A stretch of 64,000 bases of DNA from a virus (Duplodnaviria > Caudoviricetes), in the IMG/VR virus record IMGVR_UViG_3300042946_000581, positions 34,691 to 98,690 of that record, one strand, 5' to 3'. The position numbers and the translations under genes are program-made. The notes beneath the pieces are model-generated. The model was not told the origin of the DNA and searched no databases. It saw only the letters and a list, made by a program, of their open reading frames with translations. This document shows positions 1-64,000 of this stretch, piece after piece (positions within the stretch are counted from its first letter, which is position 1; every line of letters starts with the position of its first letter).

Positions 1-1
1 A

Positions 2-118
2 AAAAAGAAATATACTAATTTGGATTTTAATAAAAGTGAATCTGAGTTAACCAAAGAATTGGGATTTTCCAAAATATGGGATTGTGGATTATTTAAATAT
101 AAGATTAATTTTTTTTAA
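2..118 (+). CDS. 3' end of a truncated upstream gene, possibly a Hef-like homing endonuclease-type phage protein
   Basis: Frame 2 reads KKKYTNLDFNKSESELTKELGFSKIWDCGLFKYKINFF*. The K.E.E...G..(K/R)IWDCG..K ending resembles C-termini I recall from large-phage Hef-like proteins. Confidence 0.45.
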   Translation, partial: KKKYTNLDFNKSESELTKELGFSKIWDCGLFKYKINFF

Positions 119-126
119 TAATTATG

Positions 127-135
127 ATATTTATA
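127..135 (+). promoter_or_regulatory. putative late promoter ATATTTATA
   Basis: Motif 16 nt before the ATG at 152; it recurs before many structural genes. Confidence 0.6.
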
Positions 136-151
136 AAATAAAAGATTACTT

Positions 152-1318
152 ATGAGGTCTAACAATGATATAAGAATTAGAGCTATTTCCTACAATTTAA
201 AATATTTTTTTACAAATAAAGGTATTGTACAAATAGATAATAGGTTAAATGAAAACATTATTAAATATAATGCCAGTAATTTAAGTTATGGGATTAATAT
301 GTTGAGAGAAAATATGCAAGTTAAATTTAATTTGGGTTTAATTTCAATGGAAGATTATTTGTTTTCATCAAGAAAGTTTTTATACGAAATGATGAATAAA
401 ATAAATTCAAAAAATGGAACTAGTATATTAACAGAATGGGAAAGAAAATATAGTTCAGATACAAGAATTATTACTGAAAATTTTAATCCTAAAGATATAG
501 TTAAAAGTTATAATTTAGGTTGGTATGGTGTTGAGACATTGTACCAAGAAAGAATTAATAATTTAATTATTAAAGAAGACATATTGGGTAATATATGGGG
601 TGGTATTAAATCTTTTGCTGAATGGGGTTGGAATAACATTAAAGACACAATTACTAAGGCAATGACGTGTACTTCAGGTCAGGGGGCTATTGAATGTTTT
701 ATGGAAGGGTTAAGAACTGTTGCAACGTCATTATTGGGTGTTGGTGTGTTAACTGGTGTGTCATTTATTTCTCCGATAGGACAAATTCCAAATCTTATTA
801 TATTTGGGGCTTTATTAATTTATGATATATGGAAAATGATGACAGGTAAAGAATATAAAGTCGTTGATATTGTTGTTGATATTGTTTCATTATTAACACC
901 ATTAATCGCCAAAGGATTGGGGTCATTACTTAAAGGTGTTTCTAATTTTGTTGGTTTGGGTAAATTGGCGGCAACTAGTGGGGGTGTTTTGAGTAAATTC
1001 CTTCCAACTTTGATGAAAGGATTAGGTAGTTTATCTGGTATTATTAGTAAAGTTGTAAGTTTTTTTTCCATCAAATTGGGTATAAAATGGATTGCGGATA
1101 TGTCAAGTACAACAACACAAGGTTTGGAAAAAATTACTGATGAAGTACAAGAAGGAATAGATTCTGAAAAAGAAAAATTAAAAGGTAGTGACGATTTAGG
1201 TGACTTAGATGATATGGACGATTTAGACGATTTGGAGGATGAAAATATTGATGGTTTTGGTGATGAGGAAGAAGATATTGATGGTGATTTAAATATGCCT
1301 AATGATAAACCAATGTAG
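152..1318 (+). CDS. hypothetical virion-associated protein with a long hydrophobic/amphipathic helical core and an acidic tail
   Basis: 388-aa ORF; hydrophobic block LLGVGVLTGVSFISPIGQIPNLIIFGALLIYDIW; D/E-rich C-terminus; several [IL]xE sites in the N-terminal part. Confidence 0.6.
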   Translation: MRSNNDIRIRAISYNLKYFFTNKGIVQIDNRLNENIIKYNASNLSYGINMLRENMQVKFNLGLISMEDYLFSSRKFLYEMMNKINSKNGTSILTEWERKYSSDTRIITENFNPKDIVKSYNLGWYGVETLYQERINNLIIKEDILGNIWGGIKSFAEWGWNNIKDTITKAMTCTSGQGAIECFMEGLRTVATSLLGVGVLTGVSFISPIGQIPNLIIFGALLIYDIWKMMTGKEYKVVDIVVDIVSLLTPLIAKGLGSLLKGVSNFVGLGKLAATSGGVLSKFLPTLMKGLGSLSGIISKVVSFFSIKLGIKWIADMSSTTTQGLEKITDEVQEGIDSEKEKLKGSDDLGDLDDMDDLDDLEDENIDGFGDEEEDIDGDLNMPNDKPM

Positions 1319-1362
1319 TCAAAAAAAAAATAAAATAACCTATAATTTTTAAAGAAATTAAC

Positions 1363-1371
1363 ATATTTATA
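1363..1371 (+). promoter_or_regulatory. putative late promoter ATATTTATA
   Basis: 14 nt before the ATG at 1386. Confidence 0.6.
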
Positions 1372-1385
1372 TTAAAACAATTATT

Positions 1386-2789
1386 ATGAAAAAACTATAT
1401 TTTTTAAACGAAGAAGAAAAACAAAGAATCTTAAAATTACATAAAAGCCGTCAAGTTGGTAAATTTTGGTTAAATGAACAAGCTTTAGATAATCCAGATG
1501 AAACTATGGAAACGGGATTACCTAGAGGTACTTGGACAAAAGAGCAAGCTTCAATGTTTGATTTGGTTATTAATAATTATAAAAAGATGAGTGCTGGAGA
1601 AAGAGATAGATTCATAAATGGTATAAAAAGTTTTTGTGCTGACAATGTTTTTGGTAGTCCAACTATGAGTACTACCGCTTTAAAAGCTAATGGTAAGGCT
1701 TTTGAAATTTTGATGAAAAGAAACGCATACACAATTGCTATTTTTAGTGGAGGTAGAGGGTTTGCCAATCCTAAAGAATTAGTCCCTTATTTTCAAGAAT
1801 TAAAGAATATACCAAATTTTTGTTGGTCTGTAAAAAACATTACAGATTTAAGGGGGGAAGAAACTATTATAGATATCGCTGATGAGATTTTTAATGAAAC
1901 AGATTTTGTTGCTAATTTTATAAACCCAGTAAAAGCATTAGCCATAGCAACAAAAATTGCTACATATGATACTGAAGAAGGTGAAAAAATTAAAGCTAAA
2001 GGAGGTGTTGATGATGCGGAATGGGAAAAAACGCAATTAGAGTTTTATAAAACATATCCTTGTTTGGCGGATGTTGCTGTTGCAAGTAAAGCTAAAAATG
2101 CTATAGTAGTTCAAAACCCAAGTGAACACGAACAAATCATTGACCAATCTCAAAGAAAACGAACAAATATTACTGACAAGACAACTTTTATGTCGGATGG
2201 TACTTATATTACATATACTGATGCCAAGGCTAATGCTTTAAGTGGAAAATTTCAATGTTCACGTGATGGAGAATTAACACTATTGTATCCCGGTAAAGTT
2301 GGCATGGGTAGTGAAGGTGGTATATATTCTAAATGGCCTTGTTTAGGACAATCTAGAAAAGATGGAACTCCATATACTGAAATTGACTCTAGTGATAATA
2401 ATCAAGCAATTATGGCGGATGAGGAAAGAAAGACACATCCAATATTTAGTGGTTACCCAGAAGGTGATATCTACTTTAGTATTGATGGGACTTTCTTAAC
2501 TGAAAATGATTTTAATAATGACCTTGATAAATCAGGTAGATTTAAATGTAAATCAAAAGGTAGAATTTTTGCGGCACCATTTAAAGGTGTATCAACAGAA
2601 CCAATCAAACCTAATCCAATTGTAACAACAACCAATAGAGGAGGTAGTAAAACTGCAGGTGGTATGGGAACAGTTTCAGCATCTCCATCATACATTAGTG
2701 AAATATTAAAATGTGCTAAGATTGGAGGTTCTACTTTAGACCAAAACGCATTAAATCAGTTATATGATTACATAAAAAATAATAAATAA
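1386..2789 (+). CDS. putative internal head protein with two Cys-bracketed repeats
   Basis: Leader MKKLYFLNEEEKQRILKLH...WLNE; two [YW]PCL...F..DGT...SG[KR]F.C repeats; C-terminus similar to that of 3131..4144. Confidence 0.6.
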   Translation: MKKLYFLNEEEKQRILKLHKSRQVGKFWLNEQALDNPDETMETGLPRGTWTKEQASMFDLVINNYKKMSAGERDRFINGIKSFCADNVFGSPTMSTTALKANGKAFEILMKRNAYTIAIFSGGRGFANPKELVPYFQELKNIPNFCWSVKNITDLRGEETIIDIADEIFNETDFVANFINPVKALAIATKIATYDTEEGEKIKAKGGVDDAEWEKTQLEFYKTYPCLADVAVASKAKNAIVVQNPSEHEQIIDQSQRKRTNITDKTTFMSDGTYITYTDAKANALSGKFQCSRDGELTLLYPGKVGMGSEGGIYSKWPCLGQSRKDGTPYTEIDSSDNNQAIMADEERKTHPIFSGYPEGDIYFSIDGTFLTENDFNNDLDKSGRFKCKSKGRIFAAPFKGVSTEPIKPNPIVTTTNRGGSKTAGGMGTVSASPSYISEILKCAKIGGSTLDQNALNQLYDYIKNNK

Positions 2790-2806
2790 TAATCAAACAA
2801 AGAAAT

Positions 2807-3121
2807 ATGAGACTATTAATAAGTGAAAGTGAAAAAAGTAGAATTTTAAATTTACATAGACCAAAATTCTTATTTGAGCAATCAACAAATATAACTATTA
2901 GTGATTTACAATCATTGATTGGCGTAAGTATAGATAACAATCTAGGACCTCAAACCGCAAATAAATTATTAGAAGTATTAAAAAGTATTCCTGGTAATGG
3001 TTGTAGTGCTAATTTTGTTCCTCCAACAGGAGGAGGAGGTAGTGGGACAATTAAACCAATTGGGACTAATACGGGCGGTAGTTCTAACTTTATAAAAAGC
3101 CCAACTAATTACGAAAAATAA
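2807..3121 (+). CDS. small protein with a peptidoglycan-binding-domain-like motif
   Basis: Leader ISESEKSRILNLH..LFE, then ISDLQSLIGVSIDNNLGPQT (PG_binding_1-like). Confidence 0.55.
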   Translation: MRLLISESEKSRILNLHRPKFLFEQSTNITISDLQSLIGVSIDNNLGPQTANKLLEVLKSIPGNGCSANFVPPTGGGGSGTIKPIGTNTGGSSNFIKSPTNYEK

Positions 3122-3130
3122 ATTTTAATT

Positions 3131-4144
3131 ATGAATAGAAGTTATAGTAAAATAAGGAACATTAATAGTGTTAATTATTTATTGGAACAAAAATATCTTG
3201 AGGATAAACGAAATACTGATAGAGGTGTTTTGGTTGAACAACAACCTGAAGAAGATAATTGGTTTAATAATATGAATAGTTCTTATTTTGACAGATCAGC
3301 AAATAAGGATTATAGTAAATTTCCTTGTGTCTCATCATTAAAAATTGCTAAAGGTAATCGATTAAGATTTGACGCAAATTATTACTATTTCCCAAATGGG
3401 AACTATGCAACTATTGCTGATGTTAACAAATATTCTCAAGATTATGCTAATAATCCAAACACAACACTAAATTATGCTGGTACATATAGTTGTAAAGAAA
3501 CTATAAATGATATCACAAATCAAAAAACATCTTCAATACAAAGGTCAGAAAATCCAAAAAAAGAATTAGCTAGTTCAACAGAAACTATGGCAGCTGCAGC
3601 AGAAAGACAAAGAAAAGAACTAGGGTATGGAGAGGGTAAAGGTGATGAAGGTAATTGGAAAAATACAAGATGTGCTTTAACTATGGGAACTACATCTAAG
3701 ACACCTACAACTAGTCCAAATTACCCAGGTAAAGAACATATTTATTATGATGTAAAAGATGCTGACTTATCAATATTCAATGGATACCTTGAGGATGATG
3801 ATGTTCATGAGGTATATTTATTTAATACTGGAGTGTTTTATGTGGGGTCAACACCATATCCTAAGTACCAACGAGGACCAAGTGATGAAAATAAATTTTA
3901 TAAGTATACTTGTGTTGGTGGTAAAGTAAAACCAACAAAAGAAATTATTGGTATTGAGGGTAGTCAAGATAGAAATAGTACTCAGTCCACAACTAGTGGA
4001 GGTGGTTTTGGTACAGTATATCCTAATGTGTTCACACCAAATGTTGTTAGTACTATCAGAACAAAAATCGGTTCGGGTGAAACTTCACCAACTTTAACAC
4101 AAACAGACATAAATTTATTGTATACCGCAATAGAAAACGCTTAA
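3131..4144 (+). CDS. paralogue of 1386..2789 (Cys-bracketed repeats)
   Basis: FPCV...YFPNGNY...GTYSC plus a second repeat; C-terminus GGGFGTV...TLTQTDINLLYTAI matches 1386..2789. Confidence 0.6.
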   Translation: MNRSYSKIRNINSVNYLLEQKYLEDKRNTDRGVLVEQQPEEDNWFNNMNSSYFDRSANKDYSKFPCVSSLKIAKGNRLRFDANYYYFPNGNYATIADVNKYSQDYANNPNTTLNYAGTYSCKETINDITNQKTSSIQRSENPKKELASSTETMAAAAERQRKELGYGEGKGDEGNWKNTRCALTMGTTSKTPTTSPNYPGKEHIYYDVKDADLSIFNGYLEDDDVHEVYLFNTGVFYVGSTPYPKYQRGPSDENKFYKYTCVGGKVKPTKEIIGIEGSQDRNSTQSTTSGGGFGTVYPNVFTPNVVSTIRTKIGSGETSPTLTQTDINLLYTAIENA

Positions 4145-4156
4145 TAAAAAATAATT

Positions 4157-4630
4157 ATGAAACAAAATATGATGATATTATCTGAACGTGAAATACAAAA
4201 ATTGGTTAAACAAATATTGTTAAAAGAACAATCAGGTGCTAATAGGACTATTACTGATATACAAAATTTATTAATACGTAAAGGACGTAGAGAAGTTGGT
4301 ACTAGTGATGGAAAAGCTGGTCTAAATACATTAACAGCAATTAATAATGCTCTAAATTTAGGTCTTAATCTTTATAGACCACAAGCGGCTAAACAAAATA
4401 CACAAACAAATGTTCAACAAAATATCATGAAAAGTCCAAGTGCTGTAGATTTTGAAAAAATTAATCCCGCATCGAAAGATGGTAATTTACAGGGTGTTAC
4501 TACGAATCAAGGGACTGAAATAACTCCGGCTAAACAAAATGATTATGCCGCTAATAATTTGACAGGTAAAAAAGAATATGTCGCACCTACTTTAACTGAT
4601 CAAAGTAAAATAGTGGGTTTAACTGATTAA
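4157..4630 (+). CDS. peptidoglycan-binding-domain-like protein, paralogue of 2807..3121
   Basis: Leader LSEREIQKLVKQILLKE, then ITDIQNLLIRKG...DGKAGLNTLTAI. Confidence 0.6.
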   Translation: MKQNMMILSEREIQKLVKQILLKEQSGANRTITDIQNLLIRKGRREVGTSDGKAGLNTLTAINNALNLGLNLYRPQAAKQNTQTNVQQNIMKSPSAVDFEKINPASKDGNLQGVTTNQGTEITPAKQNDYAANNLTGKKEYVAPTLTDQSKIVGLTD

Positions 4631-4635
4631 AATAT

Positions 4636-4661
4636 AGGTGAAGTTAATCTTCACCTTTTTT
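4636..4661 (+). terminator. intrinsic terminator
   Basis: AGGTGAAG-ttaat-CTTCACCT followed by a T-run just after the stop at 4630. Confidence 0.7.
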
Positions 4662-4868
4662 ATTTTCCGATAATATTCTAATACTTTTTGATATTATTTC
4701 AGATTCCCCAAGTGAGTACATTCCATTATGATAGGCATACTTAACCGCTTGTACGATTAAGAATATTGCTTGTTCTCTATCCATCACATCAATTAATGTT
4801 TGTAGATGGTTTTCTGTTAATAGAGGTACTGAATTAAATAATTTACCGTAAATTTTTTCTTGTTCCAT
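4644..4868 (-). CDS. hypothetical protein
   Basis: 74-aa ORF filling the gap between two + strand genes. Confidence 0.6.
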   Translation of the reverse strand: MEQEKIYGKLFNSVPLLTENHLQTLIDVMDREQAIFLIVQAVKYAYHNGMYSLGESEIISKSIRILSENKKGED

Positions 4869-4870
4869 AG

Positions 4871-4885
4871 ATATTTATATTTATA
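4871..4885 (+). promoter_or_regulatory. tandem putative late promoter motifs
   Basis: Two overlapping ATATTTATA copies 12 nt before the ATG at 4898. Confidence 0.55.
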
Positions 4886-4897
4886 ATTTCATTTGTA

Positions 4898-5788
4898 ATG
4901 ATAGATAAAATAAAAAATATAGTCAAAAAAATATTAACCGAGGCAACAAGTGAATCAGGTTCAAGAGGTTCATTTATCGCTCCTCTAAGAATGGGGAAGA
5001 GAATATTTAAAAAATCGGAATTAGGTCCATATAGTGAATCTGTATCAAAGTATTATAGTCAAGAATTGGCAACTGATAGTTATGATGGTAAGATGTCAAC
5101 ATCCAAGAAGGACATCAAAAAAATTGAATCTAAGGCAAAAAAGGCTTCAATCTATGCCAAGAATCATCCAATACAAAATGATGACGATGGGGAGGTAATT
5201 AACCCCTATCCAAAGGGTAAATCAAAAAAAATAAATGAAGCGACATTTGGATATGGTGGGGAATATAACGCACCACTTGAGATTGGAATGAAAAAATGGA
5301 AGAATCCTGAATTACAACCATTTTCAGATTTTGTTGATACTGAAGCAAATATAAATAAAGTTAAGTCAACAACCAAAAACAATATAAGAAGAACTGTTGG
5401 AATGTGGGAGAAAGGGAAGGATGGTAGTTATAAAATTGATAAACATTATGTCCATACGGTTAATGAGTGGGATTATGAAGAAGCCCCAATATTAACTGAA
5501 GATTTGGCAGTATGGTTTGGAACAAAGAAAAAACCCAAGGGGTCATCACAACCAAAAGGACCTTGGGTTAATATTTGTAGAAAGGTAGATGGTAAACACC
5601 CACCTTGTGGAAGGAGTGAGGCTGATACCAAGAGTTATCCTAAATGTAGGGCGGCTGGTGTTGCTGGTAAGATGTCAGATTCTGAGAAGAAATCGGCTTG
5701 TGCTCAGAAACGTAGAGCTGAAAAGAAAGACCCCAAAATTGGAACTGGTAACAAACCGACTATGACTTCTTATAAACCTAAGAAATAA
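4898..5788 (+). CDS. multi-module basic protein (two APL.+G repeats plus a Cys-containing basic domain)
   Basis: Modules begin after ILTE, KINE and ILTE; last module DLAVWF...PWVNIC...PCGR...YPKC. Confidence 0.6.
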   Translation: MIDKIKNIVKKILTEATSESGSRGSFIAPLRMGKRIFKKSELGPYSESVSKYYSQELATDSYDGKMSTSKKDIKKIESKAKKASIYAKNHPIQNDDDGEVINPYPKGKSKKINEATFGYGGEYNAPLEIGMKKWKNPELQPFSDFVDTEANINKVKSTTKNNIRRTVGMWEKGKDGSYKIDKHYVHTVNEWDYEEAPILTEDLAVWFGTKKKPKGSSQPKGPWVNICRKVDGKHPPCGRSEADTKSYPKCRAAGVAGKMSDSEKKSACAQKRRAEKKDPKIGTGNKPTMTSYKPKK

Positions 5789-6202
5789 TTATTGTCTTAT
5801 TTTATTAAGTATTACGTCCAAGGAGTGAACAATTTGTGACATAATTTCATCCTCATCTTTTTGACGTATTGTTTCAACTTTTTCATCATACATTTTAGTG
5901 AACCTATCATAATTTCTATCACTTATAATAATATCATGATGATGAACGTGATTTGTTATACTCAATAATTTCCCATCCAATATTAAAAATAACCCCAAAG
6001 TTTTATTTATGATATATCTCTTTTTGCTTAAGAAAGTAAGTCTAAAATGAGAATCTGGATGTAGAATCAATAGTCGTGCAATTGACATACATTTTTTTTG
6101 AGTCTCGGAGACTTTGTCATAATCTGGGTTATTCATTTTTCTATTGAAAAGAACCCATTTAACGTAACTACGTTTTAAAAACCTTTTTATAAATTTTTTC
6201 AT
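5789..6202 (-). CDS. hypothetical protein, probably early-expressed
   Basis: 137-aa ORF preceded by a Bacteroidota-type promoter. Confidence 0.65.
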   Translation of the reverse strand: MKKFIKRFLKRSYVKWVLFNRKMNNPDYDKVSETQKKCMSIARLLILHPDSHFRLTFLSKKRYIINKTLGLFLILDGKLLSITNHVHHHDIIISDRNYDRFTKMYDEKVETIRQKDEDEIMSQIVHSLDVILNKIRQ

Positions 6203-6226
6203 AAGATGTTATTTTTTGATTCATCA

Positions 6227-6258
6227 CAAATATAAAAAGGTTTTCTTATTAAAACAAA
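6227..6258 (-). promoter_or_regulatory. Bacteroidota sigma-A promoter (TTTG-N20-TATATTTG)
   Basis: Minus strand TTTG (6258-6255), 20-nt spacer, TATATTTG (6234-6227); matches the -33/-7 consensus. Confidence 0.7.
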
Positions 6259-6283
6259 AAAAGGTAGAAAAATATTTCTACCT
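6256..6283 (-). terminator. intrinsic terminator
   Basis: AGGTAGAAA/TTTCTACCT stem with a T-run on the minus strand, downstream of 6308..6778. Confidence 0.7.
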
Positions 6284-6307
6284 CTTTAAATATAAAAAAA
6301 ATAGTAA

Positions 6308-6778
6308 TTAACAATAAGGTGGTGAACATTTCTTTTTACCATCTAACCCAGGTTTTGTTCCTTTACAAACTTGAACTCCGTAACCATTACTATAAGCACT
6401 GGGGTAGACTTTAAATTTGGCTTTGGCTGCAGCTTTTCCTCTAGCACATAGTTTTGTTCCAGTTTTCTTTTTTCCTTCATTCATAACCATATTTCCTTCT
6501 TCATCATAGAATTCATCCGCATATTGAGTTTCGTTCATAAGGAAGTCAAATACTTGGTCTAGGTTTTCTTTTGCTGTTGCGATATGGTCATCAGCCCAAT
6601 CGTGACCACCTTGAAGTATTTTTTCTACTTGCATTGGGTCTAATTCTAATAACAATTGTGCTTGTCTTATCATTTGTTCAAGATTACTAAAAAACATATA
6701 GTTTTGTACTTTTCCATAATCTTTTTCGTTAACTATTTTTTTAACTAGATTGTTAAGTTGTGATTCTGTGATTCTCAT
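6308..6778 (-). CDS. two-module protein with an ITESQ leader and a basic C-terminal AKAKFKVYPSAY domain
   Basis: Leader MRITESQLNNLVKKIVNE; after VMNE comes GKKKTGTKLCARGKAAAKAKFKVYPSAYSNGY. Confidence 0.65.
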   Translation of the reverse strand: MRITESQLNNLVKKIVNEKDYGKVQNYMFFSNLEQMIRQAQLLLELDPMQVEKILQGGHDWADDHIATAKENLDQVFDFLMNETQYADEFYDEEGNMVMNEGKKKTGTKLCARGKAAAKAKFKVYPSAYSNGYGVQVCKGTKPGLDGKKKCSPPYC

Positions 6779-6783
6779 ATAAT

Positions 6784-8583
6784 TTAATTGTTTAAACCAT
6801 TAGGACCACCTAATGTTATTGCGTTTAGTTGTACTACTGCTTGACCACTACCATTAGTCCAAGTTGGATGTGGTGGGTGAATTATTGTTGCGGTATATCC
6901 AGTACCATCCCAACAAACACTACAAATTGTTGCTTCTGTTCCTGCTGAAATAGTTGGTAATGGTGTTGGTGGGGCTGGTCTTGGATTGAATATTGTGCAA
7001 ATATTACAATTTAAATATTGTTGACTAACGGATAATAAATTACCAATTGGTGTTAATGGACAAACATCAACAATTGTTCTACAAAGTCCATTTGAGTCTA
7101 AGAAACAATCTGAATAAGAACCATTGAAACCTCCATAATTTGTTGTTTGAGTCCAAGCGGTATATGTTAAATCAACAACTTCTGATTCTAGGGTAAAACA
7201 ATCTAGTGTTCTAATACCAATTGTTGTGTTGTAACAATCTTCACAAGTATTGAAATTTGTATTGGTGTGAAAATAAATGTTGGAACTAACTAATCCCGTG
7301 ACATCTTGAATTAATGTTGCACATAGGAAATTTGTTTCACCCCATAATGTTTGAACAGTATCTCCAGTTGTAAACGTCCCATCGGTTGTTGTTATATAAA
7401 TAATAGTACCCAAATTACATATTTCCGCTTCCCAAACAAAATAACTTGGGTCTGATGTTAAACAATCTGTTTTAGTTAATAAACTATAGAAAGTATCGTA
7501 AAAAGTACTTGCCGTAATCGTATTTAATGTTACCGCAAATTCATCATAACTTGGGTGATAAAATGCTGTGTTCCCACTGATATATTCATATGATAATATT
7601 TCACCAACTTTAACAAGAGGGTCTGAACATAACGCGTATTCATAAAAAACACCATGACATTCCACACAGGCTTGACAATCTGGTTGGGGTTCAAAGTCTA
7701 AAAATAATGTTTGAGTTACCGCACTTGTAGTTGCACTAATAACTTCATAACATCCCCCACCTAATTGTAAATTAGATACTGCCCCATTTTGAAATAATTG
7801 AGAACCCCAAACAACTTCTTGTATGTCTGAATTTACACAATTTTCTATTATAAACTTTTCATTTTTAACGTCCAAGCAAACATCACATATTGTATCTTCA
7901 GGAAATAAACTTACAAACGTGTGTGTTGGTATTATTGATGGTGATACGCCCACTATGTTACCACAAAATTCATCAGTACCATTAGTATATGAAATTAATC
8001 GGTTAGTAAGATTGGATGGGAGTTGTACGGTATCAAATGTTGTAGGTTCAGTACATCTTTCTACGATATAAATTAATGGACTATTACTTACACAATCTTC
8101 ACACGAGGTAAATGCCGATACACTTAATACAGTGTTGGAAATTAAATTGTCTGTTTGTAGTATTTTATATTCCTCTTGGGTGAGTAATCCTATTTCTCCT
8201 TCAAAACAGCCAATAATAGGATTACCATCAAGGATGGAATCAATAAAATAAGTTCCTCTATTAACAAAATATGAAAAAAATGCTGGGGTAAAGGCACTTA
8301 CATCAAAGTAAATACGACCTTCTCCGCCACAACTAAAAAAACTAAAAATACCGTAATTATTATTGTAACAATCATAACAAGTCGCGTATTCCGTTTGTAA
8401 CAATGAGTTTGATCCTAGTTCATCAGTTAAACTTGTTATTTCAACACAACCTGTAAATTCTTCTTTGAAGAGGCCATTACTTTCCGTATACCAAATCTCA
8501 CCAATGTTAACTACATTACCATTAAAATTTAATCCGTAGGTATTACCTGTAATAAAACAATCAATAGCATTTATTGTCGCCAT
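6784..8583 (-). CDS. Cys-rich repeat virion/decoration protein
   Basis: Repeated modules ending TCxxC (TCYDC, SCEDC, ICDVC, DCQAC, TCEDC, NCNIC); Pro/Thr linker; C-terminal domain shared with 8590..8772. Confidence 0.65.
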   Translation of the reverse strand: MATINAIDCFITGNTYGLNFNGNVVNIGEIWYTESNGLFKEEFTGCVEITSLTDELGSNSLLQTEYATCYDCYNNNYGIFSFFSCGGEGRIYFDVSAFTPAFFSYFVNRGTYFIDSILDGNPIIGCFEGEIGLLTQEEYKILQTDNLISNTVLSVSAFTSCEDCVSNSPLIYIVERCTEPTTFDTVQLPSNLTNRLISYTNGTDEFCGNIVGVSPSIIPTHTFVSLFPEDTICDVCLDVKNEKFIIENCVNSDIQEVVWGSQLFQNGAVSNLQLGGGCYEVISATTSAVTQTLFLDFEPQPDCQACVECHGVFYEYALCSDPLVKVGEILSYEYISGNTAFYHPSYDEFAVTLNTITASTFYDTFYSLLTKTDCLTSDPSYFVWEAEICNLGTIIYITTTDGTFTTGDTVQTLWGETNFLCATLIQDVTGLVSSNIYFHTNTNFNTCEDCYNTTIGIRTLDCFTLESEVVDLTYTAWTQTTNYGGFNGSYSDCFLDSNGLCRTIVDVCPLTPIGNLLSVSQQYLNCNICTIFNPRPAPPTPLPTISAGTEATICSVCWDGTGYTATIIHPPHPTWTNGSGQAVVQLNAITLGGPNGLNN

Positions 8584-8589
8584 TTTTTT

Positions 8590-8772
8590 TTAAGAATTTA
8601 AACCATTTATTCCGCCCAATGTTACGGCATTTAATTGGATGACAACATTATTTTGTCCATCAGTCCAAATTGGATGAGGGGGAATTATTTCTTGTGTTGA
8701 CCCACTACAAATTTCACATATGATAACTTCAGTGTTGGCACTAGTACCTGTTGGATAAAAATAATCTGCCAT
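8590..8772 (-). CDS. small protein equal to the stand-alone C-terminal domain of 6784..8583
   Basis: SANTEVIICEIC...PPHPIWTDGQNNVVIQLNAVTLGGINGLNS; has its own late motif upstream. Confidence 0.7.
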   Translation of the reverse strand: MADYFYPTGTSANTEVIICEICSGSTQEIIPPHPIWTDGQNNVVIQLNAVTLGGINGLNS

Positions 8773-8783
8773 AATTTTTTATT

Positions 8784-8792
8784 TATAAATAT
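8784..8792 (-). promoter_or_regulatory. putative late promoter ATATTTATA
   Basis: 11 nt before the ATG at 8772. Confidence 0.6.
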
Positions 8793-8799
8793 TAACTTA

Positions 8800-10263
8800 T
8801 TATTTATAGTTCACAATTTGGAACTTTATTTGTCTTTTATAGGTATTAACTTCCCCACTACTTTCAACTTTAATATCAACATAATATTCATTTGGAATTT
8901 TATCTCTTGTATCAAAGATAAAATAGTATTCATTTGGAGTTCTATTAATTTGAGTCCAATCTTGAACTTGGACTTCGGTTTGACCTTCTCTTACATATAC
9001 ACGATAATAAGCACTTACTTTTGGTAATAATCTATTTGTTGTATAAGCTTGTTTAATAATAACCCCAACTTTTCTTATATCGGTATTAAATATTTTTTCA
9101 TCTTGTTTAATTCCATAATAATCAAATCCATATATTTTGGGGTTTTGAGAATTTGTACCAATTTGAATAGAATTCTTCATTGGTTGTAATGTAAAATCAT
9201 TTGTGATTGGATTAATTGGAAAACCATTAATACTTAGGTTATACCATTTATCTGAGAATGTACAAGGTGTTTTATACCCCATAAGTGGTGGAATTGTCAC
9301 CTCATATACCCCTTGAGTTCTTTGACAGCCAGTTAAACCTGTTAATCCAGGTATTGGGTTACCGGAATTGTCAATGATATTAATTAATGGAAGAAAATCT
9401 AAATTGAGTGGATTACCATCTTCATAAAGATAAAGATATAATTTATTAACTTTACCTAGGGTAAATAAATTTCTATCATCTTCTATTAAATCATTATAAG
9501 ATGTATCCAAATGTGGTTCATAGAACGTTTGAGTATGTCTTGTAAAGAATTGAACTTCATATGTGTCAGTTAAACCTGAGAACAATTCAAGTTGGGGTTT
9601 GTAAGCTATAACCCAACCTGTAACGCCAGATATTGTATTGTTTAATATACCATTTATTTCATTGGTCATATCAAATTCAATATTCTCATCACCGAACTCA
9701 AAATGTTGTTCTGCCACCAATGTTAATGCTGAGAATGGGACAGGAGATAAATTTCTATTGTTATAGATACCATTTTCTTCCCATACACCAATGGTTGTTG
9801 TTTCAAACCAATTTGAAGGTCTTGTTGAATAATTTCTATCCGTTATTACATATTGATATTGTAAATCTGCGAAATCATAACCAACACCTTCGTCCCAAAT
9901 TTGTGGTAAACTTGGGTCAAAATTAATTGGAGGAATTCTTAATAATAATAAATCAAATGATGTTGCTCTTAATCTTCCTTGTGATGTGAATGTGTTTAAT
10001 AATTCAATATCAAAGTTAGAGGTATTTGTCATTCTCAACGTATGTTTCATTGTTGAACAAGTTGTTGATATAACGCCATTTGTTAGTTTGGCTATAAGAG
10101 AATCCAAATCTAAATCAAAAATGAATCTACTGTAACCTATTGGATATTGTGATATTGCTGTAGTTCCAAAAAATAGTTCTGTTACTGGGTTTCTGCCAGT
10201 ATTGGTATAACTATTGTATATTAATGTATTATTTCTACTGAAATATGATTTGTGGATTGACAT
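8800..10263 (-). CDS. putative virion structural (baseplate-region) protein
   Basis: 487-aa beta-rich ORF downstream of the gp5-like gene; ATATTTAT motif at 10279-10286. Confidence 0.55.
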   Translation of the reverse strand: MSIHKSYFSRNNTLIYNSYTNTGRNPVTELFFGTTAISQYPIGYSRFIFDLDLDSLIAKLTNGVISTTCSTMKHTLRMTNTSNFDIELLNTFTSQGRLRATSFDLLLLRIPPINFDPSLPQIWDEGVGYDFADLQYQYVITDRNYSTRPSNWFETTTIGVWEENGIYNNRNLSPVPFSALTLVAEQHFEFGDENIEFDMTNEINGILNNTISGVTGWVIAYKPQLELFSGLTDTYEVQFFTRHTQTFYEPHLDTSYNDLIEDDRNLFTLGKVNKLYLYLYEDGNPLNLDFLPLINIIDNSGNPIPGLTGLTGCQRTQGVYEVTIPPLMGYKTPCTFSDKWYNLSINGFPINPITNDFTLQPMKNSIQIGTNSQNPKIYGFDYYGIKQDEKIFNTDIRKVGVIIKQAYTTNRLLPKVSAYYRVYVREGQTEVQVQDWTQINRTPNEYYFIFDTRDKIPNEYYVDIKVESSGEVNTYKRQIKFQIVNYK

Positions 10264-10285
10264 TTATATTCTTTATACATAAATA

Positions 10286-11863
10286 TCAATTAATTCTAAT
10301 ATTTTGATTTAGGATTAAACTTTCAGCATTATTCAATAAAGTTTCAATATCTTCAAGTCTTTGTCCATTCCCACTTGCACGTTTAGCTGGTTTAATAATT
10401 GCAATTGGATGAACGTGTCCTTCCAAGAAGGCATACATCTTTCTTAGTAGTTCAATAATTACTTCACCTCTAACGGTTGAATACGTTAGGTTTTGTAAGG
10501 ATGTTTCACCCCTAACGAAGGAATTCTGTGGTATACCATAGATAGTGTCTTGTAAGTCAATTTTTTGTTTTGAACTAGTTGCATCTTGGGATAATAAATA
10601 AATCTTTTGTGCTCCCATAACACCATAACTTATTGGTTCGGATTTAAATGAAGTTGGGAATACTGTATCTGTTACTACATCATATTGAGTACCATATATT
10701 GGTCTTTCTCCATTTCTACCTGATACTAGAAAATAACCACTTTCTTTTGACCCGTAATCTAAAAGAATTTTAGAACTAAATTTTAAAAAATTTGTGGTTT
10801 CGGTATTTAATGTTGTTGATGTAAAACTATTACCTAATTCGTATGTTAATTGTGATGGAGTAACAACAAATGGAAACGAGTTTTGGAAGGCTGTTTGATT
10901 TGGGGAAGAATAACCACTATAAGTTAGAAACCCTTCAAACACACCTTTGATAAATGTGTTGATGATATAAACAGTTTCATCAAAAGTTTTTCCCGCTATA
11001 TCAATTTTAGCATCAGTTGGTTTTAAGGTTGTACCAATGTTTAAATTTAATATTGTCTGAGGATTAAAATTTGATGTATCAAATCTTAAGTCTTCCTTGT
11101 TGTATGAATATAATTGGACAAATCCGTTAAATACATTTTGTGTATTTTCAAGATTATCAATATGCCAAACAACAACCTTTTCAATTGATTTAATAACCTC
11201 CTTTAATGAGGTTGTTTTTTGTGGTGATTCTTTGGTTTCTTGAATTGGGAAATAAGATAATTGTAAGAATGCTCTGTTATTATTTGGTATTGGTAATTTA
11301 CTATATTTTAATTCTGGTGTTTTTCCAGCACGTAACAATACTTCATTTTCTTTCAATATTAAATCAGCCGTACCTCTACCTAAAATACCAACATCTTGTG
11401 GTTTTGGGAATATACCTTCAACACTACCCCCACTTGAAGACAGATACGATCCATCAGGGTTACGAAGAGCTAAACCTTGTGAAATTCTAGTTCCGGTTGC
11501 CAAGAATTTTTTAGCTCCTTGGAAATTCTCAAATGGACTTAATAATGGGCTTGAGAATGGTCCTTGAATATAGAATTGATTTATTCTTTTATATTCTTTG
11601 TTCATATAGATTATATGAACATATTCATTAATTTGAGGCACTTGACTAACAAAAAATGGTAATAATGGTAAAAAAACAATTGGGTCTTTAGTAGTCCATT
11701 TCATTTTTTCTTCATCCCAATCATTAATTGCTCCAATAATTGCCGTATAATCATCTGTTTCAGGAATAACACGAAGTCTTCCTAACATCATTGGGTCATT
11801 ATTATCTAATACTCTACCCGCAAATATTATTTGATGTTCATTTTGTTTAGTTATTTCACTCAT
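10286..11863 (-). CDS. gp5/VgrG-like baseplate hub or spike protein
   Basis: N-terminal OB-fold motif GRVLDNNDPMMLGRLRV...P..NEYV; C-terminal HVHP spike-tip motif. Confidence 0.65.
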   Translation of the reverse strand: MSEITKQNEHQIIFAGRVLDNNDPMMLGRLRVIPETDDYTAIIGAINDWDEEKMKWTTKDPIVFLPLLPFFVSQVPQINEYVHIIYMNKEYKRINQFYIQGPFSSPLLSPFENFQGAKKFLATGTRISQGLALRNPDGSYLSSSGGSVEGIFPKPQDVGILGRGTADLILKENEVLLRAGKTPELKYSKLPIPNNNRAFLQLSYFPIQETKESPQKTTSLKEVIKSIEKVVVWHIDNLENTQNVFNGFVQLYSYNKEDLRFDTSNFNPQTILNLNIGTTLKPTDAKIDIAGKTFDETVYIINTFIKGVFEGFLTYSGYSSPNQTAFQNSFPFVVTPSQLTYELGNSFTSTTLNTETTNFLKFSSKILLDYGSKESGYFLVSGRNGERPIYGTQYDVVTDTVFPTSFKSEPISYGVMGAQKIYLLSQDATSSKQKIDLQDTIYGIPQNSFVRGETSLQNLTYSTVRGEVIIELLRKMYAFLEGHVHPIAIIKPAKRASGNGQRLEDIETLLNNAESLILNQNIRIN

Positions 11864-12072
11864 TTGTTAACTCTACTTTCGTATTCTTTTAAGATTGTGT
11901 TATATGTCAATTCCAACTTATCTAAGTGTTCTGTTAATTTGATAAGAGTTTCTTTAGTGAATTTAAAATCTTCTTGGATAAAATCCATAGCAAATGTTAA
12001 ATCTCTATTTGGTGAAGATTTGTAATCTTTAATTATTTTTAGTGCTTTTTCAGCTTGTTCTTTTTTATCCAT
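11860..12072 (-). CDS. hypothetical coiled-coil protein
   Basis: 70-aa ORF with an ATGA overlap to the next gene. Confidence 0.6.
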   Translation of the reverse strand: MDKKEQAEKALKIIKDYKSSPNRDLTFAMDFIQEDFKFTKETLIKLTEHLDKLELTYNTILKEYESRVNK

Positions 12073-12076
12073 ATTT

Positions 12077-14197
12077 TTAAAGACCTAAACCAAATGCTAC
12101 ATTTGGAACAGTTAATCCAGCAGGTGTTACTGCTGTAGGTTTTAATGCAACCGAAACTTTACGATTTGTATTTTCTCTTTCAGTACCTTTTATGTTACCA
12201 AAAACTGATAGCACTGTTAAATTTGGTGAACCATCTGGCATTGGTCCTGTTGGGATTCCTAATTTCTGCATCTCCTCAATAGTATTAATAAATGCTCTTG
12301 ACTCAGAAAATCCATCCAAAAACTCAGAAGCAAATAATAATGGGAGTGGAATTTGATTTATTGCACCAGCTAAAGCACCTAAAACTCCACCTGAACTACC
12401 ATTTGAGTTTTCTTCATCTTCATCACTACCATCACTTTTGGTTGTACTACCATCACGATTACCTTCTTTTTTACTAATACCATCAATGAAATTAGTTGTA
12501 GCATCTGTGGCGGTTTCAATACCTTTGGTTACTGCTTTTGCGGTTTTGCTTAACCCTTTTGCCACACCTGGAAATTCTAGTGTTAAACTAATTATTTTTA
12601 ATAGTTCATCCACAACATTTTTACATTTTCTCCAATCGGTTATTAATTGTCCAACCAATAATAAAATTTGAATTAGTTTTAGAATTATTACATTCGTTTT
12701 TCTTTTCTTTTCATCTTCAATATCTTGTATAGTTGAGTCAATCAATTTTAATAAATCCTTTTTAATCTTATTATATAATGTTTCAATGAATTGAGCCCCA
12801 ACTCTTGAAATCAAATTAACCATAAATTTTTTGAATTTTTTTGTAAATTCAATAAGATTATCATTAAGATTAATATCTTGTTGCCCTAATGATAATAACA
12901 TCGTATAAAAAGGTAATAAAACTTTTGGACTTAATAATGAGAAAACAACTCCTTGTCCCATTAATTTAATAAAGTTTGCGTCAACGGCCGCAACAATATT
13001 ACCCCCAGGTATATTAATATTCCAGTTTGGATTATTAGTTACAGATTGGGTTATTTGACTAGCAGCATTAACTTGGTCTTCATCAGGAACAAATCTTAAA
13101 GCATCCAATGCACCTACAATACTATCGACATCAACTGGTAATTCTACATTACCACAATCAACATATTGTACTACACCTTTTTTAATATTACTAATTCTGA
13201 TTTCAATGTTTCTTAAATCAATTGCACTAAATTCAAAAAAAGAATCATCAATTGGGTCATCTTGAGGCACTTTTGCGACACCACTAACATCAATTTCTTT
13301 TCTATTGTCAAAACAAATCCCTAATATTCTTAGTAATAAAATTTGGAATTTAGAATTAACTTCAAGTTGATTAGAACCAGTATTTAATCCAATATCTAAA
13401 GCACCTGTTAATATATTCATTATGTTTGCTATAATATTATTGAATTCAACAACTCTAATTGATTTATAATAATCAAGTAAAAATTGTACAACAGTTGTTG
13501 CGTTAGCAAATCTTGGGGCTAATGTTATTTTAAACCAAGGCCCACCAATTGGGTTTGTTGGGTTTGTTTCGGTATATTCAATATCAAATAAATCTTGTCC
13601 TGATTGACCCTTGTATAATTGTCCTCCAGCTGTAAATGAATATGGCGTATTTGGTGTTTGTGTTAACGCATATAATTGTCTATTCATTGAAAACGGATTG
13701 TCCTGAATAACAATTGGGTTTTTTTCATACAAAAATTTACCAATATCATCATTGGGGTCTATTTTTAATAAACCCAATAAATCCAATGCTGCTACTTTTA
13801 TATAAATTACTTGTCCTGGTTGATATCTTTGTTGTTGGTCGCAACCAATGGCTTTGACTGTCTCGTCAAATAATATTTCCGAAAGAATTGGTTCAATTTT
13901 TTTTATTACCTTTAAAAGTAATTTCTTAATAAATCCAATAGTACCTTTTTCGTTATTATTTGATAAAGTTGCAACACCTAATAATCTATCAAGTTGACCT
14001 TGTGTATCTTTTTCAAATTTTTTTACTTTACCTTTTAACTCAGATAATTTATTTGATGTTGATTCTTTTAAATCATCAAAACTTTCCCCAACACTTTTTG
14101 TTACACTATTGTATTCTTTCTTAAGTTCGTTATATGATTGTGTTGCGGAAACTTTATCTCTGAGTTGTTTATAATCTGATTTTAAATCTAAACCCAT
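12077..14197 (-). CDS. large hypothetical (probably structural) protein
   Basis: 706-aa ORF in an operon with the gp5-like gene; low-complexity S/D/E/G insert near the C-terminus. Confidence 0.6.
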   Translation of the reverse strand: MGLDLKSDYKQLRDKVSATQSYNELKKEYNSVTKSVGESFDDLKESTSNKLSELKGKVKKFEKDTQGQLDRLLGVATLSNNNEKGTIGFIKKLLLKVIKKIEPILSEILFDETVKAIGCDQQQRYQPGQVIYIKVAALDLLGLLKIDPNDDIGKFLYEKNPIVIQDNPFSMNRQLYALTQTPNTPYSFTAGGQLYKGQSGQDLFDIEYTETNPTNPIGGPWFKITLAPRFANATTVVQFLLDYYKSIRVVEFNNIIANIMNILTGALDIGLNTGSNQLEVNSKFQILLLRILGICFDNRKEIDVSGVAKVPQDDPIDDSFFEFSAIDLRNIEIRISNIKKGVVQYVDCGNVELPVDVDSIVGALDALRFVPDEDQVNAASQITQSVTNNPNWNINIPGGNIVAAVDANFIKLMGQGVVFSLLSPKVLLPFYTMLLSLGQQDINLNDNLIEFTKKFKKFMVNLISRVGAQFIETLYNKIKKDLLKLIDSTIQDIEDEKKRKTNVIILKLIQILLLVGQLITDWRKCKNVVDELLKIISLTLEFPGVAKGLSKTAKAVTKGIETATDATTNFIDGISKKEGNRDGSTTKSDGSDEDEENSNGSSGGVLGALAGAINQIPLPLLFASEFLDGFSESRAFINTIEEMQKLGIPTGPMPDGSPNLTVLSVFGNIKGTERENTNRKVSVALKPTAVTPAGLTVPNVAFGLGL

Positions 14198-14571
14198 TAT
14201 TTTTTCATTTTGTATTGGTTGTCTGACTTAGTAATATCTCTCTCCATTAAATCTTTAATAATATCATCATCCATATTAATATCTGAAATAGAAAATGATT
14301 CTTTCGTAGAGTTTGTTTTTTCCCAAATTGAAGCTTGTAATTTAGAAAGAGATAATTTTTTTTCAACACAATCATTGATTATTTTTTGTTGTTTTTCAAT
14401 AACAGGCCCTATAAGAGTCATATCTTCAGGTTCTTTCATCATTGTCAACATTTTGTTTTGAATACGCATTGCGGTATTTCTCTGTTCTACAAGTTCATTG
14501 TAGATTTCCTGCATTAAGGATAAAATAGATTCCTTAGATAAATTAATTTCTTTTTTTAAAGGTCTTGCCAT
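14197..14571 (-). CDS. hypothetical coiled-coil protein
   Basis: 124-aa ORF; TAATG coupling to the next gene. Confidence 0.6.
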   Translation of the reverse strand: MARPLKKEINLSKESILSLMQEIYNELVEQRNTAMRIQNKMLTMMKEPEDMTLIGPVIEKQQKIINDCVEKKLSLSKLQASIWEKTNSTKESFSISDINMDDDIIKDLMERDITKSDNQYKMKK

Positions 14572-14583
14572 AATAGTAAATAT

Positions 14584-15336
14584 TTATCTAACCATTTTTT
14601 CAATCATATTAACATATAAAAATTTGAACTTTTTAAGTGATGAACGAATTTCTTTCGTACTCAAATTTGTCATTTCTCTTAATGATAATAAGATGATATT
14701 TTTATTGAATTTATTATTTGATGTACTAATAAATATTTTATCATAGTTTTCAAATATTTCATATAGAGCTTCACCTAATTTAATTTCATTTTCATTAAGC
14801 GTATTCTGCTTGAACACCTCATCCAATTCTTTTAAAAATCTTTTAATAACATCATCCGCTTCTATGGATTCATTGTCAATACTGTATGAAAGGTTTTCAT
14901 CGTTTTCCAAATCAGATGAAATATCTTCATATGATACCTTTCTATTTGTTTCTTTTTGGTCTTTTTGAATCTGACCCATTAAATAATGTTTGCATATTGT
15001 TCCAAAATAGGAATATGCTTTCTTTTCTTTTGATGGTTTAAATTTATCAATTTTTGTCATCAAAAAGGAGTGGGTGTCATGGTGAATTTCTTCAAATTCA
15101 ACGTCTTTACGATATAGTTTGTAAGTCCTTATAATTGAGGAAATCATTTTATCTATTGGATGTCTTAAAAAATCATTATAGATTTTGTTTTTTTCCTCAA
15201 AAGAATCGGCAATTAAAAAATCTCTAACTGCCAATTCTTGTATTTCACCAAAATAAATTTTATCTTTCTTGGGTTTTCTCCCCTTCTTTTTTGACTCTAA
15301 ACTTGTATCATCGGACAAATTTTTTTCATCTGTCAT
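14584..15336 (-). CDS. gp55-like late-transcription sigma factor
   Basis: KIDKFKPSKEKKAYSYFGTICKHYL resembles region 2 of T4 gp55-type sigmas (F.P.K...A+AYFT.I). Confidence 0.6.
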   Translation of the reverse strand: MTDEKNLSDDTSLESKKKGRKPKKDKIYFGEIQELAVRDFLIADSFEEKNKIYNDFLRHPIDKMISSIIRTYKLYRKDVEFEEIHHDTHSFLMTKIDKFKPSKEKKAYSYFGTICKHYLMGQIQKDQKETNRKVSYEDISSDLENDENLSYSIDNESIEADDVIKRFLKELDEVFKQNTLNENEIKLGEALYEIFENYDKIFISTSNNKFNKNIILLSLREMTNLSTKEIRSSLKKFKFLYVNMIEKMVR

Positions 15337-15344
15337 TAGATTTT

Positions 15345-16139
15345 TTAAGATTGGTATTTTATTGCTCTATCTACAAGGAAAAAAGATTCTTTTTTGGCTG
15401 AGTCAATCCAAAATTGGATTTCTTCTTTACTAAGAACTTCATCCCCATTTTTATAATCCCAAAAGATAGAACCTTGTCTGAGATTGGTATGTTTATATCC
15501 AATTCTTGGAATGGTCATAATATTCACAGAATTATGTGTTAGACGTAAAAATAATTCATAACCAAATGTGAGTTTAAACGAAGGTTTAAGTAGTCCAAAA
15601 TCAACAAATGATGACCTTTTAATGACCATACCAGACATTTGGAAATTCTGATAACTCAAAAGTGTTTCATTGGTTAATATACCTATTTCACTAGAAATAT
15701 TTACAGCAAATGTTGCCTCATTGGTAAATCCAGCAAATTGTCCATTCTCAGTTACATCAACAACAATTGGTAAGAAACAATTGGTGTCTTTATAGATTTT
15801 AGAATATTTGTCAACATTCTTAAACCAAATTTTAGAATACTCATCATCAAATTCAAAAATTGATATCCATTTTGATTTTGCAATTCTTGCTCCGTGATTT
15901 ACTTGTTCAGCAAAACCAGGTTTTTTAGTCCACACTTCTCTAGTCACATTGATTCCACTAAAATCGTATGTATCTAAAAATTCAACCAATTTCGTTTCAT
16001 CGGTATGAACAAGAATTAATTCATTAATCTCAACTTCTTGGGTTTTGATTGATGTTATTGCTTTGTTAAAATAATCCTCAAACCAAGGGTGTGATGAAGA
16101 TTTAAGTGGTAGTATTACTGATAAATCAAATTTTTCCAT
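15345..16139 (-). CDS. GT2-family glycosyltransferase
   Basis: Likely start MEKFDLSVILP at 16139, which avoids overlap with the upstream gene; FEFDD motif. Confidence 0.75.
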   Translation of the reverse strand: MEKFDLSVILPLKSSSHPWFEDYFNKAITSIKTQEVEINELILVHTDETKLVEFLDTYDFSGINVTREVWTKKPGFAEQVNHGARIAKSKWISIFEFDDEYSKIWFKNVDKYSKIYKDTNCFLPIVVDVTENGQFAGFTNEATFAVNISSEIGILTNETLLSYQNFQMSGMVIKRSSFVDFGLLKPSFKLTFGYELFLRLTHNSVNIMTIPRIGYKHTNLRQGSIFWDYKNGDEVLSKEEIQFWIDSAKKESFFLVDRAIKYQS

Positions 16140-16140
16140 A

Positions 16141-17199
16141 TTATTCAACGGTTTGTAATTTATTATATTGTTCCTCAAAGGATTTAAGTCTAACGTCCAA
16201 ATATCCTTCAAATTTATTTAATACATTGTCTTTGAATGTTTCAGATGTTGGTAAATTTTCAACAACCTTTTTCATCTCATTTAACAAAGTATCACTAATA
16301 TTATCTTCTAACCAATTTTGTAAGAAATCGGCAACATAGTCAGATAAATCATTTTTATTACTAATCCATATTCCATTATCCTCAGACATCCATTGTGGAA
16401 TCATTCTTGGTCCAATACCTAAACAAGGTACACCACATTTCATTGATTCTAATGGGAATGTACCATATGCACTTGTTTCATCAATCCAAACCGACATAAA
16501 TGATTTCTGTAAAACATTTGCAAATTCTTTTTCACTAATTGCTCTCATATCTTTAAATGTAATCCATCTATATTGGGGGAATTTAAGATAAAAATTCTTA
16601 ATCATATTTAAGGCTTCACGTTGTTCTCTGGCGTGAATTGCGATAATTGGATTTGCAGGGTATTCTGATGGTTTAAAATCATCTGAGATATATGGTTCAA
16701 TAACGTCAATTGATATATTTTTCATTATATTTGAAATATATTCCTTTTGTTGTTCTGAAGTTGTAATACATTTCATAAATCCAAGTTGTGCCCAAGATTG
16801 ACCTGGTTGTAAAGTTTCCAATATGTGGTCATACGCTTGAGATAAAACAATTTTACCACAAGGTAAATTACTGATTTGACTCATTACAAAACCATATAGT
16901 TCTGGGATAATAATGAAATCTTCTGGAGCAACTTGTAGTTTTTGGCCATCAATTGATTGATGTTGGAGTTCCATATATTTTGAATCCAACCAATTTGATA
17001 CGCCAACATAATCATTCTTCTCGTGTAACATAACAACATTATATCCACCCTCAGATAGAACATATGCCATACGATAAATGTAGGCAACGGATGCTTTTGC
17101 GTTACCTTTGGTGTCTTGAATTAAGAAATAGATAACTGATTTTTTACTTTTTAAATTTTCTATTGATTTTTCAATCTTTAAAATTTGTTCTGGTGTCAT
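16141..17199 (-). CDS. GT-B (GT4-like) glycosyltransferase
   Basis: YGTFPLESMKCGVPC motif. Confidence 0.7.
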   Translation of the reverse strand: MTPEQILKIEKSIENLKSKKSVIYFLIQDTKGNAKASVAYIYRMAYVLSEGGYNVVMLHEKNDYVGVSNWLDSKYMELQHQSIDGQKLQVAPEDFIIIPELYGFVMSQISNLPCGKIVLSQAYDHILETLQPGQSWAQLGFMKCITTSEQQKEYISNIMKNISIDVIEPYISDDFKPSEYPANPIIAIHAREQREALNMIKNFYLKFPQYRWITFKDMRAISEKEFANVLQKSFMSVWIDETSAYGTFPLESMKCGVPCLGIGPRMIPQWMSEDNGIWISNKNDLSDYVADFLQNWLEDNISDTLLNEMKKVVENLPTSETFKDNVLNKFEGYLDVRLKSFEEQYNKLQTVE

Positions 17200-17200
17200 A

Positions 17201-17470
17201 TTATATTTTGTTTATTAATTTTTTATATAGTAATGAATTGAAGGCTAATCTAAATGGCATTGATAATTCAGTACTTTTCATACCTAACGCTTCATCAGCT
17301 TCTTCATTTTCAACAATAAGTGTTTCTGTCATCATTTTAACCATTTCATATTTAACAACACTTATATGATTCTGTGGTATACCGGTATAGTTAGTTGGGG
17401 GTTCTACATTGATATATTTTTCAATTGCATCAATATCAAAGTAATAATTTTCACCTAATATTTTTAACAT
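17201..17470 (-). CDS. hypothetical protein
   Basis: 89-aa ORF within the operon. Confidence 0.6.
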   Translation of the reverse strand: MLKILGENYYFDIDAIEKYINVEPPTNYTGIPQNHISVVKYEMVKMMTETLIVENEEADEALGMKSTELSMPFRLAFNSLLYKKLINKI

Positions 17471-18114
17471 TCTGTTATTTGTTTTAAAATTCCTTTTAAA
17501 TCTTTAATTGAATTAATGGAATAATCTTTGTTTATATCCTTATTATATTCTGTTTCAAACTTTATCAAAATTTTTTCCTTTGGATGATTTAATAATAAGT
17601 TAGGGTTTGCCGTAAGTAAAACATCAAATTCATTCCATATTGAATTTATTGTGAAATTTGAATAAAAAATTACTTTCTCCAATTCACAACCAAACTTGGA
17701 TAAAAAGAAAAGTGTTGCGGGTTTTGATTTTCCAATTTCATCTGATAATATCATAAAATCCCATTGTTTCCTATTCTTAACATAAATGTCATTTAAGTCA
17801 TTAAATGTTGTCATTTCAGTTGATGGTGCATGTCCAAACAACTCCATACAATATTCTTCATACATAAATGAATAATATTCTTCCTCACTTTGAAAGGCAA
17901 AATGATTTTGTAAATCTAAAGTCGTTACTAGTGATAATATCTTATATTCGAATGGCTCAGATATTACTTCCAATTCAGTATTGCCTGATAAGTCAATTGT
18001 ATAGGTTTGGGATGGTATATCTTGATAACTCTCTATTAAATGTTTTTCATATAAATGTGTGAATTTACCAATGGTGTCTCTTAATACACCATTTACATCA
18101 ATAGCAATTCTCAT
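17464..18114 (-). CDS. HAD-fold 5'(3')-deoxyribonucleotidase-like protein
   Basis: N-terminal IAIDVNGVLRD and C-terminal TEYNK...I.SI.DL pattern; motif I reads DxN rather than DxD. Confidence 0.55.
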   Translation of the reverse strand: MRIAIDVNGVLRDTIGKFTHLYEKHLIESYQDIPSQTYTIDLSGNTELEVISEPFEYKILSLVTTLDLQNHFAFQSEEEYYSFMYEEYCMELFGHAPSTEMTTFNDLNDIYVKNRKQWDFMILSDEIGKSKPATLFFLSKFGCELEKVIFYSNFTINSIWNEFDVLLTANPNLLLNHPKEKILIKFETEYNKDINKDYSINSIKDLKGILKQITEC

Positions 18115-18836
18115 TCTTCGTATCTTTTTAATATTTTTCCGATTAATGGATTTCTAACCACATCTTTATTATCAAATTCAAAAACTCCAACATCATCCAA
18201 ACCTTTGAACTTCTTGATTGCGTCATATAATCCTGAGTGTGTCTTATCTTTGTATCTGTCGGTTTGTTCTAAGTCACCACTGATAAAAAATTTACTATTG
18301 AATCCAATCCTTGTCAAGAGTAATTTCATTTGATTAGGAGTCGAATTTTGAGCTTCCTCAAATATAAGAATGGAGTTATCAATGTTCATACCTCTCATAT
18401 AAGCCAAAGCGAAAACTTCAATAGCGTCAATGTCTTTTAATTTTTCTCTATTTTCTTTACCAATGATTTTATTCATTAAGTAATATGAGGGGAATATATA
18501 GGGGTCTAGTTTTTCTTCAACATTACCAGGTAGAGCACCTAATTTTTCTTCAGCTTCAACAGCAGGTCTAACAATAATAATTTTTTCGTAAGGTGTAGTT
18601 GGGTCTGATAAAATATCTAATGCGGCTTTCATCGCAATATATGATTTGCCAACACCAGCAGGGCCTGAACAAATTGTTATTTGATTTTTTTTCAACAAAT
18701 CATAATATAATTTTTGATTGTCAGATAAGAACTTTTCTTTGGATTTCTTTTTGATTATTTCACAAATAATTTCCTTTTTTGTTTTTTTTGTTTCCTCACT
18801 ATTCTGAGGTTGTACTGGTTTTTTTCTTGTTGCCAT
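18111..18836 (-). CDS. phoH: PhoH-like ATPase
   Basis: GPAGVGKS, RPAVEAEEKLGALPG, YMRG, EEAQN, LTRIG, GDLEQTD, VVRNPLI motifs. Confidence 0.95.
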   Translation of the reverse strand: MATRKKPVQPQNSEETKKTKKEIICEIIKKKSKEKFLSDNQKLYYDLLKKNQITICSGPAGVGKSYIAMKAALDILSDPTTPYEKIIIVRPAVEAEEKLGALPGNVEEKLDPYIFPSYYLMNKIIGKENREKLKDIDAIEVFALAYMRGMNIDNSILIFEEAQNSTPNQMKLLLTRIGFNSKFFISGDLEQTDRYKDKTHSGLYDAIKKFKGLDDVGVFEFDNKDVVRNPLIGKILKRYEE

Positions 18837-18863
18837 TTAATTTATATTTTTATAAAAATTAAT

Positions 18864-18871
18864 CAAATATA
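18864..18871 (-). promoter_or_regulatory. possible Bacteroidota -7 promoter element TATATTTG
   Basis: TANNTTTG match 27 nt upstream of phoH; no clear -33 element. Confidence 0.4.
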
Positions 18872-18890
18872 AAAAAAATCAAGAGTTACT

Positions 18891-19748
18891 TTATGTTTGA
18901 AGTTCTTTAATGAAATCACTTATTCTTTTTTCGTAAGTGTGATTATTTTTACTTTTTAAGTAACCATTGTTACTAATCAAATTTCTTTCAGTTTCATTTT
19001 CTAAATAAAACTTGATTTTATCTATCAAATCGTCTTTAGTTTCATAAACGACAATATCTTGATTAATATTGAATAATAATTCCAATCCTTCTGTATAATT
19101 TGTCACCAATAAAGTTTTACAACCTGTTGTTTCAAATGTCCTATAATTTATATCATTCGATATATTACGATTGAAATGAATTTTGTATGAGTTTATAGTT
19201 CTAACCATATCCTCACCAATAACAAAAATATCTTTTTTTATATTAAAAATATTTAGATAATTTATCCATTCACCTCTATTATTAATATTACCACAAAAAC
19301 CAACATCAATATTTTTCTCAATCTCCATCGGAGTTATTAATGTATCATCATAACAATTAGGAAACCACAAGGTATTACCACAATAGTCTTTAAAGTTAGG
19401 TAAATAAGATTTAGTTGAGTTTAATAGAAAATCTGGTTTTATTTGTTTCACCAAATTAATATGTTGGTCTAACACACAATGAGAATCTATTGACCAAAAT
19501 ATTTTTATTTTTTTACTATTTTTAATCTTGTCCAATGGTAACCAAGTGGGGGTATAATTTTCTAATAAAAAAATAACGTCAGCCCAACTCTCTAACAAAT
19601 TGAAATCATCATTAAAATTATGATGACCCAAACCCCACACAATACATTCAAATCCGTTTTTTTCAAATGATCTTTTTAATGAAAAACATTCTCTATAATT
19701 TCTATTTTTTTCGTGTCTTCCGTTTTCTTGTATTATTAATAATTTCAT
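18891..19748 (-). CDS. CgeB-like glycosyltransferase (Glyco_trans_1_2)
   Basis: DVGFCG, INYRTFE..GC..LLVT and HTYEKR motifs. Confidence 0.8.
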   Translation of the reverse strand: MKLLIIQENGRHEKNRNYRECFSLKRSFEKNGFECIVWGLGHHNFNDDFNLLESWADVIFLLENYTPTWLPLDKIKNSKKIKIFWSIDSHCVLDQHINLVKQIKPDFLLNSTKSYLPNFKDYCGNTLWFPNCYDDTLITPMEIEKNIDVGFCGNINNRGEWINYLNIFNIKKDIFVIGEDMVRTINSYKIHFNRNISNDINYRTFETTGCKTLLVTNYTEGLELLFNINQDIVVYETKDDLIDKIKFYLENETERNLISNNGYLKSKNNHTYEKRISDFIKELQT

Positions 19749-19753
19749 ATATA

Positions 19754-20314
19754 TTATTTATATAGGTAAATAGTAAAATCATTAGGTAGATAATCATGTC
19801 TAATGATAAATTTATTAGTGAGTTTTTTAATTAAAGGCATAATTTCATGTATTTTTACAAATTTCATATCTTCATCTTTTTTACCATTTGATAAATCTGA
19901 AAGAAAATTTATCGCAACTCCTTTGTTCGATAGACCCCACATTTGTTCAATTGTAATAAATGTTTGTTTTTTCCAATTTTTTTTGAAACAAAAAACACCA
20001 GAACTAATTATCCAATCAAAATTTTTATTAATTTCTGAAATATCCATACAATCAAATTTTTTTGGGTACTTAGATTTAGCAATTTCTATTACATTTTCAC
20101 GTATGTCTATCCCATAATAATTTTCAATCCTTACTGATATGTCCCCAAATCCACAACCCACATCTAATACTGAATCATCACTTTTGTATCCAATATCTAA
20201 CAAAATATCAAATCTAGTTTCTTGCGATTTGCAACTACTCCAACCCAATGAAATTAAATTATTTTCATTACCAAATTTTTCATTATATATTTTATTTATG
20301 TAGTTTCTATACAT
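19754..20314 (-). CDS. class I SAM-dependent methyltransferase
   Basis: SVLDVGCGFGD, YYGID, D+IISSG.F motifs. Confidence 0.85.
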   Translation of the reverse strand: MYRNYINKIYNEKFGNENNLISLGWSSCKSQETRFDILLDIGYKSDDSVLDVGCGFGDISVRIENYYGIDIRENVIEIAKSKYPKKFDCMDISEINKNFDWIISSGVFCFKKNWKKQTFITIEQMWGLSNKGVAINFLSDLSNGKKDEDMKFVKIHEIMPLIKKLTNKFIIRHDYLPNDFTIYLYK

Positions 20315-21131
20315 TGATTAAAATTTCATTTTGTGATATATTCTCATTATCAAAAATAAATTTGACAATAGGTTCAATTTTTTTATAATTTTCTACAAAA
20401 GGTCTTAGGAAATTACAAATAACATAGTCATTATTTTTTAGTTTGTATTCGTCAATTTTCCACCACGATCTATCTATCCAATCTTTTTTTATATCAACAT
20501 TTCTTTCTATTTCACAGATATTATTGCCACTTGGTGAATAAGTATTTATTAATACTCTCATTAAAGATTCGTCCGAAAATTCATAATTTTTACCAAAAAA
20601 ATTATTTACGGATTCTTTTTTGTCAAAAACATTAATATCAATCCAACTTTTAAACAATTCTTCATAATTCAAATTGTTTGGATTAAGTAACTTTTTAAAA
20701 ATATAAGATTCAGCAGTTAAGTTGCTAGTTGGAAACTTTCCTTCATCTTTAGTACCTTTATAAACTTCAGAACCAACCCTTAATAACTCATTTTTTTTTC
20801 TAAAAGATAAAATCCGATTAATAAAATTAGTTTGTAATGGAATTGTGTCAATATCTTCAATCATACAAACATCATTATCAAATTGTCCAGCTAAAATATA
20901 TCTATACATTTTCGCTTGGTTTGCCGTTGGAATATTTTTTTGTATCGGAAACAAATATACTTCCCCCCATTTTTTTAAATTTAAAACTAATGGATCATTT
21001 TCATCACGATCGCTTACAAATGCCAAACAAGCTTTTTTATTTGGAAAAAATTTTTTCCATGATGTTGCGACTATTGGCCAAAAATCTTTGAAATGCGATT
21101 CATCCGAACTTACAATTACTCTATCAAACAT
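20307..21131 (-). CDS. putative glycosyltransferase-like protein
   Basis: IEDID (DxD) and SDE motifs; located in the glycan cluster. Confidence 0.45.
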   Translation of the reverse strand: MFDRVIVSSDESHFKDFWPIVATSWKKFFPNKKACLAFVSDRDENDPLVLNLKKWGEVYLFPIQKNIPTANQAKMYRYILAGQFDNDVCMIEDIDTIPLQTNFINRILSFRKKNELLRVGSEVYKGTKDEGKFPTSNLTAESYIFKKLLNPNNLNYEELFKSWIDINVFDKKESVNNFFGKNYEFSDESLMRVLINTYSPSGNNICEIERNVDIKKDWIDRSWWKIDEYKLKNNDYVICNFLRPFVENYKKIEPIVKFIFDNENISQNEILINV

Positions 21132-21696
21132 TATTTTTTTCTTTTAAAATTTCTAAAATTGATTTTTTAATCATAAAGTTTTCATCTTGAAAGATTACTT
21201 TTATTCCTTTTTCTTTGAATTTATTCAAGTCCAAATAATTTCTACCTGATATTCCTGAAAGATATGTATCTGCTTTGTAATGTAAACAAATATCAACTAT
21301 CCTATCAGTTGAGGTTAATTTTGTTGGATAGTCTAATAAAATCTCAGTTTTTATGTCTAAAATACCACATATTCTTTCAATAATTTTTGTATTTGATTCT
21401 ACTAAATTATCTTTTATTAAATCATCAAATTGACTTAGTACATCCGAATAGTTACTTAGATTACTTTTTATTCTATTCCAATCTTTTATTGGATTGATAT
21501 ATTTCTTTGTTGTGATAGGTTCTAATCCACTATTAACAGAAAGTGTATACCATTTATCATTAAAGTTAAAACGGTTTTGTAGATTGTTTTTTTGAAACTG
21601 AGCATTGTTTAAAAAAACAAATTTATCAGATGATTCAATTTTTTGAAAAAAAGGATACCAAGGAAAAAAATTAGGTTGATGTATAGTGATTATCAT
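21124..21696 (-). CDS. wbqC: WbqC-like family protein
   Basis: IHQPNFFPW, QF.K...QNR and YLSG..G.NYL motifs. Confidence 0.85.
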   Translation of the reverse strand: MIITIHQPNFFPWYPFFQKIESSDKFVFLNNAQFQKNNLQNRFNFNDKWYTLSVNSGLEPITTKKYINPIKDWNRIKSNLSNYSDVLSQFDDLIKDNLVESNTKIIERICGILDIKTEILLDYPTKLTSTDRIVDICLHYKADTYLSGISGRNYLDLNKFKEKGIKVIFQDENFMIKKSILEILKEKNNV

Positions 21697-22646
21697 AAAT
21701 TTGATTCTTCTAATTCATTAAAAAATTGTAAGTATGAATGAACTAAGTTTTTTAAATCAGTTTTTTCTCTTACTAAATTAATTTGTTCTAAAATATCATT
21801 CCATTTATTTGTTCCAAACCAACTTCTAGCCAACTCATATTTATTTTGAACATCTGATATATCATCACTTACATAAAGTGGATAATCTTCTAAAATTTCA
21901 ACATTAGATTTATCTCTCGATAATATTATTGCTGATTCGGTTGCAGAGGCTGCTGCAAATTTCATTCCAGGTTTAAAATAAAACTCAACACTATTTGAAA
22001 TTCTATGACTAAAATGACAATTACATTTTCTCATATTAGAGAATATGTTGGATTTATTTTCAACAAAATCATTTATAGGATTGTAAGTAAAATCTAAAAG
22101 TAACCAGTCAGGTTTTTGAGATTTCAAAAATATATTATCATATTCAGCTCCTAAATATTTAACATAAAAGTTACTATCCTTTGGTGAGGTAACGGAGTTA
22201 AATCTTATATCATAATGTTGTGGTATAACAGCCGATAGTTTATTAATCCAATCTTTAAAATAAATTTTAGTATAATTATTTGTAAACAAAACACCATCAA
22301 TATTTTTGTATATTAAAAATTCTTCATTTTTTCTACTATAATTATCAATAAAAGCTAATTTATCAATTGGTTCTACTACAATGATATTTTTTTGATTGTG
22401 TAACCTATCTATATCATTTTTTGTCAAATTAAATAAATCCGTAACCAATCCCATAAAAATGATTATACTATTATGTATATCAAAAATTTTATTTTTTTCT
22501 CCTTTTCTTAATTCTAAGAATTTAGACTTTCTATATTTAGAAATTTCATTTGATCTATGAATTCCATTTAATATGACACTACCAGATGATACTGAATCCC
22601 CCACAATTATAATTTCTTTCATAAAAACTATTTTTTTATTCCCCAA
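21693..22646 (-). CDS. putative GT-B-like glycan-modifying protein
   Basis: 317-aa ORF (start may be MKEII at 22622); FKPGMKFAAA motif resembles GT-B C-domains. Confidence 0.4.
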   Translation of the reverse strand: MGNKKIVFMKEIIIVGDSVSSGSVILNGIHRSNEISKYRKSKFLELRKGEKNKIFDIHNSIIIFMGLVTDLFNLTKNDIDRLHNQKNIIVVEPIDKLAFIDNYSRKNEEFLIYKNIDGVLFTNNYTKIYFKDWINKLSAVIPQHYDIRFNSVTSPKDSNFYVKYLGAEYDNIFLKSQKPDWLLLDFTYNPINDFVENKSNIFSNMRKCNCHFSHRISNSVEFYFKPGMKFAAASATESAIILSRDKSNVEILEDYPLYVSDDISDVQNKYELARSWFGTNKWNDILEQINLVREKTDLKNLVHSYLQFFNELEESNL

Positions 22647-23221
22647 AAATACAAATCATGATGATTTGTCTCAATTTCAAATTCATAAGATGAAAAAATA
22701 CCATCAACATCTATACAAGATCTTATATCTTCTTCTGTTACATTTCTATAATAATCAGAATCCCAATCTTCTCTAAATACATTTGGCATAGTAATCCAAT
22801 TATCTGAAGAATTACCTTGTAATGTTAATCGTTTCTCTCTATCTATTTTATCTTGCGTTCTTGTTCCATGAACTGGTCTACCAGTTGTTGCACAAGTAAA
22901 TATAAAATAACCACCCGATTTTAACATCCTTACCGAATTTTGAATACTTTCTTTATAAAACGGATTATGCTCCCAACACTCACAAGATATTATAGTGTCA
23001 AATGATTCATCAGGAGCATCATATTCATTTGCAGGACAAACAACATCAACTCCTTTTCCTGGCCCTATATCCAGTCCTATAAAATCACAATTATCAAACC
23101 ACGGTTCTTCATTTCCATTAACATCAAATGACCCAATGTCTAATACTTTACAGTTTGTAAATGCTGATGGATATTTTAATTTTAATTTATCTAAGTATGC
23201 TTTTTGTTCTTTATGTGCCAT
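22628..23221 (-). CDS. SAM-dependent methyltransferase (type 11-like)
   Basis: VLDIGSFDVNG, GLDI..GKGVD, FDTIISCE..EH motifs. Confidence 0.85.
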   Translation of the reverse strand: MAHKEQKAYLDKLKLKYPSAFTNCKVLDIGSFDVNGNEEPWFDNCDFIGLDIGPGKGVDVVCPANEYDAPDESFDTIISCECWEHNPFYKESIQNSVRMLKSGGYFIFTCATTGRPVHGTRTQDKIDREKRLTLQGNSSDNWITMPNVFREDWDSDYYRNVTEEDIRSCIDVDGIFSSYEFEIETNHHDLYFWGIKK

Positions 23222-23222
23222 C

Positions 23223-23894
23223 TTATATTTTTATTTTTTTTATTATGTTAAAAGCTTCAGCTACTTTTAAACCACACTCAAAACCTCTATAATTAGCATG
23301 TGACCTTATTCCAACTTCACCTAGCTTATCTCTTTTAGTTGTTGTATATTGAAGAAGATAATTATCTTTAAATATCTTTATTTTCTCTTCTATTGTATCT
23401 TCTATGTCTTCATATAAATTGGGCTGAAATTTACTTGATGGATCTGACCATGTTGAAGTAGGTATTTCATATGAAATTATCTCTAAGATAAGTCCAACTC
23501 CTGTTGGTCTTACCGCTGAAATACAAGCATTATAAACATCTTTATGTTCTTGATGATAAGAAGGTTCTGGTATGTAAATTACATTTGGTTGGTATGTTCT
23601 AATTAAATCGTCTAACCATCTAACAATTTTATATTGTGGTATTTCTTCTAATCTTGTACCATTAGTTTCAAACTTAGATGGTTCTTCGGTTGAAATAAAT
23701 TCGGCGACTTTTTTAAATTCCATCCATTGTTCTTCTTCAGTTATTGTTCTATTTAAATGGTGTAAAAATCTGTCAGAACATGACATAACAACTACTTTTA
23801 TAGTGTCACCATTTTTTTTTCTTTTCAATAATGTGCCACCAACTCCGAAAAGTTCATCATCAGTATGTGGCGAAATAACTAAAACTTTTGACAT
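23223..23894 (-). CDS. PIG-L/LmbE-family de-N-acetylase
   Basis: ISPHTDDE..G.GG, HQEH and AEAF motifs. Confidence 0.9.
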   Translation of the reverse strand: MSKVLVISPHTDDELFGVGGTLLKRKKNGDTIKVVVMSCSDRFLHHLNRTITEEEQWMEFKKVAEFISTEEPSKFETNGTRLEEIPQYKIVRWLDDLIRTYQPNVIYIPEPSYHQEHKDVYNACISAVRPTGVGLILEIISYEIPTSTWSDPSSKFQPNLYEDIEDTIEEKIKIFKDNYLLQYTTTKRDKLGEVGIRSHANYRGFECGLKVAEAFNIIKKIKI

Positions 23895-23896
23895 AA

Positions 23897-24556
23897 TTAA
23901 ATTAATTTTGAATGTTTTTCATATAATATTTTATCATTTTCATCAAATGCTTGTCCGACAAATCTTCCTTTATTTCTGTTTGTTGGAAATTGTTTTTTAT
24001 CTGAATTAAAATTAAAAAATTCATCGTGAATTAAAGAATTATCTTTAACTAATGGGTAAATTTTTTCTCTTAAGAAGTTTTGGTCAACTTGCCAAAAACT
24101 ACCTTTAATATATTCATCTATTAATTTTATCATTTGCGGTAGTACTCCTTTTTTCGAACCCCACATACCACCTAAAATAGCTGTATTATGATAAGGATGG
24201 TCTCTCATTATATGAAAACCTTTATCAGAATTTAACCATTCGTCAACCGCAAGTTTTTCTCTTTCAGAGAGTCTTGAATCGCAATCTCTAGATATCATAA
24301 CATCCACATCTTCTTCTGAAGCCGGATAAAATCTCCAAAACATACCTGTCCAATCCCCATCAACATCCATCTCAACTACTTCAACATGTGAAAATTGTTT
24401 AAGTTGTTCAATAACTTTATAATCAGTGCTTTTACCAATATAAAATCTACAAATCCAACCTGAATAAATTATTGGAGATAATTCAGCATTACGTATTGCC
24501 CCAATTGTATATATTGGGTTATTACCCCATAAAGAAAAACTTATTATTTTTTTCAT
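23897..24556 (-). CDS. conserved glycosyltransferase-like protein (IISFSLWG type)
   Basis: ISFSLWG, MFWRF, SRDCDSR, MRDHP.H, LGGMWG and DQ.FL motifs. Confidence 0.6.
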   Translation of the reverse strand: MKKIISFSLWGNNPIYTIGAIRNAELSPIIYSGWICRFYIGKSTDYKVIEQLKQFSHVEVVEMDVDGDWTGMFWRFYPASEEDVDVMISRDCDSRLSEREKLAVDEWLNSDKGFHIMRDHPYHNTAILGGMWGSKKGVLPQMIKLIDEYIKGSFWQVDQNFLREKIYPLVKDNSLIHDEFFNFNSDKKQFPTNRNKGRFVGQAFDENDKILYEKHSKLI

Positions 24557-25212
24557 AGTTCAAAATTTATTTTTTCTCTTCTCTGAAAAACCATTCTGTC
24601 TTCTCTATTATGAGTTGAATTCAAAGAGTGTATAATATCTCTACCACCATAACCCCAATCAGGATGTTGGTGATGGATAATTACTTTATCTATAAAAATT
24701 TGTTTTTTCAATAAATTACCAACTGTCATAAATTCATTATCAGCCCAAAGTGATTTATAGTCAGGATGATAGATATATCCAAATCTTTCGTAATATTTTT
24801 TACCTAAAATACATAGAGTATTTAAATCTTTTCTATTTCCATCATTGAACCAAAGTATTCCATCTGTGTCAGGATAATTAATGGTCATATTGAATCTTAT
24901 TTGTTCGTCATATCCTTTTTCAATAGGAATCATATCATCAGAGGCAAGTAGAATAATATCCCAATCACCTAATTCAATGTCACGATTAACTGCATGTATT
25001 TTATTATTACTTTTACCAAAAACAAATCTAAGATTTTCATATGATTTTAATTTATCAATGACTTCTTGGTTATTCATTGAGTCATCATCATAATCTAACG
25101 TTATCAAAAACTCAATTTTTGATAAATCTGTTGCAAAGTCATAATACTTTTGAAGTACTTCAAAAAATTTATCTTTTCTGTTTCTTGTTGGGAATTTTAT
25201 TAAAATTTTCAT
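24553..25212 (-). CDS. GT2-like glycosyltransferase
   Basis: KFPTRNR, LASDDM and WADNE motifs. Confidence 0.7.
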   Translation of the reverse strand: MKILIKFPTRNRKDKFFEVLQKYYDFATDLSKIEFLITLDYDDDSMNNQEVIDKLKSYENLRFVFGKSNNKIHAVNRDIELGDWDIILLASDDMIPIEKGYDEQIRFNMTINYPDTDGILWFNDGNRKDLNTLCILGKKYYERFGYIYHPDYKSLWADNEFMTVGNLLKKQIFIDKVIIHHQHPDWGYGGRDIIHSLNSTHNREDRMVFQRREKINFEL

Positions 25213-25215
25213 ATT

Positions 25216-25782
25216 TTAATGTCTAACATTATACATTACTTCAGGAGTAATTACAAATTTATTTGATTGTTTTTTCAATTCCATCAGAAAATCAAAATCT
25301 TCTCCATCTCTGTTTTGAGAAAAAAACAACTCCTTAAAAATAGTTTTTTTGTAACAAAAAGAAATACCAACTGTTGCAAATTTTAATTCATTTAAATGAA
25401 ATGGAGGTAAAACTAAACCATTTTCATATGTCATTCTCCAAACGACAAAATCATTATTACTATACTTTTCAAAAAGTGTTTTCACATAATCTTTATTGAT
25501 GGTATCGTCATCATCCAAGAAACCAATCCATTTAGTATCAACTAATTTTATACCTTCATTTCTAACCAATCCAGATTGTCCATTTTTAGGACCTACTAAT
25601 CCTGTCTTATCAATCTTAATTGTTTTGACTCTATTATCATCAAATGATTCACCATCAACACCATCATAAACAACTATGGCTTTCCAATTTGGTACAGATT
25701 GTTGTATCAAAGATTGTATAGTTCTTTTAAGTGTTGGTCTATTTAATGATGGTATTATAAATGTTATATTATTCTCAATCAT
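25216..25782 (-). CDS. GT2-family glycosyltransferase
   Basis: FIIPS..R, RNEGI, GFLDDDD and GEDF motifs. Confidence 0.85.
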   Translation of the reverse strand: MIENNITFIIPSLNRPTLKRTIQSLIQQSVPNWKAIVVYDGVDGESFDDNRVKTIKIDKTGLVGPKNGQSGLVRNEGIKLVDTKWIGFLDDDDTINKDYVKTLFEKYSNNDFVVWRMTYENGLVLPPFHLNELKFATVGISFCYKKTIFKELFFSQNRDGEDFDFLMELKKQSNKFVITPEVMYNVRH

Positions 25783-25783
25783 A

Positions 25784-27295
25784 TTATTGTGTAAATAAAA
25801 TTTTATCTTTTAATTTCATTAAATTTTTCTTAACAAATGGCGTTAAAGTTTGATTAAAGTCATATTCAATCACTTTCATATTACCCTCAACATATCTAGT
25901 TTTACTTTCATAATGATATGCACTATGTGTTCCTACATTATAATTTTCAAAACCAACAAGTAATAATTTTAGATTTAATTCAACATCTTCAAAACAATCA
26001 ATATATTCCTCGTTAAACATTCCAATTTGTTTGAATGTATTTGTATTAATCATCATCAGTCCTCCTGTATTACCAATAACATTTGTAATATCTTTGTTAA
26101 AGTTATAATACGAACCTTTGTTTTTATTATCAGCAATAAGTGATTTATTTGATAATTTTAAATAAACTAAAATCCCATCGTGTTGAATTGTATTGTCTTC
26201 ATAATGTAGTCTACAACCAACTGTTCCTACTTTAGGTTTAGTCTTAAATACATTTAACATACCTAATACTACATCTGAGTTTAATTTTATATCATTATTA
26301 CAAAACAAAATATATTGATGGTTTTTGGTTAAATGATTTTTAACCACATCATTATTTATCTTTGCAAAATTATAATAATTATATTTGATTAATTTTATAT
26401 TATCTACACTATTAACCAACTCTTCAATTATATTAATTTCTTCTTCACTTGAACCCGTATCTGCAATAAAAATATCAAATAACATAGGATTACAATGTTC
26501 ATAAAAAGAATCAATACATTGAATTAATAATTCTATATTACCTTTTGTTGGTATAATTACCCCAACTTTACCTTTCAATTTAACATCTTTAATTTTGACT
26601 TCAGGAGTATAAATTGATGTTGGTTTTAAATCCAATGGTAATACATCTTTATATTTTTCAACAAACTTAATTTTACTATCAAAGAATTCTTGATTAGGTT
26701 GTCCTACAGATTCGTGAGTTATTTCAAATGAAGATGTAACCCCAATTTTAATTCCATCCAAATAGTTTGGAACACAAAATCCGTGGTCATAAAAATGGAA
26801 CTTACCAATTGTTTCATCAAATTTATGTTTAATCTTTGTCTTGTCAAAAGATATAAATAACCCATCAATAGTAACAACAGGAATTATAAATGGAAGCTTT
26901 GGTGAATAGTTATTAATCCACTTCTTTTGACCACTAGGATGATGCCAAACTTGTCCAACCATAGTTTGATTCATCCTCTCCCAATAAACCCCTGATTTGG
27001 GAAAATAACAAGAACCAGCCTTCCCAATTACCCCAAATTCGGAGTAATTGGAATAATCCTCCAATAATTTTTTACCCCAATCTTTTTCAAGTTTAATATC
27101 GTTATGACAACAAACAATGATATCATATATTGATTCAGTTATCCCACTATTGTAAACTTCGGCCAAAGAATATTGATTATTGTTTTGATATTCCAATATC
27201 TGAACGTCATTAAAACCCACACTATCTAATAGGTGAGTCTTAAATTTTTCATTATATTCTTTGTCCTTATGTGTTGAGTAAATTATTGTTATCAT
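25784..27295 (-). CDS. two-domain glycosyltransferase (Glyco_tranf_2_5-like plus GT2)
   Basis: N-domain YN.G....CHNDI...IDG...FHFYD; C-domain VIIPT, NFAKINN, CNNDI, FEDVELN, HYESKTR. Confidence 0.85.
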   Translation of the reverse strand: MITIIYSTHKDKEYNEKFKTHLLDSVGFNDVQILEYQNNNQYSLAEVYNSGITESIYDIIVCCHNDIKLEKDWGKKLLEDYSNYSEFGVIGKAGSCYFPKSGVYWERMNQTMVGQVWHHPSGQKKWINNYSPKLPFIIPVVTIDGLFISFDKTKIKHKFDETIGKFHFYDHGFCVPNYLDGIKIGVTSSFEITHESVGQPNQEFFDSKIKFVEKYKDVLPLDLKPTSIYTPEVKIKDVKLKGKVGVIIPTKGNIELLIQCIDSFYEHCNPMLFDIFIADTGSSEEEINIIEELVNSVDNIKLIKYNYYNFAKINNDVVKNHLTKNHQYILFCNNDIKLNSDVVLGMLNVFKTKPKVGTVGCRLHYEDNTIQHDGILVYLKLSNKSLIADNKNKGSYYNFNKDITNVIGNTGGLMMINTNTFKQIGMFNEEYIDCFEDVELNLKLLLVGFENYNVGTHSAYHYESKTRYVEGNMKVIEYDFNQTLTPFVKKNLMKLKDKILFTQ

Positions 27296-28007
27296 TATAC
27301 ATAAAATTAAGTGCTGTTAAATCTTCAATCTCATTAAAATTGTGTGAGATGTGATGTTTAATATCAAGTGTTTGTTTTGAATTTGCTCTACCTCTATTAA
27401 TTTTTTCATTAAACTCTTCAATTGTTTTTGAGAAATAATGATTAAGTTGAGCAATATCAATTGACGCATTTTTATTAAATGGTCCTTCATTTTTTAATTT
27501 GTTAGTATCATACCATTTAGAATTAATACAATGTGGATTTATAAAATGAGAAGTATGATTAAGTTTTGTTATTGTTTTTATATGTTGATTTATTGAATTT
27601 TGTCTTTTAGTAAATCTTTGTAACAAAGAATAATTATTATTAACAACTTCAGTTAATCCATTATCACCAAATAATACCCAATTAATACCTAACGTTGGAT
27701 AATCTTTATAATCGAGTAAAAAATCTTTAATATTTTTATGTTTTTTTAAAACTAAAAACTCATCAACATCAAAAAAAGCAGCCCAATCATATTCAGATTT
27801 ATACTTAGACAAGAATTCATTATAACACTCAACTTGTCTGTGTTTACCATTATATGGTTTTTTTATTATTTTTTCGTTTTCATATTTACAAGTCCAGTCA
27901 TTTTCAAAAATGTATATTTTATCAAAACCTAATTTTAAATGATATTCTACCCATTCCTTTATATAATAGTCTTCATTTTTGGCTATACAAACTAAACAAA
28001 CTCTCAT
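27267..28007 (-). CDS. GT92/Glyco_tranf_2_4-like glycosyltransferase
   Basis: IAKNE..YI.EWV.YH...GFD, FFDVDEFL and LNHY..K motifs. Confidence 0.85.
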   Translation of the reverse strand: MRVCLVCIAKNEDYYIKEWVEYHLKLGFDKIYIFENDWTCKYENEKIIKKPYNGKHRQVECYNEFLSKYKSEYDWAAFFDVDEFLVLKKHKNIKDFLLDYKDYPTLGINWVLFGDNGLTEVVNNNYSLLQRFTKRQNSINQHIKTITKLNHTSHFINPHCINSKWYDTNKLKNEGPFNKNASIDIAQLNHYFSKTIEEFNEKINRGRANSKQTLDIKHHISHNFNEIEDLTALNFMYNDNNNLLNT

Positions 28008-28564
28008 TTTTTTAAAATTGCAATATTGATTAATCCATCTTGGAAATCACTTTTAGTGACTTCATAATTTTTATTTTCTAAAAACTCGTGTAGATATTTA
28101 TTTTCTCCGTGAACAAATTCGTAATATATTGTATCAATTTTTATATTATCAAAATCAATACTTTTTATTATTTTATGGTCATAACTTTCAGCATCAACAA
28201 ATAAAATATCTAAATGATTAATTGAATATTTTTTAAATATATCACTTATAGTCATACATTTCACATTTAACTCAATAATGTTAGTTTGAACTTTATGTTT
28301 TAAAATGTGATTTTTATCAATTGATGATAATCTATGATATTTTTCAGATGTATAAAAAGTAATTGTTTTTTCATCAGGATTATCAGTTATAGCAATATTC
28401 TCAATAATGAAATTAAATTTTTGATAACATTTTTTAATACTTTCATTACAAAAATGTAATGGTTCAATAAATAAAAGAAATTCTATATTATTTGGTGGTA
28501 TCACGTTTAAAATATCTGTAAGATTATCAAACCCCTTATTTGTACCAATTTGAATTATTTTCAT
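28004..28564 (-). CDS. FkbM-family methyltransferase
   Basis: IQIG...G, IEP, N.AI and LFVDAESYD..I motifs. Confidence 0.8.
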   Translation of the reverse strand: MKIIQIGTNKGFDNLTDILNVIPPNNIEFLLFIEPLHFCNESIKKCYQKFNFIIENIAITDNPDEKTITFYTSEKYHRLSSIDKNHILKHKVQTNIIELNVKCMTISDIFKKYSINHLDILFVDAESYDHKIIKSIDFDNIKIDTIYYEFVHGENKYLHEFLENKNYEVTKSDFQDGLINIAILKK

Positions 28565-29163
28565 ATTCCAGTCGAGCCAAAACCTTTATCCGCTCTGTCA
28601 GTTTTATTTATTTCTTTTTTATTTACCAAATTAACCCACTTTCCATTAACCACAGAAGTTAATACAGCTTGAGCAATCTTCATTCCTTTATTAACCACAA
28701 ATTCGTGATTATTAACATTGAATAGAATAACCTTAACTTCGCCAGTATAACTATTATCAACAGTACCTGGAGAGTTCAATACCATAAGACCTTGTTTTAA
28801 TGCCAAACCACTCTTTGACCTAACTTGAATTTCAAAACCATCTTGGATTTCAAATGCTAATCCTGTTGAAATTAATGCTCTACCAAATGGGGGTAGGACA
28901 ACTTCTTCTGTTGAGTACAAATCAAACCCTGAATCACCATCATAATTATAAGATGGGTCAACTGCTTCAGGATTTAATTTAACGTAACCTAAATCCAATT
29001 TGGTTGTATGATTTAACATATCATTCTCAAGTTCTTCAAGGTTCAATCCAAACTCTTCATATAATTTATTATAATCAATTTCTTCCCCATTCTCATTAGC
29101 TTCAAGTAAGTGTTGTAATTTTATCGCAAATTCACCAATGTTTTCTAAATTGTCTAAACTCAT
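28561..29163 (-). CDS. dut: dUTPase with an acidic N-terminal extension
   Basis: DSGFDL, RSKSGLA, NSPGTVDNSYTGE, KIAQ and R...GFGSTG motifs. Confidence 0.95.
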   Translation of the reverse strand: MSLDNLENIGEFAIKLQHLLEANENGEEIDYNKLYEEFGLNLEELENDMLNHTTKLDLGYVKLNPEAVDPSYNYDGDSGFDLYSTEEVVLPPFGRALISTGLAFEIQDGFEIQVRSKSGLALKQGLMVLNSPGTVDNSYTGEVKVILFNVNNHEFVVNKGMKIAQAVLTSVVNGKWVNLVNKKEINKTDRADKGFGSTGI

Positions 29164-29870
29164 TTTAATTCTTTTAATTTTTTAATTATTTCTATTAATA
29201 CATTTACATCTTTTTCACAATATTCTTTTATCCCTTCCAAGTTTTGTTTTTCCCAATATTCATTATGAACATTCTGACCAATTACTTCACCATTCTTTGG
29301 TGTCTCAACTCCAATATTTGAACACAACAAATCCAAAGAACCAATAGATGTATATGCCCCATATTGCCAAATTTCTTTGGTATCAATGGCTTTTATTTCC
29401 CAAGGTTTGGTATCATATGAAGGTAATATTGATGGTGGCATTAAACCATTAATAATCATTCGTTTTGCCAACATTGGAATGTCAAAATTTTTAAGATTAT
29501 GACCACACAGCCAAAAATCAAGTTTCCCACATTTAATTAATAATTTTTGAACATCTAACAAAAGTTTATGTTCGTCATTACCATAAAATGTTTGTTTTCT
29601 AACTGACCCATCATCTAGTACAAATGCAAAACTTATACAGATAATTTTAGCAAACTCAGGTATAAGTCCAGTTCTTGTACTAAAGACAATATTTTTTTGG
29701 TCAATTTCAATGTTAGAATCTTCAGGAAATCTTTTAAGAAACCAATCAAAATATTTATCAAATTGGTCAGCAACAGATGGGTTTAATGTTGAACATACAT
29801 CATAGTTTGGACAACACCCAACGGTTTCAATGTCCATAAAAAGAATCTTGGTTATTGGTTGTTTAATCAT
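29160..29870 (-). CDS. PolB-like 3'-5' exonuclease (DEDDy)
   Basis: FMDIET, GHN...FDIP and EYCEKDV motifs. Confidence 0.85.
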   Translation of the reverse strand: MIKQPITKILFMDIETVGCCPNYDVCSTLNPSVADQFDKYFDWFLKRFPEDSNIEIDQKNIVFSTRTGLIPEFAKIICISFAFVLDDGSVRKQTFYGNDEHKLLLDVQKLLIKCGKLDFWLCGHNLKNFDIPMLAKRMIINGLMPPSILPSYDTKPWEIKAIDTKEIWQYGAYTSIGSLDLLCSNIGVETPKNGEVIGQNVHNEYWEKQNLEGIKEYCEKDVNVLIEIIKKLKELK

Positions 29871-29874
29871 AATT

Positions 29875-31089
29875 TTATTTTATTAATGATTTGTAAAAAG
29901 AAGCTCTTGTTTTTGTAACATTTCTTAAATCGTACTTGTCTTTAACACTCTCATACAATCTTTCCCCAAGGTCGGTAATTAAATTGGGATTATGAACTAA
30001 AGTCTTAATATATTTCGCCCAATCACTATGATTTCTATTCTCGTGAACTAATAGAGCATTACCATCTCCAAAAATACCATTTTTCATTGTGTGATTCAAG
30101 TCAATTGTATAAGGACCAACTTCAGAAGCAATTAAAGCTTTTTTATAAAACCCAGCCTCAATAACTTTCAATTGAGACTTTACCCTATTAAAGATATGAT
30201 TTTTAATTGGTGCCATTGAAATATCAAACTTGGAATAATTTGTTGCATAAGTATTAATGTGTTTTGTCCAAACACGTCTATAAGGTAATGTTGTTGGATT
30301 TGGATATTCTTCATCTTTAAATTGATTTAAAAAGTTTTTATAGCCTTCGTCAATAATTGAATATTTGTTTGTGAAAATTTCTTCATATCTAACCCATACA
30401 GTTTCTTCAGGTTTAATAGGTCTTTGTTTTCTTTCACCAGTTGTTTGATTTATTTCAGTCACCGAACCTCTAGTATCAAAACCACACAATACATATTGAA
30501 CTTTATCTTTCAAATTTGCATTTTTACCAACAAATCCCTCCAATAGTTTTAAGTCGTGAAGATGTGAAGAACCACCTAACCATCCAACTCTAACTCTCTC
30601 AGATTCTTCTGTTGGTTGATTAAATTGTGACTCAGTAGGATTAATCGCATTAGGTAATATCACAACATTCCTATTCAGTTTTCTTATTTCATCTGCAAAG
30701 ATATTTGTTGTTGTTGTAACATAACTTGCGACTTTTAAGTTCGCCATAATCTTCTCGTGTATCTTATCTTGAACAATCAATGAATGTATTGGGTGTTCTT
30801 TTCCAGGTAGCCAATAATCATCCAAATCTACAATAACAACAATACCAAGTGATTTTAAAAAATTAATTAATGTTGGTGTTTGTTCATAAGTGTGTCCAAT
30901 ATTTCTATGAATATGAACAATTTGATATTGTTTCCAATAATTAACATTATTAATCTGTGGTTGATAATCTATATCCACATGAAAGTCATCTGGATACATA
31001 TTTTGTAACATAACATGGGGATCTACAGAACGAAATTTTCCTACACCGGTTGTGTCACTTGGGAGTACAAGTACTTTTATTTTTGACAT
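29875..31089 (-). CDS. GT-B glycosyltransferase
   Basis: DLDDYW, VGWLGGSSH..D and FN..KS.LK.IEAG motifs. Confidence 0.8.
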   Translation of the reverse strand: MSKIKVLVLPSDTTGVGKFRSVDPHVMLQNMYPDDFHVDIDYQPQINNVNYWKQYQIVHIHRNIGHTYEQTPTLINFLKSLGIVVIVDLDDYWLPGKEHPIHSLIVQDKIHEKIMANLKVASYVTTTTNIFADEIRKLNRNVVILPNAINPTESQFNQPTEESERVRVGWLGGSSHLHDLKLLEGFVGKNANLKDKVQYVLCGFDTRGSVTEINQTTGERKQRPIKPEETVWVRYEEIFTNKYSIIDEGYKNFLNQFKDEEYPNPTTLPYRRVWTKHINTYATNYSKFDISMAPIKNHIFNRVKSQLKVIEAGFYKKALIASEVGPYTIDLNHTMKNGIFGDGNALLVHENRNHSDWAKYIKTLVHNPNLITDLGERLYESVKDKYDLRNVTKTRASFYKSLIK

Positions 31090-31110
31090 ATTTTATATTA
31101 TTTATCCCAA

Positions 31111-31139
31111 ATTATAACCATAACTTTTTATTAATTCAA
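31111..31139 (-). promoter_or_regulatory. sigma70-like promoter TTGAAT-N17-TATAAT
   Basis: -35 at 31139-31134 and -10 at 31116-31111, upstream of the GT-exonuclease-dUTPase operon. Confidence 0.5.
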
Positions 31140-31151
31140 TAGAATTGGAAT

Positions 31152-31197
31152 AAAAAAACGAAACCCCACACTTTGAATTTCTTCAGGGAATGTGGGG
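31152..31197 (-). terminator. long-stem intrinsic terminator
   Basis: CCCCACA-CTTTGAA-tttc-TTCAGGG-aa-TGTGGGG stem followed by a T-rich tract on the minus strand. Confidence 0.65.
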
Positions 31198-31222
31198 AAT
31201 AAGAATTTTAAATTTATAAAAT

Positions 31223-31831
31223 CTATTTGACTTTTTTGATACGAGTTACTTTACCTTCAAATATATGACTACCTACTCTAAATTGAAAGACATCATTTGA
31301 TTTACTTGTACTTTCAACTAATAAGCCATTTTCACCTAATACTTCTTCAATTGTTTCTCTAATCATATCTTTCAATGTATTCTTATCAACATTTAAACTA
31401 GTATTTTGAGGTGTTGTATATTCTTTAATTGGTTGTTTTTGTTTTTGGAATGGGTCAACATTATTAGCAACATCATTTTTCATTAACCTTGATGCTTTTT
31501 CAATTAAATCATTACTTAATACAGAAGAACCACCCATACTACTTGGTTGTGCAATTGGGTGTTCAATCATTAGACGTTTAATTTCATCAGGTAATTTTGA
31601 TGACATTATTCTATCTTTAGAATTAGTAAATTGTTGTGGTTGTTGAGCTACAGATGATTCCATCATAATATTTTGGGGAATATTATAACTTGCTTGTGGC
31701 GCTTGAAATTCTTGTAGTTGTGGTGTTGTTGGGTAGCTTTCATTGGCTTGTCCTCTTGGAGTGTTATTGTGAACATCCATTATTTTTTTGGAAATCATTA
31801 ATTTCCTCATTAAATCTTCTTCTGTTGGCAT
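31223..31831 (-). CDS. hypothetical Q/P-rich protein (possible head/scaffold-associated)
   Basis: 202-aa ORF with several [ILM]xE sites. Confidence 0.6.
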   Translation of the reverse strand: MPTEEDLMRKLMISKKIMDVHNNTPRGQANESYPTTPQLQEFQAPQASYNIPQNIMMESSVAQQPQQFTNSKDRIMSSKLPDEIKRLMIEHPIAQPSSMGGSSVLSNDLIEKASRLMKNDVANNVDPFQKQKQPIKEYTTPQNTSLNVDKNTLKDMIRETIEEVLGENGLLVESTSKSNDVFQFRVGSHIFEGKVTRIKKVK

Positions 31832-31834
31832 ATT

Positions 31835-32224
31835 TTATATTATATCAAATTTTGCGTTTATTATTACTCTATCCATACTTTTATCACCATTTGGATTATA
31901 GTTTGGTCTAGGTGTTTCAAATTTCTCTCCACTTGGTTTTAAGGATAATATTTTATCTAACCTAAACAATCTCCAACTTGGGAGAGGTCTTTTACCAATA
32001 TAATCTCTATGAGATGAACCTTCAATATCCCAAGCTCTTAAAACTGGATTACCCGCTTTACTATAACCAAAACAAACTGGTTCTATTTCACGCAATCCAC
32101 GACCTCCAGGTTCATCACCATTATAGTAAATGATAATTTTATTTTTCTTTTTGATGGCATCAATGACACTATCAATTGACGCCATTTCTAAGATAAGAGA
32201 TTTAGTAATGTTGTAAAGTTTCAT
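31835..32224 (-). CDS. stand-alone WYL-domain protein
   Basis: R.IEP..+G......LRAW...WRLFRLDKI is the WYL signature; leader ends LILE. Confidence 0.8.
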   Translation of the reverse strand: MKLYNITKSLILEMASIDSVIDAIKKKNKIIIYYNGDEPGGRGLREIEPVCFGYSKAGNPVLRAWDIEGSSHRDYIGKRPLPSWRLFRLDKILSLKPSGEKFETPRPNYNPNGDKSMDRVIINAKFDII

Positions 32225-32517
32225 TACGCACTTGGTGTTGTATAAGGTTTGTCTGGTTGATATTCATTGATAACTTTTTGAGTACGTCTTTCAACAATAT
32301 CTTGTATTGCCCCGGCCGCTTGGTTATAAACGTCCAAAAAATCTCCAGTTCCTTTACCTTGTTGGTCACCATCAGCAATTGCGTTAGGGTTTACGGAAGA
32401 ATATTCAAATGTTTTCCCATAATCATTTTTAGGTAAAAGTTTTCTTCTTTCAATATCGGCAATTGAAGATAGGTCATTACTTGGTTGTTCAAAATTTAAT
32501 GGTTCTGTTACTGGCAT
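32224..32517 (-). CDS. hypothetical protein
   Basis: 97-aa ORF, translationally coupled to the next gene. Confidence 0.6.
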   Translation of the reverse strand: MPVTEPLNFEQPSNDLSSIADIERRKLLPKNDYGKTFEYSSVNPNAIADGDQQGKGTGDFLDVYNQAAGAIQDIVERRTQKVINEYQPDKPYTTPSA

Positions 32518-32518
32518 A

Positions 32519-32992
32519 TTAAATTATTGTTTTAATTATTTCATTTATTCTTTTTAGACTTTCGGTTACTTCTAAATTATATGTCGCCAATGTATTTTTA
32601 TGTTGTTGGCTTGGCCTATTATCATAACTTAAGTTTTGATTTTTTTGATGGGTTTGAATATATTGATTTGGGAGAACAGTGGATTTAATATCTTTTGACA
32701 TATCAACATTGTCCCTCATTGATGTTAATGTATTATTAACCCAAGTTTTAACATAGTCCGCTCCATTCAATATAAAAGGCATATCAGTTTTATCTCCAGT
32801 GTAATTATCAAAGAAGTTTTTCATTCTTTTTAATTGTTGATAAGTCACAAATCCAGAATCTCTTAATTCTTTATTTCTTCTATATCCTTCAGTTTTATCG
32901 TTGGCGTTGGGGATAGAATCATTGCATTGTTTTAAATAAAAAACAATTTGTTCAGGTAACTCAATTTTATCTCCGTACAAATCCTTATTCAT
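32519..32992 (-). CDS. hypothetical protein
   Basis: 157-aa ORF; C-terminal VTESLKRINEII motif. Confidence 0.6.
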   Translation of the reverse strand: MNKDLYGDKIELPEQIVFYLKQCNDSIPNANDKTEGYRRNKELRDSGFVTYQQLKRMKNFFDNYTGDKTDMPFILNGADYVKTWVNNTLTSMRDNVDMSKDIKSTVLPNQYIQTHQKNQNLSYDNRPSQQHKNTLATYNLEVTESLKRINEIIKTII

Positions 32993-33833
32993 TTTTCTTT
33001 AAAATATTAATTAATTTATTAATACTTATTCCTTCTTTCTTTGCTAAATTTTTTATTGCTTCTAAGTTCTTGTTTATAATTTTACTCAATCCACTAGCAT
33101 CACTATCTTTTTCCATAATATCGTGATTATTGCCTTTTTTAGTTAAAATGTCCTCAACCATTTTAATCATTTTTTGTTTTCTAATTTCATCTAATTTTTC
33201 TTTTTCTACTAGTCTTTGTTTTAGAACTTTTTTCCCATCTTTTGACCTATGAACTTTTTGTCCCATTAATTTTCCTAATTGTTTAGTTCTATTTAATCTT
33301 TCTTCAGGGTCATCAATTCCTAATTTTTTTAAGGTTTTCATTGTGTTATTGAAGTCCATAAATTCAGTATCATCGTAAGCAAAAGCATCTTTCATATTGA
33401 TTTCATTTACATTGTCGTTCTCTTCATTTTCACCATAAAGTCTACGTCCACCACCATACGCAAATGTAAGTCCTGGTACTCTGGTACTATCAATTGTTTG
33501 ATCCATTGTTTTCTTTGGATGCGTCCACATATTATATATTGGTGTTTTTGACGTTAAAAATGTACCATCAGAGTCAACATATTCATCAAGTTCAACTGAG
33601 TCTAAATCTTTCTCAATTTCTTTTTTTGATGCTTTGTTTTTTAAATTAATATGTTTACCAATTATATTTTTTATTTTGGTGTAACTTTTTTTATTAAATT
33701 TTCTTTTCCCCTCATTTTTCTTTGATTCTGATATTGTACCATAAACAGAATAACTTAACACAAAGTCATTCCCATTACTCTCCAAAAGAAAATAACAATA
33801 ATCATTAAAGTATTCTTTTTTATAATTGTTCAT
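32985..33833 (-). CDS. hypothetical Lys-rich protein
   Basis: 282-aa ORF preceded by a late motif. Confidence 0.6.
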   Translation of the reverse strand: MNNYKKEYFNDYCYFLLESNGNDFVLSYSVYGTISESKKNEGKRKFNKKSYTKIKNIIGKHINLKNKASKKEIEKDLDSVELDEYVDSDGTFLTSKTPIYNMWTHPKKTMDQTIDSTRVPGLTFAYGGGRRLYGENEENDNVNEINMKDAFAYDDTEFMDFNNTMKTLKKLGIDDPEERLNRTKQLGKLMGQKVHRSKDGKKVLKQRLVEKEKLDEIRKQKMIKMVEDILTKKGNNHDIMEKDSDASGLSKIINKNLEAIKNLAKKEGISINKLINILKKNE

Positions 33834-33848
33834 TAATAATTTTTCTTA

Positions 33849-33875
33849 ATAAATACTTCGGTTTAGAGTATTTAT
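33849..33875. promoter_or_regulatory. divergent back-to-back putative late promoters
   Basis: ATAAATACT-N9-AGTATTTAT, giving GTATTTAT on each coding strand. Confidence 0.55.
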
Positions 33876-33887
33876 CATAAAAAAAGA

Positions 33888-36086
33888 ATGTCCTATCAAA
33901 ATATAAGACAATTTGTACCAAGAAATGATTTTCCAATATTATCATTGGAAATATTCGATATGTCATTGACTTCAGATGAAATTGATTTCAATCAAGAGGT
34001 TGTGTTTTCCCCATATTTAATTGCTCAAACGTATGGTAATAAGTTACCATTTTACTTTGATATCAATAATAATGAGTCGGTTCAAAATTTGAATTTAACC
34101 TATAAAAACTATAATAGGAATAATATTTTTGTGTCTCAAAATTATTATAATCCAAAAGAATTGGATTTAACTTGTTTTTCATCATCAACATCTTGTGACA
34201 TAGGTTTAACAGGAATTGATAATGGATTGGTTACTGGTATGACAGGACAAACAATTTTATTTACAAATGGATTGTTACCAACCTTATTAAAATTTGACAG
34301 ATTAAGTTTTGATAGACGATTGAAATTATTTCAAGTTACGGGTAATACGACAACACAAAGTAGATTTTCAGGGTTTAATAAAACCGTTTTATATGAAGTT
34401 GTAAGTAAGACTAGTCCTTTTGAAGGTAGATATCACGAACTATATGGTGGATTTTACCAAGGGTTCTATAAGTTATTTGGATATGATTATGAAATTTTCC
34501 CTGAAAGGATGAATAAAGGTTGGTCAGTTGAAATGGTTTTAAAACCAAGATTGATTAATGAATACAACCCAAATAGTGGGGAGACTACCTTAAATCAAAT
34601 CTATCCCAATAATAAAAATATGTTCTTTTACATTGGTACTAGAGCGGAGAATAAATTTTATCATTACGCTGATGGTAGTCCAAATTGTTTTACTGGTTAT
34701 ACTAGAATTACATCAGGATTGACTGGGTTATCAACTTGTGCTTGTTGTGATGAAAACATTAAAAGTAGATGTATCTTTGTATATCCACCACGTTCAGTAA
34801 ATGGTATACACGACCCACATCTTAATTATGGTTGTAATAAGTGTGGAGGTAATAAAGAAACACAGATAACTTGTGGTTGTGGTTGCAATGATTTACCTTG
34901 TCAGAATTGTGGTTGGGAATGTAAAACACATACTTGTGGTACAATAATTCCATTAACTCCAACCCCAACACCTACTCCATCACCAACTCTAGTTTGTGAC
35001 CCATTCCCACCTCAAACTACTTGTACACCAACTTGCACGAATTGTAATGATTGTACAAGTTGTGATGATTGTGCGACAAGTGGGTTTACATCAATTGAAG
35101 ATACTTGTGAGAAGAATCCATTATTGGATACGATGAGTAATGCTTTGGGTATCAAATTATGTGGTGACCCTAAAAATCCTGGTATTGGTATTAGATTTTT
35201 AAAATTTACTGGTGGTTGTGAAATGACCGGAACTTGTACGACAAGGATGACTTATGAGACAGGTTATACGATAACTGAAATATGCACACCACCAATTTAT
35301 CCTGATTGTGAAAAAATAAATCCAGCTTGGTTAGAAGAAGAGCATTGGTTTCAAGTTAATATTGTTTGGGAACGATATGAATTTTTTAAAGATTGTGATT
35401 TATCTTTTAAAGGTGGATTGGGTGAAATAACTGAAAGAAAATATTTGGAATCTTTGGCGAATAATACAACATCGTTGATTGCCCCACCATATACAAGAGA
35501 CAAAGTTGGTTTACAAGTTGATATTATCAATTTGAATGAGATATGGTTACAAGAAGAGAAATATAGAAAGGGTAGATTAAAGATTTATATCAATGGTAAA
35601 ATATTTTATACGATTGAAGATTTTGAAGAGATTATACCTAGAGGATTAAACACTGATAAAGAAAAACAAGTTGGTGTTCCTTTTAATATTTCTTGGGGTG
35701 GTGGTACTCAAGGGTTAAGAGAAAATTTAACCTTTACTGATATGTTAGGAACTGGTTATACTCAAGACCCAGAATGTTTCCCAACTAATGATTTGAGTGG
35801 CACTACTTTAAGTGGATTAAATACAAACATATTAATCGAACAAAATTTTGCTGGAACATTTGAGGGTGGTATATCTCAATTTAGAATGTATGTTGAACCA
35901 TTAACAGCACCAGAGGTTAAACATAATTTTATTTTATTAAAAAATACATTTAGGATGTTTAATCCTGATTGTCCTGATTGTACAACAATACCTTGTGAAG
36001 TTAATGACTTCCAATTTGTTATTGTTGACCATACAACAACCACAACAACATTTAACCCAACAACAACCACAACAACATTTCTTTAA
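33888..36086 (+). CDS. virion protein with a LamG/ConA-like beta-sandwich, Cys-rich insert, PT repeat and poly-Thr tail
   Basis: W++E+VLKP...HWFQV...LKIYING...F.GGISQFRMY..PL...EV pattern; C-terminus HTTTTTTFNPTTTTTTFL. Confidence 0.6.
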   Translation: MSYQNIRQFVPRNDFPILSLEIFDMSLTSDEIDFNQEVVFSPYLIAQTYGNKLPFYFDINNNESVQNLNLTYKNYNRNNIFVSQNYYNPKELDLTCFSSSTSCDIGLTGIDNGLVTGMTGQTILFTNGLLPTLLKFDRLSFDRRLKLFQVTGNTTTQSRFSGFNKTVLYEVVSKTSPFEGRYHELYGGFYQGFYKLFGYDYEIFPERMNKGWSVEMVLKPRLINEYNPNSGETTLNQIYPNNKNMFFYIGTRAENKFYHYADGSPNCFTGYTRITSGLTGLSTCACCDENIKSRCIFVYPPRSVNGIHDPHLNYGCNKCGGNKETQITCGCGCNDLPCQNCGWECKTHTCGTIIPLTPTPTPTPSPTLVCDPFPPQTTCTPTCTNCNDCTSCDDCATSGFTSIEDTCEKNPLLDTMSNALGIKLCGDPKNPGIGIRFLKFTGGCEMTGTCTTRMTYETGYTITEICTPPIYPDCEKINPAWLEEEHWFQVNIVWERYEFFKDCDLSFKGGLGEITERKYLESLANNTTSLIAPPYTRDKVGLQVDIINLNEIWLQEEKYRKGRLKIYINGKIFYTIEDFEEIIPRGLNTDKEKQVGVPFNISWGGGTQGLRENLTFTDMLGTGYTQDPECFPTNDLSGTTLSGLNTNILIEQNFAGTFEGGISQFRMYVEPLTAPEVKHNFILLKNTFRMFNPDCPDCTTIPCEVNDFQFVIVDHTTTTTTFNPTTTTTTFL
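36033..36080 (+). repeat. 21-bp direct repeat encoding poly-Thr
   Basis: ACAACAACCACAACAACATTT at 36033-36053 and 36060-36080. Confidence 0.8.
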
Positions 36087-36131
36087 TAAAAAAATCAAAT
36101 GATATAATTATAGGATAGTAATTAATGATAA

Positions 36132-36938
36132 ATGAGTCAAACAATAATAATAAGTAGTATCAATTATGATGGCGAATTAGCTAGTGTTATATTCACACCA
36201 CAAGGTAGTGAAAGTGTAATTAATTTGGGAAATGTTACATTACCTTTTACATTCCAAGCGGGGTTATTAACACCCCCTCAAGATGTTTATGGTACTTATA
36301 CAATATTAGTTGAGAATGGTAATTGTCCAAACATATTAAATGTTCCAAGACCAACTCCAACTCCAACCCCAACTATTACACCAACAAGAACGGTTACCCC
36401 AACTCCTACAGTTACACCAACACCTACTTCAACGTTAGACCCTTGTAGAATTACTCAAACACCTACAAATACTCCAAGTAATACACCAACAAGGACTCCA
36501 ACAAGAACTCCTACGGCAACACCAACAAGTACTTGTCCAGGTCCTTCACCTACAAATACTCCGACACCAACAACAACTCCAACCCCAACACCTTCAAGAA
36601 CTCCTGAAGAGTCTAAGATTTATTGGGGTAAATTTAGTGGAGGAACTATAACAAGCGGTGACACAAATTTATTATCAAGTGGTTATACTTCTAATCCAAC
36701 AAATACTTATAGAAGTATTCCGAGTGGTTTCGCTTATGGTTATATTCTAATACCAACTGGTTTAACACAACCATCAGAATTTAGAAATAGTAATGTAGGT
36801 TGTTCAGGTAGTAATATACCATTTAACAATATAGGTACGATAATCATAGTTGACGCTAACGGATTTAGCATAACATATAACATTTACAGGACTTTCTTCC
36901 AAATCACTGATGGTTTTGATGTATGGTTATGTAGTTAA
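36132..36938 (+). CDS. mucin-like PT-repeat virion protein
   Basis: Central tract of about 85 aa of (PT)n/TPTR repeats. Confidence 0.7.
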
Positions 36939-36950
36939 AATAAAATAATA

Positions 36951-39026
36951 ATGGGTTCTTTTAGTTTATCAGGTGGTGTTGAAGTTTTTGGTTTTATTTC
37001 TCCAAGTAATACCACAGACCAATATCCAGTTATTGACCCCTTATATGGTATTGATGGTTTAAGAAACGTTAATACTTTAAGTGACTTAAATTTAATTCCA
37101 ACACTTAGAAGAAGGGCTGGTATGCTTGTGGGGGTGAGTGGTGGAACTACTTTTTATAAATTAAATTTACCCCCTTGGAATAGTACACTATCGGATTGGA
37201 GTATATTCAATTCTGGAGGAGGTATTAGTGGTGATTATTTACCATTATCAGGTGGCACTGTTACTGGTGCTACAATTTTTACTAATGGTGTTACGGCTAA
37301 TACTATTTCTGCTTCAACATATCTTAATTTACCTATTGATGTATTTGTTACTGGGGGAACTTATGATAATGCAACTGGCACTGCAACATTTACAAATAAT
37401 ACTGGTGGAACATTTAATGTCAGTGGTTTATTCACAGGGGCCACAGATGTTTATGTAACTGGTGGAACTTATAATGATAACACTTTTACATTTACAAATG
37501 TAACTGGTGGAACATTTTCTGTCTCATTTAATTCTGTAAGTGGATTAACAATTAATGGAGATTTAAATGTTACTGGAAGTACAATTGTGGATGGATTAAC
37601 TGCAACAACTATATCGGCAACAACATATCAAAATCTACCTATTGACCCTGATACATATATCACCGCATTCACATATAATAACAATTTATTAACGATTGAT
37701 GATAATTCAGGGAATACATTTAATGTAATAATTAATGATTTCACTGGGTTAACAATTAATGGTGATTTAAATGTTATGGGTAATACAATAGTTGATGGTA
37801 TTAGTGCGAACACAATATCAGCAACAACATACCAAAATCTACCTATTGATGTATTTGTAACTGGTGGTACATTTAGTGGTGGAGTAATAACTCTTATCAA
37901 TAATACTGGTGGTACATTTAGTGTATCAGGTATATCATCATTTGATACATTTGTTACAGGATTTTCTTATTCAGATAATACATTCACAATATCTCAGAAT
38001 AGTGGTACAACTTTTAGTGCGACAATTGATAGTGTCACTGGATTAACGGTTAATGGAAATTTGGACGTAATAGGTACTACAAGTAGTGGAACTATATCAG
38101 CAACAACATACCAAAACTTACCTACGGATATTAGAGTCACAGGTGGTACATATAGTAATGGAACTGCAACATTTACAAATAATACTGGTGGAACGTTTAA
38201 TGTGGTTGGACTTTACACAGGAGGTACTGATGTTTTTGTAACTGGTGCTACGTATTCTAATAATACTTTCACATATACAAATAACACAGGTGGTACTTTT
38301 TCGACATCATTTAACACATTAACTGGATTAACCATCAATGGTAATTTATCTGTAACAGGAACGACATCGTCAGGTACTATATCCGCAACAACTTACCAAA
38401 ATTTACCAACAGATATTCGTGTAACTGGTGGAACATATAGTAATGGTTCTGTAACATTTACAAACAATATAGGTGGAACTTTTTCTGTAACGGGATTTGT
38501 GACTGGTGATACATTTACAACAGGATTTTCATATAGTAATAATACATTTACAATTAATAGAAATAATGGACAAGCCAATTTAACTGCTACAATAAATAGT
38601 GTTACGGGTTTAACATCAACTGGAACTATATCATCATCAGTATTATCCGCAGCAACTTATCAAAATTCACCTATTGAAATTCAAGCGGCCTGTTCTGATG
38701 AAACAACCGCAATAACCGCAGGTGTAGGTAAAGTAACTTTTAGAGCACCTTGTGCATTTACATTAACTAATGTTAGAGCATCTCTAACAACTGCTCAAAC
38801 ATCTGGAAATATATTTACAATAGATATTAATTTGGGCGGTACGTCAGTTTTATCAACTAAATTGACAATAGATAATACAGAAAGAACTTCAGTTACTGCT
38901 GTTACTCCACCAATAATAAGTACTTCAACAATAACTGATGATGGTGAAATAAGTGTGGATGTAGACCAAATTGGTGATGGGACTGCCAAAGGACTAAAAA
39001 TTACAATGATAGGAACAAGAGTATGA
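36951..39026 (+). CDS. tail-fibre-like repeat protein
   Basis: Repeated TISATTYQNLP.D..VTGGTY.N...TFTNNTGGTF and GLTING.L.V.G modules. Confidence 0.7.
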   Translation: MGSFSLSGGVEVFGFISPSNTTDQYPVIDPLYGIDGLRNVNTLSDLNLIPTLRRRAGMLVGVSGGTTFYKLNLPPWNSTLSDWSIFNSGGGISGDYLPLSGGTVTGATIFTNGVTANTISASTYLNLPIDVFVTGGTYDNATGTATFTNNTGGTFNVSGLFTGATDVYVTGGTYNDNTFTFTNVTGGTFSVSFNSVSGLTINGDLNVTGSTIVDGLTATTISATTYQNLPIDPDTYITAFTYNNNLLTIDDNSGNTFNVIINDFTGLTINGDLNVMGNTIVDGISANTISATTYQNLPIDVFVTGGTFSGGVITLINNTGGTFSVSGISSFDTFVTGFSYSDNTFTISQNSGTTFSATIDSVTGLTVNGNLDVIGTTSSGTISATTYQNLPTDIRVTGGTYSNGTATFTNNTGGTFNVVGLYTGGTDVFVTGATYSNNTFTYTNNTGGTFSTSFNTLTGLTINGNLSVTGTTSSGTISATTYQNLPTDIRVTGGTYSNGSVTFTNNIGGTFSVTGFVTGDTFTTGFSYSNNTFTINRNNGQANLTATINSVTGLTSTGTISSSVLSAATYQNSPIEIQAACSDETTAITAGVGKVTFRAPCAFTLTNVRASLTTAQTSGNIFTIDINLGGTSVLSTKLTIDNTERTSVTAVTPPIISTSTITDDGEISVDVDQIGDGTAKGLKITMIGTRV

Positions 39027-40612
39027 TAATAAATCCTTATGTTTTTTCAATTCCTTATGACCCAAACGCCCAAGCGTTTATTACAGCTGCGGGTATAACA
39101 GATATAACGCAACAAAATGCTATAAACACTTTAGTTGTAAATTTAAAAGTTGCTAATATTTGGAATAAATTCAAGGCAATTTATCCGATGATTGGGGGGA
39201 CATCCACAACTCACAAATTTAATTTAATAAATCCAGCTGATTCGGATGCTGCATTTAGGTTATTATTTAGTGGTGGTTGGACACATTCATCAACAGGTGC
39301 AAAACCTAATGGTAGTAATGCAAAAGCTGATACATTTTTAACACCAAGTATTACATTAACACAAAATAGTTCTCACTTATCTTATTATTCAAGAACACAA
39401 AGTAATGGAACGGAAGTAGAAATAGGTTCATCAACCGGTGTAAACGCATCCGATAATAAAATTATTGTTGAAATTAGAACTGCTGGAGTTACATATTATA
39501 ATATAAATTCAACATCAACATATATTACACATTTGGATAGTGATTCAAGAGCTTTTTATGTTGGTAATAGAACCGCTTCAAATGTAATCAATGGGTGGCG
39601 TAATGGATCAAAACTTGCCATTGGAACAGTGTTATCGACACCACCATCCACAAGAACCATAAATATAGGATGTTTTAATTCACAACCGGCTGGTGCATTT
39701 TTTTCGACTAAAGAATGTGCATTTGCTTCTATTGGAGATGGATTAACAGATACTGAAGTTTTAGTGTTTAATCAAATAGTTGAAGGCTATCAATATACAT
39801 TAGGAAGAAATGTTAATCCAGTAAATGCAAACTATTATAATACAGCATATAACAATGAAACAAATGCTTTCTTGTATGTTTCACAGATAACAGATAACAC
39901 TCAAAAAAATGCTGTTAATACACTTGTAAATGATTTAAAAATAGCAGGGATATGGACTAAAACGAAAGCAGCGTACCCAATGATTGGTGGAACATCATCA
40001 ACACATAAATGGAATCTTGTTAATCCTCAAGATACTGATGCAGCGTTTAGATTGACGTTTAATGGTGGATGGACTCATAGTAGCACTGGAGCTACTCCTA
40101 ATGGCACTAACGCCTTTGCAAATACTTTTTTAGTACCAAGTTCGACTATTACATTAAATTCAATGAGTTTATCCTATTATTCAAGGACAAATACAACACC
40201 TGCAAATAATTCAATAAATATGGGTTCTTGGGTTGGTGCAGGTTTCCACTATACTTTATTATCTATAAGAAGCATTTTATCTTCTACAACAACTTACGGT
40301 ATGTTACAAACATCTGGCACATTTGCTCAATTTTTAGATCCAAATTCTTTAGGTTTGTATACTGTAACAAGAACTGCAAATAATTTAACAAAAATTTTCA
40401 AGAATGGTATTTTAAATGCAACTAATAGTGAATTAAGTACAGCAAATTCATCTAATTCTATTTATTTAGGAGCAGCTAATGGTAATACTTTAAATTATTC
40501 AAATCGAGAATGCGCTTTTGCATTAATTACTGATGGATTAACAGATGCCGAAGCTGGTAATTTATACACTGCAATACAAAATTTCAACACAACTTTAGGA
40601 AGACAAGTTTAA
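39023..40612 (+). CDS. virion protein with two tandem copies of a ~260-aa domain
   Basis: Both halves share QxNA+NTLV..LK.A.IW.K.KA.YPMIGGTS.THK.NL+NP.D.DAAFRL.F.GGWTHSSTGA.PNG and end LGR.V. Confidence 0.7.
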   Translation: MIINPYVFSIPYDPNAQAFITAAGITDITQQNAINTLVVNLKVANIWNKFKAIYPMIGGTSTTHKFNLINPADSDAAFRLLFSGGWTHSSTGAKPNGSNAKADTFLTPSITLTQNSSHLSYYSRTQSNGTEVEIGSSTGVNASDNKIIVEIRTAGVTYYNINSTSTYITHLDSDSRAFYVGNRTASNVINGWRNGSKLAIGTVLSTPPSTRTINIGCFNSQPAGAFFSTKECAFASIGDGLTDTEVLVFNQIVEGYQYTLGRNVNPVNANYYNTAYNNETNAFLYVSQITDNTQKNAVNTLVNDLKIAGIWTKTKAAYPMIGGTSSTHKWNLVNPQDTDAAFRLTFNGGWTHSSTGATPNGTNAFANTFLVPSSTITLNSMSLSYYSRTNTTPANNSINMGSWVGAGFHYTLLSIRSILSSTTTYGMLQTSGTFAQFLDPNSLGLYTVTRTANNLTKIFKNGILNATNSELSTANSSNSIYLGAANGNTLNYSNRECAFALITDGLTDAEAGNLYTAIQNFNTTLGRQV

Positions 40613-40625
40613 AATAATTAAAAAT

Positions 40626-40838
40626 ATGGAAGTAGGACTTTTAACAATTACAGAAAAAGATAACTTGATAGGGCAACAATATGCTCCAGATAGTTATTTT
40701 AACCCCATCCAAGACATAAATGATGATTGGATAATAAGTTTAGAAGAAATAAATCAATGTGTAAATCCTAAATTTTTGTGGATAAAATTATTACCTCTAA
40801 TTGAATATATACCAAAACCAATAGAACCATTACATTAA
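40626..40838 (+). CDS. small hypothetical protein (possible fibre partner or chaperone)
   Basis: 70-aa ORF following the fibre-like gene. Confidence 0.6.
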   Translation: MEVGLLTITEKDNLIGQQYAPDSYFNPIQDINDDWIISLEEINQCVNPKFLWIKLLPLIEYIPKPIEPLH

Positions 40839-40927
40839 TGATACTTTATTTTATTATACTTTTAAGGTAATTATGACACATGTAAAATAATTTACTAATA
40901 ATAATTTGTTGGTAATATTTATGACAT

Positions 40928-41743
40928 ATGCCACACCAAATATCAATATCTGCAGTTACAGGAACACCACCATATTCAATCACAATTTGTGATACCACAT
41001 TAGTTTATTGTTATTTAATAACGGGTTCAACTACTATTCCACCCACATTTACTTTTGATGTACCACCACCATTAGATGTTGCGGATAGTGTTATTGTTAA
41101 AGTTACAGATAGTAATGGATGTCAATTATTTTATCCTTATTCTTGTCCAATAATACCTTGTGATTGTATAACATTGTCAGCAACAACTGAAATCAGTGGT
41201 ATGCCTTTTACTATGACATTATATCCAAATGGTGTAGTCAATGGTAAAAATTCTTACTTTGGAATTGAACCTAACTCAATTGCTGAGATAAATTTATCTT
41301 ATAATTCTATATTAGGTATTTGGCAAATGTCATATAGAGATTATGGATTTATTAGTGACTTGAACATATCTAATAATTGTCCAAATGGTAGTACTTGGGT
41401 AAATAATTATGGTGGTTTTGTAGTGTATTCGACATTAGGTACGATTTGTGTTACACCAACACCCACTCCAACTCCTACACCAACAGGAACTTGTAGATGT
41501 ATTCAAGTTACAAATACGGGAACAACAACTGGAACATTTTATTATACTCAATGTGATGGAACAATAACAAGTGTATTACCAATCAATTCTGGAACAACAT
41601 TATATTATTGTGGTACTAATCCAATTGGGTTAACTGAATGTGACATTTATATTGGTAATAATTGTGTTAGTAATAGTTGTGTAAGTATTACACCAACACC
41701 ATCAGTGACACCAACAATTACTCCTTCACCAAGTAGTCCATAA
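40928..41743 (+). CDS. Cys-containing PT-repeat virion protein
   Basis: [11 protein letters not shown] and terminal TPTPSVTPTITPSPSSP tracts. Confidence 0.65.
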   Translation: MPHQISISAVTGTPPYSITICDTTLVYCYLITGSTTIPPTFTFDVPPPLDVADSVIVKVTDSNGCQLFYPYSCPIIPCDCITLSATTEISGMPFTMTLYPNGVVNGKNSYFGIEPNSIAEINLSYNSILGIWQMSYRDYGFISDLNISNNCPNGSTWVNNYGGFVVYSTLGTICVTPTPTPTPTPTGTCRCIQVTNTGTTTGTFYYTQCDGTITSVLPINSGTTLYYCGTNPIGLTECDIYIGNNCVSNSCVSITPTPSVTPTITPSPSSP

Positions 41744-41801
41744 ATTTATATTTAATATATCCTTTTATTTTGATTTTTTTATTTTTAAAATAAAAATAAG
41801 A

Positions 41802-43052
41802 ATGTCAACAATATTTGTACAAATAGCCTCATTCAGAGACCCCCAACTTAATCCCACATTAGAAGATTTAATATCCAAAGCAAAATACCCTAAAAAACTT
41901 AGAATTGGTATTTGTAATCAATATAATGAAAATGATGAATTTAATCTTGACCATTATAGAAAGGATAAAAGATTTAGAATCATTGATGTAAAAGATATTG
42001 ATTCACCAGGTGTTTGTTGGGCAAGAAACCAAGTTCAACAATTATATTCAGGAGAAACATACACATTACAAATTGATTCCCATATGAGGTTTGAACAAGA
42101 TTGGGATAAAACTTTAATTGATATGATTAAAGACCTCCAATCAAAAGGATACCCAAAACCTTTATTAACTGGATATGTTTCATCATTTGACCCTGACAAT
42201 GACCCACAAGGAAGAGTTACAGAACCTTGGAGAATGACATTTGATAGATTTATTCCTGAAGGTGCTGTATTCTTTTTACCTGAAGTTATTCCAAATTGGA
42301 AAGATTTAACTGAACCAATTCCTGCGAGATTTTACTCAGCTCATTTCTGTTTTACATTAGGTGAATTTAGTAATGAAGTTCAACACGACCCTGAGTATTA
42401 TTTCCACGGAGAAGAAATATCTGTTGGGGTTAGAGCATTCACCCACGGATATGATTTATTTCATCCACACCAAGTTATTATTTGGCACGAGTACACAAGG
42501 AAGGGAAGGACTAAGCAATGGGATGTGGACAAAGAGTGGTTTAAGAAAAATGACAAATCACATTCAAGGAATAGAAGATTATTCTCAATGGATGGTGAAG
42601 TATTTGACCCTATTGAATTTGGTAAATACGGATTTGGTACTGAGAGAACTTTAGAGGATTATGAGAAATACGCTGGTATAAAGTTTAATAGAAGGGGTGT
42701 GCAGAAATATACAACAGATAAAAACTATCCCCCCAATCCATATAACTTTGAAACTGAGGAAGAATACTTAAATAGTTTTGCTAGTGTATTCAAACATTGT
42801 ATTGATGTTCATTTTGGTCAAGTTCCTGAAAAGGATTATGATTTTTGGGTTGTCGCATTTCACGATAATAAAGATGAAACAATGTTTAGACAAGATGCTG
42901 ACATCAATGAAATTAATAGAGTTATGCAAGACCCTGATGGTTATTGCAAAATATGGAGGGAATTTAATACCATAACAAAACCATCTTATTGGGTTGTGTG
43001 GCCGCACTCAAAATCAAAAGGATGGTGTGATAGAATAACTGGAAATTTGTAA
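41802..43052 (+). CDS. GT60-like polypeptide/hydroxyproline GlcNAc transferase
   Basis: TIFVQIASFRDP, G.CWAR, LQIDSHMRF..DWD, F.GEE....R.FTHGYD..HP and H.Y.R motifs, as in the Skp1 Gnt1-type GlcNAc transferases. Confidence 0.85.
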   Translation: MSTIFVQIASFRDPQLNPTLEDLISKAKYPKKLRIGICNQYNENDEFNLDHYRKDKRFRIIDVKDIDSPGVCWARNQVQQLYSGETYTLQIDSHMRFEQDWDKTLIDMIKDLQSKGYPKPLLTGYVSSFDPDNDPQGRVTEPWRMTFDRFIPEGAVFFLPEVIPNWKDLTEPIPARFYSAHFCFTLGEFSNEVQHDPEYYFHGEEISVGVRAFTHGYDLFHPHQVIIWHEYTRKGRTKQWDVDKEWFKKNDKSHSRNRRLFSMDGEVFDPIEFGKYGFGTERTLEDYEKYAGIKFNRRGVQKYTTDKNYPPNPYNFETEEEYLNSFASVFKHCIDVHFGQVPEKDYDFWVVAFHDNKDETMFRQDADINEINRVMQDPDGYCKIWREFNTITKPSYWVVWPHSKSKGWCDRITGNL

Positions 43053-43056
43053 AATT

Positions 43057-43890
43057 ATGAAAATTGTTACAGCAATATATGAATTAGTATATGAAGGTTC
43101 AAGAGGTGGAGGCGTATATAAATCATTCCCCCTATTAACCGAAACTATGCGAAATATAATTTTTGAAGATTTTGAGTATGTAATATACACAAATAAAGAC
43201 ACCTATCAGAAGTATAATTTAAACAACTATTTTAATAAACCTAACATTGAAATAAAATTTGTTGAATTAAATTCAGAGTATTATTTGAATAAGATTGAAC
43301 CAATAAGGCAAAAAGTTTTTAACTCGCAAGAAATTTATGATAGAATATACACGGTTAAAAATTATTTAGAGGTAATATTAAATAAATTACAATTTATATT
43401 AAATGAGACCAATGATAATGAAAATGTGATTTGGATTGATTCTGGTTTATTTGGTACAAGTTGTCATGATAGATGGAGAGATTATATGGTTAAAATAGCA
43501 CATACTAAAACATTTTTAATTAAATTAAATGAATGTGTGGATAAGTATAATTTTATTTGTATAAGGGGGAATCAAATTAATATTAATTATGAATTAAAAC
43601 AAGATATATTAGAATTATTTGGTGTTGATTTAAAAATTATTCCTGGTGGTATTTTTGGAGGTAAATCTGAATATATCAAACAAATTATTGGAAATTATAA
43701 AGAGGTTTTTAACACATTCTTAGAATGTAAAAATAAATTAATTAGTGAACAAGAAGTTTTATCAGTATTAACATCAAAAACAAATACTAAATTTTTTGAA
43801 ATAAACGATTGGTTAGATTTTCAAAGAGGTATTTTGGAAATTATGGATTTATTAACCGATAAATATAAAACTGATAGTTGTTATGAATAG
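43057..43890 (+). CDS. HtrL/YibB-like protein
   Basis: KIVTA+Y, WIDSG, GGIFGG and SEQ motifs. Confidence 0.6.
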   Translation: MKIVTAIYELVYEGSRGGGVYKSFPLLTETMRNIIFEDFEYVIYTNKDTYQKYNLNNYFNKPNIEIKFVELNSEYYLNKIEPIRQKVFNSQEIYDRIYTVKNYLEVILNKLQFILNETNDNENVIWIDSGLFGTSCHDRWRDYMVKIAHTKTFLIKLNECVDKYNFICIRGNQININYELKQDILELFGVDLKIIPGGIFGGKSEYIKQIIGNYKEVFNTFLECKNKLISEQEVLSVLTSKTNTKFFEINDWLDFQRGILEIMDLLTDKYKTDSCYE

Positions 43891-44599
43891 TCAAAGTTAT
43901 TGTTTTGCCACATTTTGTTTTGGTGAAAGATATAGAATACAAACCAATAGATTAATTGAAAATTTAGAAAAAATTAATAATAACACATTATTATTTGTAA
44001 TAACAGATGATGAGACTCAGATAAAAAAATTACCTTGGGTTATAGTAAAAAATATTAATTTTTACGATTCAACCTATTTGAAGTATGCCACAAACTATTT
44101 TGACTTTGATTTTTCAGTAAAAAGATTTGTACTTAGGTTGGCATCAGAAAACAATTTCTATAATATTGTTTTATTAGACACAGATAATTTAGTTGGTGGT
44201 AATTATTCAGAATCAAGAATTATAGAAAGTTTTAGAAAAAATTCTATTTTAGGTCCTGTAATTTACGAATATCAAAAAGAAATTTTATCTAATTCTATGT
44301 TAGGTAGAAGATTCAATCATTATGAAAAAATTTTTGACGTTCATTTAAATAAAAAAGATTTGTGGATGCCTGAGGATTGTATTCAATTTATTAGTATTGA
44401 AAAGAATAATTTTGAAAATTTTTTAAATACTTGGGATGAATGTATTAAAATAAAATATAGAGATAACCTACCTAATATTCCTGCTGGTAACATTGATGAA
44501 ATGTGTTTTTCCGCGTTAAAAAATGGAATTAATGTTGGGGGTAATTCAGATAAATCTGTAAATATTTTTACAGCACAGCACGATTTATGGTATAGATAA
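43883..44599 (+). CDS. putative GT-A-like glycan enzyme
   Basis: FV+TDD, K...L..A and LLDTD (DxD) motifs; glycan operon context. Confidence 0.45.
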   Translation: MNSQSYCFATFCFGERYRIQTNRLIENLEKINNNTLLFVITDDETQIKKLPWVIVKNINFYDSTYLKYATNYFDFDFSVKRFVLRLASENNFYNIVLLDTDNLVGGNYSESRIIESFRKNSILGPVIYEYQKEILSNSMLGRRFNHYEKIFDVHLNKKDLWMPEDCIQFISIEKNNFENFLNTWDECIKIKYRDNLPNIPAGNIDEMCFSALKNGINVGGNSDKSVNIFTAQHDLWYR

Positions 44600-46266
44600 T
44601 GATAACATTAGTAACAGGATTATGGAATATAGGTAGAGATAAACTTCAAGAGGGTTGGTCAAGGTCTTATCAACACTACTTGGATAAGTTCTCCCAATTA
44701 TTAGAAGTTGATTGTAATTTAATTATTTTTGGTGATAGTGAATTACAACAATTCGTTAATGATAGAAGAAATAATAACAATACCCAATTCATATTAAGAA
44801 ACTTGGATTGGTTTACCAATAATGAATTTTATCCAAAAATACAAGAAATCAGACAGAAACCTGAATGGTATAATCAAGTTGGTTGGTTAAAAGATTCAAC
44901 CCAAGCAAAACTTGAAATGTATAATCCATTGGTTATGTCAAAAGTGTTTTTACTACACGATGCAAAACTTTTGGATAAATTCAATTCGGAGTATATGTTT
45001 TGGATTGATGCTGGTTTAACAAATACAATCCATCCAGGTTATTTCACCCACGATAAAGTATTAGATAAATTACCAAAATCTTTAGGTGATTTTAATTTTG
45101 TTTGTTTTCCCTATGAAACAACAACTGAAATACACGGATTCACTATTTCTGAGATGAATAGATTAACCAATTCAAATGTTAATAAAGTTGCAAGAGGTGG
45201 ATTCTTTGGTGGTAAGAAAGAAGTTATATCTGAAATAAACTCAATATATTATCAATTATTATCAGATACATTGAATAGGGGATATATGGGGACTGAGGAA
45301 AGTATATTCACTTTGATGGTTTATCTTTATCCAAATCTAATAACTTATTTTGATATTGAACCAAATGGATTGATGGGTAAATTTTTTGAGGATATAAAGG
45401 AGAATAGATTACAACCCAAGAAAGAAAAAAAATTCTTACAAGTTCAAAGCAATACATCAATAGATAAAGTTGGATTGTATGTTATAACATTTAATTCCCC
45501 AAAACAATTTGAAACTTTAATCCAATCAATGTTGGAGTATGATGTTGACTTTATAAACAAACCTAAAAAGTTTTTACTAGACAATTCAACGGATTTAACA
45601 ACAACACCAAGATATAAAGAGTTATGTGAACAATATGGTTTTGAACATATTAAAAAAGATAACCTTGGTATAATGGGTGGTCGAATTTTTATAGCAGAAC
45701 ACTTTAATGATACTGACTTAGACCTGTATTTTTTCTTAGAGGATGATATGTTTTTCTATCCAAAAAATGAAACTTGTAAAAATGGGTTTAATAGATATGT
45801 TAAAAATTTATATAAGAAAAGTTTGGAGATTATTCAAAAAGAAAACTTTGATTTCCTCAAATTTAACTTCACAGAATTTTATGGTGATAATAACACACAA
45901 TGGGCTTGGTATAATGTCCCACAAGATTTCAGACAAAAACATTGGCCTAATAATACAAAACTTCCACAGATGGGATTAGACCCCAATTCACCAAAAACTG
46001 AGTTTAAACACATTAAAACTCATAAGGGTATTCCATATATAAGTGGAGAAATATATTTGTGTAATTGGCCAATTATTATGAATAAGGAGGGGAATTATAA
46101 ATGTTATTTGGAAACAAAATGGGCACATCCATTCGAACAAACCCTCATGTCTTATTGTTATCAAGAAACAATTAAAGGTAGAATAAATCCTGGATTGTTA
46201 TTATTAACCCCAACTGAACATAATAGATTTGACCATTACGATGGTAAGCTTAGAAAAGAAAATTAA
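44599..46266 (+). CDS. HtrL/YibB-like domain fused to a GT2-like domain
   Basis: ITLVTGLWNIGR, SKVF.L.DA, FWIDAG, GGFFGG, GTEES; C-domain FFLEDD. Confidence 0.7.
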   Translation: MITLVTGLWNIGRDKLQEGWSRSYQHYLDKFSQLLEVDCNLIIFGDSELQQFVNDRRNNNNTQFILRNLDWFTNNEFYPKIQEIRQKPEWYNQVGWLKDSTQAKLEMYNPLVMSKVFLLHDAKLLDKFNSEYMFWIDAGLTNTIHPGYFTHDKVLDKLPKSLGDFNFVCFPYETTTEIHGFTISEMNRLTNSNVNKVARGGFFGGKKEVISEINSIYYQLLSDTLNRGYMGTEESIFTLMVYLYPNLITYFDIEPNGLMGKFFEDIKENRLQPKKEKKFLQVQSNTSIDKVGLYVITFNSPKQFETLIQSMLEYDVDFINKPKKFLLDNSTDLTTTPRYKELCEQYGFEHIKKDNLGIMGGRIFIAEHFNDTDLDLYFFLEDDMFFYPKNETCKNGFNRYVKNLYKKSLEIIQKENFDFLKFNFTEFYGDNNTQWAWYNVPQDFRQKHWPNNTKLPQMGLDPNSPKTEFKHIKTHKGIPYISGEIYLCNWPIIMNKEGNYKCYLETKWAHPFEQTLMSYCYQETIKGRINPGLLLLTPTEHNRFDHYDGKLRKEN

Positions 46267-46292
46267 AAAAGGGTGATTTCTCACCCTTTTTT
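46265..46292. terminator. bidirectional intrinsic terminator
   Basis: AAAAAAGGGTGA-tttc-TCACCCTTTTTT between convergent genes. Confidence 0.85.
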
Positions 46293-47507
46293 TTATTTCT
46301 TAATAAATCTATGTGTTTTTATTTCTTGTTCAGTTTCAATTGAGATTACATAAACGCCACTAGGTAAATCGGTAATATCTATTTTCTCCAAATTTGATTT
46401 GATATTATTTTTACTGAATATTTGTTTTCCAATATTATCAATAATCTTTATGCTATAAATTGAATTATCAATAATATGTTTTTGAATTACAAGTTCGTTA
46501 TTGGAAGGTGTAAATGAGAAATTATTATCATTTTTGATTTCAACAACAGAAATATTAGAATATGATGTATGACCACCTTCAACCCATTTTAATCTGTAAT
46601 ATGTATATCCATTTGATGTTGGGGTTTTATCATTAAAGTCAAAAAAAGATTGGTCTGAATTTGTAACATTAACAAATCCAATTGAATCAAATTCAATTCC
46701 ATCTAATGATTTTTCAATAACAAATCCATCAATATATTCATCAAGAATAACATTCCAAAATAAATAAACATCTTTGTTACTCTTTCTGTATTCGGTATTA
46801 AAATATAATAACTCAAGGGGGAATATTGTACAATCATATATTTCCTCAAGAAGAACATTATCAATCCACCATTCTTCACCAGCAGAATTAACTCTACAAA
46901 GTATGTCTACAGCTATTTGAGTCGCACCTGGGGGTATGGTTAATTGTACTACAGAAAATCCATCACCAGTTGTTGTTCTGTTACCACCAGCGGTTGGTGT
47001 ATAAAAAGTTGCTAAACCATTTGCGGTTTTACTTGCAACACCTAAAGTGTTATAATCCCAAAAAGCATTACTGAATCCACGAATACGTATTTCACCAAAA
47101 TATGTGACTCCTCCATTGGTGCTAAGTTGAACTTCAACGAAATCAGTATTGTCAACACCTCTTGTTGTTGCTGCAGGACTTGAGAACACATATGAAGCCA
47201 ATCTAAAAGAGAATCTATGTGTAGAGGTTGGGTTAAGCCCTATAATATTTGGCATAACATACCAATCTTGTTCTACACCTGAAGTTCCATTACCAGCACC
47301 AAATATAACAGCACTTAGGTTTGGGGAAACCGAAGCATTATTAAAAAATCCTGTGTTTGTTGTTGTTGTGTTAGGAGGAGTTCTCCACCAATCGCCAGAC
47401 CAATTAAAGGTCTCCATATTATCAAATGCTATTGTGTCAATACAAGTTTGACTTTTAGCTAAAAAACTTGTTAGAGTTATAATTAATGTAATTAATACTT
47501 TTTTCAT
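46293..47507 (-). CDS. secreted protein with a Sec signal peptide and a T9SS (Por) C-terminal sorting domain
   Basis: Signal MKKVLITLIITLTSFLAKSQ; PLELLYF...W...F.IEKS.DG..F..IG.V...YYRLK; C-terminal I.D..GK...IDI..LPSGVY.I.I......+F+KK. Confidence 0.85.
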   Translation of the reverse strand: MKKVLITLIITLTSFLAKSQTCIDTIAFDNMETFNWSGDWWRTPPNTTTTNTGFFNNASVSPNLSAVIFGAGNGTSGVEQDWYVMPNIIGLNPTSTHRFSFRLASYVFSSPAATTRGVDNTDFVEVQLSTNGGVTYFGEIRIRGFSNAFWDYNTLGVASKTANGLATFYTPTAGGNRTTTGDGFSVVQLTIPPGATQIAVDILCRVNSAGEEWWIDNVLLEEIYDCTIFPLELLYFNTEYRKSNKDVYLFWNVILDEYIDGFVIEKSLDGIEFDSIGFVNVTNSDQSFFDFNDKTPTSNGYTYYRLKWVEGGHTSYSNISVVEIKNDNNFSFTPSNNELVIQKHIIDNSIYSIKIIDNIGKQIFSKNNIKSNLEKIDITDLPSGVYVISIETEQEIKTHRFIKK

Positions 47508-47565
47508 TTTTATTTTTTTTATTTAATTAAGATTTATTGTCTATTATAGTAAAATAATATGTCAA

Positions 47566-47574
47566 TATAAATAT
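47566..47574 (-). promoter_or_regulatory. putative late promoter ATATTTATA
   Basis: 58 nt upstream of the T9SS cargo gene. Confidence 0.4.
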
Positions 47575-47620
47575 GGTTATAATGTTTAAGAAAAAAAAAT
47601 AAAAAAAAATACCCAAACTC

Positions 47621-47651
47621 TTTGGATATTTATAAAGAACTCCTATCTTTG
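47621..47651 (+). promoter_or_regulatory. Bacteroidota promoter TTTG-N19-TATCTTTG with a nested late motif ATATTTATA
   Basis: TTTG 47621-24, TATCTTTG 47644-51, ATATTTATA 47626-34. Confidence 0.7.
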
Positions 47652-47655
47652 TAGG

Positions 47656-47807
47656 ACAATAAATGGTTGATGACTTACCAATAAAAGTTATGGTGGTGAA
47701 AAACCATCGGTAGTTGAAAAGGATGGGAAACTTGAATACATCGAAAGATGGTGACTACAGGTTCTCTTACAAGTGCCTAGTAAGCGTAACGACTATACGA
47801 GAGTTAG
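47656..47807 (+). ncRNA. candidate structured non-coding RNA (~150 nt)
   Basis: GC-enriched tract without a long ORF, behind two promoter motifs; stems ATGGTT/AACCAT, GTAGTT/GACTAC, CATC-GAAA-GATG, CTTAC/GTAAG, CGTA/TACG. Confidence 0.5.
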
Positions 47808-48428
47808 TTAATAAAAAGGATGACAATATTTGTTTATCCTTTTTTTATTTTCATAGAGTTTAATTTTAGAACAATTATAATTTTGACTATATAAACGTTC
47901 TCCTTTAATCTGTGTTAATAATTTAATATTAAATAAACCTTTATTTAACTTTTCAATACTTAGTACAATACTATAAGTGGTTATGTCACCATTTGGTAGA
48001 ATTGCATTATGATTTATAAGTTCCATACAAGGTCTTGGTTTTTTTTCCCAATTTATATTTTTTATATATGGATAAATTATTGTATCCATATTTTTTTCAA
48101 TTAAATCTAAACCCTCAAATAATTCAGGGTCTTCAATAGATTCATTGTTCTTGTATTCATCTTCCATCTTACGATTTAATCTCTGAAGCCAATGTTTGGT
48201 TGGTTCAATAAGAATATTATAATTACCCACTTTAAGAGAATCACCAGCATTGTACATTCTTTTAATTTTGTTTTTAATCAAGGCTACATCCTCACTATAT
48301 ATTGGGGCTTTGGCAACACCCTCGTTGATAGGGAATAAATGTTTAATTTCATCAAAATCATAAGCAATAACTTCAATATAGTTATTATTAATTTCTTCTC
48401 TTAATATTTTTTTTATCAAATTTCTCAT
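47808..48428 (-). CDS. hypothetical protein with an IKKILREE leader
   Basis: 206-aa ORF; TKHWLQR motif weakly suggests an RNase-toxin-like fold. Confidence 0.6.
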   Translation of the reverse strand: MRNLIKKILREEINNNYIEVIAYDFDEIKHLFPINEGVAKAPIYSEDVALIKNKIKRMYNAGDSLKVGNYNILIEPTKHWLQRLNRKMEDEYKNNESIEDPELFEGLDLIEKNMDTIIYPYIKNINWEKKPRPCMELINHNAILPNGDITTYSIVLSIEKLNKGLFNIKLLTQIKGERLYSQNYNCSKIKLYENKKRINKYCHPFY

Positions 48429-48433
48429 ATGAA

Positions 48434-48462
48434 TATAAATACTAATTAAATGACTATTTATA
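48434..48462. promoter_or_regulatory. divergent putative late promoters
   Basis: TATAAATAC (48434-42, serves the minus gene) and TATTTATA (48455-62, serves the plus gene). Confidence 0.55.
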
Positions 48463-48474
48463 TATAAAAACTGG

Positions 48475-51132
48475 ATGGAATTTTTTATAAAGAAGAACGC
48501 AACGTTACCTCTTCTTAAATTACAAGTGGTTAAGAATGGTAGATTGGACTATAACAACTTTATGAGTTTGATAGAGCAATCTGCTTTATTTTTTTCTATG
48601 GTTGATATAGAAACTGGAGTTGAGAAGATTGTTTCAAGACCTGCAGGATTTGTCGAGAAGACAAATGTTGACCCAAATGCTGAAAAGGAATATTATTTAT
48701 ATTACCAATTCCAAAATAGAGATACGAATAGAGTTGGTAGATATGAAGGACAATTTATGTTAAGAAGTTCTGATGGTGTTTTAATATTACCAATTAGAGA
48801 AAAATTATATATAAATGTTCAAGAATCTTATATTGCTGATGATTTGGAATATGATTCTTGTTACATATCTGAATTTCCTTGTTGTGTTAATGGACCCACA
48901 ACAGCTATCACAATAAATTTAAATATAGTAAGTGTTGTAACCGTAAGTTCAGTAAAGGTTGATTATATTGTAACATCTTCTGATATATTAACAGACACAC
49001 TAACATTAAATTTTACAAATACTTTAGGACAATTAGTTGGAACTGGATTAACAATTTCAATTGGTATTACAATAAATGCTGGTTCAAACATTGGGTTTGG
49101 TGAGGTTATATTACCTGACGATTACTATAATTTGGATGGAACTTCAACATTCAGTAATATTTCGGTTGTTTATCCAATTGCTTACAATTTTGTGGAATCA
49201 TTTAATACAATATTTCCTCCACAGCCAACACCAACACCATCACCAGTACAACAAATAATTGACGCAATTTTAACTGATGAAACTGATGTGTATGTTGAAG
49301 TTGGTAGTGATGAATATTTGAGTTATGTTGACCCAACTCTTGAATATCTTGTAAACGTTTATATTGCAAGTGGTTCGGTTATAACAACATTTACAATAAC
49401 TTCTAATATACCTATAAATGAAGTTGTTTCAATACCATTATCTCTTAATTTGGGATTAATTGGTGGTGGAAGTGTAAACATTTCGGCAACGGTTATTATT
49501 CCTGTGAATCAAACATCAGGTCAAACTATTACTAACAATTCTTCTTTGAATTTTTATAGTTTGAATCAAACTGGTGAATTGTTCATTGATTCTCCAAGTA
49601 TTGATTTTCCAATTAATTTCTTGGCAAATCAAATACAATTTGAACAACCACCAACTCCGACACCTACACCTACAATAACTCCAACGATTACACCTACATC
49701 GTCTGAGACACCAACACCAACACCTACAGAAACTCTGACACCAACACCTACATCGTCTGAGACACCAACTCCGACACCAACGATTACGCCTACATCGTCA
49801 GAGACACCAACTCCGACACCTACGCAGACTCCTACACCTACTCCAAGTCCAGTACCAAATCCGTTCATATCAATATGGAGAACAACAACTCCAAATGAAA
49901 CAATTAACTTACCATATAATCCTAGTGGTAATTATAGCGGAACTATTGATTGGGGTGATGGGAATATCATACCTAATACTTACACTAACAGAAGTCATAC
50001 CTATGTAACATCTGGTGATTATATCGTAACAATAGATTATGGAATTATTGATGGTTTTAGTTTTGGGAATGACTTCTCTTCGGCATCAAAACTTATTGAG
50101 GTAAATAGATGGGGTTGTTTAGGGATTGGAAATAGTGTTTATGGTTATTTCAGTAATTGTAGTAATTTAATTTTAACTGGTGTTACTGACACATTGAATT
50201 TAGCTGGGGTTACAAATCTTTCAAGTATGTTTAATAGTTGTGTTAGTTTAACAACAGTAAATAATATGGATTCTTGGGATGTATCTAACGTGACAAGTAT
50301 GACGGGAATGTTTCAAAACGCAACATTATTCAATCAAGATATTAATAGTTGGGATGTATCTAATGTAACAAATGTGGTTAGTATGTTTAAAGGAGCTTCC
50401 TCTTTTAATCAACCATTGAATAGTTGGGATATTTCTTCAGTTGGGTCTTTGGGAACTTACGAAGGTGGGATGTTTCAAGATGCAACATCATTTAATCAAG
50501 ATATTAATGGATGGGATGTTTCAAATGTTACTGATATATCATTTATGTTTAAAGGAGCAAGTTCATTTAACCAACCATTAAGTGGATGGAATGTTTCAAG
50601 TGTTACTACTATGATTGCGATGTTCTCAAATGCAACATCATTTAATCAAAATATTAACAATTGGAATGTGTCTGGAGTTACTAATATGGTGAGCATATTC
50701 AATAACGCAACATCATTTAATCAACCATTAAATAGTTGGGTTGTTTCTAATGTAACTATTATGAATGGAATGTTTGGGGGTGCAACCTCATTTAACCAAC
50801 CATTAAGTGGGTGGAATGTTTCTAATGTTACTAGTATGTTTGCTATGTTTACAGCATCCGTGTTTAATCAAGATATTAGTAATTGGGATGTTTCTAGTGT
50901 AATTAGTATGCAAAATATGTTTTCTTCAACACCTACATTTAATCAAGACATTAGTGGTTGGGATGTTGTTAATGTAACTAATATGGCTTTTATGTTCCAA
51001 TTCGCATCATCTTTCAATCAAGATTTAAGTTCTTGGTGTGTTACAAATATACCTTCATTACCAACTAACTTTGATTTAAACGCAACATCTTGGGTATTAC
51101 CAAAACCAATTTGGGGAACTTGTCCACCATAA
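48475..51132 (+). CDS. virion protein: BppU-like N-terminus, PT-repeat stalk, DUF285/BspA-like LRR C-terminus
   Basis: F+IK+N.TLP.L...DT...G.Y.G+F N-terminus; long TPT tract; more than ten FNQ[DP][IL]..W[DN]VS.VT.M..MF repeats. Confidence 0.75.
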   Translation: MEFFIKKNATLPLLKLQVVKNGRLDYNNFMSLIEQSALFFSMVDIETGVEKIVSRPAGFVEKTNVDPNAEKEYYLYYQFQNRDTNRVGRYEGQFMLRSSDGVLILPIREKLYINVQESYIADDLEYDSCYISEFPCCVNGPTTAITINLNIVSVVTVSSVKVDYIVTSSDILTDTLTLNFTNTLGQLVGTGLTISIGITINAGSNIGFGEVILPDDYYNLDGTSTFSNISVVYPIAYNFVESFNTIFPPQPTPTPSPVQQIIDAILTDETDVYVEVGSDEYLSYVDPTLEYLVNVYIASGSVITTFTITSNIPINEVVSIPLSLNLGLIGGGSVNISATVIIPVNQTSGQTITNNSSLNFYSLNQTGELFIDSPSIDFPINFLANQIQFEQPPTPTPTPTITPTITPTSSETPTPTPTETLTPTPTSSETPTPTPTITPTSSETPTPTPTQTPTPTPSPVPNPFISIWRTTTPNETINLPYNPSGNYSGTIDWGDGNIIPNTYTNRSHTYVTSGDYIVTIDYGIIDGFSFGNDFSSASKLIEVNRWGCLGIGNSVYGYFSNCSNLILTGVTDTLNLAGVTNLSSMFNSCVSLTTVNNMDSWDVSNVTSMTGMFQNATLFNQDINSWDVSNVTNVVSMFKGASSFNQPLNSWDISSVGSLGTYEGGMFQDATSFNQDINGWDVSNVTDISFMFKGASSFNQPLSGWNVSSVTTMIAMFSNATSFNQNINNWNVSGVTNMVSIFNNATSFNQPLNSWVVSNVTIMNGMFGGATSFNQPLSGWNVSNVTSMFAMFTASVFNQDISNWDVSSVISMQNMFSSTPTFNQDISGWDVVNVTNMAFMFQFASSFNQDLSSWCVTNIPSLPTNFDLNATSWVLPKPIWGTCPP
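49648..49860 (+). repeat. Pro/Thr tandem repeat (TPTSSETPTPTPT units)
   Basis: Repeated ACACCTACATCGTCTGAGACACCA-like units. Confidence 0.8.
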
Positions 51133-51147
51133 TTTGAATAAATTAGA

Positions 51148-51156
51148 ATATTTATA
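51148..51156 (+). promoter_or_regulatory. putative late promoter ATATTTATA
   Basis: 14 nt before the ATG at 51171. Confidence 0.6.
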
Positions 51157-51170
51157 TATAAAAAAACAAA

Positions 51171-53852
51171 ATGGCAACTTTAACAGGAAAAACAATTGGT
51201 GAATTAGCACTACTAACAGGAATAACATCAGATACATTATTTGCTGTAGAACTTAGTGGTGCAACATATCATATACCTTATTCAGGATTATCAGTTGGTG
51301 GTGGTTCATATGAAGAAGTGACTTATGATGAGTTATATTCTATGTACACTGGTTCAACACTTGTACCTAGTAGATTTTACTTGATGACCGATTATCAAAC
51401 TTGTTATGACCAACCAAATTACGATGTAAATGGTTCTCCTATAACAACAGGTAACTATAAAACAGGAACAACAGAACCTATATTATTATTGGCAATATCA
51501 ACAATAGGGTTCTCACCTACAGTTTATTCAACACTATACCCACAAGATAAAATATCTTATGATATAAGTTGGAACCTAACAGAGGTAACATCAGGTCTTG
51601 CTAAAGGTAGAATCACTGAACGTATTGATAATAAAAATAATAGAGCCGACTATGATTTTAGAGCGGTACAATTTATTAGATATGTTGGATATTTTTCAGA
51701 ACAATACTATGCAGGTAAAATTAATTTGGATGATACAACAGGATTAGTTTCGTCAACACAAACAGGAACAACTTTTTTTACAACTGACTTTACTGTTGGT
51801 GATATTTTTGGAGTTTATACACCTAATAATGGATTAGGTAGTTTCCAATATTATGAAATTTCATCAATAGTTAGTGATGATGAAATATATGTCACAGGTA
51901 GAACTTTAACGAAAGTGAACGACACCTATTATTCTTCGGGACAGAGATTACCTGATTATATGAATCCACACCAATGTAATATAACTGGTACAACTAATGA
52001 TGAATTTGCGGAGTATTATACATTCAATGATGATGATAATTTTAACACATACTTGGGTGATAATGTTAATTACGATACTTTTATATTATCGAATAATGTT
52101 TTTCTCAACGGTTCATACAGAAATAACACATTCGGTGGGAATGTTGTAGGTAATACATTTGATGAAGATATGGACTCAAATATAGTTGGGCCATATTGTC
52201 AATATAATATTATAACAGATGAATTTGACAGAAATATTATAGGTTCATATTTTCAATACAACATTATTGATTGTGATATGGAATCAAATCAGATTGGTAA
52301 TTATTTCGAATTTAATATGCTCGGAGATTACGAGGGTCAGGATTTTGATTATAACCGAATAGGTTCATACTTCAATAGTAATTTTTTAACGCTTAATTAT
52401 GATTTTCAAAATAATAATATTGGAGATAGTTTTTATGGTAACATCATAGATAGTGATTTCCGAAACAATACTATTGTTGGTAACTTTAATCTAAACCTAT
52501 TCATTAATAACTACTTCAATGACAATATTGTAGGTAGTGATTTTCAATATAATATCATACCAACCTCTTTCTACTCAAATAATATAGGAGAGAATTTTGA
52601 TAGTAATACAATAACCCAAAATTTTTATAACAATGAAATTGGTCCCGGATTTAATAAAAATTCAATAAGTGGGGAAACATATAACAATAGAATCGGTGAA
52701 CAATTTGAAAACAATACAATATATGGTAATTTTAATGATAACCAAATTTTCAACGAATTTAAAGGTAATATAACGTATCAGGATTTTAATTATAATAGAT
52801 TAGATTGGGGATTTGGAGGAAATCAAATTAGTGGGAATTGTTTCGGTAATATCTTTGGTAGTTATATATCTAGTAATGACTTTTTGGGTGATGTTTACGA
52901 AAATACATTTAAAGGTAGCGTTTTCGGAAACACTATTGGTAATAATTTTGCCAATAACAATATTGGTGTTGGTTTTAGTAATAACACAATAGGTGAAAAT
53001 TTTGGTTACGGAGCCTTAGCACCACAAGGTAATACCATAGGTAATTATTTTATTGATAATACAATAGGTGAGTATTTCTATAACAATACAATTCCTGATA
53101 ATTTTCATGATAATATCGTAGGAGATTATTTCCAATGGAATGTTATTAACACTAATATAGATTATACTGATTTTACCATTAATTACGGAAATATTACAGG
53201 GTTTAGTTATACGGCAACAGGAACAGGGGCAACTGATAGTATATATACTAATTTAATTGGGACAACAAATGGTCACGGTGTTAGTGCGACATTTGACGTT
53301 GAGGTTTCAAGTGGAGCTGTAATTGGAGTTAGTGCATCAACCCCAACAACAGGATACAGATACCAAATAGGTGACACCATAACAATACTTGGAACTGATA
53401 TTGGAGGAACCACCCCTGAAGATAATATTGTTATTACTGTAATTGGTACAACATCAGGTTCTTTATTCTATCAACATTTCACAAAACAAATTTTCGAAAG
53501 GAGATTAGGTGACAAAAGAGTATCTTTTTATGATGAAAATGATGTATTAAATGTTGATTCAGTATATGAAATCTCAGGTTATATTCCAGTGTATAGTCAA
53601 TCTTTATCATTCCCTTTCAGTAGTGCGAGTTTTGAGTTTGAGTGTGATGGAAGTTATACCAATAATGGTGGAATAACCAATCAAAGTGCATCTACTATGA
53701 CTGAATTGGTGACAGTATTTAACAATAACTTTAGACAATTTGGATATTTCTTTGATAATAATGATGGAACAATTGGTTTGTATATAAACCCATCATTAAA
53801 ACAACAGTATTGCCCAAGTGGAACATACACCATTAATGTGTTTAACGATTAA
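51171..53852 (+). CDS. tail fibre/spike with beta-helix repeats
   Basis: Many N.IG..F..N.I repeats; C-terminal domain ending VFND is shared with 54756..55976. Confidence 0.7.
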   Translation: MATLTGKTIGELALLTGITSDTLFAVELSGATYHIPYSGLSVGGGSYEEVTYDELYSMYTGSTLVPSRFYLMTDYQTCYDQPNYDVNGSPITTGNYKTGTTEPILLLAISTIGFSPTVYSTLYPQDKISYDISWNLTEVTSGLAKGRITERIDNKNNRADYDFRAVQFIRYVGYFSEQYYAGKINLDDTTGLVSSTQTGTTFFTTDFTVGDIFGVYTPNNGLGSFQYYEISSIVSDDEIYVTGRTLTKVNDTYYSSGQRLPDYMNPHQCNITGTTNDEFAEYYTFNDDDNFNTYLGDNVNYDTFILSNNVFLNGSYRNNTFGGNVVGNTFDEDMDSNIVGPYCQYNIITDEFDRNIIGSYFQYNIIDCDMESNQIGNYFEFNMLGDYEGQDFDYNRIGSYFNSNFLTLNYDFQNNNIGDSFYGNIIDSDFRNNTIVGNFNLNLFINNYFNDNIVGSDFQYNIIPTSFYSNNIGENFDSNTITQNFYNNEIGPGFNKNSISGETYNNRIGEQFENNTIYGNFNDNQIFNEFKGNITYQDFNYNRLDWGFGGNQISGNCFGNIFGSYISSNDFLGDVYENTFKGSVFGNTIGNNFANNNIGVGFSNNTIGENFGYGALAPQGNTIGNYFIDNTIGEYFYNNTIPDNFHDNIVGDYFQWNVINTNIDYTDFTINYGNITGFSYTATGTGATDSIYTNLIGTTNGHGVSATFDVEVSSGAVIGVSASTPTTGYRYQIGDTITILGTDIGGTTPEDNIVITVIGTTSGSLFYQHFTKQIFERRLGDKRVSFYDENDVLNVDSVYEISGYIPVYSQSLSFPFSSASFEFECDGSYTNNGGITNQSASTMTELVTVFNNNFRQFGYFFDNNDGTIGLYINPSLKQQYCPSGTYTINVFND

Positions 53853-53864
53853 AAAAATAAAAAT

Positions 53865-54125
53865 ATGAGAATTTGTATATTATGTGAAGAATCTAAAGTT
53901 TCACAAGTAAAAGAAAAATTAAAAAATGATAACATCTTGAAAATAGAATTATCACCAACTGGAGAATTGCCAGCAACTCATAAATTATGTGTTATGGCAG
54001 TTCCTGAAGAAAAGGCTAAACAACTTATGGATTCCGCAGAATTTACAATAATTGAAGCTATGAGTCCAAAAGAATTTTTGGAAAAACACAACTTGAAAAA
54101 AATTGGAAAGTTTGGGAAACTATAA
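53865..54125 (+). CDS. small hypothetical protein
   Basis: 86-aa ORF after the fibre gene; LSPTGE.PATH motif. Confidence 0.65.
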   Translation: MRICILCEESKVSQVKEKLKNDNILKIELSPTGELPATHKLCVMAVPEEKAKQLMDSAEFTIIEAMSPKEFLEKHNLKKIGKFGKL

Positions 54126-54732
54126 GATAATAAAAAATTTCATCACAAAGGATGAAGTTGACCAAATAGTAAATTGGTTAAGTTCGGTTAATCATAGTGG
54201 TAGTGATAGTAATCATCATCTAACTGAACTTGGTAAGTTATTAAATGGTAATTCTTATATGTTTGATATTTCAAACACACCACTAACTAATTATATCACA
54301 AAGTTTCAATCAATATCTGATGTATCCTACGATATATTACCTGATTTCATATATAACTTAGTAGATAAAATTTCAAAAGAATTCAGTTTCCCAAAAGATA
54401 ATATATTTCTTCAAGCTGTTGATATGAATAAAGGTGGAAAAATAAATCCACATTATGATACCTCAGTTAGTGGTTATATCAATTATAAATGTAATATAAG
54501 TGTTTTATCAGAAGACTATGAATTATTTCTTGATAAAGAATCAATTAAAATTCAAGCAACTGATTTATATGGTTTTGAAGCATCATTATACAAACATTGG
54601 ACAAATGAATTTAATTCAAGACGAGTTTTTTTAAGTTTTGGGTTTCTATTAAAATATGAAGATTTGGGTAGAAATATTAATGACCCTAGAGTTAGATTAA
54701 GTAGAAGAATCGAGAAATACTTTCAACAATAA
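54103..54732 (+). CDS. 2OG-Fe(II) oxygenase superfamily protein
   Basis: IIKNFI+.DE start; GG.I.PHYD (HxD), distal H (YKHW) and R (SRRV.LS); TTG start. Confidence 0.7.
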   Translation: MESLGNYKIIKNFITKDEVDQIVNWLSSVNHSGSDSNHHLTELGKLLNGNSYMFDISNTPLTNYITKFQSISDVSYDILPDFIYNLVDKISKEFSFPKDNIFLQAVDMNKGGKINPHYDTSVSGYINYKCNISVLSEDYELFLDKESIKIQATDLYGFEASLYKHWTNEFNSRRVFLSFGFLLKYEDLGRNINDPRVRLSRRIEKYFQQ

Positions 54733-54755
54733 AATATTTATTAAAAAAAAACAAA

Positions 54756-55976
54756 ATGGCAACAAAATATATAGTAGATAACGTACCAAATCAAACCATA
54801 AATGGTGACGTAACAATAAATGGAAATTTAAGTGTCACTGGAGTTACAACTGGAAGTTTGGCCACATATAAAGCATTACTAACCCAATTGGGTGTTCAGA
54901 GTGGCACTGACTTAGGTGATTTTAATGATGGTTTAATTATAGGCGAAACCTATGAAATATTAAATTATCAGAGTGGTGATGATTTCAGTAATATTGCAAA
55001 TGCGTTGAGTGGGGTTGTTCTTACATATAGTTATAGTGGAACAGCGGTAACTGGGGTGACCAATACATATACTTCTGGTGGATTCACAAGTGGTGGAGGT
55101 TCTGGTATTGAGTTTGATATCGTAGTAAACAATGATGCTTATGAATCAGTCAACATCGTTACCATTGGTTATGGTTATGTAAGTGGTGATACAATAACGA
55201 TATTGGGCACTAATGTTGGGGGTGTTAGTCCAGATAACGACATAACAATAACAGTTGATAGTGCAACTACCGAGAATCCAAATGAAACAGGTTCTGTTTT
55301 TATCGCAATAGGAGAATTACCTACAAATTGGAATAATGGTTCTACTTTAGAATCTAGGGGTAATTTAGTTGTAAAAGTGTTAGAAAACAATTTGGGTTAT
55401 GATATTGAATGGGTCGAGGATTTTATGGGGGGAGGTATTTACATCGCTTTTAATTCAATTACAGGACCACTATATAATACTTTTAATAGAAGCACAACAT
55501 TTGTTTTAGGTGGAAATATTGCAATACCATTTTTTGGTCCTACCGCAATAGAAACTTTCGTATTACCCTATACTGTTAATGAAAAAGACGATACCATTCT
55601 TTTAGCGGTTTTTGATTTAAGTGTTCCTGAATCAGTCTCTAATAGTTTGTATTATTTTCCTATCGAGATTCAAATTCTACAAGATACAAACACAACACCA
55701 ATCGTAATAAGTGGAACTACAACATCATTTCCTTTCACAAATGTAAGTATTGAGTTTTACTGTGGTGATATGGTTATTCAATCGTTTTACACAAGTGGTG
55801 GTACTATTGTTAATGACATACCTGAAGTTGTTAACATATTGAATACAGATACCAACACAAGTTTTCTTGGTACGTTTTCTGATGATGGTGGAAACATAAT
55901 TTTAACTATGGCAACAAATCTTAAAAATCAATTCTGTACTAATAGTACATTAACATTTTATGTTTTCAATGACTAA
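54756..55976 (+). CDS. fibre/decoration protein paralogous to the C-terminus of 51171..53852
   Basis: Shares GDTITILGT.+GG..P...I.ITV and SFPF...EF.C...QxC.....VFND; ATATTTAT at 54734-41. Confidence 0.65.
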   Translation: MATKYIVDNVPNQTINGDVTINGNLSVTGVTTGSLATYKALLTQLGVQSGTDLGDFNDGLIIGETYEILNYQSGDDFSNIANALSGVVLTYSYSGTAVTGVTNTYTSGGFTSGGGSGIEFDIVVNNDAYESVNIVTIGYGYVSGDTITILGTNVGGVSPDNDITITVDSATTENPNETGSVFIAIGELPTNWNNGSTLESRGNLVVKVLENNLGYDIEWVEDFMGGGIYIAFNSITGPLYNTFNRSTTFVLGGNIAIPFFGPTAIETFVLPYTVNEKDDTILLAVFDLSVPESVSNSLYYFPIEIQILQDTNTTPIVISGTTTSFPFTNVSIEFYCGDMVIQSFYTSGGTIVNDIPEVVNILNTDTNTSFLGTFSDDGGNIILTMATNLKNQFCTNSTLTFYVFND

Positions 55977-56000
55977 TAAAAAAATTAAAACAGAAAAAAA

Positions 56001-56240
56001 ATGATACAATACATTAAAAGAAAAAGTGATAATAAGTTTCTACAATCTTTAGAAAACGATGTTTGGGTTGATAACTCAAAAGAAGCTTATGAAATGACTC
56101 TTATAGAGTGTAAGAATATAAAAACTGAGTTGCTTAACACATATACTTCTGAAGAAATTACTGAAGTTGTTAATATGTTTAAGAACAAACCAATGTCGAG
56201 AGAAGAAAAAAAAGAACTTTTATCTTTACTTAAAAAATAA
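56001..56240 (+). CDS. small hypothetical protein
   Basis: 79-aa ORF following the fibre-like gene. Confidence 0.6.
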   Translation: MIQYIKRKSDNKFLQSLENDVWVDNSKEAYEMTLIECKNIKTELLNTYTSEEITEVVNMFKNKPMSREEKKELLSLLKK

Positions 56241-56242
56241 AA

Positions 56243-56271
56243 TTGACGAATTAGAACGATATCATTATACT
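56243..56271 (+). promoter_or_regulatory. sigma70-like promoter TTGACG-N17-TATACT for the DNA polymerase gene
   Basis: -35 at 56243-48 and -10 at 56266-71 with an exact 17-nt spacer. Confidence 0.6.
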
Positions 56272-56345
56272 TATAAGGACAAGGTAAATGTCATCACTTT
56301 AGTATGACAGCTAATACACCATCTAAAATTAAGTATAATGATATC
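56258..56345 (+). repeat. perfect 16-bp inverted repeat linking the -10 box and the polymerase start codon
   Basis: GATATCATTATACTTA (56258-73) and TAAGTATAATGATATC (56330-45). Confidence 0.85.
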
Positions 56346-59136
56346 ACAAGAACAAATTGAAATGTTCCTTAATGGGAACGACCCCGAACAATTTATCGTA
56401 GCTGTAGAATACGATTACGCAACAGATTCCGTTTTTAAAATCAAAGAAATTCCTGGTAAAGGAAAAGAAATAAGAAAAGACACATTCACAGCCTTTGCTT
56501 GGGTTGGTGATTTACACGGTCTTAATTTCTATAAGTCATCCAAAGGTCTTCAAAAAGAAGCGATGACAAAACACGGAATATTAATAGAAAAATTACAAAC
56601 TGGCGACAATGAAAGATTGGAGAATGGACTTAAATTTATGGTTAAGTCCCTTAAAGGTTATAGAAACCTAATCCAATTCTTTAAAGAAGGTGGTGTTGAC
56701 CCTTGGGGTGAAAAAACCAAGGATTTAATATTAGTTCTACCCCCAGTTGAACAATACCTAATTCAAAAAGAAAAAAGATTATTTAAAGGTTATGAAGAAT
56801 ACAATGATGTAACAAGATTTGGATTCGACTTAGAAACTACTTCTTTAGAACCTAAAGATGGTAGAATCTTTATGATTGGAATAAAAACAAATAAAGGATT
56901 ACAAAAAGTAATTGAATGTTCAAATGAAGACCAAGAACGAGCTGGTTTAGTAGAATTCTTTAGACTAATTGATGAAATTAAACCAAGTATTATTGGTGGA
57001 TATAATTCATTCAACTTTGACTGGTATTGGATTATGGAAAGATGTAAAGCTCTACATTTGGATATTAAAAAGATTTGTAAAACTCTACATCCTGAATATA
57101 AATTTAAACAATCTAATGGGATGTTAAAGTTGGCCAACGAAGTTGAATCCTTTAATCAAGTTAGTATGTGGGGATACAATATTATAGATGTCCTACACTC
57201 AGTTAGACGAGCTCAAGCAATCAATTCAAGTATCAAATCAGCTGGTCTTAAATATATTACCCAATATATCAATACTGAAGCCAAAGACCGAGTTTATATT
57301 AACCATATAGATATTGCACCATTCTATTCAAAGAAAGAAGAGTATTGGTTGAATATTGAGAATGGCAAATATAGAAAAGTGGGTGTTGACCCCAAGATTG
57401 ATTCCATTTGTGAAAAACACGATAAAGTGTATATCAAAACAACTGGTGACAATCTTGTTGAGAGATATTTGGATGATGACTTGGAAGAAACCCTTAAAGT
57501 GGATGAAGAATTTAATCAAGGTACATTTATGTTGGCCTCAATGATTCCAACCACTTATGAGAGGGTTTCAACCATGGGAACGGCAACGATTTGGAAAATG
57601 TTGATGTTGGCTTGGTCTTATAAATACAAATTGGCAATTCCACAAAAAGAACAAAAGAAAGATTTTGTTGGGGGGTTATCAAGATTGTTTAAAGTTGGTT
57701 ATTCAAAGAATGTGTTAAAGCTTGACTTTTCTTCTCTATATCCATCAATACAATTGGTTCATGATGTATTCCCAACTTGTGATATAATGGGGGCAATGAA
57801 AGGTAAGTTAGGTTATTTTAGAAATGCCCGTATTAACTATAAGAACTTGGCGGCAGAGTGGTATGAAAAAGATAAGAAAAAATCTCTCTCTTATGATAGA
57901 AAACAACTCCCTATAAAGATTTTTATAAACTCGCTATTTGGTGCATTATCAGCTCCACAAGTATTTCCTTGGGGCGATATGTTTATGGGTGAACAGATTA
58001 CTTGCACTGGAAGACAATATCTTCGTCAGATGTCAAAGTTCTTTATTAAGAAGGGTTATACCCCACTTGTATGTGATACGGATGGTCAGAACTTCTCATT
58101 ACCTGAAGGTGGTGTTGATGACAGAGTTTATATAGGTAAAGGTCTTAATTGGAAAGTTAAGAAAGATAAAGAATATCGAGGTTATGATGCTGATGTTGCG
58201 GAGTTTAATGATATATTTATGAGGGGAGCAATGGCCCTTGATTGCGATGGTACTTGGAAATCTTGTATTAACTTGGCAAGGAAGAATTATGCCACAATGG
58301 AACATAATGGTAAAGTTAAACTTACAGGTAATTCAATCAAATCCAAAAAACTTCCATTATATATTGAGGATTTCTTGGATAAAGCTATCAAACTTTTATT
58401 AGAGGGTGAAGGTCAACAATTTGTTGAGTGGTATTATGAATACCTTACAAAGATATATAATAAAGAAATTCCACTCCTTAAAATTGCACAAAGAGCAAAA
58501 GTAAAATTAAGTATCAAAGATTATATTGATAGGTCAAAACAAACAACTAAATCAGGTGGTGCTATGTCTAGAATGGCTCATATGGAATTGGTAATTAAAC
58601 ACAATCTAAAAGTTAATCTTGGTGAAGTAATTTATTATGTTAATAATGGAACTAAAGCAAGTCACGGAGATGTACAAAAAGTAAACAAACCAAAAAAAGG
58701 ATGGAGTGAAGAACAATTAAAAACTTATTTCCAAAATACTAAAATTAATCCAGACCAAATTGATTCTGTTATTCAACTTAATTGTTATATGTTAAATTCA
58801 AACGACATTGAAAACAATCCTAATATGACTGGTGAATATAATGTCGCCAGAGCTATTACAACATTTAATAATCGTATTGAGCCTTTGTTAATTGTATTCA
58901 AACAAGATATTAGAGATAACTTAATTGTTGATAATCCTGAGAAAAGAACTTTCTTTACAAGTCAACAATGTGAATTAATTAATGGTGTTCCATTTGAAGA
59001 AAAAGACCAAGATAGAATCCAAGAAGACTTATTAGATTTAGAACCAAAGGAATTAGAGTATTGGGAAAAGAGAGGAATTGACCCCAACTATATCTATGAC
59101 TTGGCTGAAGAAGGATGGGAAAGATATATTGATTAA
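56338..59136 (+). CDS. polB: family B DNA polymerase with 3'-5' exonuclease
   Basis: FDLETT, GYNSFNFD, YLDDD, LDFSSLYPSI, K...NSLFG, CDTDG and KNYA motifs. Confidence 0.95.
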   Translation: MISQEQIEMFLNGNDPEQFIVAVEYDYATDSVFKIKEIPGKGKEIRKDTFTAFAWVGDLHGLNFYKSSKGLQKEAMTKHGILIEKLQTGDNERLENGLKFMVKSLKGYRNLIQFFKEGGVDPWGEKTKDLILVLPPVEQYLIQKEKRLFKGYEEYNDVTRFGFDLETTSLEPKDGRIFMIGIKTNKGLQKVIECSNEDQERAGLVEFFRLIDEIKPSIIGGYNSFNFDWYWIMERCKALHLDIKKICKTLHPEYKFKQSNGMLKLANEVESFNQVSMWGYNIIDVLHSVRRAQAINSSIKSAGLKYITQYINTEAKDRVYINHIDIAPFYSKKEEYWLNIENGKYRKVGVDPKIDSICEKHDKVYIKTTGDNLVERYLDDDLEETLKVDEEFNQGTFMLASMIPTTYERVSTMGTATIWKMLMLAWSYKYKLAIPQKEQKKDFVGGLSRLFKVGYSKNVLKLDFSSLYPSIQLVHDVFPTCDIMGAMKGKLGYFRNARINYKNLAAEWYEKDKKKSLSYDRKQLPIKIFINSLFGALSAPQVFPWGDMFMGEQITCTGRQYLRQMSKFFIKKGYTPLVCDTDGQNFSLPEGGVDDRVYIGKGLNWKVKKDKEYRGYDADVAEFNDIFMRGAMALDCDGTWKSCINLARKNYATMEHNGKVKLTGNSIKSKKLPLYIEDFLDKAIKLLLEGEGQQFVEWYYEYLTKIYNKEIPLLKIAQRAKVKLSIKDYIDRSKQTTKSGGAMSRMAHMELVIKHNLKVNLGEVIYYVNNGTKASHGDVQKVNKPKKGWSEEQLKTYFQNTKINPDQIDSVIQLNCYMLNSNDIENNPNMTGEYNVARAITTFNNRIEPLLIVFKQDIRDNLIVDNPEKRTFFTSQQCELINGVPFEEKDQDRIQEDLLDLEPKELEYWEKRGIDPNYIYDLAEEGWERYID

Positions 59137-59139
59137 AAT

Positions 59140-59172
59140 AAAAAACCCCACTCAAAAGGTGGGGTTAAATTT
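59140..59172. terminator. bidirectional intrinsic terminator
   Basis: AACCCCAC-tcaaaag-GTGGGGTT between convergent genes, with an A-run on the left. Confidence 0.75.
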
Positions 59173-59511
59173 TTATTCTAATTTCATTCCATCTGAGGAG
59201 ATTATATACCAACCACCTTCAAGGTATTCAAGTTCAACACAAGCGCCATTATCAATTTCAATTTCATCGTATTGTTCGTCAATCAAAGAATATTTTGGAA
59301 TAATACTTGTTTTGGTTAAGACTTTAATTTTAACAGATTCTGTGGTATAACCATCTAAAGTAATTGTACATTTATCAACATCTTTAACAATTAAAAGATA
59401 TTCACCATTTGTTTCATAAGTTGGTGTATTGACAATCTTTTTAATTTTGGTGGATGGTGATTGACCATATCTTAATGTTTTGGTAACTTCACCTATTTTT
59501 TTCTTTTCCAT
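59173..59511 (-). CDS. hypothetical beta-rich protein
   Basis: 112-aa ORF in the late operon. Confidence 0.6.
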   Translation of the reverse strand: MEKKKIGEVTKTLRYGQSPSTKIKKIVNTPTYETNGEYLLIVKDVDKCTITLDGYTTESVKIKVLTKTSIIPKYSLIDEQYDEIEIDNGACVELEYLEGGWYIISSDGMKLE

Positions 59512-59512
59512 A

Positions 59513-60115
59513 TTATTTAGATTTTACCATATTATAGATATATTCGGCAGCTTTATCAATATTATCAACACCCTTTCTAGTTAGTTCTGTTCTAATTATG
59601 TGTAACATATATTTAAATCTAGAAGCCGAAGGATTGTTACCATAACCTTTAAGTGGTGGGTGTTTTGAATCTAGAAGTCCCTTTTGGTTTAATTCTCTAA
59701 CTTTTCTTACACCAAACTCATCGGCAACTGCCTCATATTTCGCCATTGCTTCAGCCGCATCATCCAAAGGAACTTCGTTTAAATAAAGACCCATCATTTT
59801 TTCAGCACCATATTTTTTAAATTGATATTGATGTGCTAATTCGTGGAAGATAATAAAAAGAGCTTGAGTGGGATTATATTTTTTAAAAATTTGAGGGTTA
59901 ATAACTAATTTGTTATGTAAAGCTAACCCATCAGGACCCGATAACATTTCAAGCGAAACTTTTTTACAATCAGTTTTTTCAAATATTGATTTCACTTCAT
60001 CAATTAGTTCATCACTTAATTTTAATTCGTTTTTTAAGGTTTCAAGAAATTCATCCAAACCTTCAGTAGCTTCTAAAAGAAGTTTATATTGTGATTCTGT
60101 TATTATAATTTTCAT
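59513..60115 (-). CDS. HExxH zinc metallopeptidase (ImmA/IrrE-like) with an ITESQ leader
   Basis: IIFHELAHQYQ...YEAVADEFG; leader MKIIITESQYKLLLE. Confidence 0.7.
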   Translation of the reverse strand: MKIIITESQYKLLLEATEGLDEFLETLKNELKLSDELIDEVKSIFEKTDCKKVSLEMLSGPDGLALHNKLVINPQIFKKYNPTQALFIIFHELAHQYQFKKYGAEKMMGLYLNEVPLDDAAEAMAKYEAVADEFGVRKVRELNQKGLLDSKHPPLKGYGNNPSASRFKYMLHIIRTELTRKGVDNIDKAAEYIYNMVKSK

Positions 60116-61236
60116 TATATTACATATATTTGTCTAGGCATAGCTTGGAATTTCTTTACCTTGTTTAAGTTTTCAGCAATTAACGCTTCTCTCTCCATAA
60201 CCTTTTCTGGTCTTAGTCTTGTTAATTTACCTTCAGCACCAGTTAATTCTTCAAGTAATTTTGTTTTTTCATCCTTACCTTCAGTTGCTAAAGATTGGTA
60301 ATCCATTGTGAGTTCACTATCTGGTGTTTTGATATTACCACTAAACTTACCTCTAACTTTGGATAAAGTTTCCTTGGCTGTGGCAAAGAACCATTTACGT
60401 ACCCAAATTTGAGCTGGATTATTTAAATCAGTCCAACCAATTTTATTAAGTGGAACATCTGATGGTAATTTGATTATATCAGGATTTTTTTTCAAACAAT
60501 CATCTCTATCAGGACCATCAACTTCATAATACCAATACCAAACTCTACCACCCATTAAAGACCTATTACCAAAGTCAAATTTACCTCCAGGTGTTTGCAT
60601 AAGATGTATAGCTTTTTTACCTTCAGGTAGGGCTGTGATACGATAAGTCAAATCACCAGCAATAATTCTTCTTTGGATGTTGACTTCTTGCATCCTTAAT
60701 AACATATCAAAGACAGGCGCCATAAAATATGAACCGGTATTACCCAATTGGGCGAATCCACCAGGTCCACCTACACCGGTACCACCAAAAGCCCCAAATG
60801 AAAAGGCATCAAAAAAAATGTTATTTATTGTGCTAGGTGTAAACCATAATAATTCATTTATTTCTCTACCAGCAGGTATTTCATATATTTGTTGATTATG
60901 TACAAGTTGTATATAATCTTTCTTCATTACATTATCACCACCAGCTTGTAGGCCAACTATTTTTGAATATGCGTAAGAATAACGTTCTTCAAAATCAAAA
61001 CTTTTGGTGATGAATGCTTTGGTTAATGATTCTGTGTCTAAGTTTAAACCATATAATGATGACCATTGAGATTCAATTAACCAATCTTGGATATATTGAG
61101 AATAATCTTCAATTGATAAAGCTAATAATGAATCCAATTGTTCGTCTTCCAATTCAATACTTCTAAGAGGCGCACCTAATAGATGTCTCAATCTTGTGTA
61201 TAGTTGGGTTCTTTCTGGTTCAGGAATTATTGACAT
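60115..61236 (-). CDS. gp13-like neck/head-completion protein
   Basis: LRHLLGAPLRSIELEDEQLD N-terminus and W++K+..A..KE.L..VRGKFSG C-terminus, as in T4 gp13-type neck proteins. Confidence 0.75.
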   Translation of the reverse strand: MSIIPEPERTQLYTRLRHLLGAPLRSIELEDEQLDSLLALSIEDYSQYIQDWLIESQWSSLYGLNLDTESLTKAFITKSFDFEERYSYAYSKIVGLQAGGDNVMKKDYIQLVHNQQIYEIPAGREINELLWFTPSTINNIFFDAFSFGAFGGTGVGGPGGFAQLGNTGSYFMAPVFDMLLRMQEVNIQRRIIAGDLTYRITALPEGKKAIHLMQTPGGKFDFGNRSLMGGRVWYWYYEVDGPDRDDCLKKNPDIIKLPSDVPLNKIGWTDLNNPAQIWVRKWFFATAKETLSKVRGKFSGNIKTPDSELTMDYQSLATEGKDEKTKLLEELTGAEGKLTRLRPEKVMEREALIAENLNKVKKFQAMPRQIYVI

Positions 61237-61250
61237 AGTTAGTTTTTATC

Positions 61251-61259
61251 TATAAATAT
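61251..61259 (-). promoter_or_regulatory. putative late promoter ATATTTATA
   Basis: 14 nt before the ATG at 61236. Confidence 0.6.
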
Positions 61260-61263
61260 CAAA

Positions 61264-63984
61264 TTAACTATAAAGTAGTTTATTTATTTTATTTTTATAA
61301 AACCTAATAGCTTCAGAAATATTTTCATCGTTTATTCCCAATTCTTTTAATTTGTTTTTATAATAAGACATTCTTTCTTGATAGAGTTTAATTAATTGGT
61401 CTTTATCTTTTTCTAACCTTGGGTTTGTCTTACCTTTTAATTGTGGAGTCATTAACTCTATATTAGTCATATTTGTTTTAAAAGGTTCTTCATAATAGTA
61501 AATGTATTTAGGTATATTTACATCACCTTCAAGATTATTTCTTTTATAATTAGAATTTGGTGTTGTTATTATTTTTGAAAAATCATTATCAAAAATGATA
61601 TATTCTTTATTTTCTTGATTAACATAAACTATTAAATCAACATTTTCTTCTTTATATTTTGTGTGTTCATGCCAAGATGCTACCCTATAATACTTACCCC
61701 TATCAGAATTAAAAAGTTTAACATACCCTTCTTTTATAGATTTTATTTGGAAATGTATTGGTTCTTCATTTTCAAATTTTAAAACAATGTCTTGTCCTTT
61801 TATGGTGTCCGCTTTTGAACCCCCACAATTAAAATTAATTTTATATTCAATATCTTGTTTATATTTATCTAAACCAAAGGCTAAATTAATCATATCTCTA
61901 CCATATTCTTCATTTTTTAAACCTTGTTCAAAGTTTTCAATAGAGACTTTTGCCAATCTATCAATCCATTTTCCATCATTTGAAAATAAATCAACTCTAT
62001 TGTCATCAATCCATTGACGTAATGATATGGAGTATTTTTTTATTTTATTTTCAGTTTTAAATTTTTCAGCTTCTTCTTTATATATTTTTTCTATTTCACT
62101 ATGGACATTACTATTCGCATCCCATCTATTTACTAATGACCAATTACCTTTTCCACCATATCTTTCTTCAGTGTAGTCACCTCCAATAATACCAATATTA
62201 GTTGGACCACATTCTGGTATATTTAAATCACCTTTACAACCATTAACCCAACCTTCAATTGGATTATTACTATCACATTTATTATAAACACTTTGAATTA
62301 TACTGCGCATAGTTCTAAAATTTGGAAAATCAGATTTAGCTTCATTTAATAATTCCCTTTTTGTTATAGATTCAGTTAAATTAATTTTTGATAGGTATAG
62401 TCTATCCGATTTAAATTTAATATTTTCAGATTTGAAAATATAAGAATATCTTTCTTTGGATTGTCCCCCATCATCTTTCACCTCAACATTTTTAAAATCA
62501 AAAAATACATAGTTTTTAATATTATCAATAAATGCAAATATATTAATATTATTAGGTGTATATTTATTTTTACTTTTGAAAACATATTTTACTTGACCAT
62601 CAATATTAGTTTCATATAAATCTCTTGTTGGTTTAACTTGAATATATTCTGAGATATCCTCCCTTGTTAATTTCATATCTTGACCTTTATATTTGTCTCT
62701 AACATCACCATCACAAAATCTAGTAATATTTGAGTTACCATATTCTTTATTCAAGATTTCAAGAGCCAAACTTTCACGAGATGAACCATAATCTAAAGTA
62801 CCCTTTTTAGTTTGGGGATTCATTATAAAATCAGCTAATTCACTAGTAAACATACCATCATCACTTAGTAATGTTTTTTTCAATTTAAAAAACCAACTAA
62901 TAAAATCTAATCCCTCCTTATTGTATTTTTCAAAATATTCTAATATTTTATCACTAACTTTGGTATTAGCATCAAACCAATTTATAACTGACCATTCACC
63001 AATTCCACCTCTTTGACTTACAGCATATTTACCACCTATTACACCATAGTTTGTTTCACAGTCATTAGTTTTAATTTTTCCAAAACAAGGTTCTGTTATG
63101 TGTGTGTCTTTATTATAGTCATTAATAATTTCAGGTGAACATTTTGGATATACTTTAGGTAACATCACATCAAATACCTTTGGATTAATTCTACCATTTT
63201 CCTTAATAAATTCAGTAACCTTACCAAAATCTTTTACTGGGTTGTATTTGAAATTTTTGTATGAACCTTCTTCAGTAATAACTTTATTAGATTTTATAGA
63301 TTCTTTTAATTTTGTTTTTAGTTTTGATAAATAAACATCATTAACAAATTCCCAATTCACAACATCCCAAAATCTTTTAATATATTCATCTCTCTTACTT
63401 TGATATTTCAAATAATAGGCGTGTTCCCACAAATCCAATCCCAATAAAGGATAACCACCATCAATGTCATTCATTTGGGGATTATCTTGATTTGGTGTTG
63501 TCATAATTTTTAATCTATTGTTTTTGGTTAATACCAACCAAGCCCAACCTGACCCAAATCTTCCAATAGATTCTTCTTCAAATTTTTTCTTAAATTCTTT
63601 GTAAGAACCAAATTCTTTATTTATTTTGGTTAATATTTCTCCTTTGATTGTTTGTTTATCAGGTGATAACATTTTCCAAAATAATGAATGGTTGTAAGCC
63701 CCACCACCATTATTTCTAATTACTTTTGGATATCTTGTAATTGATTTAATTATATCTTCCAATTCAACATTACCATAGTTCTTTTTTGATAAGGCATCGT
63801 TAAGTTTTTTAACATATCCTTTATAGTGTTTGTTGTAATGAACATTCATTGTTTTTACATCAATGAATCTGGTTAATGAGTCATAACCATAAGGTAATTT
63901 ATCAATACCAATCTTTTTGGCTTCAGTTATTAAACTTTCACCTAATAATATAGTTTCTTTTAATAGTTCTAATTTCTTTTCCAT
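61264..63984 (-). CDS. sodA: Mn/Fe superoxide dismutase fused to two tandem PD-(D/E)XK-like domains
   Basis: LPYGYDSL, HYNKH, NNGGG.YNHSLFW, FGSGWAWL, NQD and DLWEHAYY motifs, then two ~300-aa repeats with E...D..GQD...Q[VI]K. Confidence 0.8.
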   Translation of the reverse strand: MEKKLELLKETILLGESLITEAKKIGIDKLPYGYDSLTRFIDVKTMNVHYNKHYKGYVKKLNDALSKKNYGNVELEDIIKSITRYPKVIRNNGGGAYNHSLFWKMLSPDKQTIKGEILTKINKEFGSYKEFKKKFEEESIGRFGSGWAWLVLTKNNRLKIMTTPNQDNPQMNDIDGGYPLLGLDLWEHAYYLKYQSKRDEYIKRFWDVVNWEFVNDVYLSKLKTKLKESIKSNKVITEEGSYKNFKYNPVKDFGKVTEFIKENGRINPKVFDVMLPKVYPKCSPEIINDYNKDTHITEPCFGKIKTNDCETNYGVIGGKYAVSQRGGIGEWSVINWFDANTKVSDKILEYFEKYNKEGLDFISWFFKLKKTLLSDDGMFTSELADFIMNPQTKKGTLDYGSSRESLALEILNKEYGNSNITRFCDGDVRDKYKGQDMKLTREDISEYIQVKPTRDLYETNIDGQVKYVFKSKNKYTPNNINIFAFIDNIKNYVFFDFKNVEVKDDGGQSKERYSYIFKSENIKFKSDRLYLSKINLTESITKRELLNEAKSDFPNFRTMRSIIQSVYNKCDSNNPIEGWVNGCKGDLNIPECGPTNIGIIGGDYTEERYGGKGNWSLVNRWDANSNVHSEIEKIYKEEAEKFKTENKIKKYSISLRQWIDDNRVDLFSNDGKWIDRLAKVSIENFEQGLKNEEYGRDMINLAFGLDKYKQDIEYKINFNCGGSKADTIKGQDIVLKFENEEPIHFQIKSIKEGYVKLFNSDRGKYYRVASWHEHTKYKEENVDLIVYVNQENKEYIIFDNDFSKIITTPNSNYKRNNLEGDVNIPKYIYYYEEPFKTNMTNIELMTPQLKGKTNPRLEKDKDQLIKLYQERMSYYKNKLKELGINDENISEAIRFYKNKINKLLYS

Positions 63985-63988
63985 AAAA

Positions 63989-63997
63989 TATAAATAT
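63989..63997 (-). promoter_or_regulatory. putative late promoter ATATTTATA
   Basis: Immediately upstream of the ATG at 63984. Confidence 0.55.
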
Positions 63998-64000
63998 CTT

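Follow-up and report, generated by a model that had tools for sequence, protein, structure and literature searches.

Why would a tailed phage place a superoxide dismutase (SOD) and two further modules on a single polypeptide, and does that polypeptide stay whole? The question is raised by a 906-residue protein, P0001, encoded in the window (the whole 64,000-nt stretch of phage DNA analysed here). To our knowledge, little is known of the non-DNA load of tailed phages beyond T4 and a few giant phages. Below, we discuss the sequence features, predicted folds, relatives and gene neighbourhood of P0001, which lead us to favour, with a probability of roughly 0.55, a reading in which the protein is a head-cargo polyprotein of an uncultured T4-like myovirus that would be cut by the prohead protease.

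Domain architecture and the SOD domain

P0001 is encoded by a single open reading frame (ORF) with an ATG start and comprises a 21-aa leader, a complete Fe/Mn-type SOD and two paralogous modules of ~300 aa (A and B), with [IL]-x-E motifs in the leader, both linkers and the tail (Table 1). The original prediction, made from the DNA letters, had proposed this order of leader, SOD, linker, A, linker, B and tail, and the strings it cited lie where it placed them: KLKESIKSNKVITE at residue 225, NLTESITKRELLNE at 535, NISE at 888, NNGGG at 91, NQD at 165, and GQD at 434 and 730. Only 16 nt of the contig precede the ATG, and a test for circularity or a terminal repeat found no repeat. A relative that is 96% identical (L004) has an in-frame TAA nine codons upstream of the SOD-gene ATG with no intervening ATG, so the ATG of P0001 is taken to be the true start.

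Table 1. Coordinates of P0001, its segments and neighbouring elements in the window
Feature	Position	Strand	Description
Whole ORF	61264..63984	-	906 aa and stop (P0001)
Leader, aa 1-21, ending L-I-T-E21 / A22	63922..63984	-	E10 and E21 invariant in 25 relatives
Fe/Mn SOD, aa 27-216	63337..63906	-	Pfam and PDB matches; Mn-like signature
Linker 1, aa 225-238	63271..63312	-	Candidate cuts L-K-E228 / S and I-T-E238 / E
Module A, aa 239-534	62383..63270	-	Cys-rich N-terminal subdomain and nuclease-like core; pLDDT 87.9
PD-(D/E)xK-like core of module A, aa 396-528	62401..62799	-	Invariant E404, D430, D436, Q449, K451
Linker 2, aa 535-548	62341..62382	-	Candidate cuts L-T-E538 / S and L-N-E548 / A; module-swap point
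Module B, aa 549-891	61312..62340	-	Paralogue of A; E, D, QxK retained; pLDDT 69.6
C-terminal tail, aa 892-906, following I-S-E891 / A	61267..61311	-	Motif kept in 7 aligned type-B relatives
373-aa gene directly downstream of P0001	60115..61236	-	phrog_211 2.3e-9; PDB gp13 E 0.47, not significant
200-aa HExxH protein (SprT-like, weak)	59513..60115	-	Starts with MK-I-I-I-T-E-S-Q tag
TATTTATA element, 4 nt upstream of P0001 ATG	63989..63996	-	Conserved upstream of SOD gene in related loci

Both halves of the SOD are recognised by Pfam: Sod_Fe_N (PF00081) at aa 27-107 (E 5.9e-21; 75.2 bits against a gathering cut-off of 27) and Sod_Fe_C (PF02777) at aa 114-216 (E 5.7e-40; 135.9 bits against 20.9). 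Solved Mn or Mn/Fe SODs align with the domain over its entire length (5n56_A, 1.6e-60; 1jr9_A, 1.4e-59). H49, H99, D184 and H188, which we take to be the four SOD metal ligands (His, His, Asp, His), are invariant across 25 relatives, and the same residues are found in the 5n56 and 1jr9 alignments. With respect to metal type, NNGGG and P-N-Q-D strings, which are presumably marks of Mn-type SODs, are present, and among solved structures the closest are Mn or Mn/Fe enzymes; cambialistic SODs exist. The domain had been described as a complete, Mn-type SOD; Pfam and the PDB alignments support an intact SOD, and the solved matches and signature strings make it probably Mn-like.

Modules A and B as candidate nucleases

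The two modules had been called paralogues sharing an E...D...QxK signature, a description upheld by BLASTP (E 1e-14, 28% identity over 217 aa, in an alignment shortened, not created, by a B query cut ~34 aa too late) and by conservation of the signature. The A/B family numbers 135 cluster representatives. E404, D430, D436, Q449 and K451 of module A are invariant in 18 diverse members that are 18-35% identical to it. In the predicted model of module A, E404 falls on H158-177, D436 just before E199-203, and Q449-x-K451 within E206-213. The resulting putative catalytic pattern places Glu on helix 1, Asp at strand 2 and QxK on strand 3, with Gln replacing the usual Asp/Glu. Some restriction enzymes carry QxK.

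The predicted folds match PD-(D/E)xK enzymes best, at modest scores. Five of 48161 chains reach Z >=5 with module A, namely Hjc 1hh1_A (Z 6.5, rmsd 4.0, 102 aa), 2wcw (6.0), I-Ssp6803I (5.6), 1gef (5.3) and HhaI (5.1), and none reaches Z 8, the aligner's caution line. The best Foldseek match of module A has E 1.2e-2 and probability 0.99, with none at E <= 1e-3. Module B matches I-Ssp6803I (Z 5.7), HhaI (5.3) and DpnI (5.2), all below the caution line of 8, and tRNA-splicing endonuclease subunits are also among the module fold matches (Z 4.6-5.8). A distant member, P0094, which matches the A/B profile at E 1.9e-12, reaches the curated model PF09568 (RE_MjaI) with 24.4 bits against a cut-off of 22.7, the one above-cut-off Pfam match among 77 representatives scanned, of 129. 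The nearest named language-model clusters carry PDDEXK_5 (score 0.88), which serves as a lead. The modest but consistent fold matches suggest that A and B are PD-(D/E)xK-type nuclease-like modules. The signature on which the original prediction based its nuclease assignment stands, and the predicted folds favour the same class, yet at Z 5-6.5, short of 8.

Compared with Hjc, I-Ssp6803I (PDDEXK_5) and MjaI (PF09568), which share the E...D...xK arrangement on helix 1, strand 2 and strand 3, A and B differ in having Gln for Asp/Glu and an extra Cys-rich N-terminal subdomain of ~150 aa. They also differ in that A and B themselves have no direct sequence match in Pfam, PHROG or PDB. Pfam and PHROGs gave no match to P0001 outside the SOD, and a W02B3_4_N Pfam match was discarded as sub-threshold (15.5 bits; cut-off 27). 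A PDB sequence search with P0001 found no relative of A/B, and the A/B profile gave one match at E 0.42; tblastn of P0001 against 50,697 phage records returned SOD matches only. A scan of prokaryotes, covering one genome per species with two A/B peptide patterns, gave 137 pattern matches, of which 0 were confirmed, a pattern-limited result that is weak evidence of absence. For the statement that no such SOD fusion is known in cells, the coverage is this pattern-limited scan, which found none.

It is conceivable that P0001 is cargo whose modules do not cut DNA, acting instead as RNA nucleases or blocking host defence nucleases in the role of binding proteins or decoys. The modest fold matches, tRNA-splicing endonuclease subunits among them, and the Gln in place of Asp/Glu at the third catalytic position would suit such a role, as would the example of T4 internal protein I, which inhibits a host restriction enzyme and is itself no enzyme (PMC3012670, in excerpt). 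We regard it as unlikely, because five invariant residues in 18 members at 18-35% identity form a pattern typical of an active site and because a distant member reaches the RE_MjaI model.

Module exchange and stand-alone relatives

The viral contig collection contains 174 relatives. A comparison of SOD gene architecture across related phages, which had been proposed as a check, indicates that the C-terminal modules differ and the candidate sites are conserved. Three types of C-terminal module (B, C and D) replace one another at breakpoints in linker 2, and close relatives differ freely in their partner modules. Other lineages have HExxH-linker-SOD proteins of 363-367 aa, in which an HExxH module lies N-terminal to the SOD. 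Pfam searches of the other partner modules and the HExxH-SOD forms recognised the SOD only. An equation of this HExxH module with the 200-aa HExxH protein of the window was rejected, as the two match in motif only (E 0.31).

Members of the A/B family also occur as stand-alone genes, which often begin with a tag of the MK-I-I-I-T-E-S-Q type. The pattern [ILVMF][TSN]E[SENKQD] is found within the first 14 residues in 26/104 stand-alone members, compared with 61/2531 internal windows. Seven other ORFs of the same genome as P0001 begin with the same kind of tag.

Head genes and genomic neighbourhood

The contig encodes a T4-type head module that includes Portal_T4 (gp20; 5.3e-75), Peptidase_S77 (PF03420; 4.5e-23) and Gp23 (1.2e-72). 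The prohead protease is 33% identical to Tequatrovirus gp21 and conserves H92, S155 and D181, presumably its catalytic triad. In the capsid protein, L-I-N-E60 / A61 aligns with L-T-E65 / A66 of Tequatrovirus gp23, and T4 gp23 loses 65 N-terminal residues to the prohead protease (PMC9958956, in excerpt). Homology of this capsid maturation site suggests that the [IL]-x-E specificity of the prohead protease would hold in the phage that encodes P0001. The motifs of the protease-type sites that the original prediction placed at every domain boundary match T4-type prohead-protease sites, and a protease of this type is encoded on the contig.

The 373-aa gene downstream of P0001 probably encodes a gp13-like neck or adaptor protein. 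A neck-like gene lies directly downstream of the SOD gene in 70/78 related loci, and in L004 tail tube and sheath genes are found near the SOD gene. The TATTTATA element upstream of P0001 is common to the terminase, core, scaffold-position and neck-like genes; it could act as the late promoter of this phage group. Across the genome (29% GC), 13/35 copies are followed within 0-40 nt by an ORF on the same strand, a modest enrichment over the control TATAAATA (7/35). The T4 late promoter TATAAATA, considered as the promoter of the SOD gene, occurs in 2/50 distinct upstream regions only and was dropped for the conserved TATTTATA.

This position, where the gp13-like gene follows at once in 70 of 78 loci and tail genes lie close by, would also suit an unprocessed structural or accessory virion protein attached, for example, to the head exterior or beside the neck, with the adjacent neck gene encoding an assembly partner. 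Such a role appears highly improbable, since every recognisable part of P0001 is an enzyme, free module variation between close relatives is unusual in a structural subunit, and the leader and linker motifs would be left unexplained.

Candidate cleavage sites at the domain boundaries

P0001 contains 18 [IL]xE motifs, 8 of which (E10, E16, E21, E228, E238, E538, E548 and E891) lie in the leader, linkers and tail. These segments make up ~53 of the 906 residues, where ~1 motif is expected; they were partly defined by the motif itself, and conservation across relatives is a stronger test than the motif count. Among 103 proteins examined, all 89 that have the junction carry Glu at P1 before the SOD (89/89), with P3 being I in 50, L in 34, V in 3 and M in 2. 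The N-terminal extension before the SOD is conserved, spans 21-45 aa and always ends in [ILVM]-x-E. After the SOD, at least one [ILV]xE motif is present in 77/77 proteins and at least two in 76/77, against a background density of 0.022 per residue, and the two sites are spaced 10 residues apart in 45/76. After module A, at least one site is found in 37/37 and at least two in 35/37. At six alignment columns [IL]xE is retained by 80% or more of 25 sequences, and 4 of these columns fall in the leader or linker 1.

The linkers are modelled with low confidence (pLDDT <50 at fragment residues 1-6 and 300-310). Against cargo status, the proteome is rich in K, E, I and L, such that [IL]xE occurs often (0.019-0.022 per residue), the relatives are non-independent samples, and the E891 tail site is predicted to open a helix instead of lying in a loop. 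The linkers of P0001 also bear a weak likeness to the stand-alone tags (PSSM 1.8 and -2.0 bits), although E538 and E21 rank 1 and 2 among 73 anchors and fall within the top 1% of 1936 background anchors. When the leader is compared with the genome by short BLAST, it is matched best by the scaffold-position gene at its N terminus, in a weak, gapped alignment (E 0.032).

The abundance of [IL]xE in the proteome would also suit a multidomain enzyme that is never cleaved and acts in the infected cell as a single chain or dimer, its linkers serving as flexible charged spacers. Module swapping at linkers suits any multidomain protein, and SODs are dimers, such that the SOD could be a dimerising platform for the nucleases. 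We consider this doubtful, as it leaves unexplained the conserved 21-45-aa extension ending in [ILVM]-x-E before the SOD in 89 of 89 proteins, the paired sites ~10 residues apart in both linkers, the motif shared with the capsid maturation site of the same phage, and the same tag on the N termini of stand-alone module genes. If the chain is cut, the three proteins foreseen by the original prediction are too simple a count: the three-part architecture stands, and each linker carries two candidate sites ~10 residues apart.

A proposed head-cargo polyprotein model

In the head-cargo model, the P0001 gene would be expressed together with the head and neck genes, and the N-terminal leader would bring the whole 906-aa chain into the prohead scaffolding core, as the capsid targeting sequence (CTS) does for the T4 internal proteins and Alt. 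The activated Peptidase_S77 protease would then cut after the Glu of [IL]-x-E at E21, at E228 and/or E238, at E538 and/or E548, and perhaps at E891. Cleavage would release equal numbers of a Mn-type SOD and of two PD-(D/E)xK-type nuclease-like enzymes, along with spacer peptides of ~10 residues, and the released enzymes would remain with the packaged DNA and enter the host along with it.

Several lines of evidence argue for this model: the T4-type head module and S77 protease encoded on the same contig; the capsid maturation site, which bears the same motif as the P0001 boundaries; the conserved Glu sites before the SOD, after the SOD and after module A; the swapping of modules at linker 2 and the HExxH-linker-SOD forms elsewhere; the N-terminal tag of stand-alone A/B members; the low model confidence of the linkers; and the late structural context, consisting of the neck-like gene, tail genes and a TATTTATA element common to head genes. 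Precedents add to these, as a T4 CTS allows a foreign nuclease to be packaged alongside the DNA while the phage stays viable (PMC3012670, in excerpt), and the chlorovirus PBCV-1 makes a Cu/Zn SOD late and packages it in its virion (PMC7019647, in excerpt). Packaging, cleavage and injection of P0001, as well as the targets of its enzymes, are what we infer from these lines. The nuclease fold matches, with a best Z of 6.5 below the aligner caution line, count against the model. A packaged active nuclease must also spare the phage's own DNA, and no sign of DNA modification was found.

Relation to known systems

The closest known system is that of the T4 internal proteins (IPI-III) and Alt, which carry a CTS and are trimmed by the prohead protease gp21. 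They share with P0001 a T4-type head module and an N-terminal extension closed by an [IL]-x-E motif. Cleavage of Alt occurs at ITE-6 and LTE-619, which provides a precedent for C-terminal trimming, and I-T-E and L-T-E motifs are found in both Alt and P0001 (PMC5694885, in excerpt). T4 cargo likewise consists of varied enzymes and anti-defence proteins with only a tag in common (PMC3012670). Unlike IPI-III and Alt, P0001 strings several enzymes on one chain, has internal paired sites and includes a SOD; P0001-type leaders are longer (21-45 aa).

The inner-body and ejection proteins of phiKZ, 201phi2-1 and SPN3US, processed by a gp21-related protease, are similar in that many head proteins are cleaved behind the Glu of a three-residue motif, single precursors have multiple sites, and the proteins are ejected into the host (PMC5694885). 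In contrast to P0001, the motif of phiKZ-type giant phages is A/S-x-E, not [IL]-x-E, and the excerpted account describes no SOD or PD-(D/E)xK cargo (PMC5694885). PBCV-1 A245R resembles the P0001 SOD in being virus-encoded, and it is late, packaged in the virion and linked to lower superoxide early in infection (PMC7019647). It differs in belonging to the Cu/Zn, not the Fe/Mn, family, in its eukaryote host and in being stand-alone, without a protease-processed fusion.

Literature searches found no published link of superoxide dismutase with a capsid targeting sequence and no published phage-encoded superoxide dismutase under that phrase; none of the matches listed placed SOD alongside phage, virion and prohead protease, and searches with the tag letters found only unrelated words. 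No published account of a SOD-nuclease cargo polyprotein was found.

Implications for phage infection

More tentatively, it is possible that the [IL]-T/N-E-S... tag and the [IL]-x-E sites form a portable address label for a large pool of injected enzyme cassettes that recombine in uncultured T4-like phages. The cassettes would include SOD, PD-(D/E)xK-like nucleases, HExxH proteases and two or more unnamed modules. One leader would load a fixed 1:1:1 set, and active nucleases would be harmless in the capsid and released into the host with an antioxidant.

If the head-cargo model is correct, widespread uncultured phages would deliver SOD and nucleases at the moment of infection, and oxidative stress and DNA attack would be early battlegrounds of infection. 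Head cargo could then be a cleavable polyprotein, like those of RNA viruses, and the common tag would provide a sequence rule to find other injected proteins in metagenomes. The A/B family would, in turn, represent a new branch of restriction-enzyme-like proteins.

Architecture and modularity of the polyprotein

P0001, the SOD-containing polyprotein, is a single unbroken ORF of 906 aa whose ATG lies 16 nt from the end of a 98,690-bp contig, of which the window forms the final 64 kb; a search for a terminal repeat of this contig found none. The start is correct, since the upstream sequence of a 96%-identical relative carries an in-frame stop nine codons 5' of the start with no intervening ATG. 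Pfam places Sod_Fe_N at aa 27-107 (5.9e-21) and Sod_Fe_C at aa 114-216 (5.7e-40) and returns no significant match for aa 239-906, and a PHROGs search with P0001 gave no match. The SOD part aligns full-length with solved Mn or Mn/Fe SODs (5n56_A, 1.6e-60; 1jr9_A, 1.4e-59), and H49, H99, D184 and H188 are invariant across 25 relatives. Every sequence string quoted in the original prediction of a SOD joined to two nucleases is found at its position in P0001. Module A (aa 239-534) and module B (aa 549-891) align by BLASTP over 217 aa (E 1e-14, 28% identity) and, on this similarity, are paralogues.

One protein search returned 36 proteins including P0001, 33 of them with a precomputed SOD Pfam domain; 25 were aligned, and 11 truncated or near-duplicate sequences were excluded. 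All 25 share the leader, the SOD and module A, and the C-terminal module is of three unrelated types, with divergence beginning within linker 2. Other lineages join the SOD to one A/B-like module or to other unnamed modules. One lineage starts with a ~115-aa HExxH module, then a leader-like linker and the SOD, in chains of 363-367 aa (HExxH-SOD) or ~700-730 aa; this module has no significant similarity to the 200-aa HExxH protein of the window.

Candidate prohead-protease sites

T4 gp21 cleaves after Glu. Alt is cut at ITE-6 and LTE-619, several cuts inside one propeptide are usual, and T4 internal head proteins enter the core via a capsid targeting sequence (PMC5694885, in excerpt). T4 gp23 loses its 65 N-terminal residues (PMC9958956, in excerpt). 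When the capsid protein is aligned to Tequatrovirus slur14 gp23, L-I-N-E60/A61 coincides with L-T-E65/A66 (the slash marks the candidate cut), so the phage's best-understood substrate shares the motif of the polyprotein. The boundary motifs of P0001 are L-I-T-E21/A, I-T-E238/E, L-T-E538/S, L-N-E548/A and I-S-E891/A. Within the genome, leader residues 1-25 are matched best by residues 1-29 of the scaffold-position protein, in a gapped, N terminus to N terminus alignment (E 0.032).

Among the 25 aligned proteins, [IL]xE columns kept in at least 80% are E10, E21, E187 (the SOD W-E-H), E228, E238 and E458; allowing Val adds E538 and one partner-module column. A viral contig collection yielded 174 relatives, with 78 loci retrieved. 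The pre-SOD junction is contained in 89 of 103 distinct proteins, the remaining 14 being without the SOD N terminus. P1 is Glu in all 89, P3 is I (50), L (34), V (3) or M (2), and the residue after the candidate cut is M, A, G or T. Downstream of the SOD, at least one [ILV]xE lies within 32 residues in 77/77 and at least two within 40 in 76/77, against a background density of 0.022 per residue; the first two are spaced by 10 residues in 45/76. After module A, at least one site is present in 37/37 and at least two in 35/37, although none of these counts are independent trials because the relatives share descent. The linker sequence around the sites differs widely between lineages. The main rival reading, an uncleaved cytoplasmic multidomain enzyme, leaves both the conserved leader and the paired sites unexplained.

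Genomic context

The contig (GC ~29%) is that of a T4-like myovirus, and its head-gene order is that of T4 (taken from LN881736.1). Its prohead protease shares 33% identity with a Tequatrovirus gp21 and conserves H92, S155 and D181. A role in protein processing could also fall to a ClpB-like double AAA+ protein or a phage-encoded M28/M42-like peptidase. The capsid protein contains a long insert by comparison with T4 gp23, because its Gp23 Pfam match begins only at aa 360 of 622. Directly after the capsid gene are two endonuclease genes (endonuclease VII-like; HNH or homing type), and the contig start carries eight tRNA genes (2 Met, Tyr, Gly, Ala, Thr, Arg, Leu) beside a homing-endonuclease-like gene.

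The P0001 gene heads a co-directional run of a 373-aa gene, the 200-aa HExxH protein and a 112-aa ORF, convergent with a family-B DNA polymerase gene. By sequence, the 373-aa product resembles neck or adaptor proteins of the gp13 type (phrog_211, 2.3e-9; a PDB gp13 match at E 0.47 is not significant). This order recurs across the 78 related loci: the neck-like gene is immediately downstream in 70, and the 112-aa ORF and the polymerase occur in 65 and 62, respectively; the close relative L004 has tail tube and tail sheath genes at most 10 kb upstream. The element TATTTATA, which is the T4 late promoter word read on the opposite strand, lies 4-22 nt 5' of several genes, among them the terminase, core, scaffold-position and neck-like genes. 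It leaves no space for a Shine-Dalgarno sequence, and distant relatives keep it 5' of the SOD gene. The element also precedes an 885-aa gene with four DUF285 repeats and the following 893-aa Pfam-less gene, both of which may encode fibres or receptor-binding proteins. A Bacteroidota host is hinted at by a 404-aa protein that carries a C-terminal sorting domain of the type IX secretion system.

Coordinates of the polyprotein gene and associated features (L001 and L002 are segments of the same contig; other L numbers are related loci)
Feature	Location	Strand	Match value
P0001 gene	window 61264..63984	-	
Large terminase gene	contig, outside window		
gp20-type portal	contig, outside window		5.3e-75
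Two small core-position genes	contig, outside window		
Peptidase_S77 prohead protease	contig, outside window		4.5e-23
485-aa scaffold-position gene	contig 28865-30322 (L002:10865-12322), outside window		
gp23-type capsid protein, 622 aa	contig 30353-32221 (L002:12353-14221), outside window		1.2e-72
Two endonuclease genes	contig 32293-34808		
tRNA and homing-endonuclease-like genes	contig 1-4786 (L001)		
M28/M42-like peptidase	contig 12960-13775 (L001)	+	
ClpB-like protein	contig 14855-16885 (L001)	-	AAA_2 2.1e-68
Sugar-modification genes	window 14584-31089	-	
Sugar-modification genes	window 41802-46266	+	
404-aa sorting-domain protein	window 46293-47507	-	Por_Secre_tail 3.4e-9
885-aa DUF285 protein	window 48475-51132	+	4.8e-100
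Tagged Pfam-less ORFs	window 1386-2789, 2807-3121, 4157-4630, 4898-5788	+	
Tagged Pfam-less ORFs	window 6308-6778, 47808-48428	-	
TATTTATA at P0001 gene	window 63989-63996		
Other TATTTATA copies	contig, upstream of genes at 22498, 26273, 28865, 34842, 36076, 39588, 83165, 85861, 94805		
HExxH-first lineage	L016-L025, L034, L045, L046, L050, L059, L071 (e.g. L017:5627-7783)		

Tags on stand-alone genes

A profile built from A, B and 381-aa relatives that stand alone retrieved 135 cluster representatives from 1.84 billion proteins, 63 of them at E <= 1e-10; stand-alone proteins of 250-400 aa make up the majority. The tag [ILVMF][TSN]E[SENKQD], typically MK-I-I-I-T-E-S-Q-Y, occurs within the first 14 residues of 26 of 104 Met-starting representatives, compared with 61 of 2531 internal windows. 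Seven further ORFs of this genome, including the 200-aa HExxH neighbour, have similarly tagged N termini. A Pfam-less cluster just past the capsid region (window 1386-6778) carries the N-terminal L/I-T/N/S-E-S/E found in the polyprotein linkers, and the tagged Pfam-less genes may encode additional head cargo, like the T4 internal-protein genes. A position matrix from the seven ORFs ranks E538 first and E21 second of 73 P0001 Glu anchors, both in the top 1% of 1936 background anchors, with matrix scores that are themselves low. Given the stand-alone tags and these ranks, the linkers look like retained N-terminal tags of formerly separate genes; an uncleaved enzyme leaves the stand-alone tags unexplained.

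Fold of modules A and B

AlphaFold models A at pLDDT 87.9 and pTM 0.81 (27 sequences) and B more weakly at pLDDT 69.6 (8 sequences). Foldseek against the PDB gave no match at E <= 1e-3; its ranking is led by Hjc resolvases (E 1.2e-2, probability 0.99), I-Ssp6803I, D212 and EcoRV. An independent fold search of 48,161 chains placed only five at Z >= 5 to A: Hjc (6.5; rmsd 4.0, 102 aa), Hjc (6.0), I-Ssp6803I (5.6), Hjc (5.3) and HhaI (5.1). For B it gave I-Ssp6803I (5.7), HhaI (5.3), DpnI (5.2), D212 (5.1) and Hjc (5.0), intermixed with helical noise from the tail; all A and B values are below the aligner's caution line of Z 8. Three features add weight to a candidate PD-(D/E)xK-type fold. Firstly, 18 members with only 18-35% identity to A all keep E404, D430, D436, Q449 and K451, and in the model core these residues sit on the first helix, ahead of strand two and on strand three. 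Secondly, P0094, a distant family member (profile E 1.9e-12), exceeds the curated cut-off of Pfam RE_MjaI, the only one to do so among 77 scanned of 129 representatives. Finally, PDDEXK_5 is carried by the nearest named language-model clusters (score 0.88), which serves as a lead only. In both modules the N-terminal ~150 residues contain three invariant Cys together with the motif G-x-I-G-G...W-S-x-x-N.

Proposed packaging and release

The favoured and most likely reading is leader-targeted, S77-cleaved head cargo; the sites are present, and we infer the steps beyond them. The leader would carry the chain into the prohead core, where the S77 protease would remove the leader, excise each ~10-residue spacer by cutting on either side of it, and perhaps trim the tail, releasing SOD, A and B in equal numbers. 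Precedents, in the excerpted sources, are a foreign nuclease packed via the T4 targeting sequence that coexists with a viable phage's DNA (PMC3012670) and a Cu/Zn SOD, expressed late, packed by a chlorovirus (PMC7019647). The window also contains a very large set of sugar-modification genes, interspersed with PhoH and dUTPase genes: at least eight belong to glycosyltransferase families, four encode methyltransferases, and others are of WbqC-like, PIG-L deacetylase and HtrL/YibB-like type. The set is relevant to how the phage's DNA could escape a packaged nuclease; its target could be the virion, the host surface or DNA. In the open-access literature searched, no description of a SOD-module polyprotein was found. 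The polyprotein would represent a variant of the T4-type head-cargo system, and its SOD, A and B would exit with the DNA at infection.
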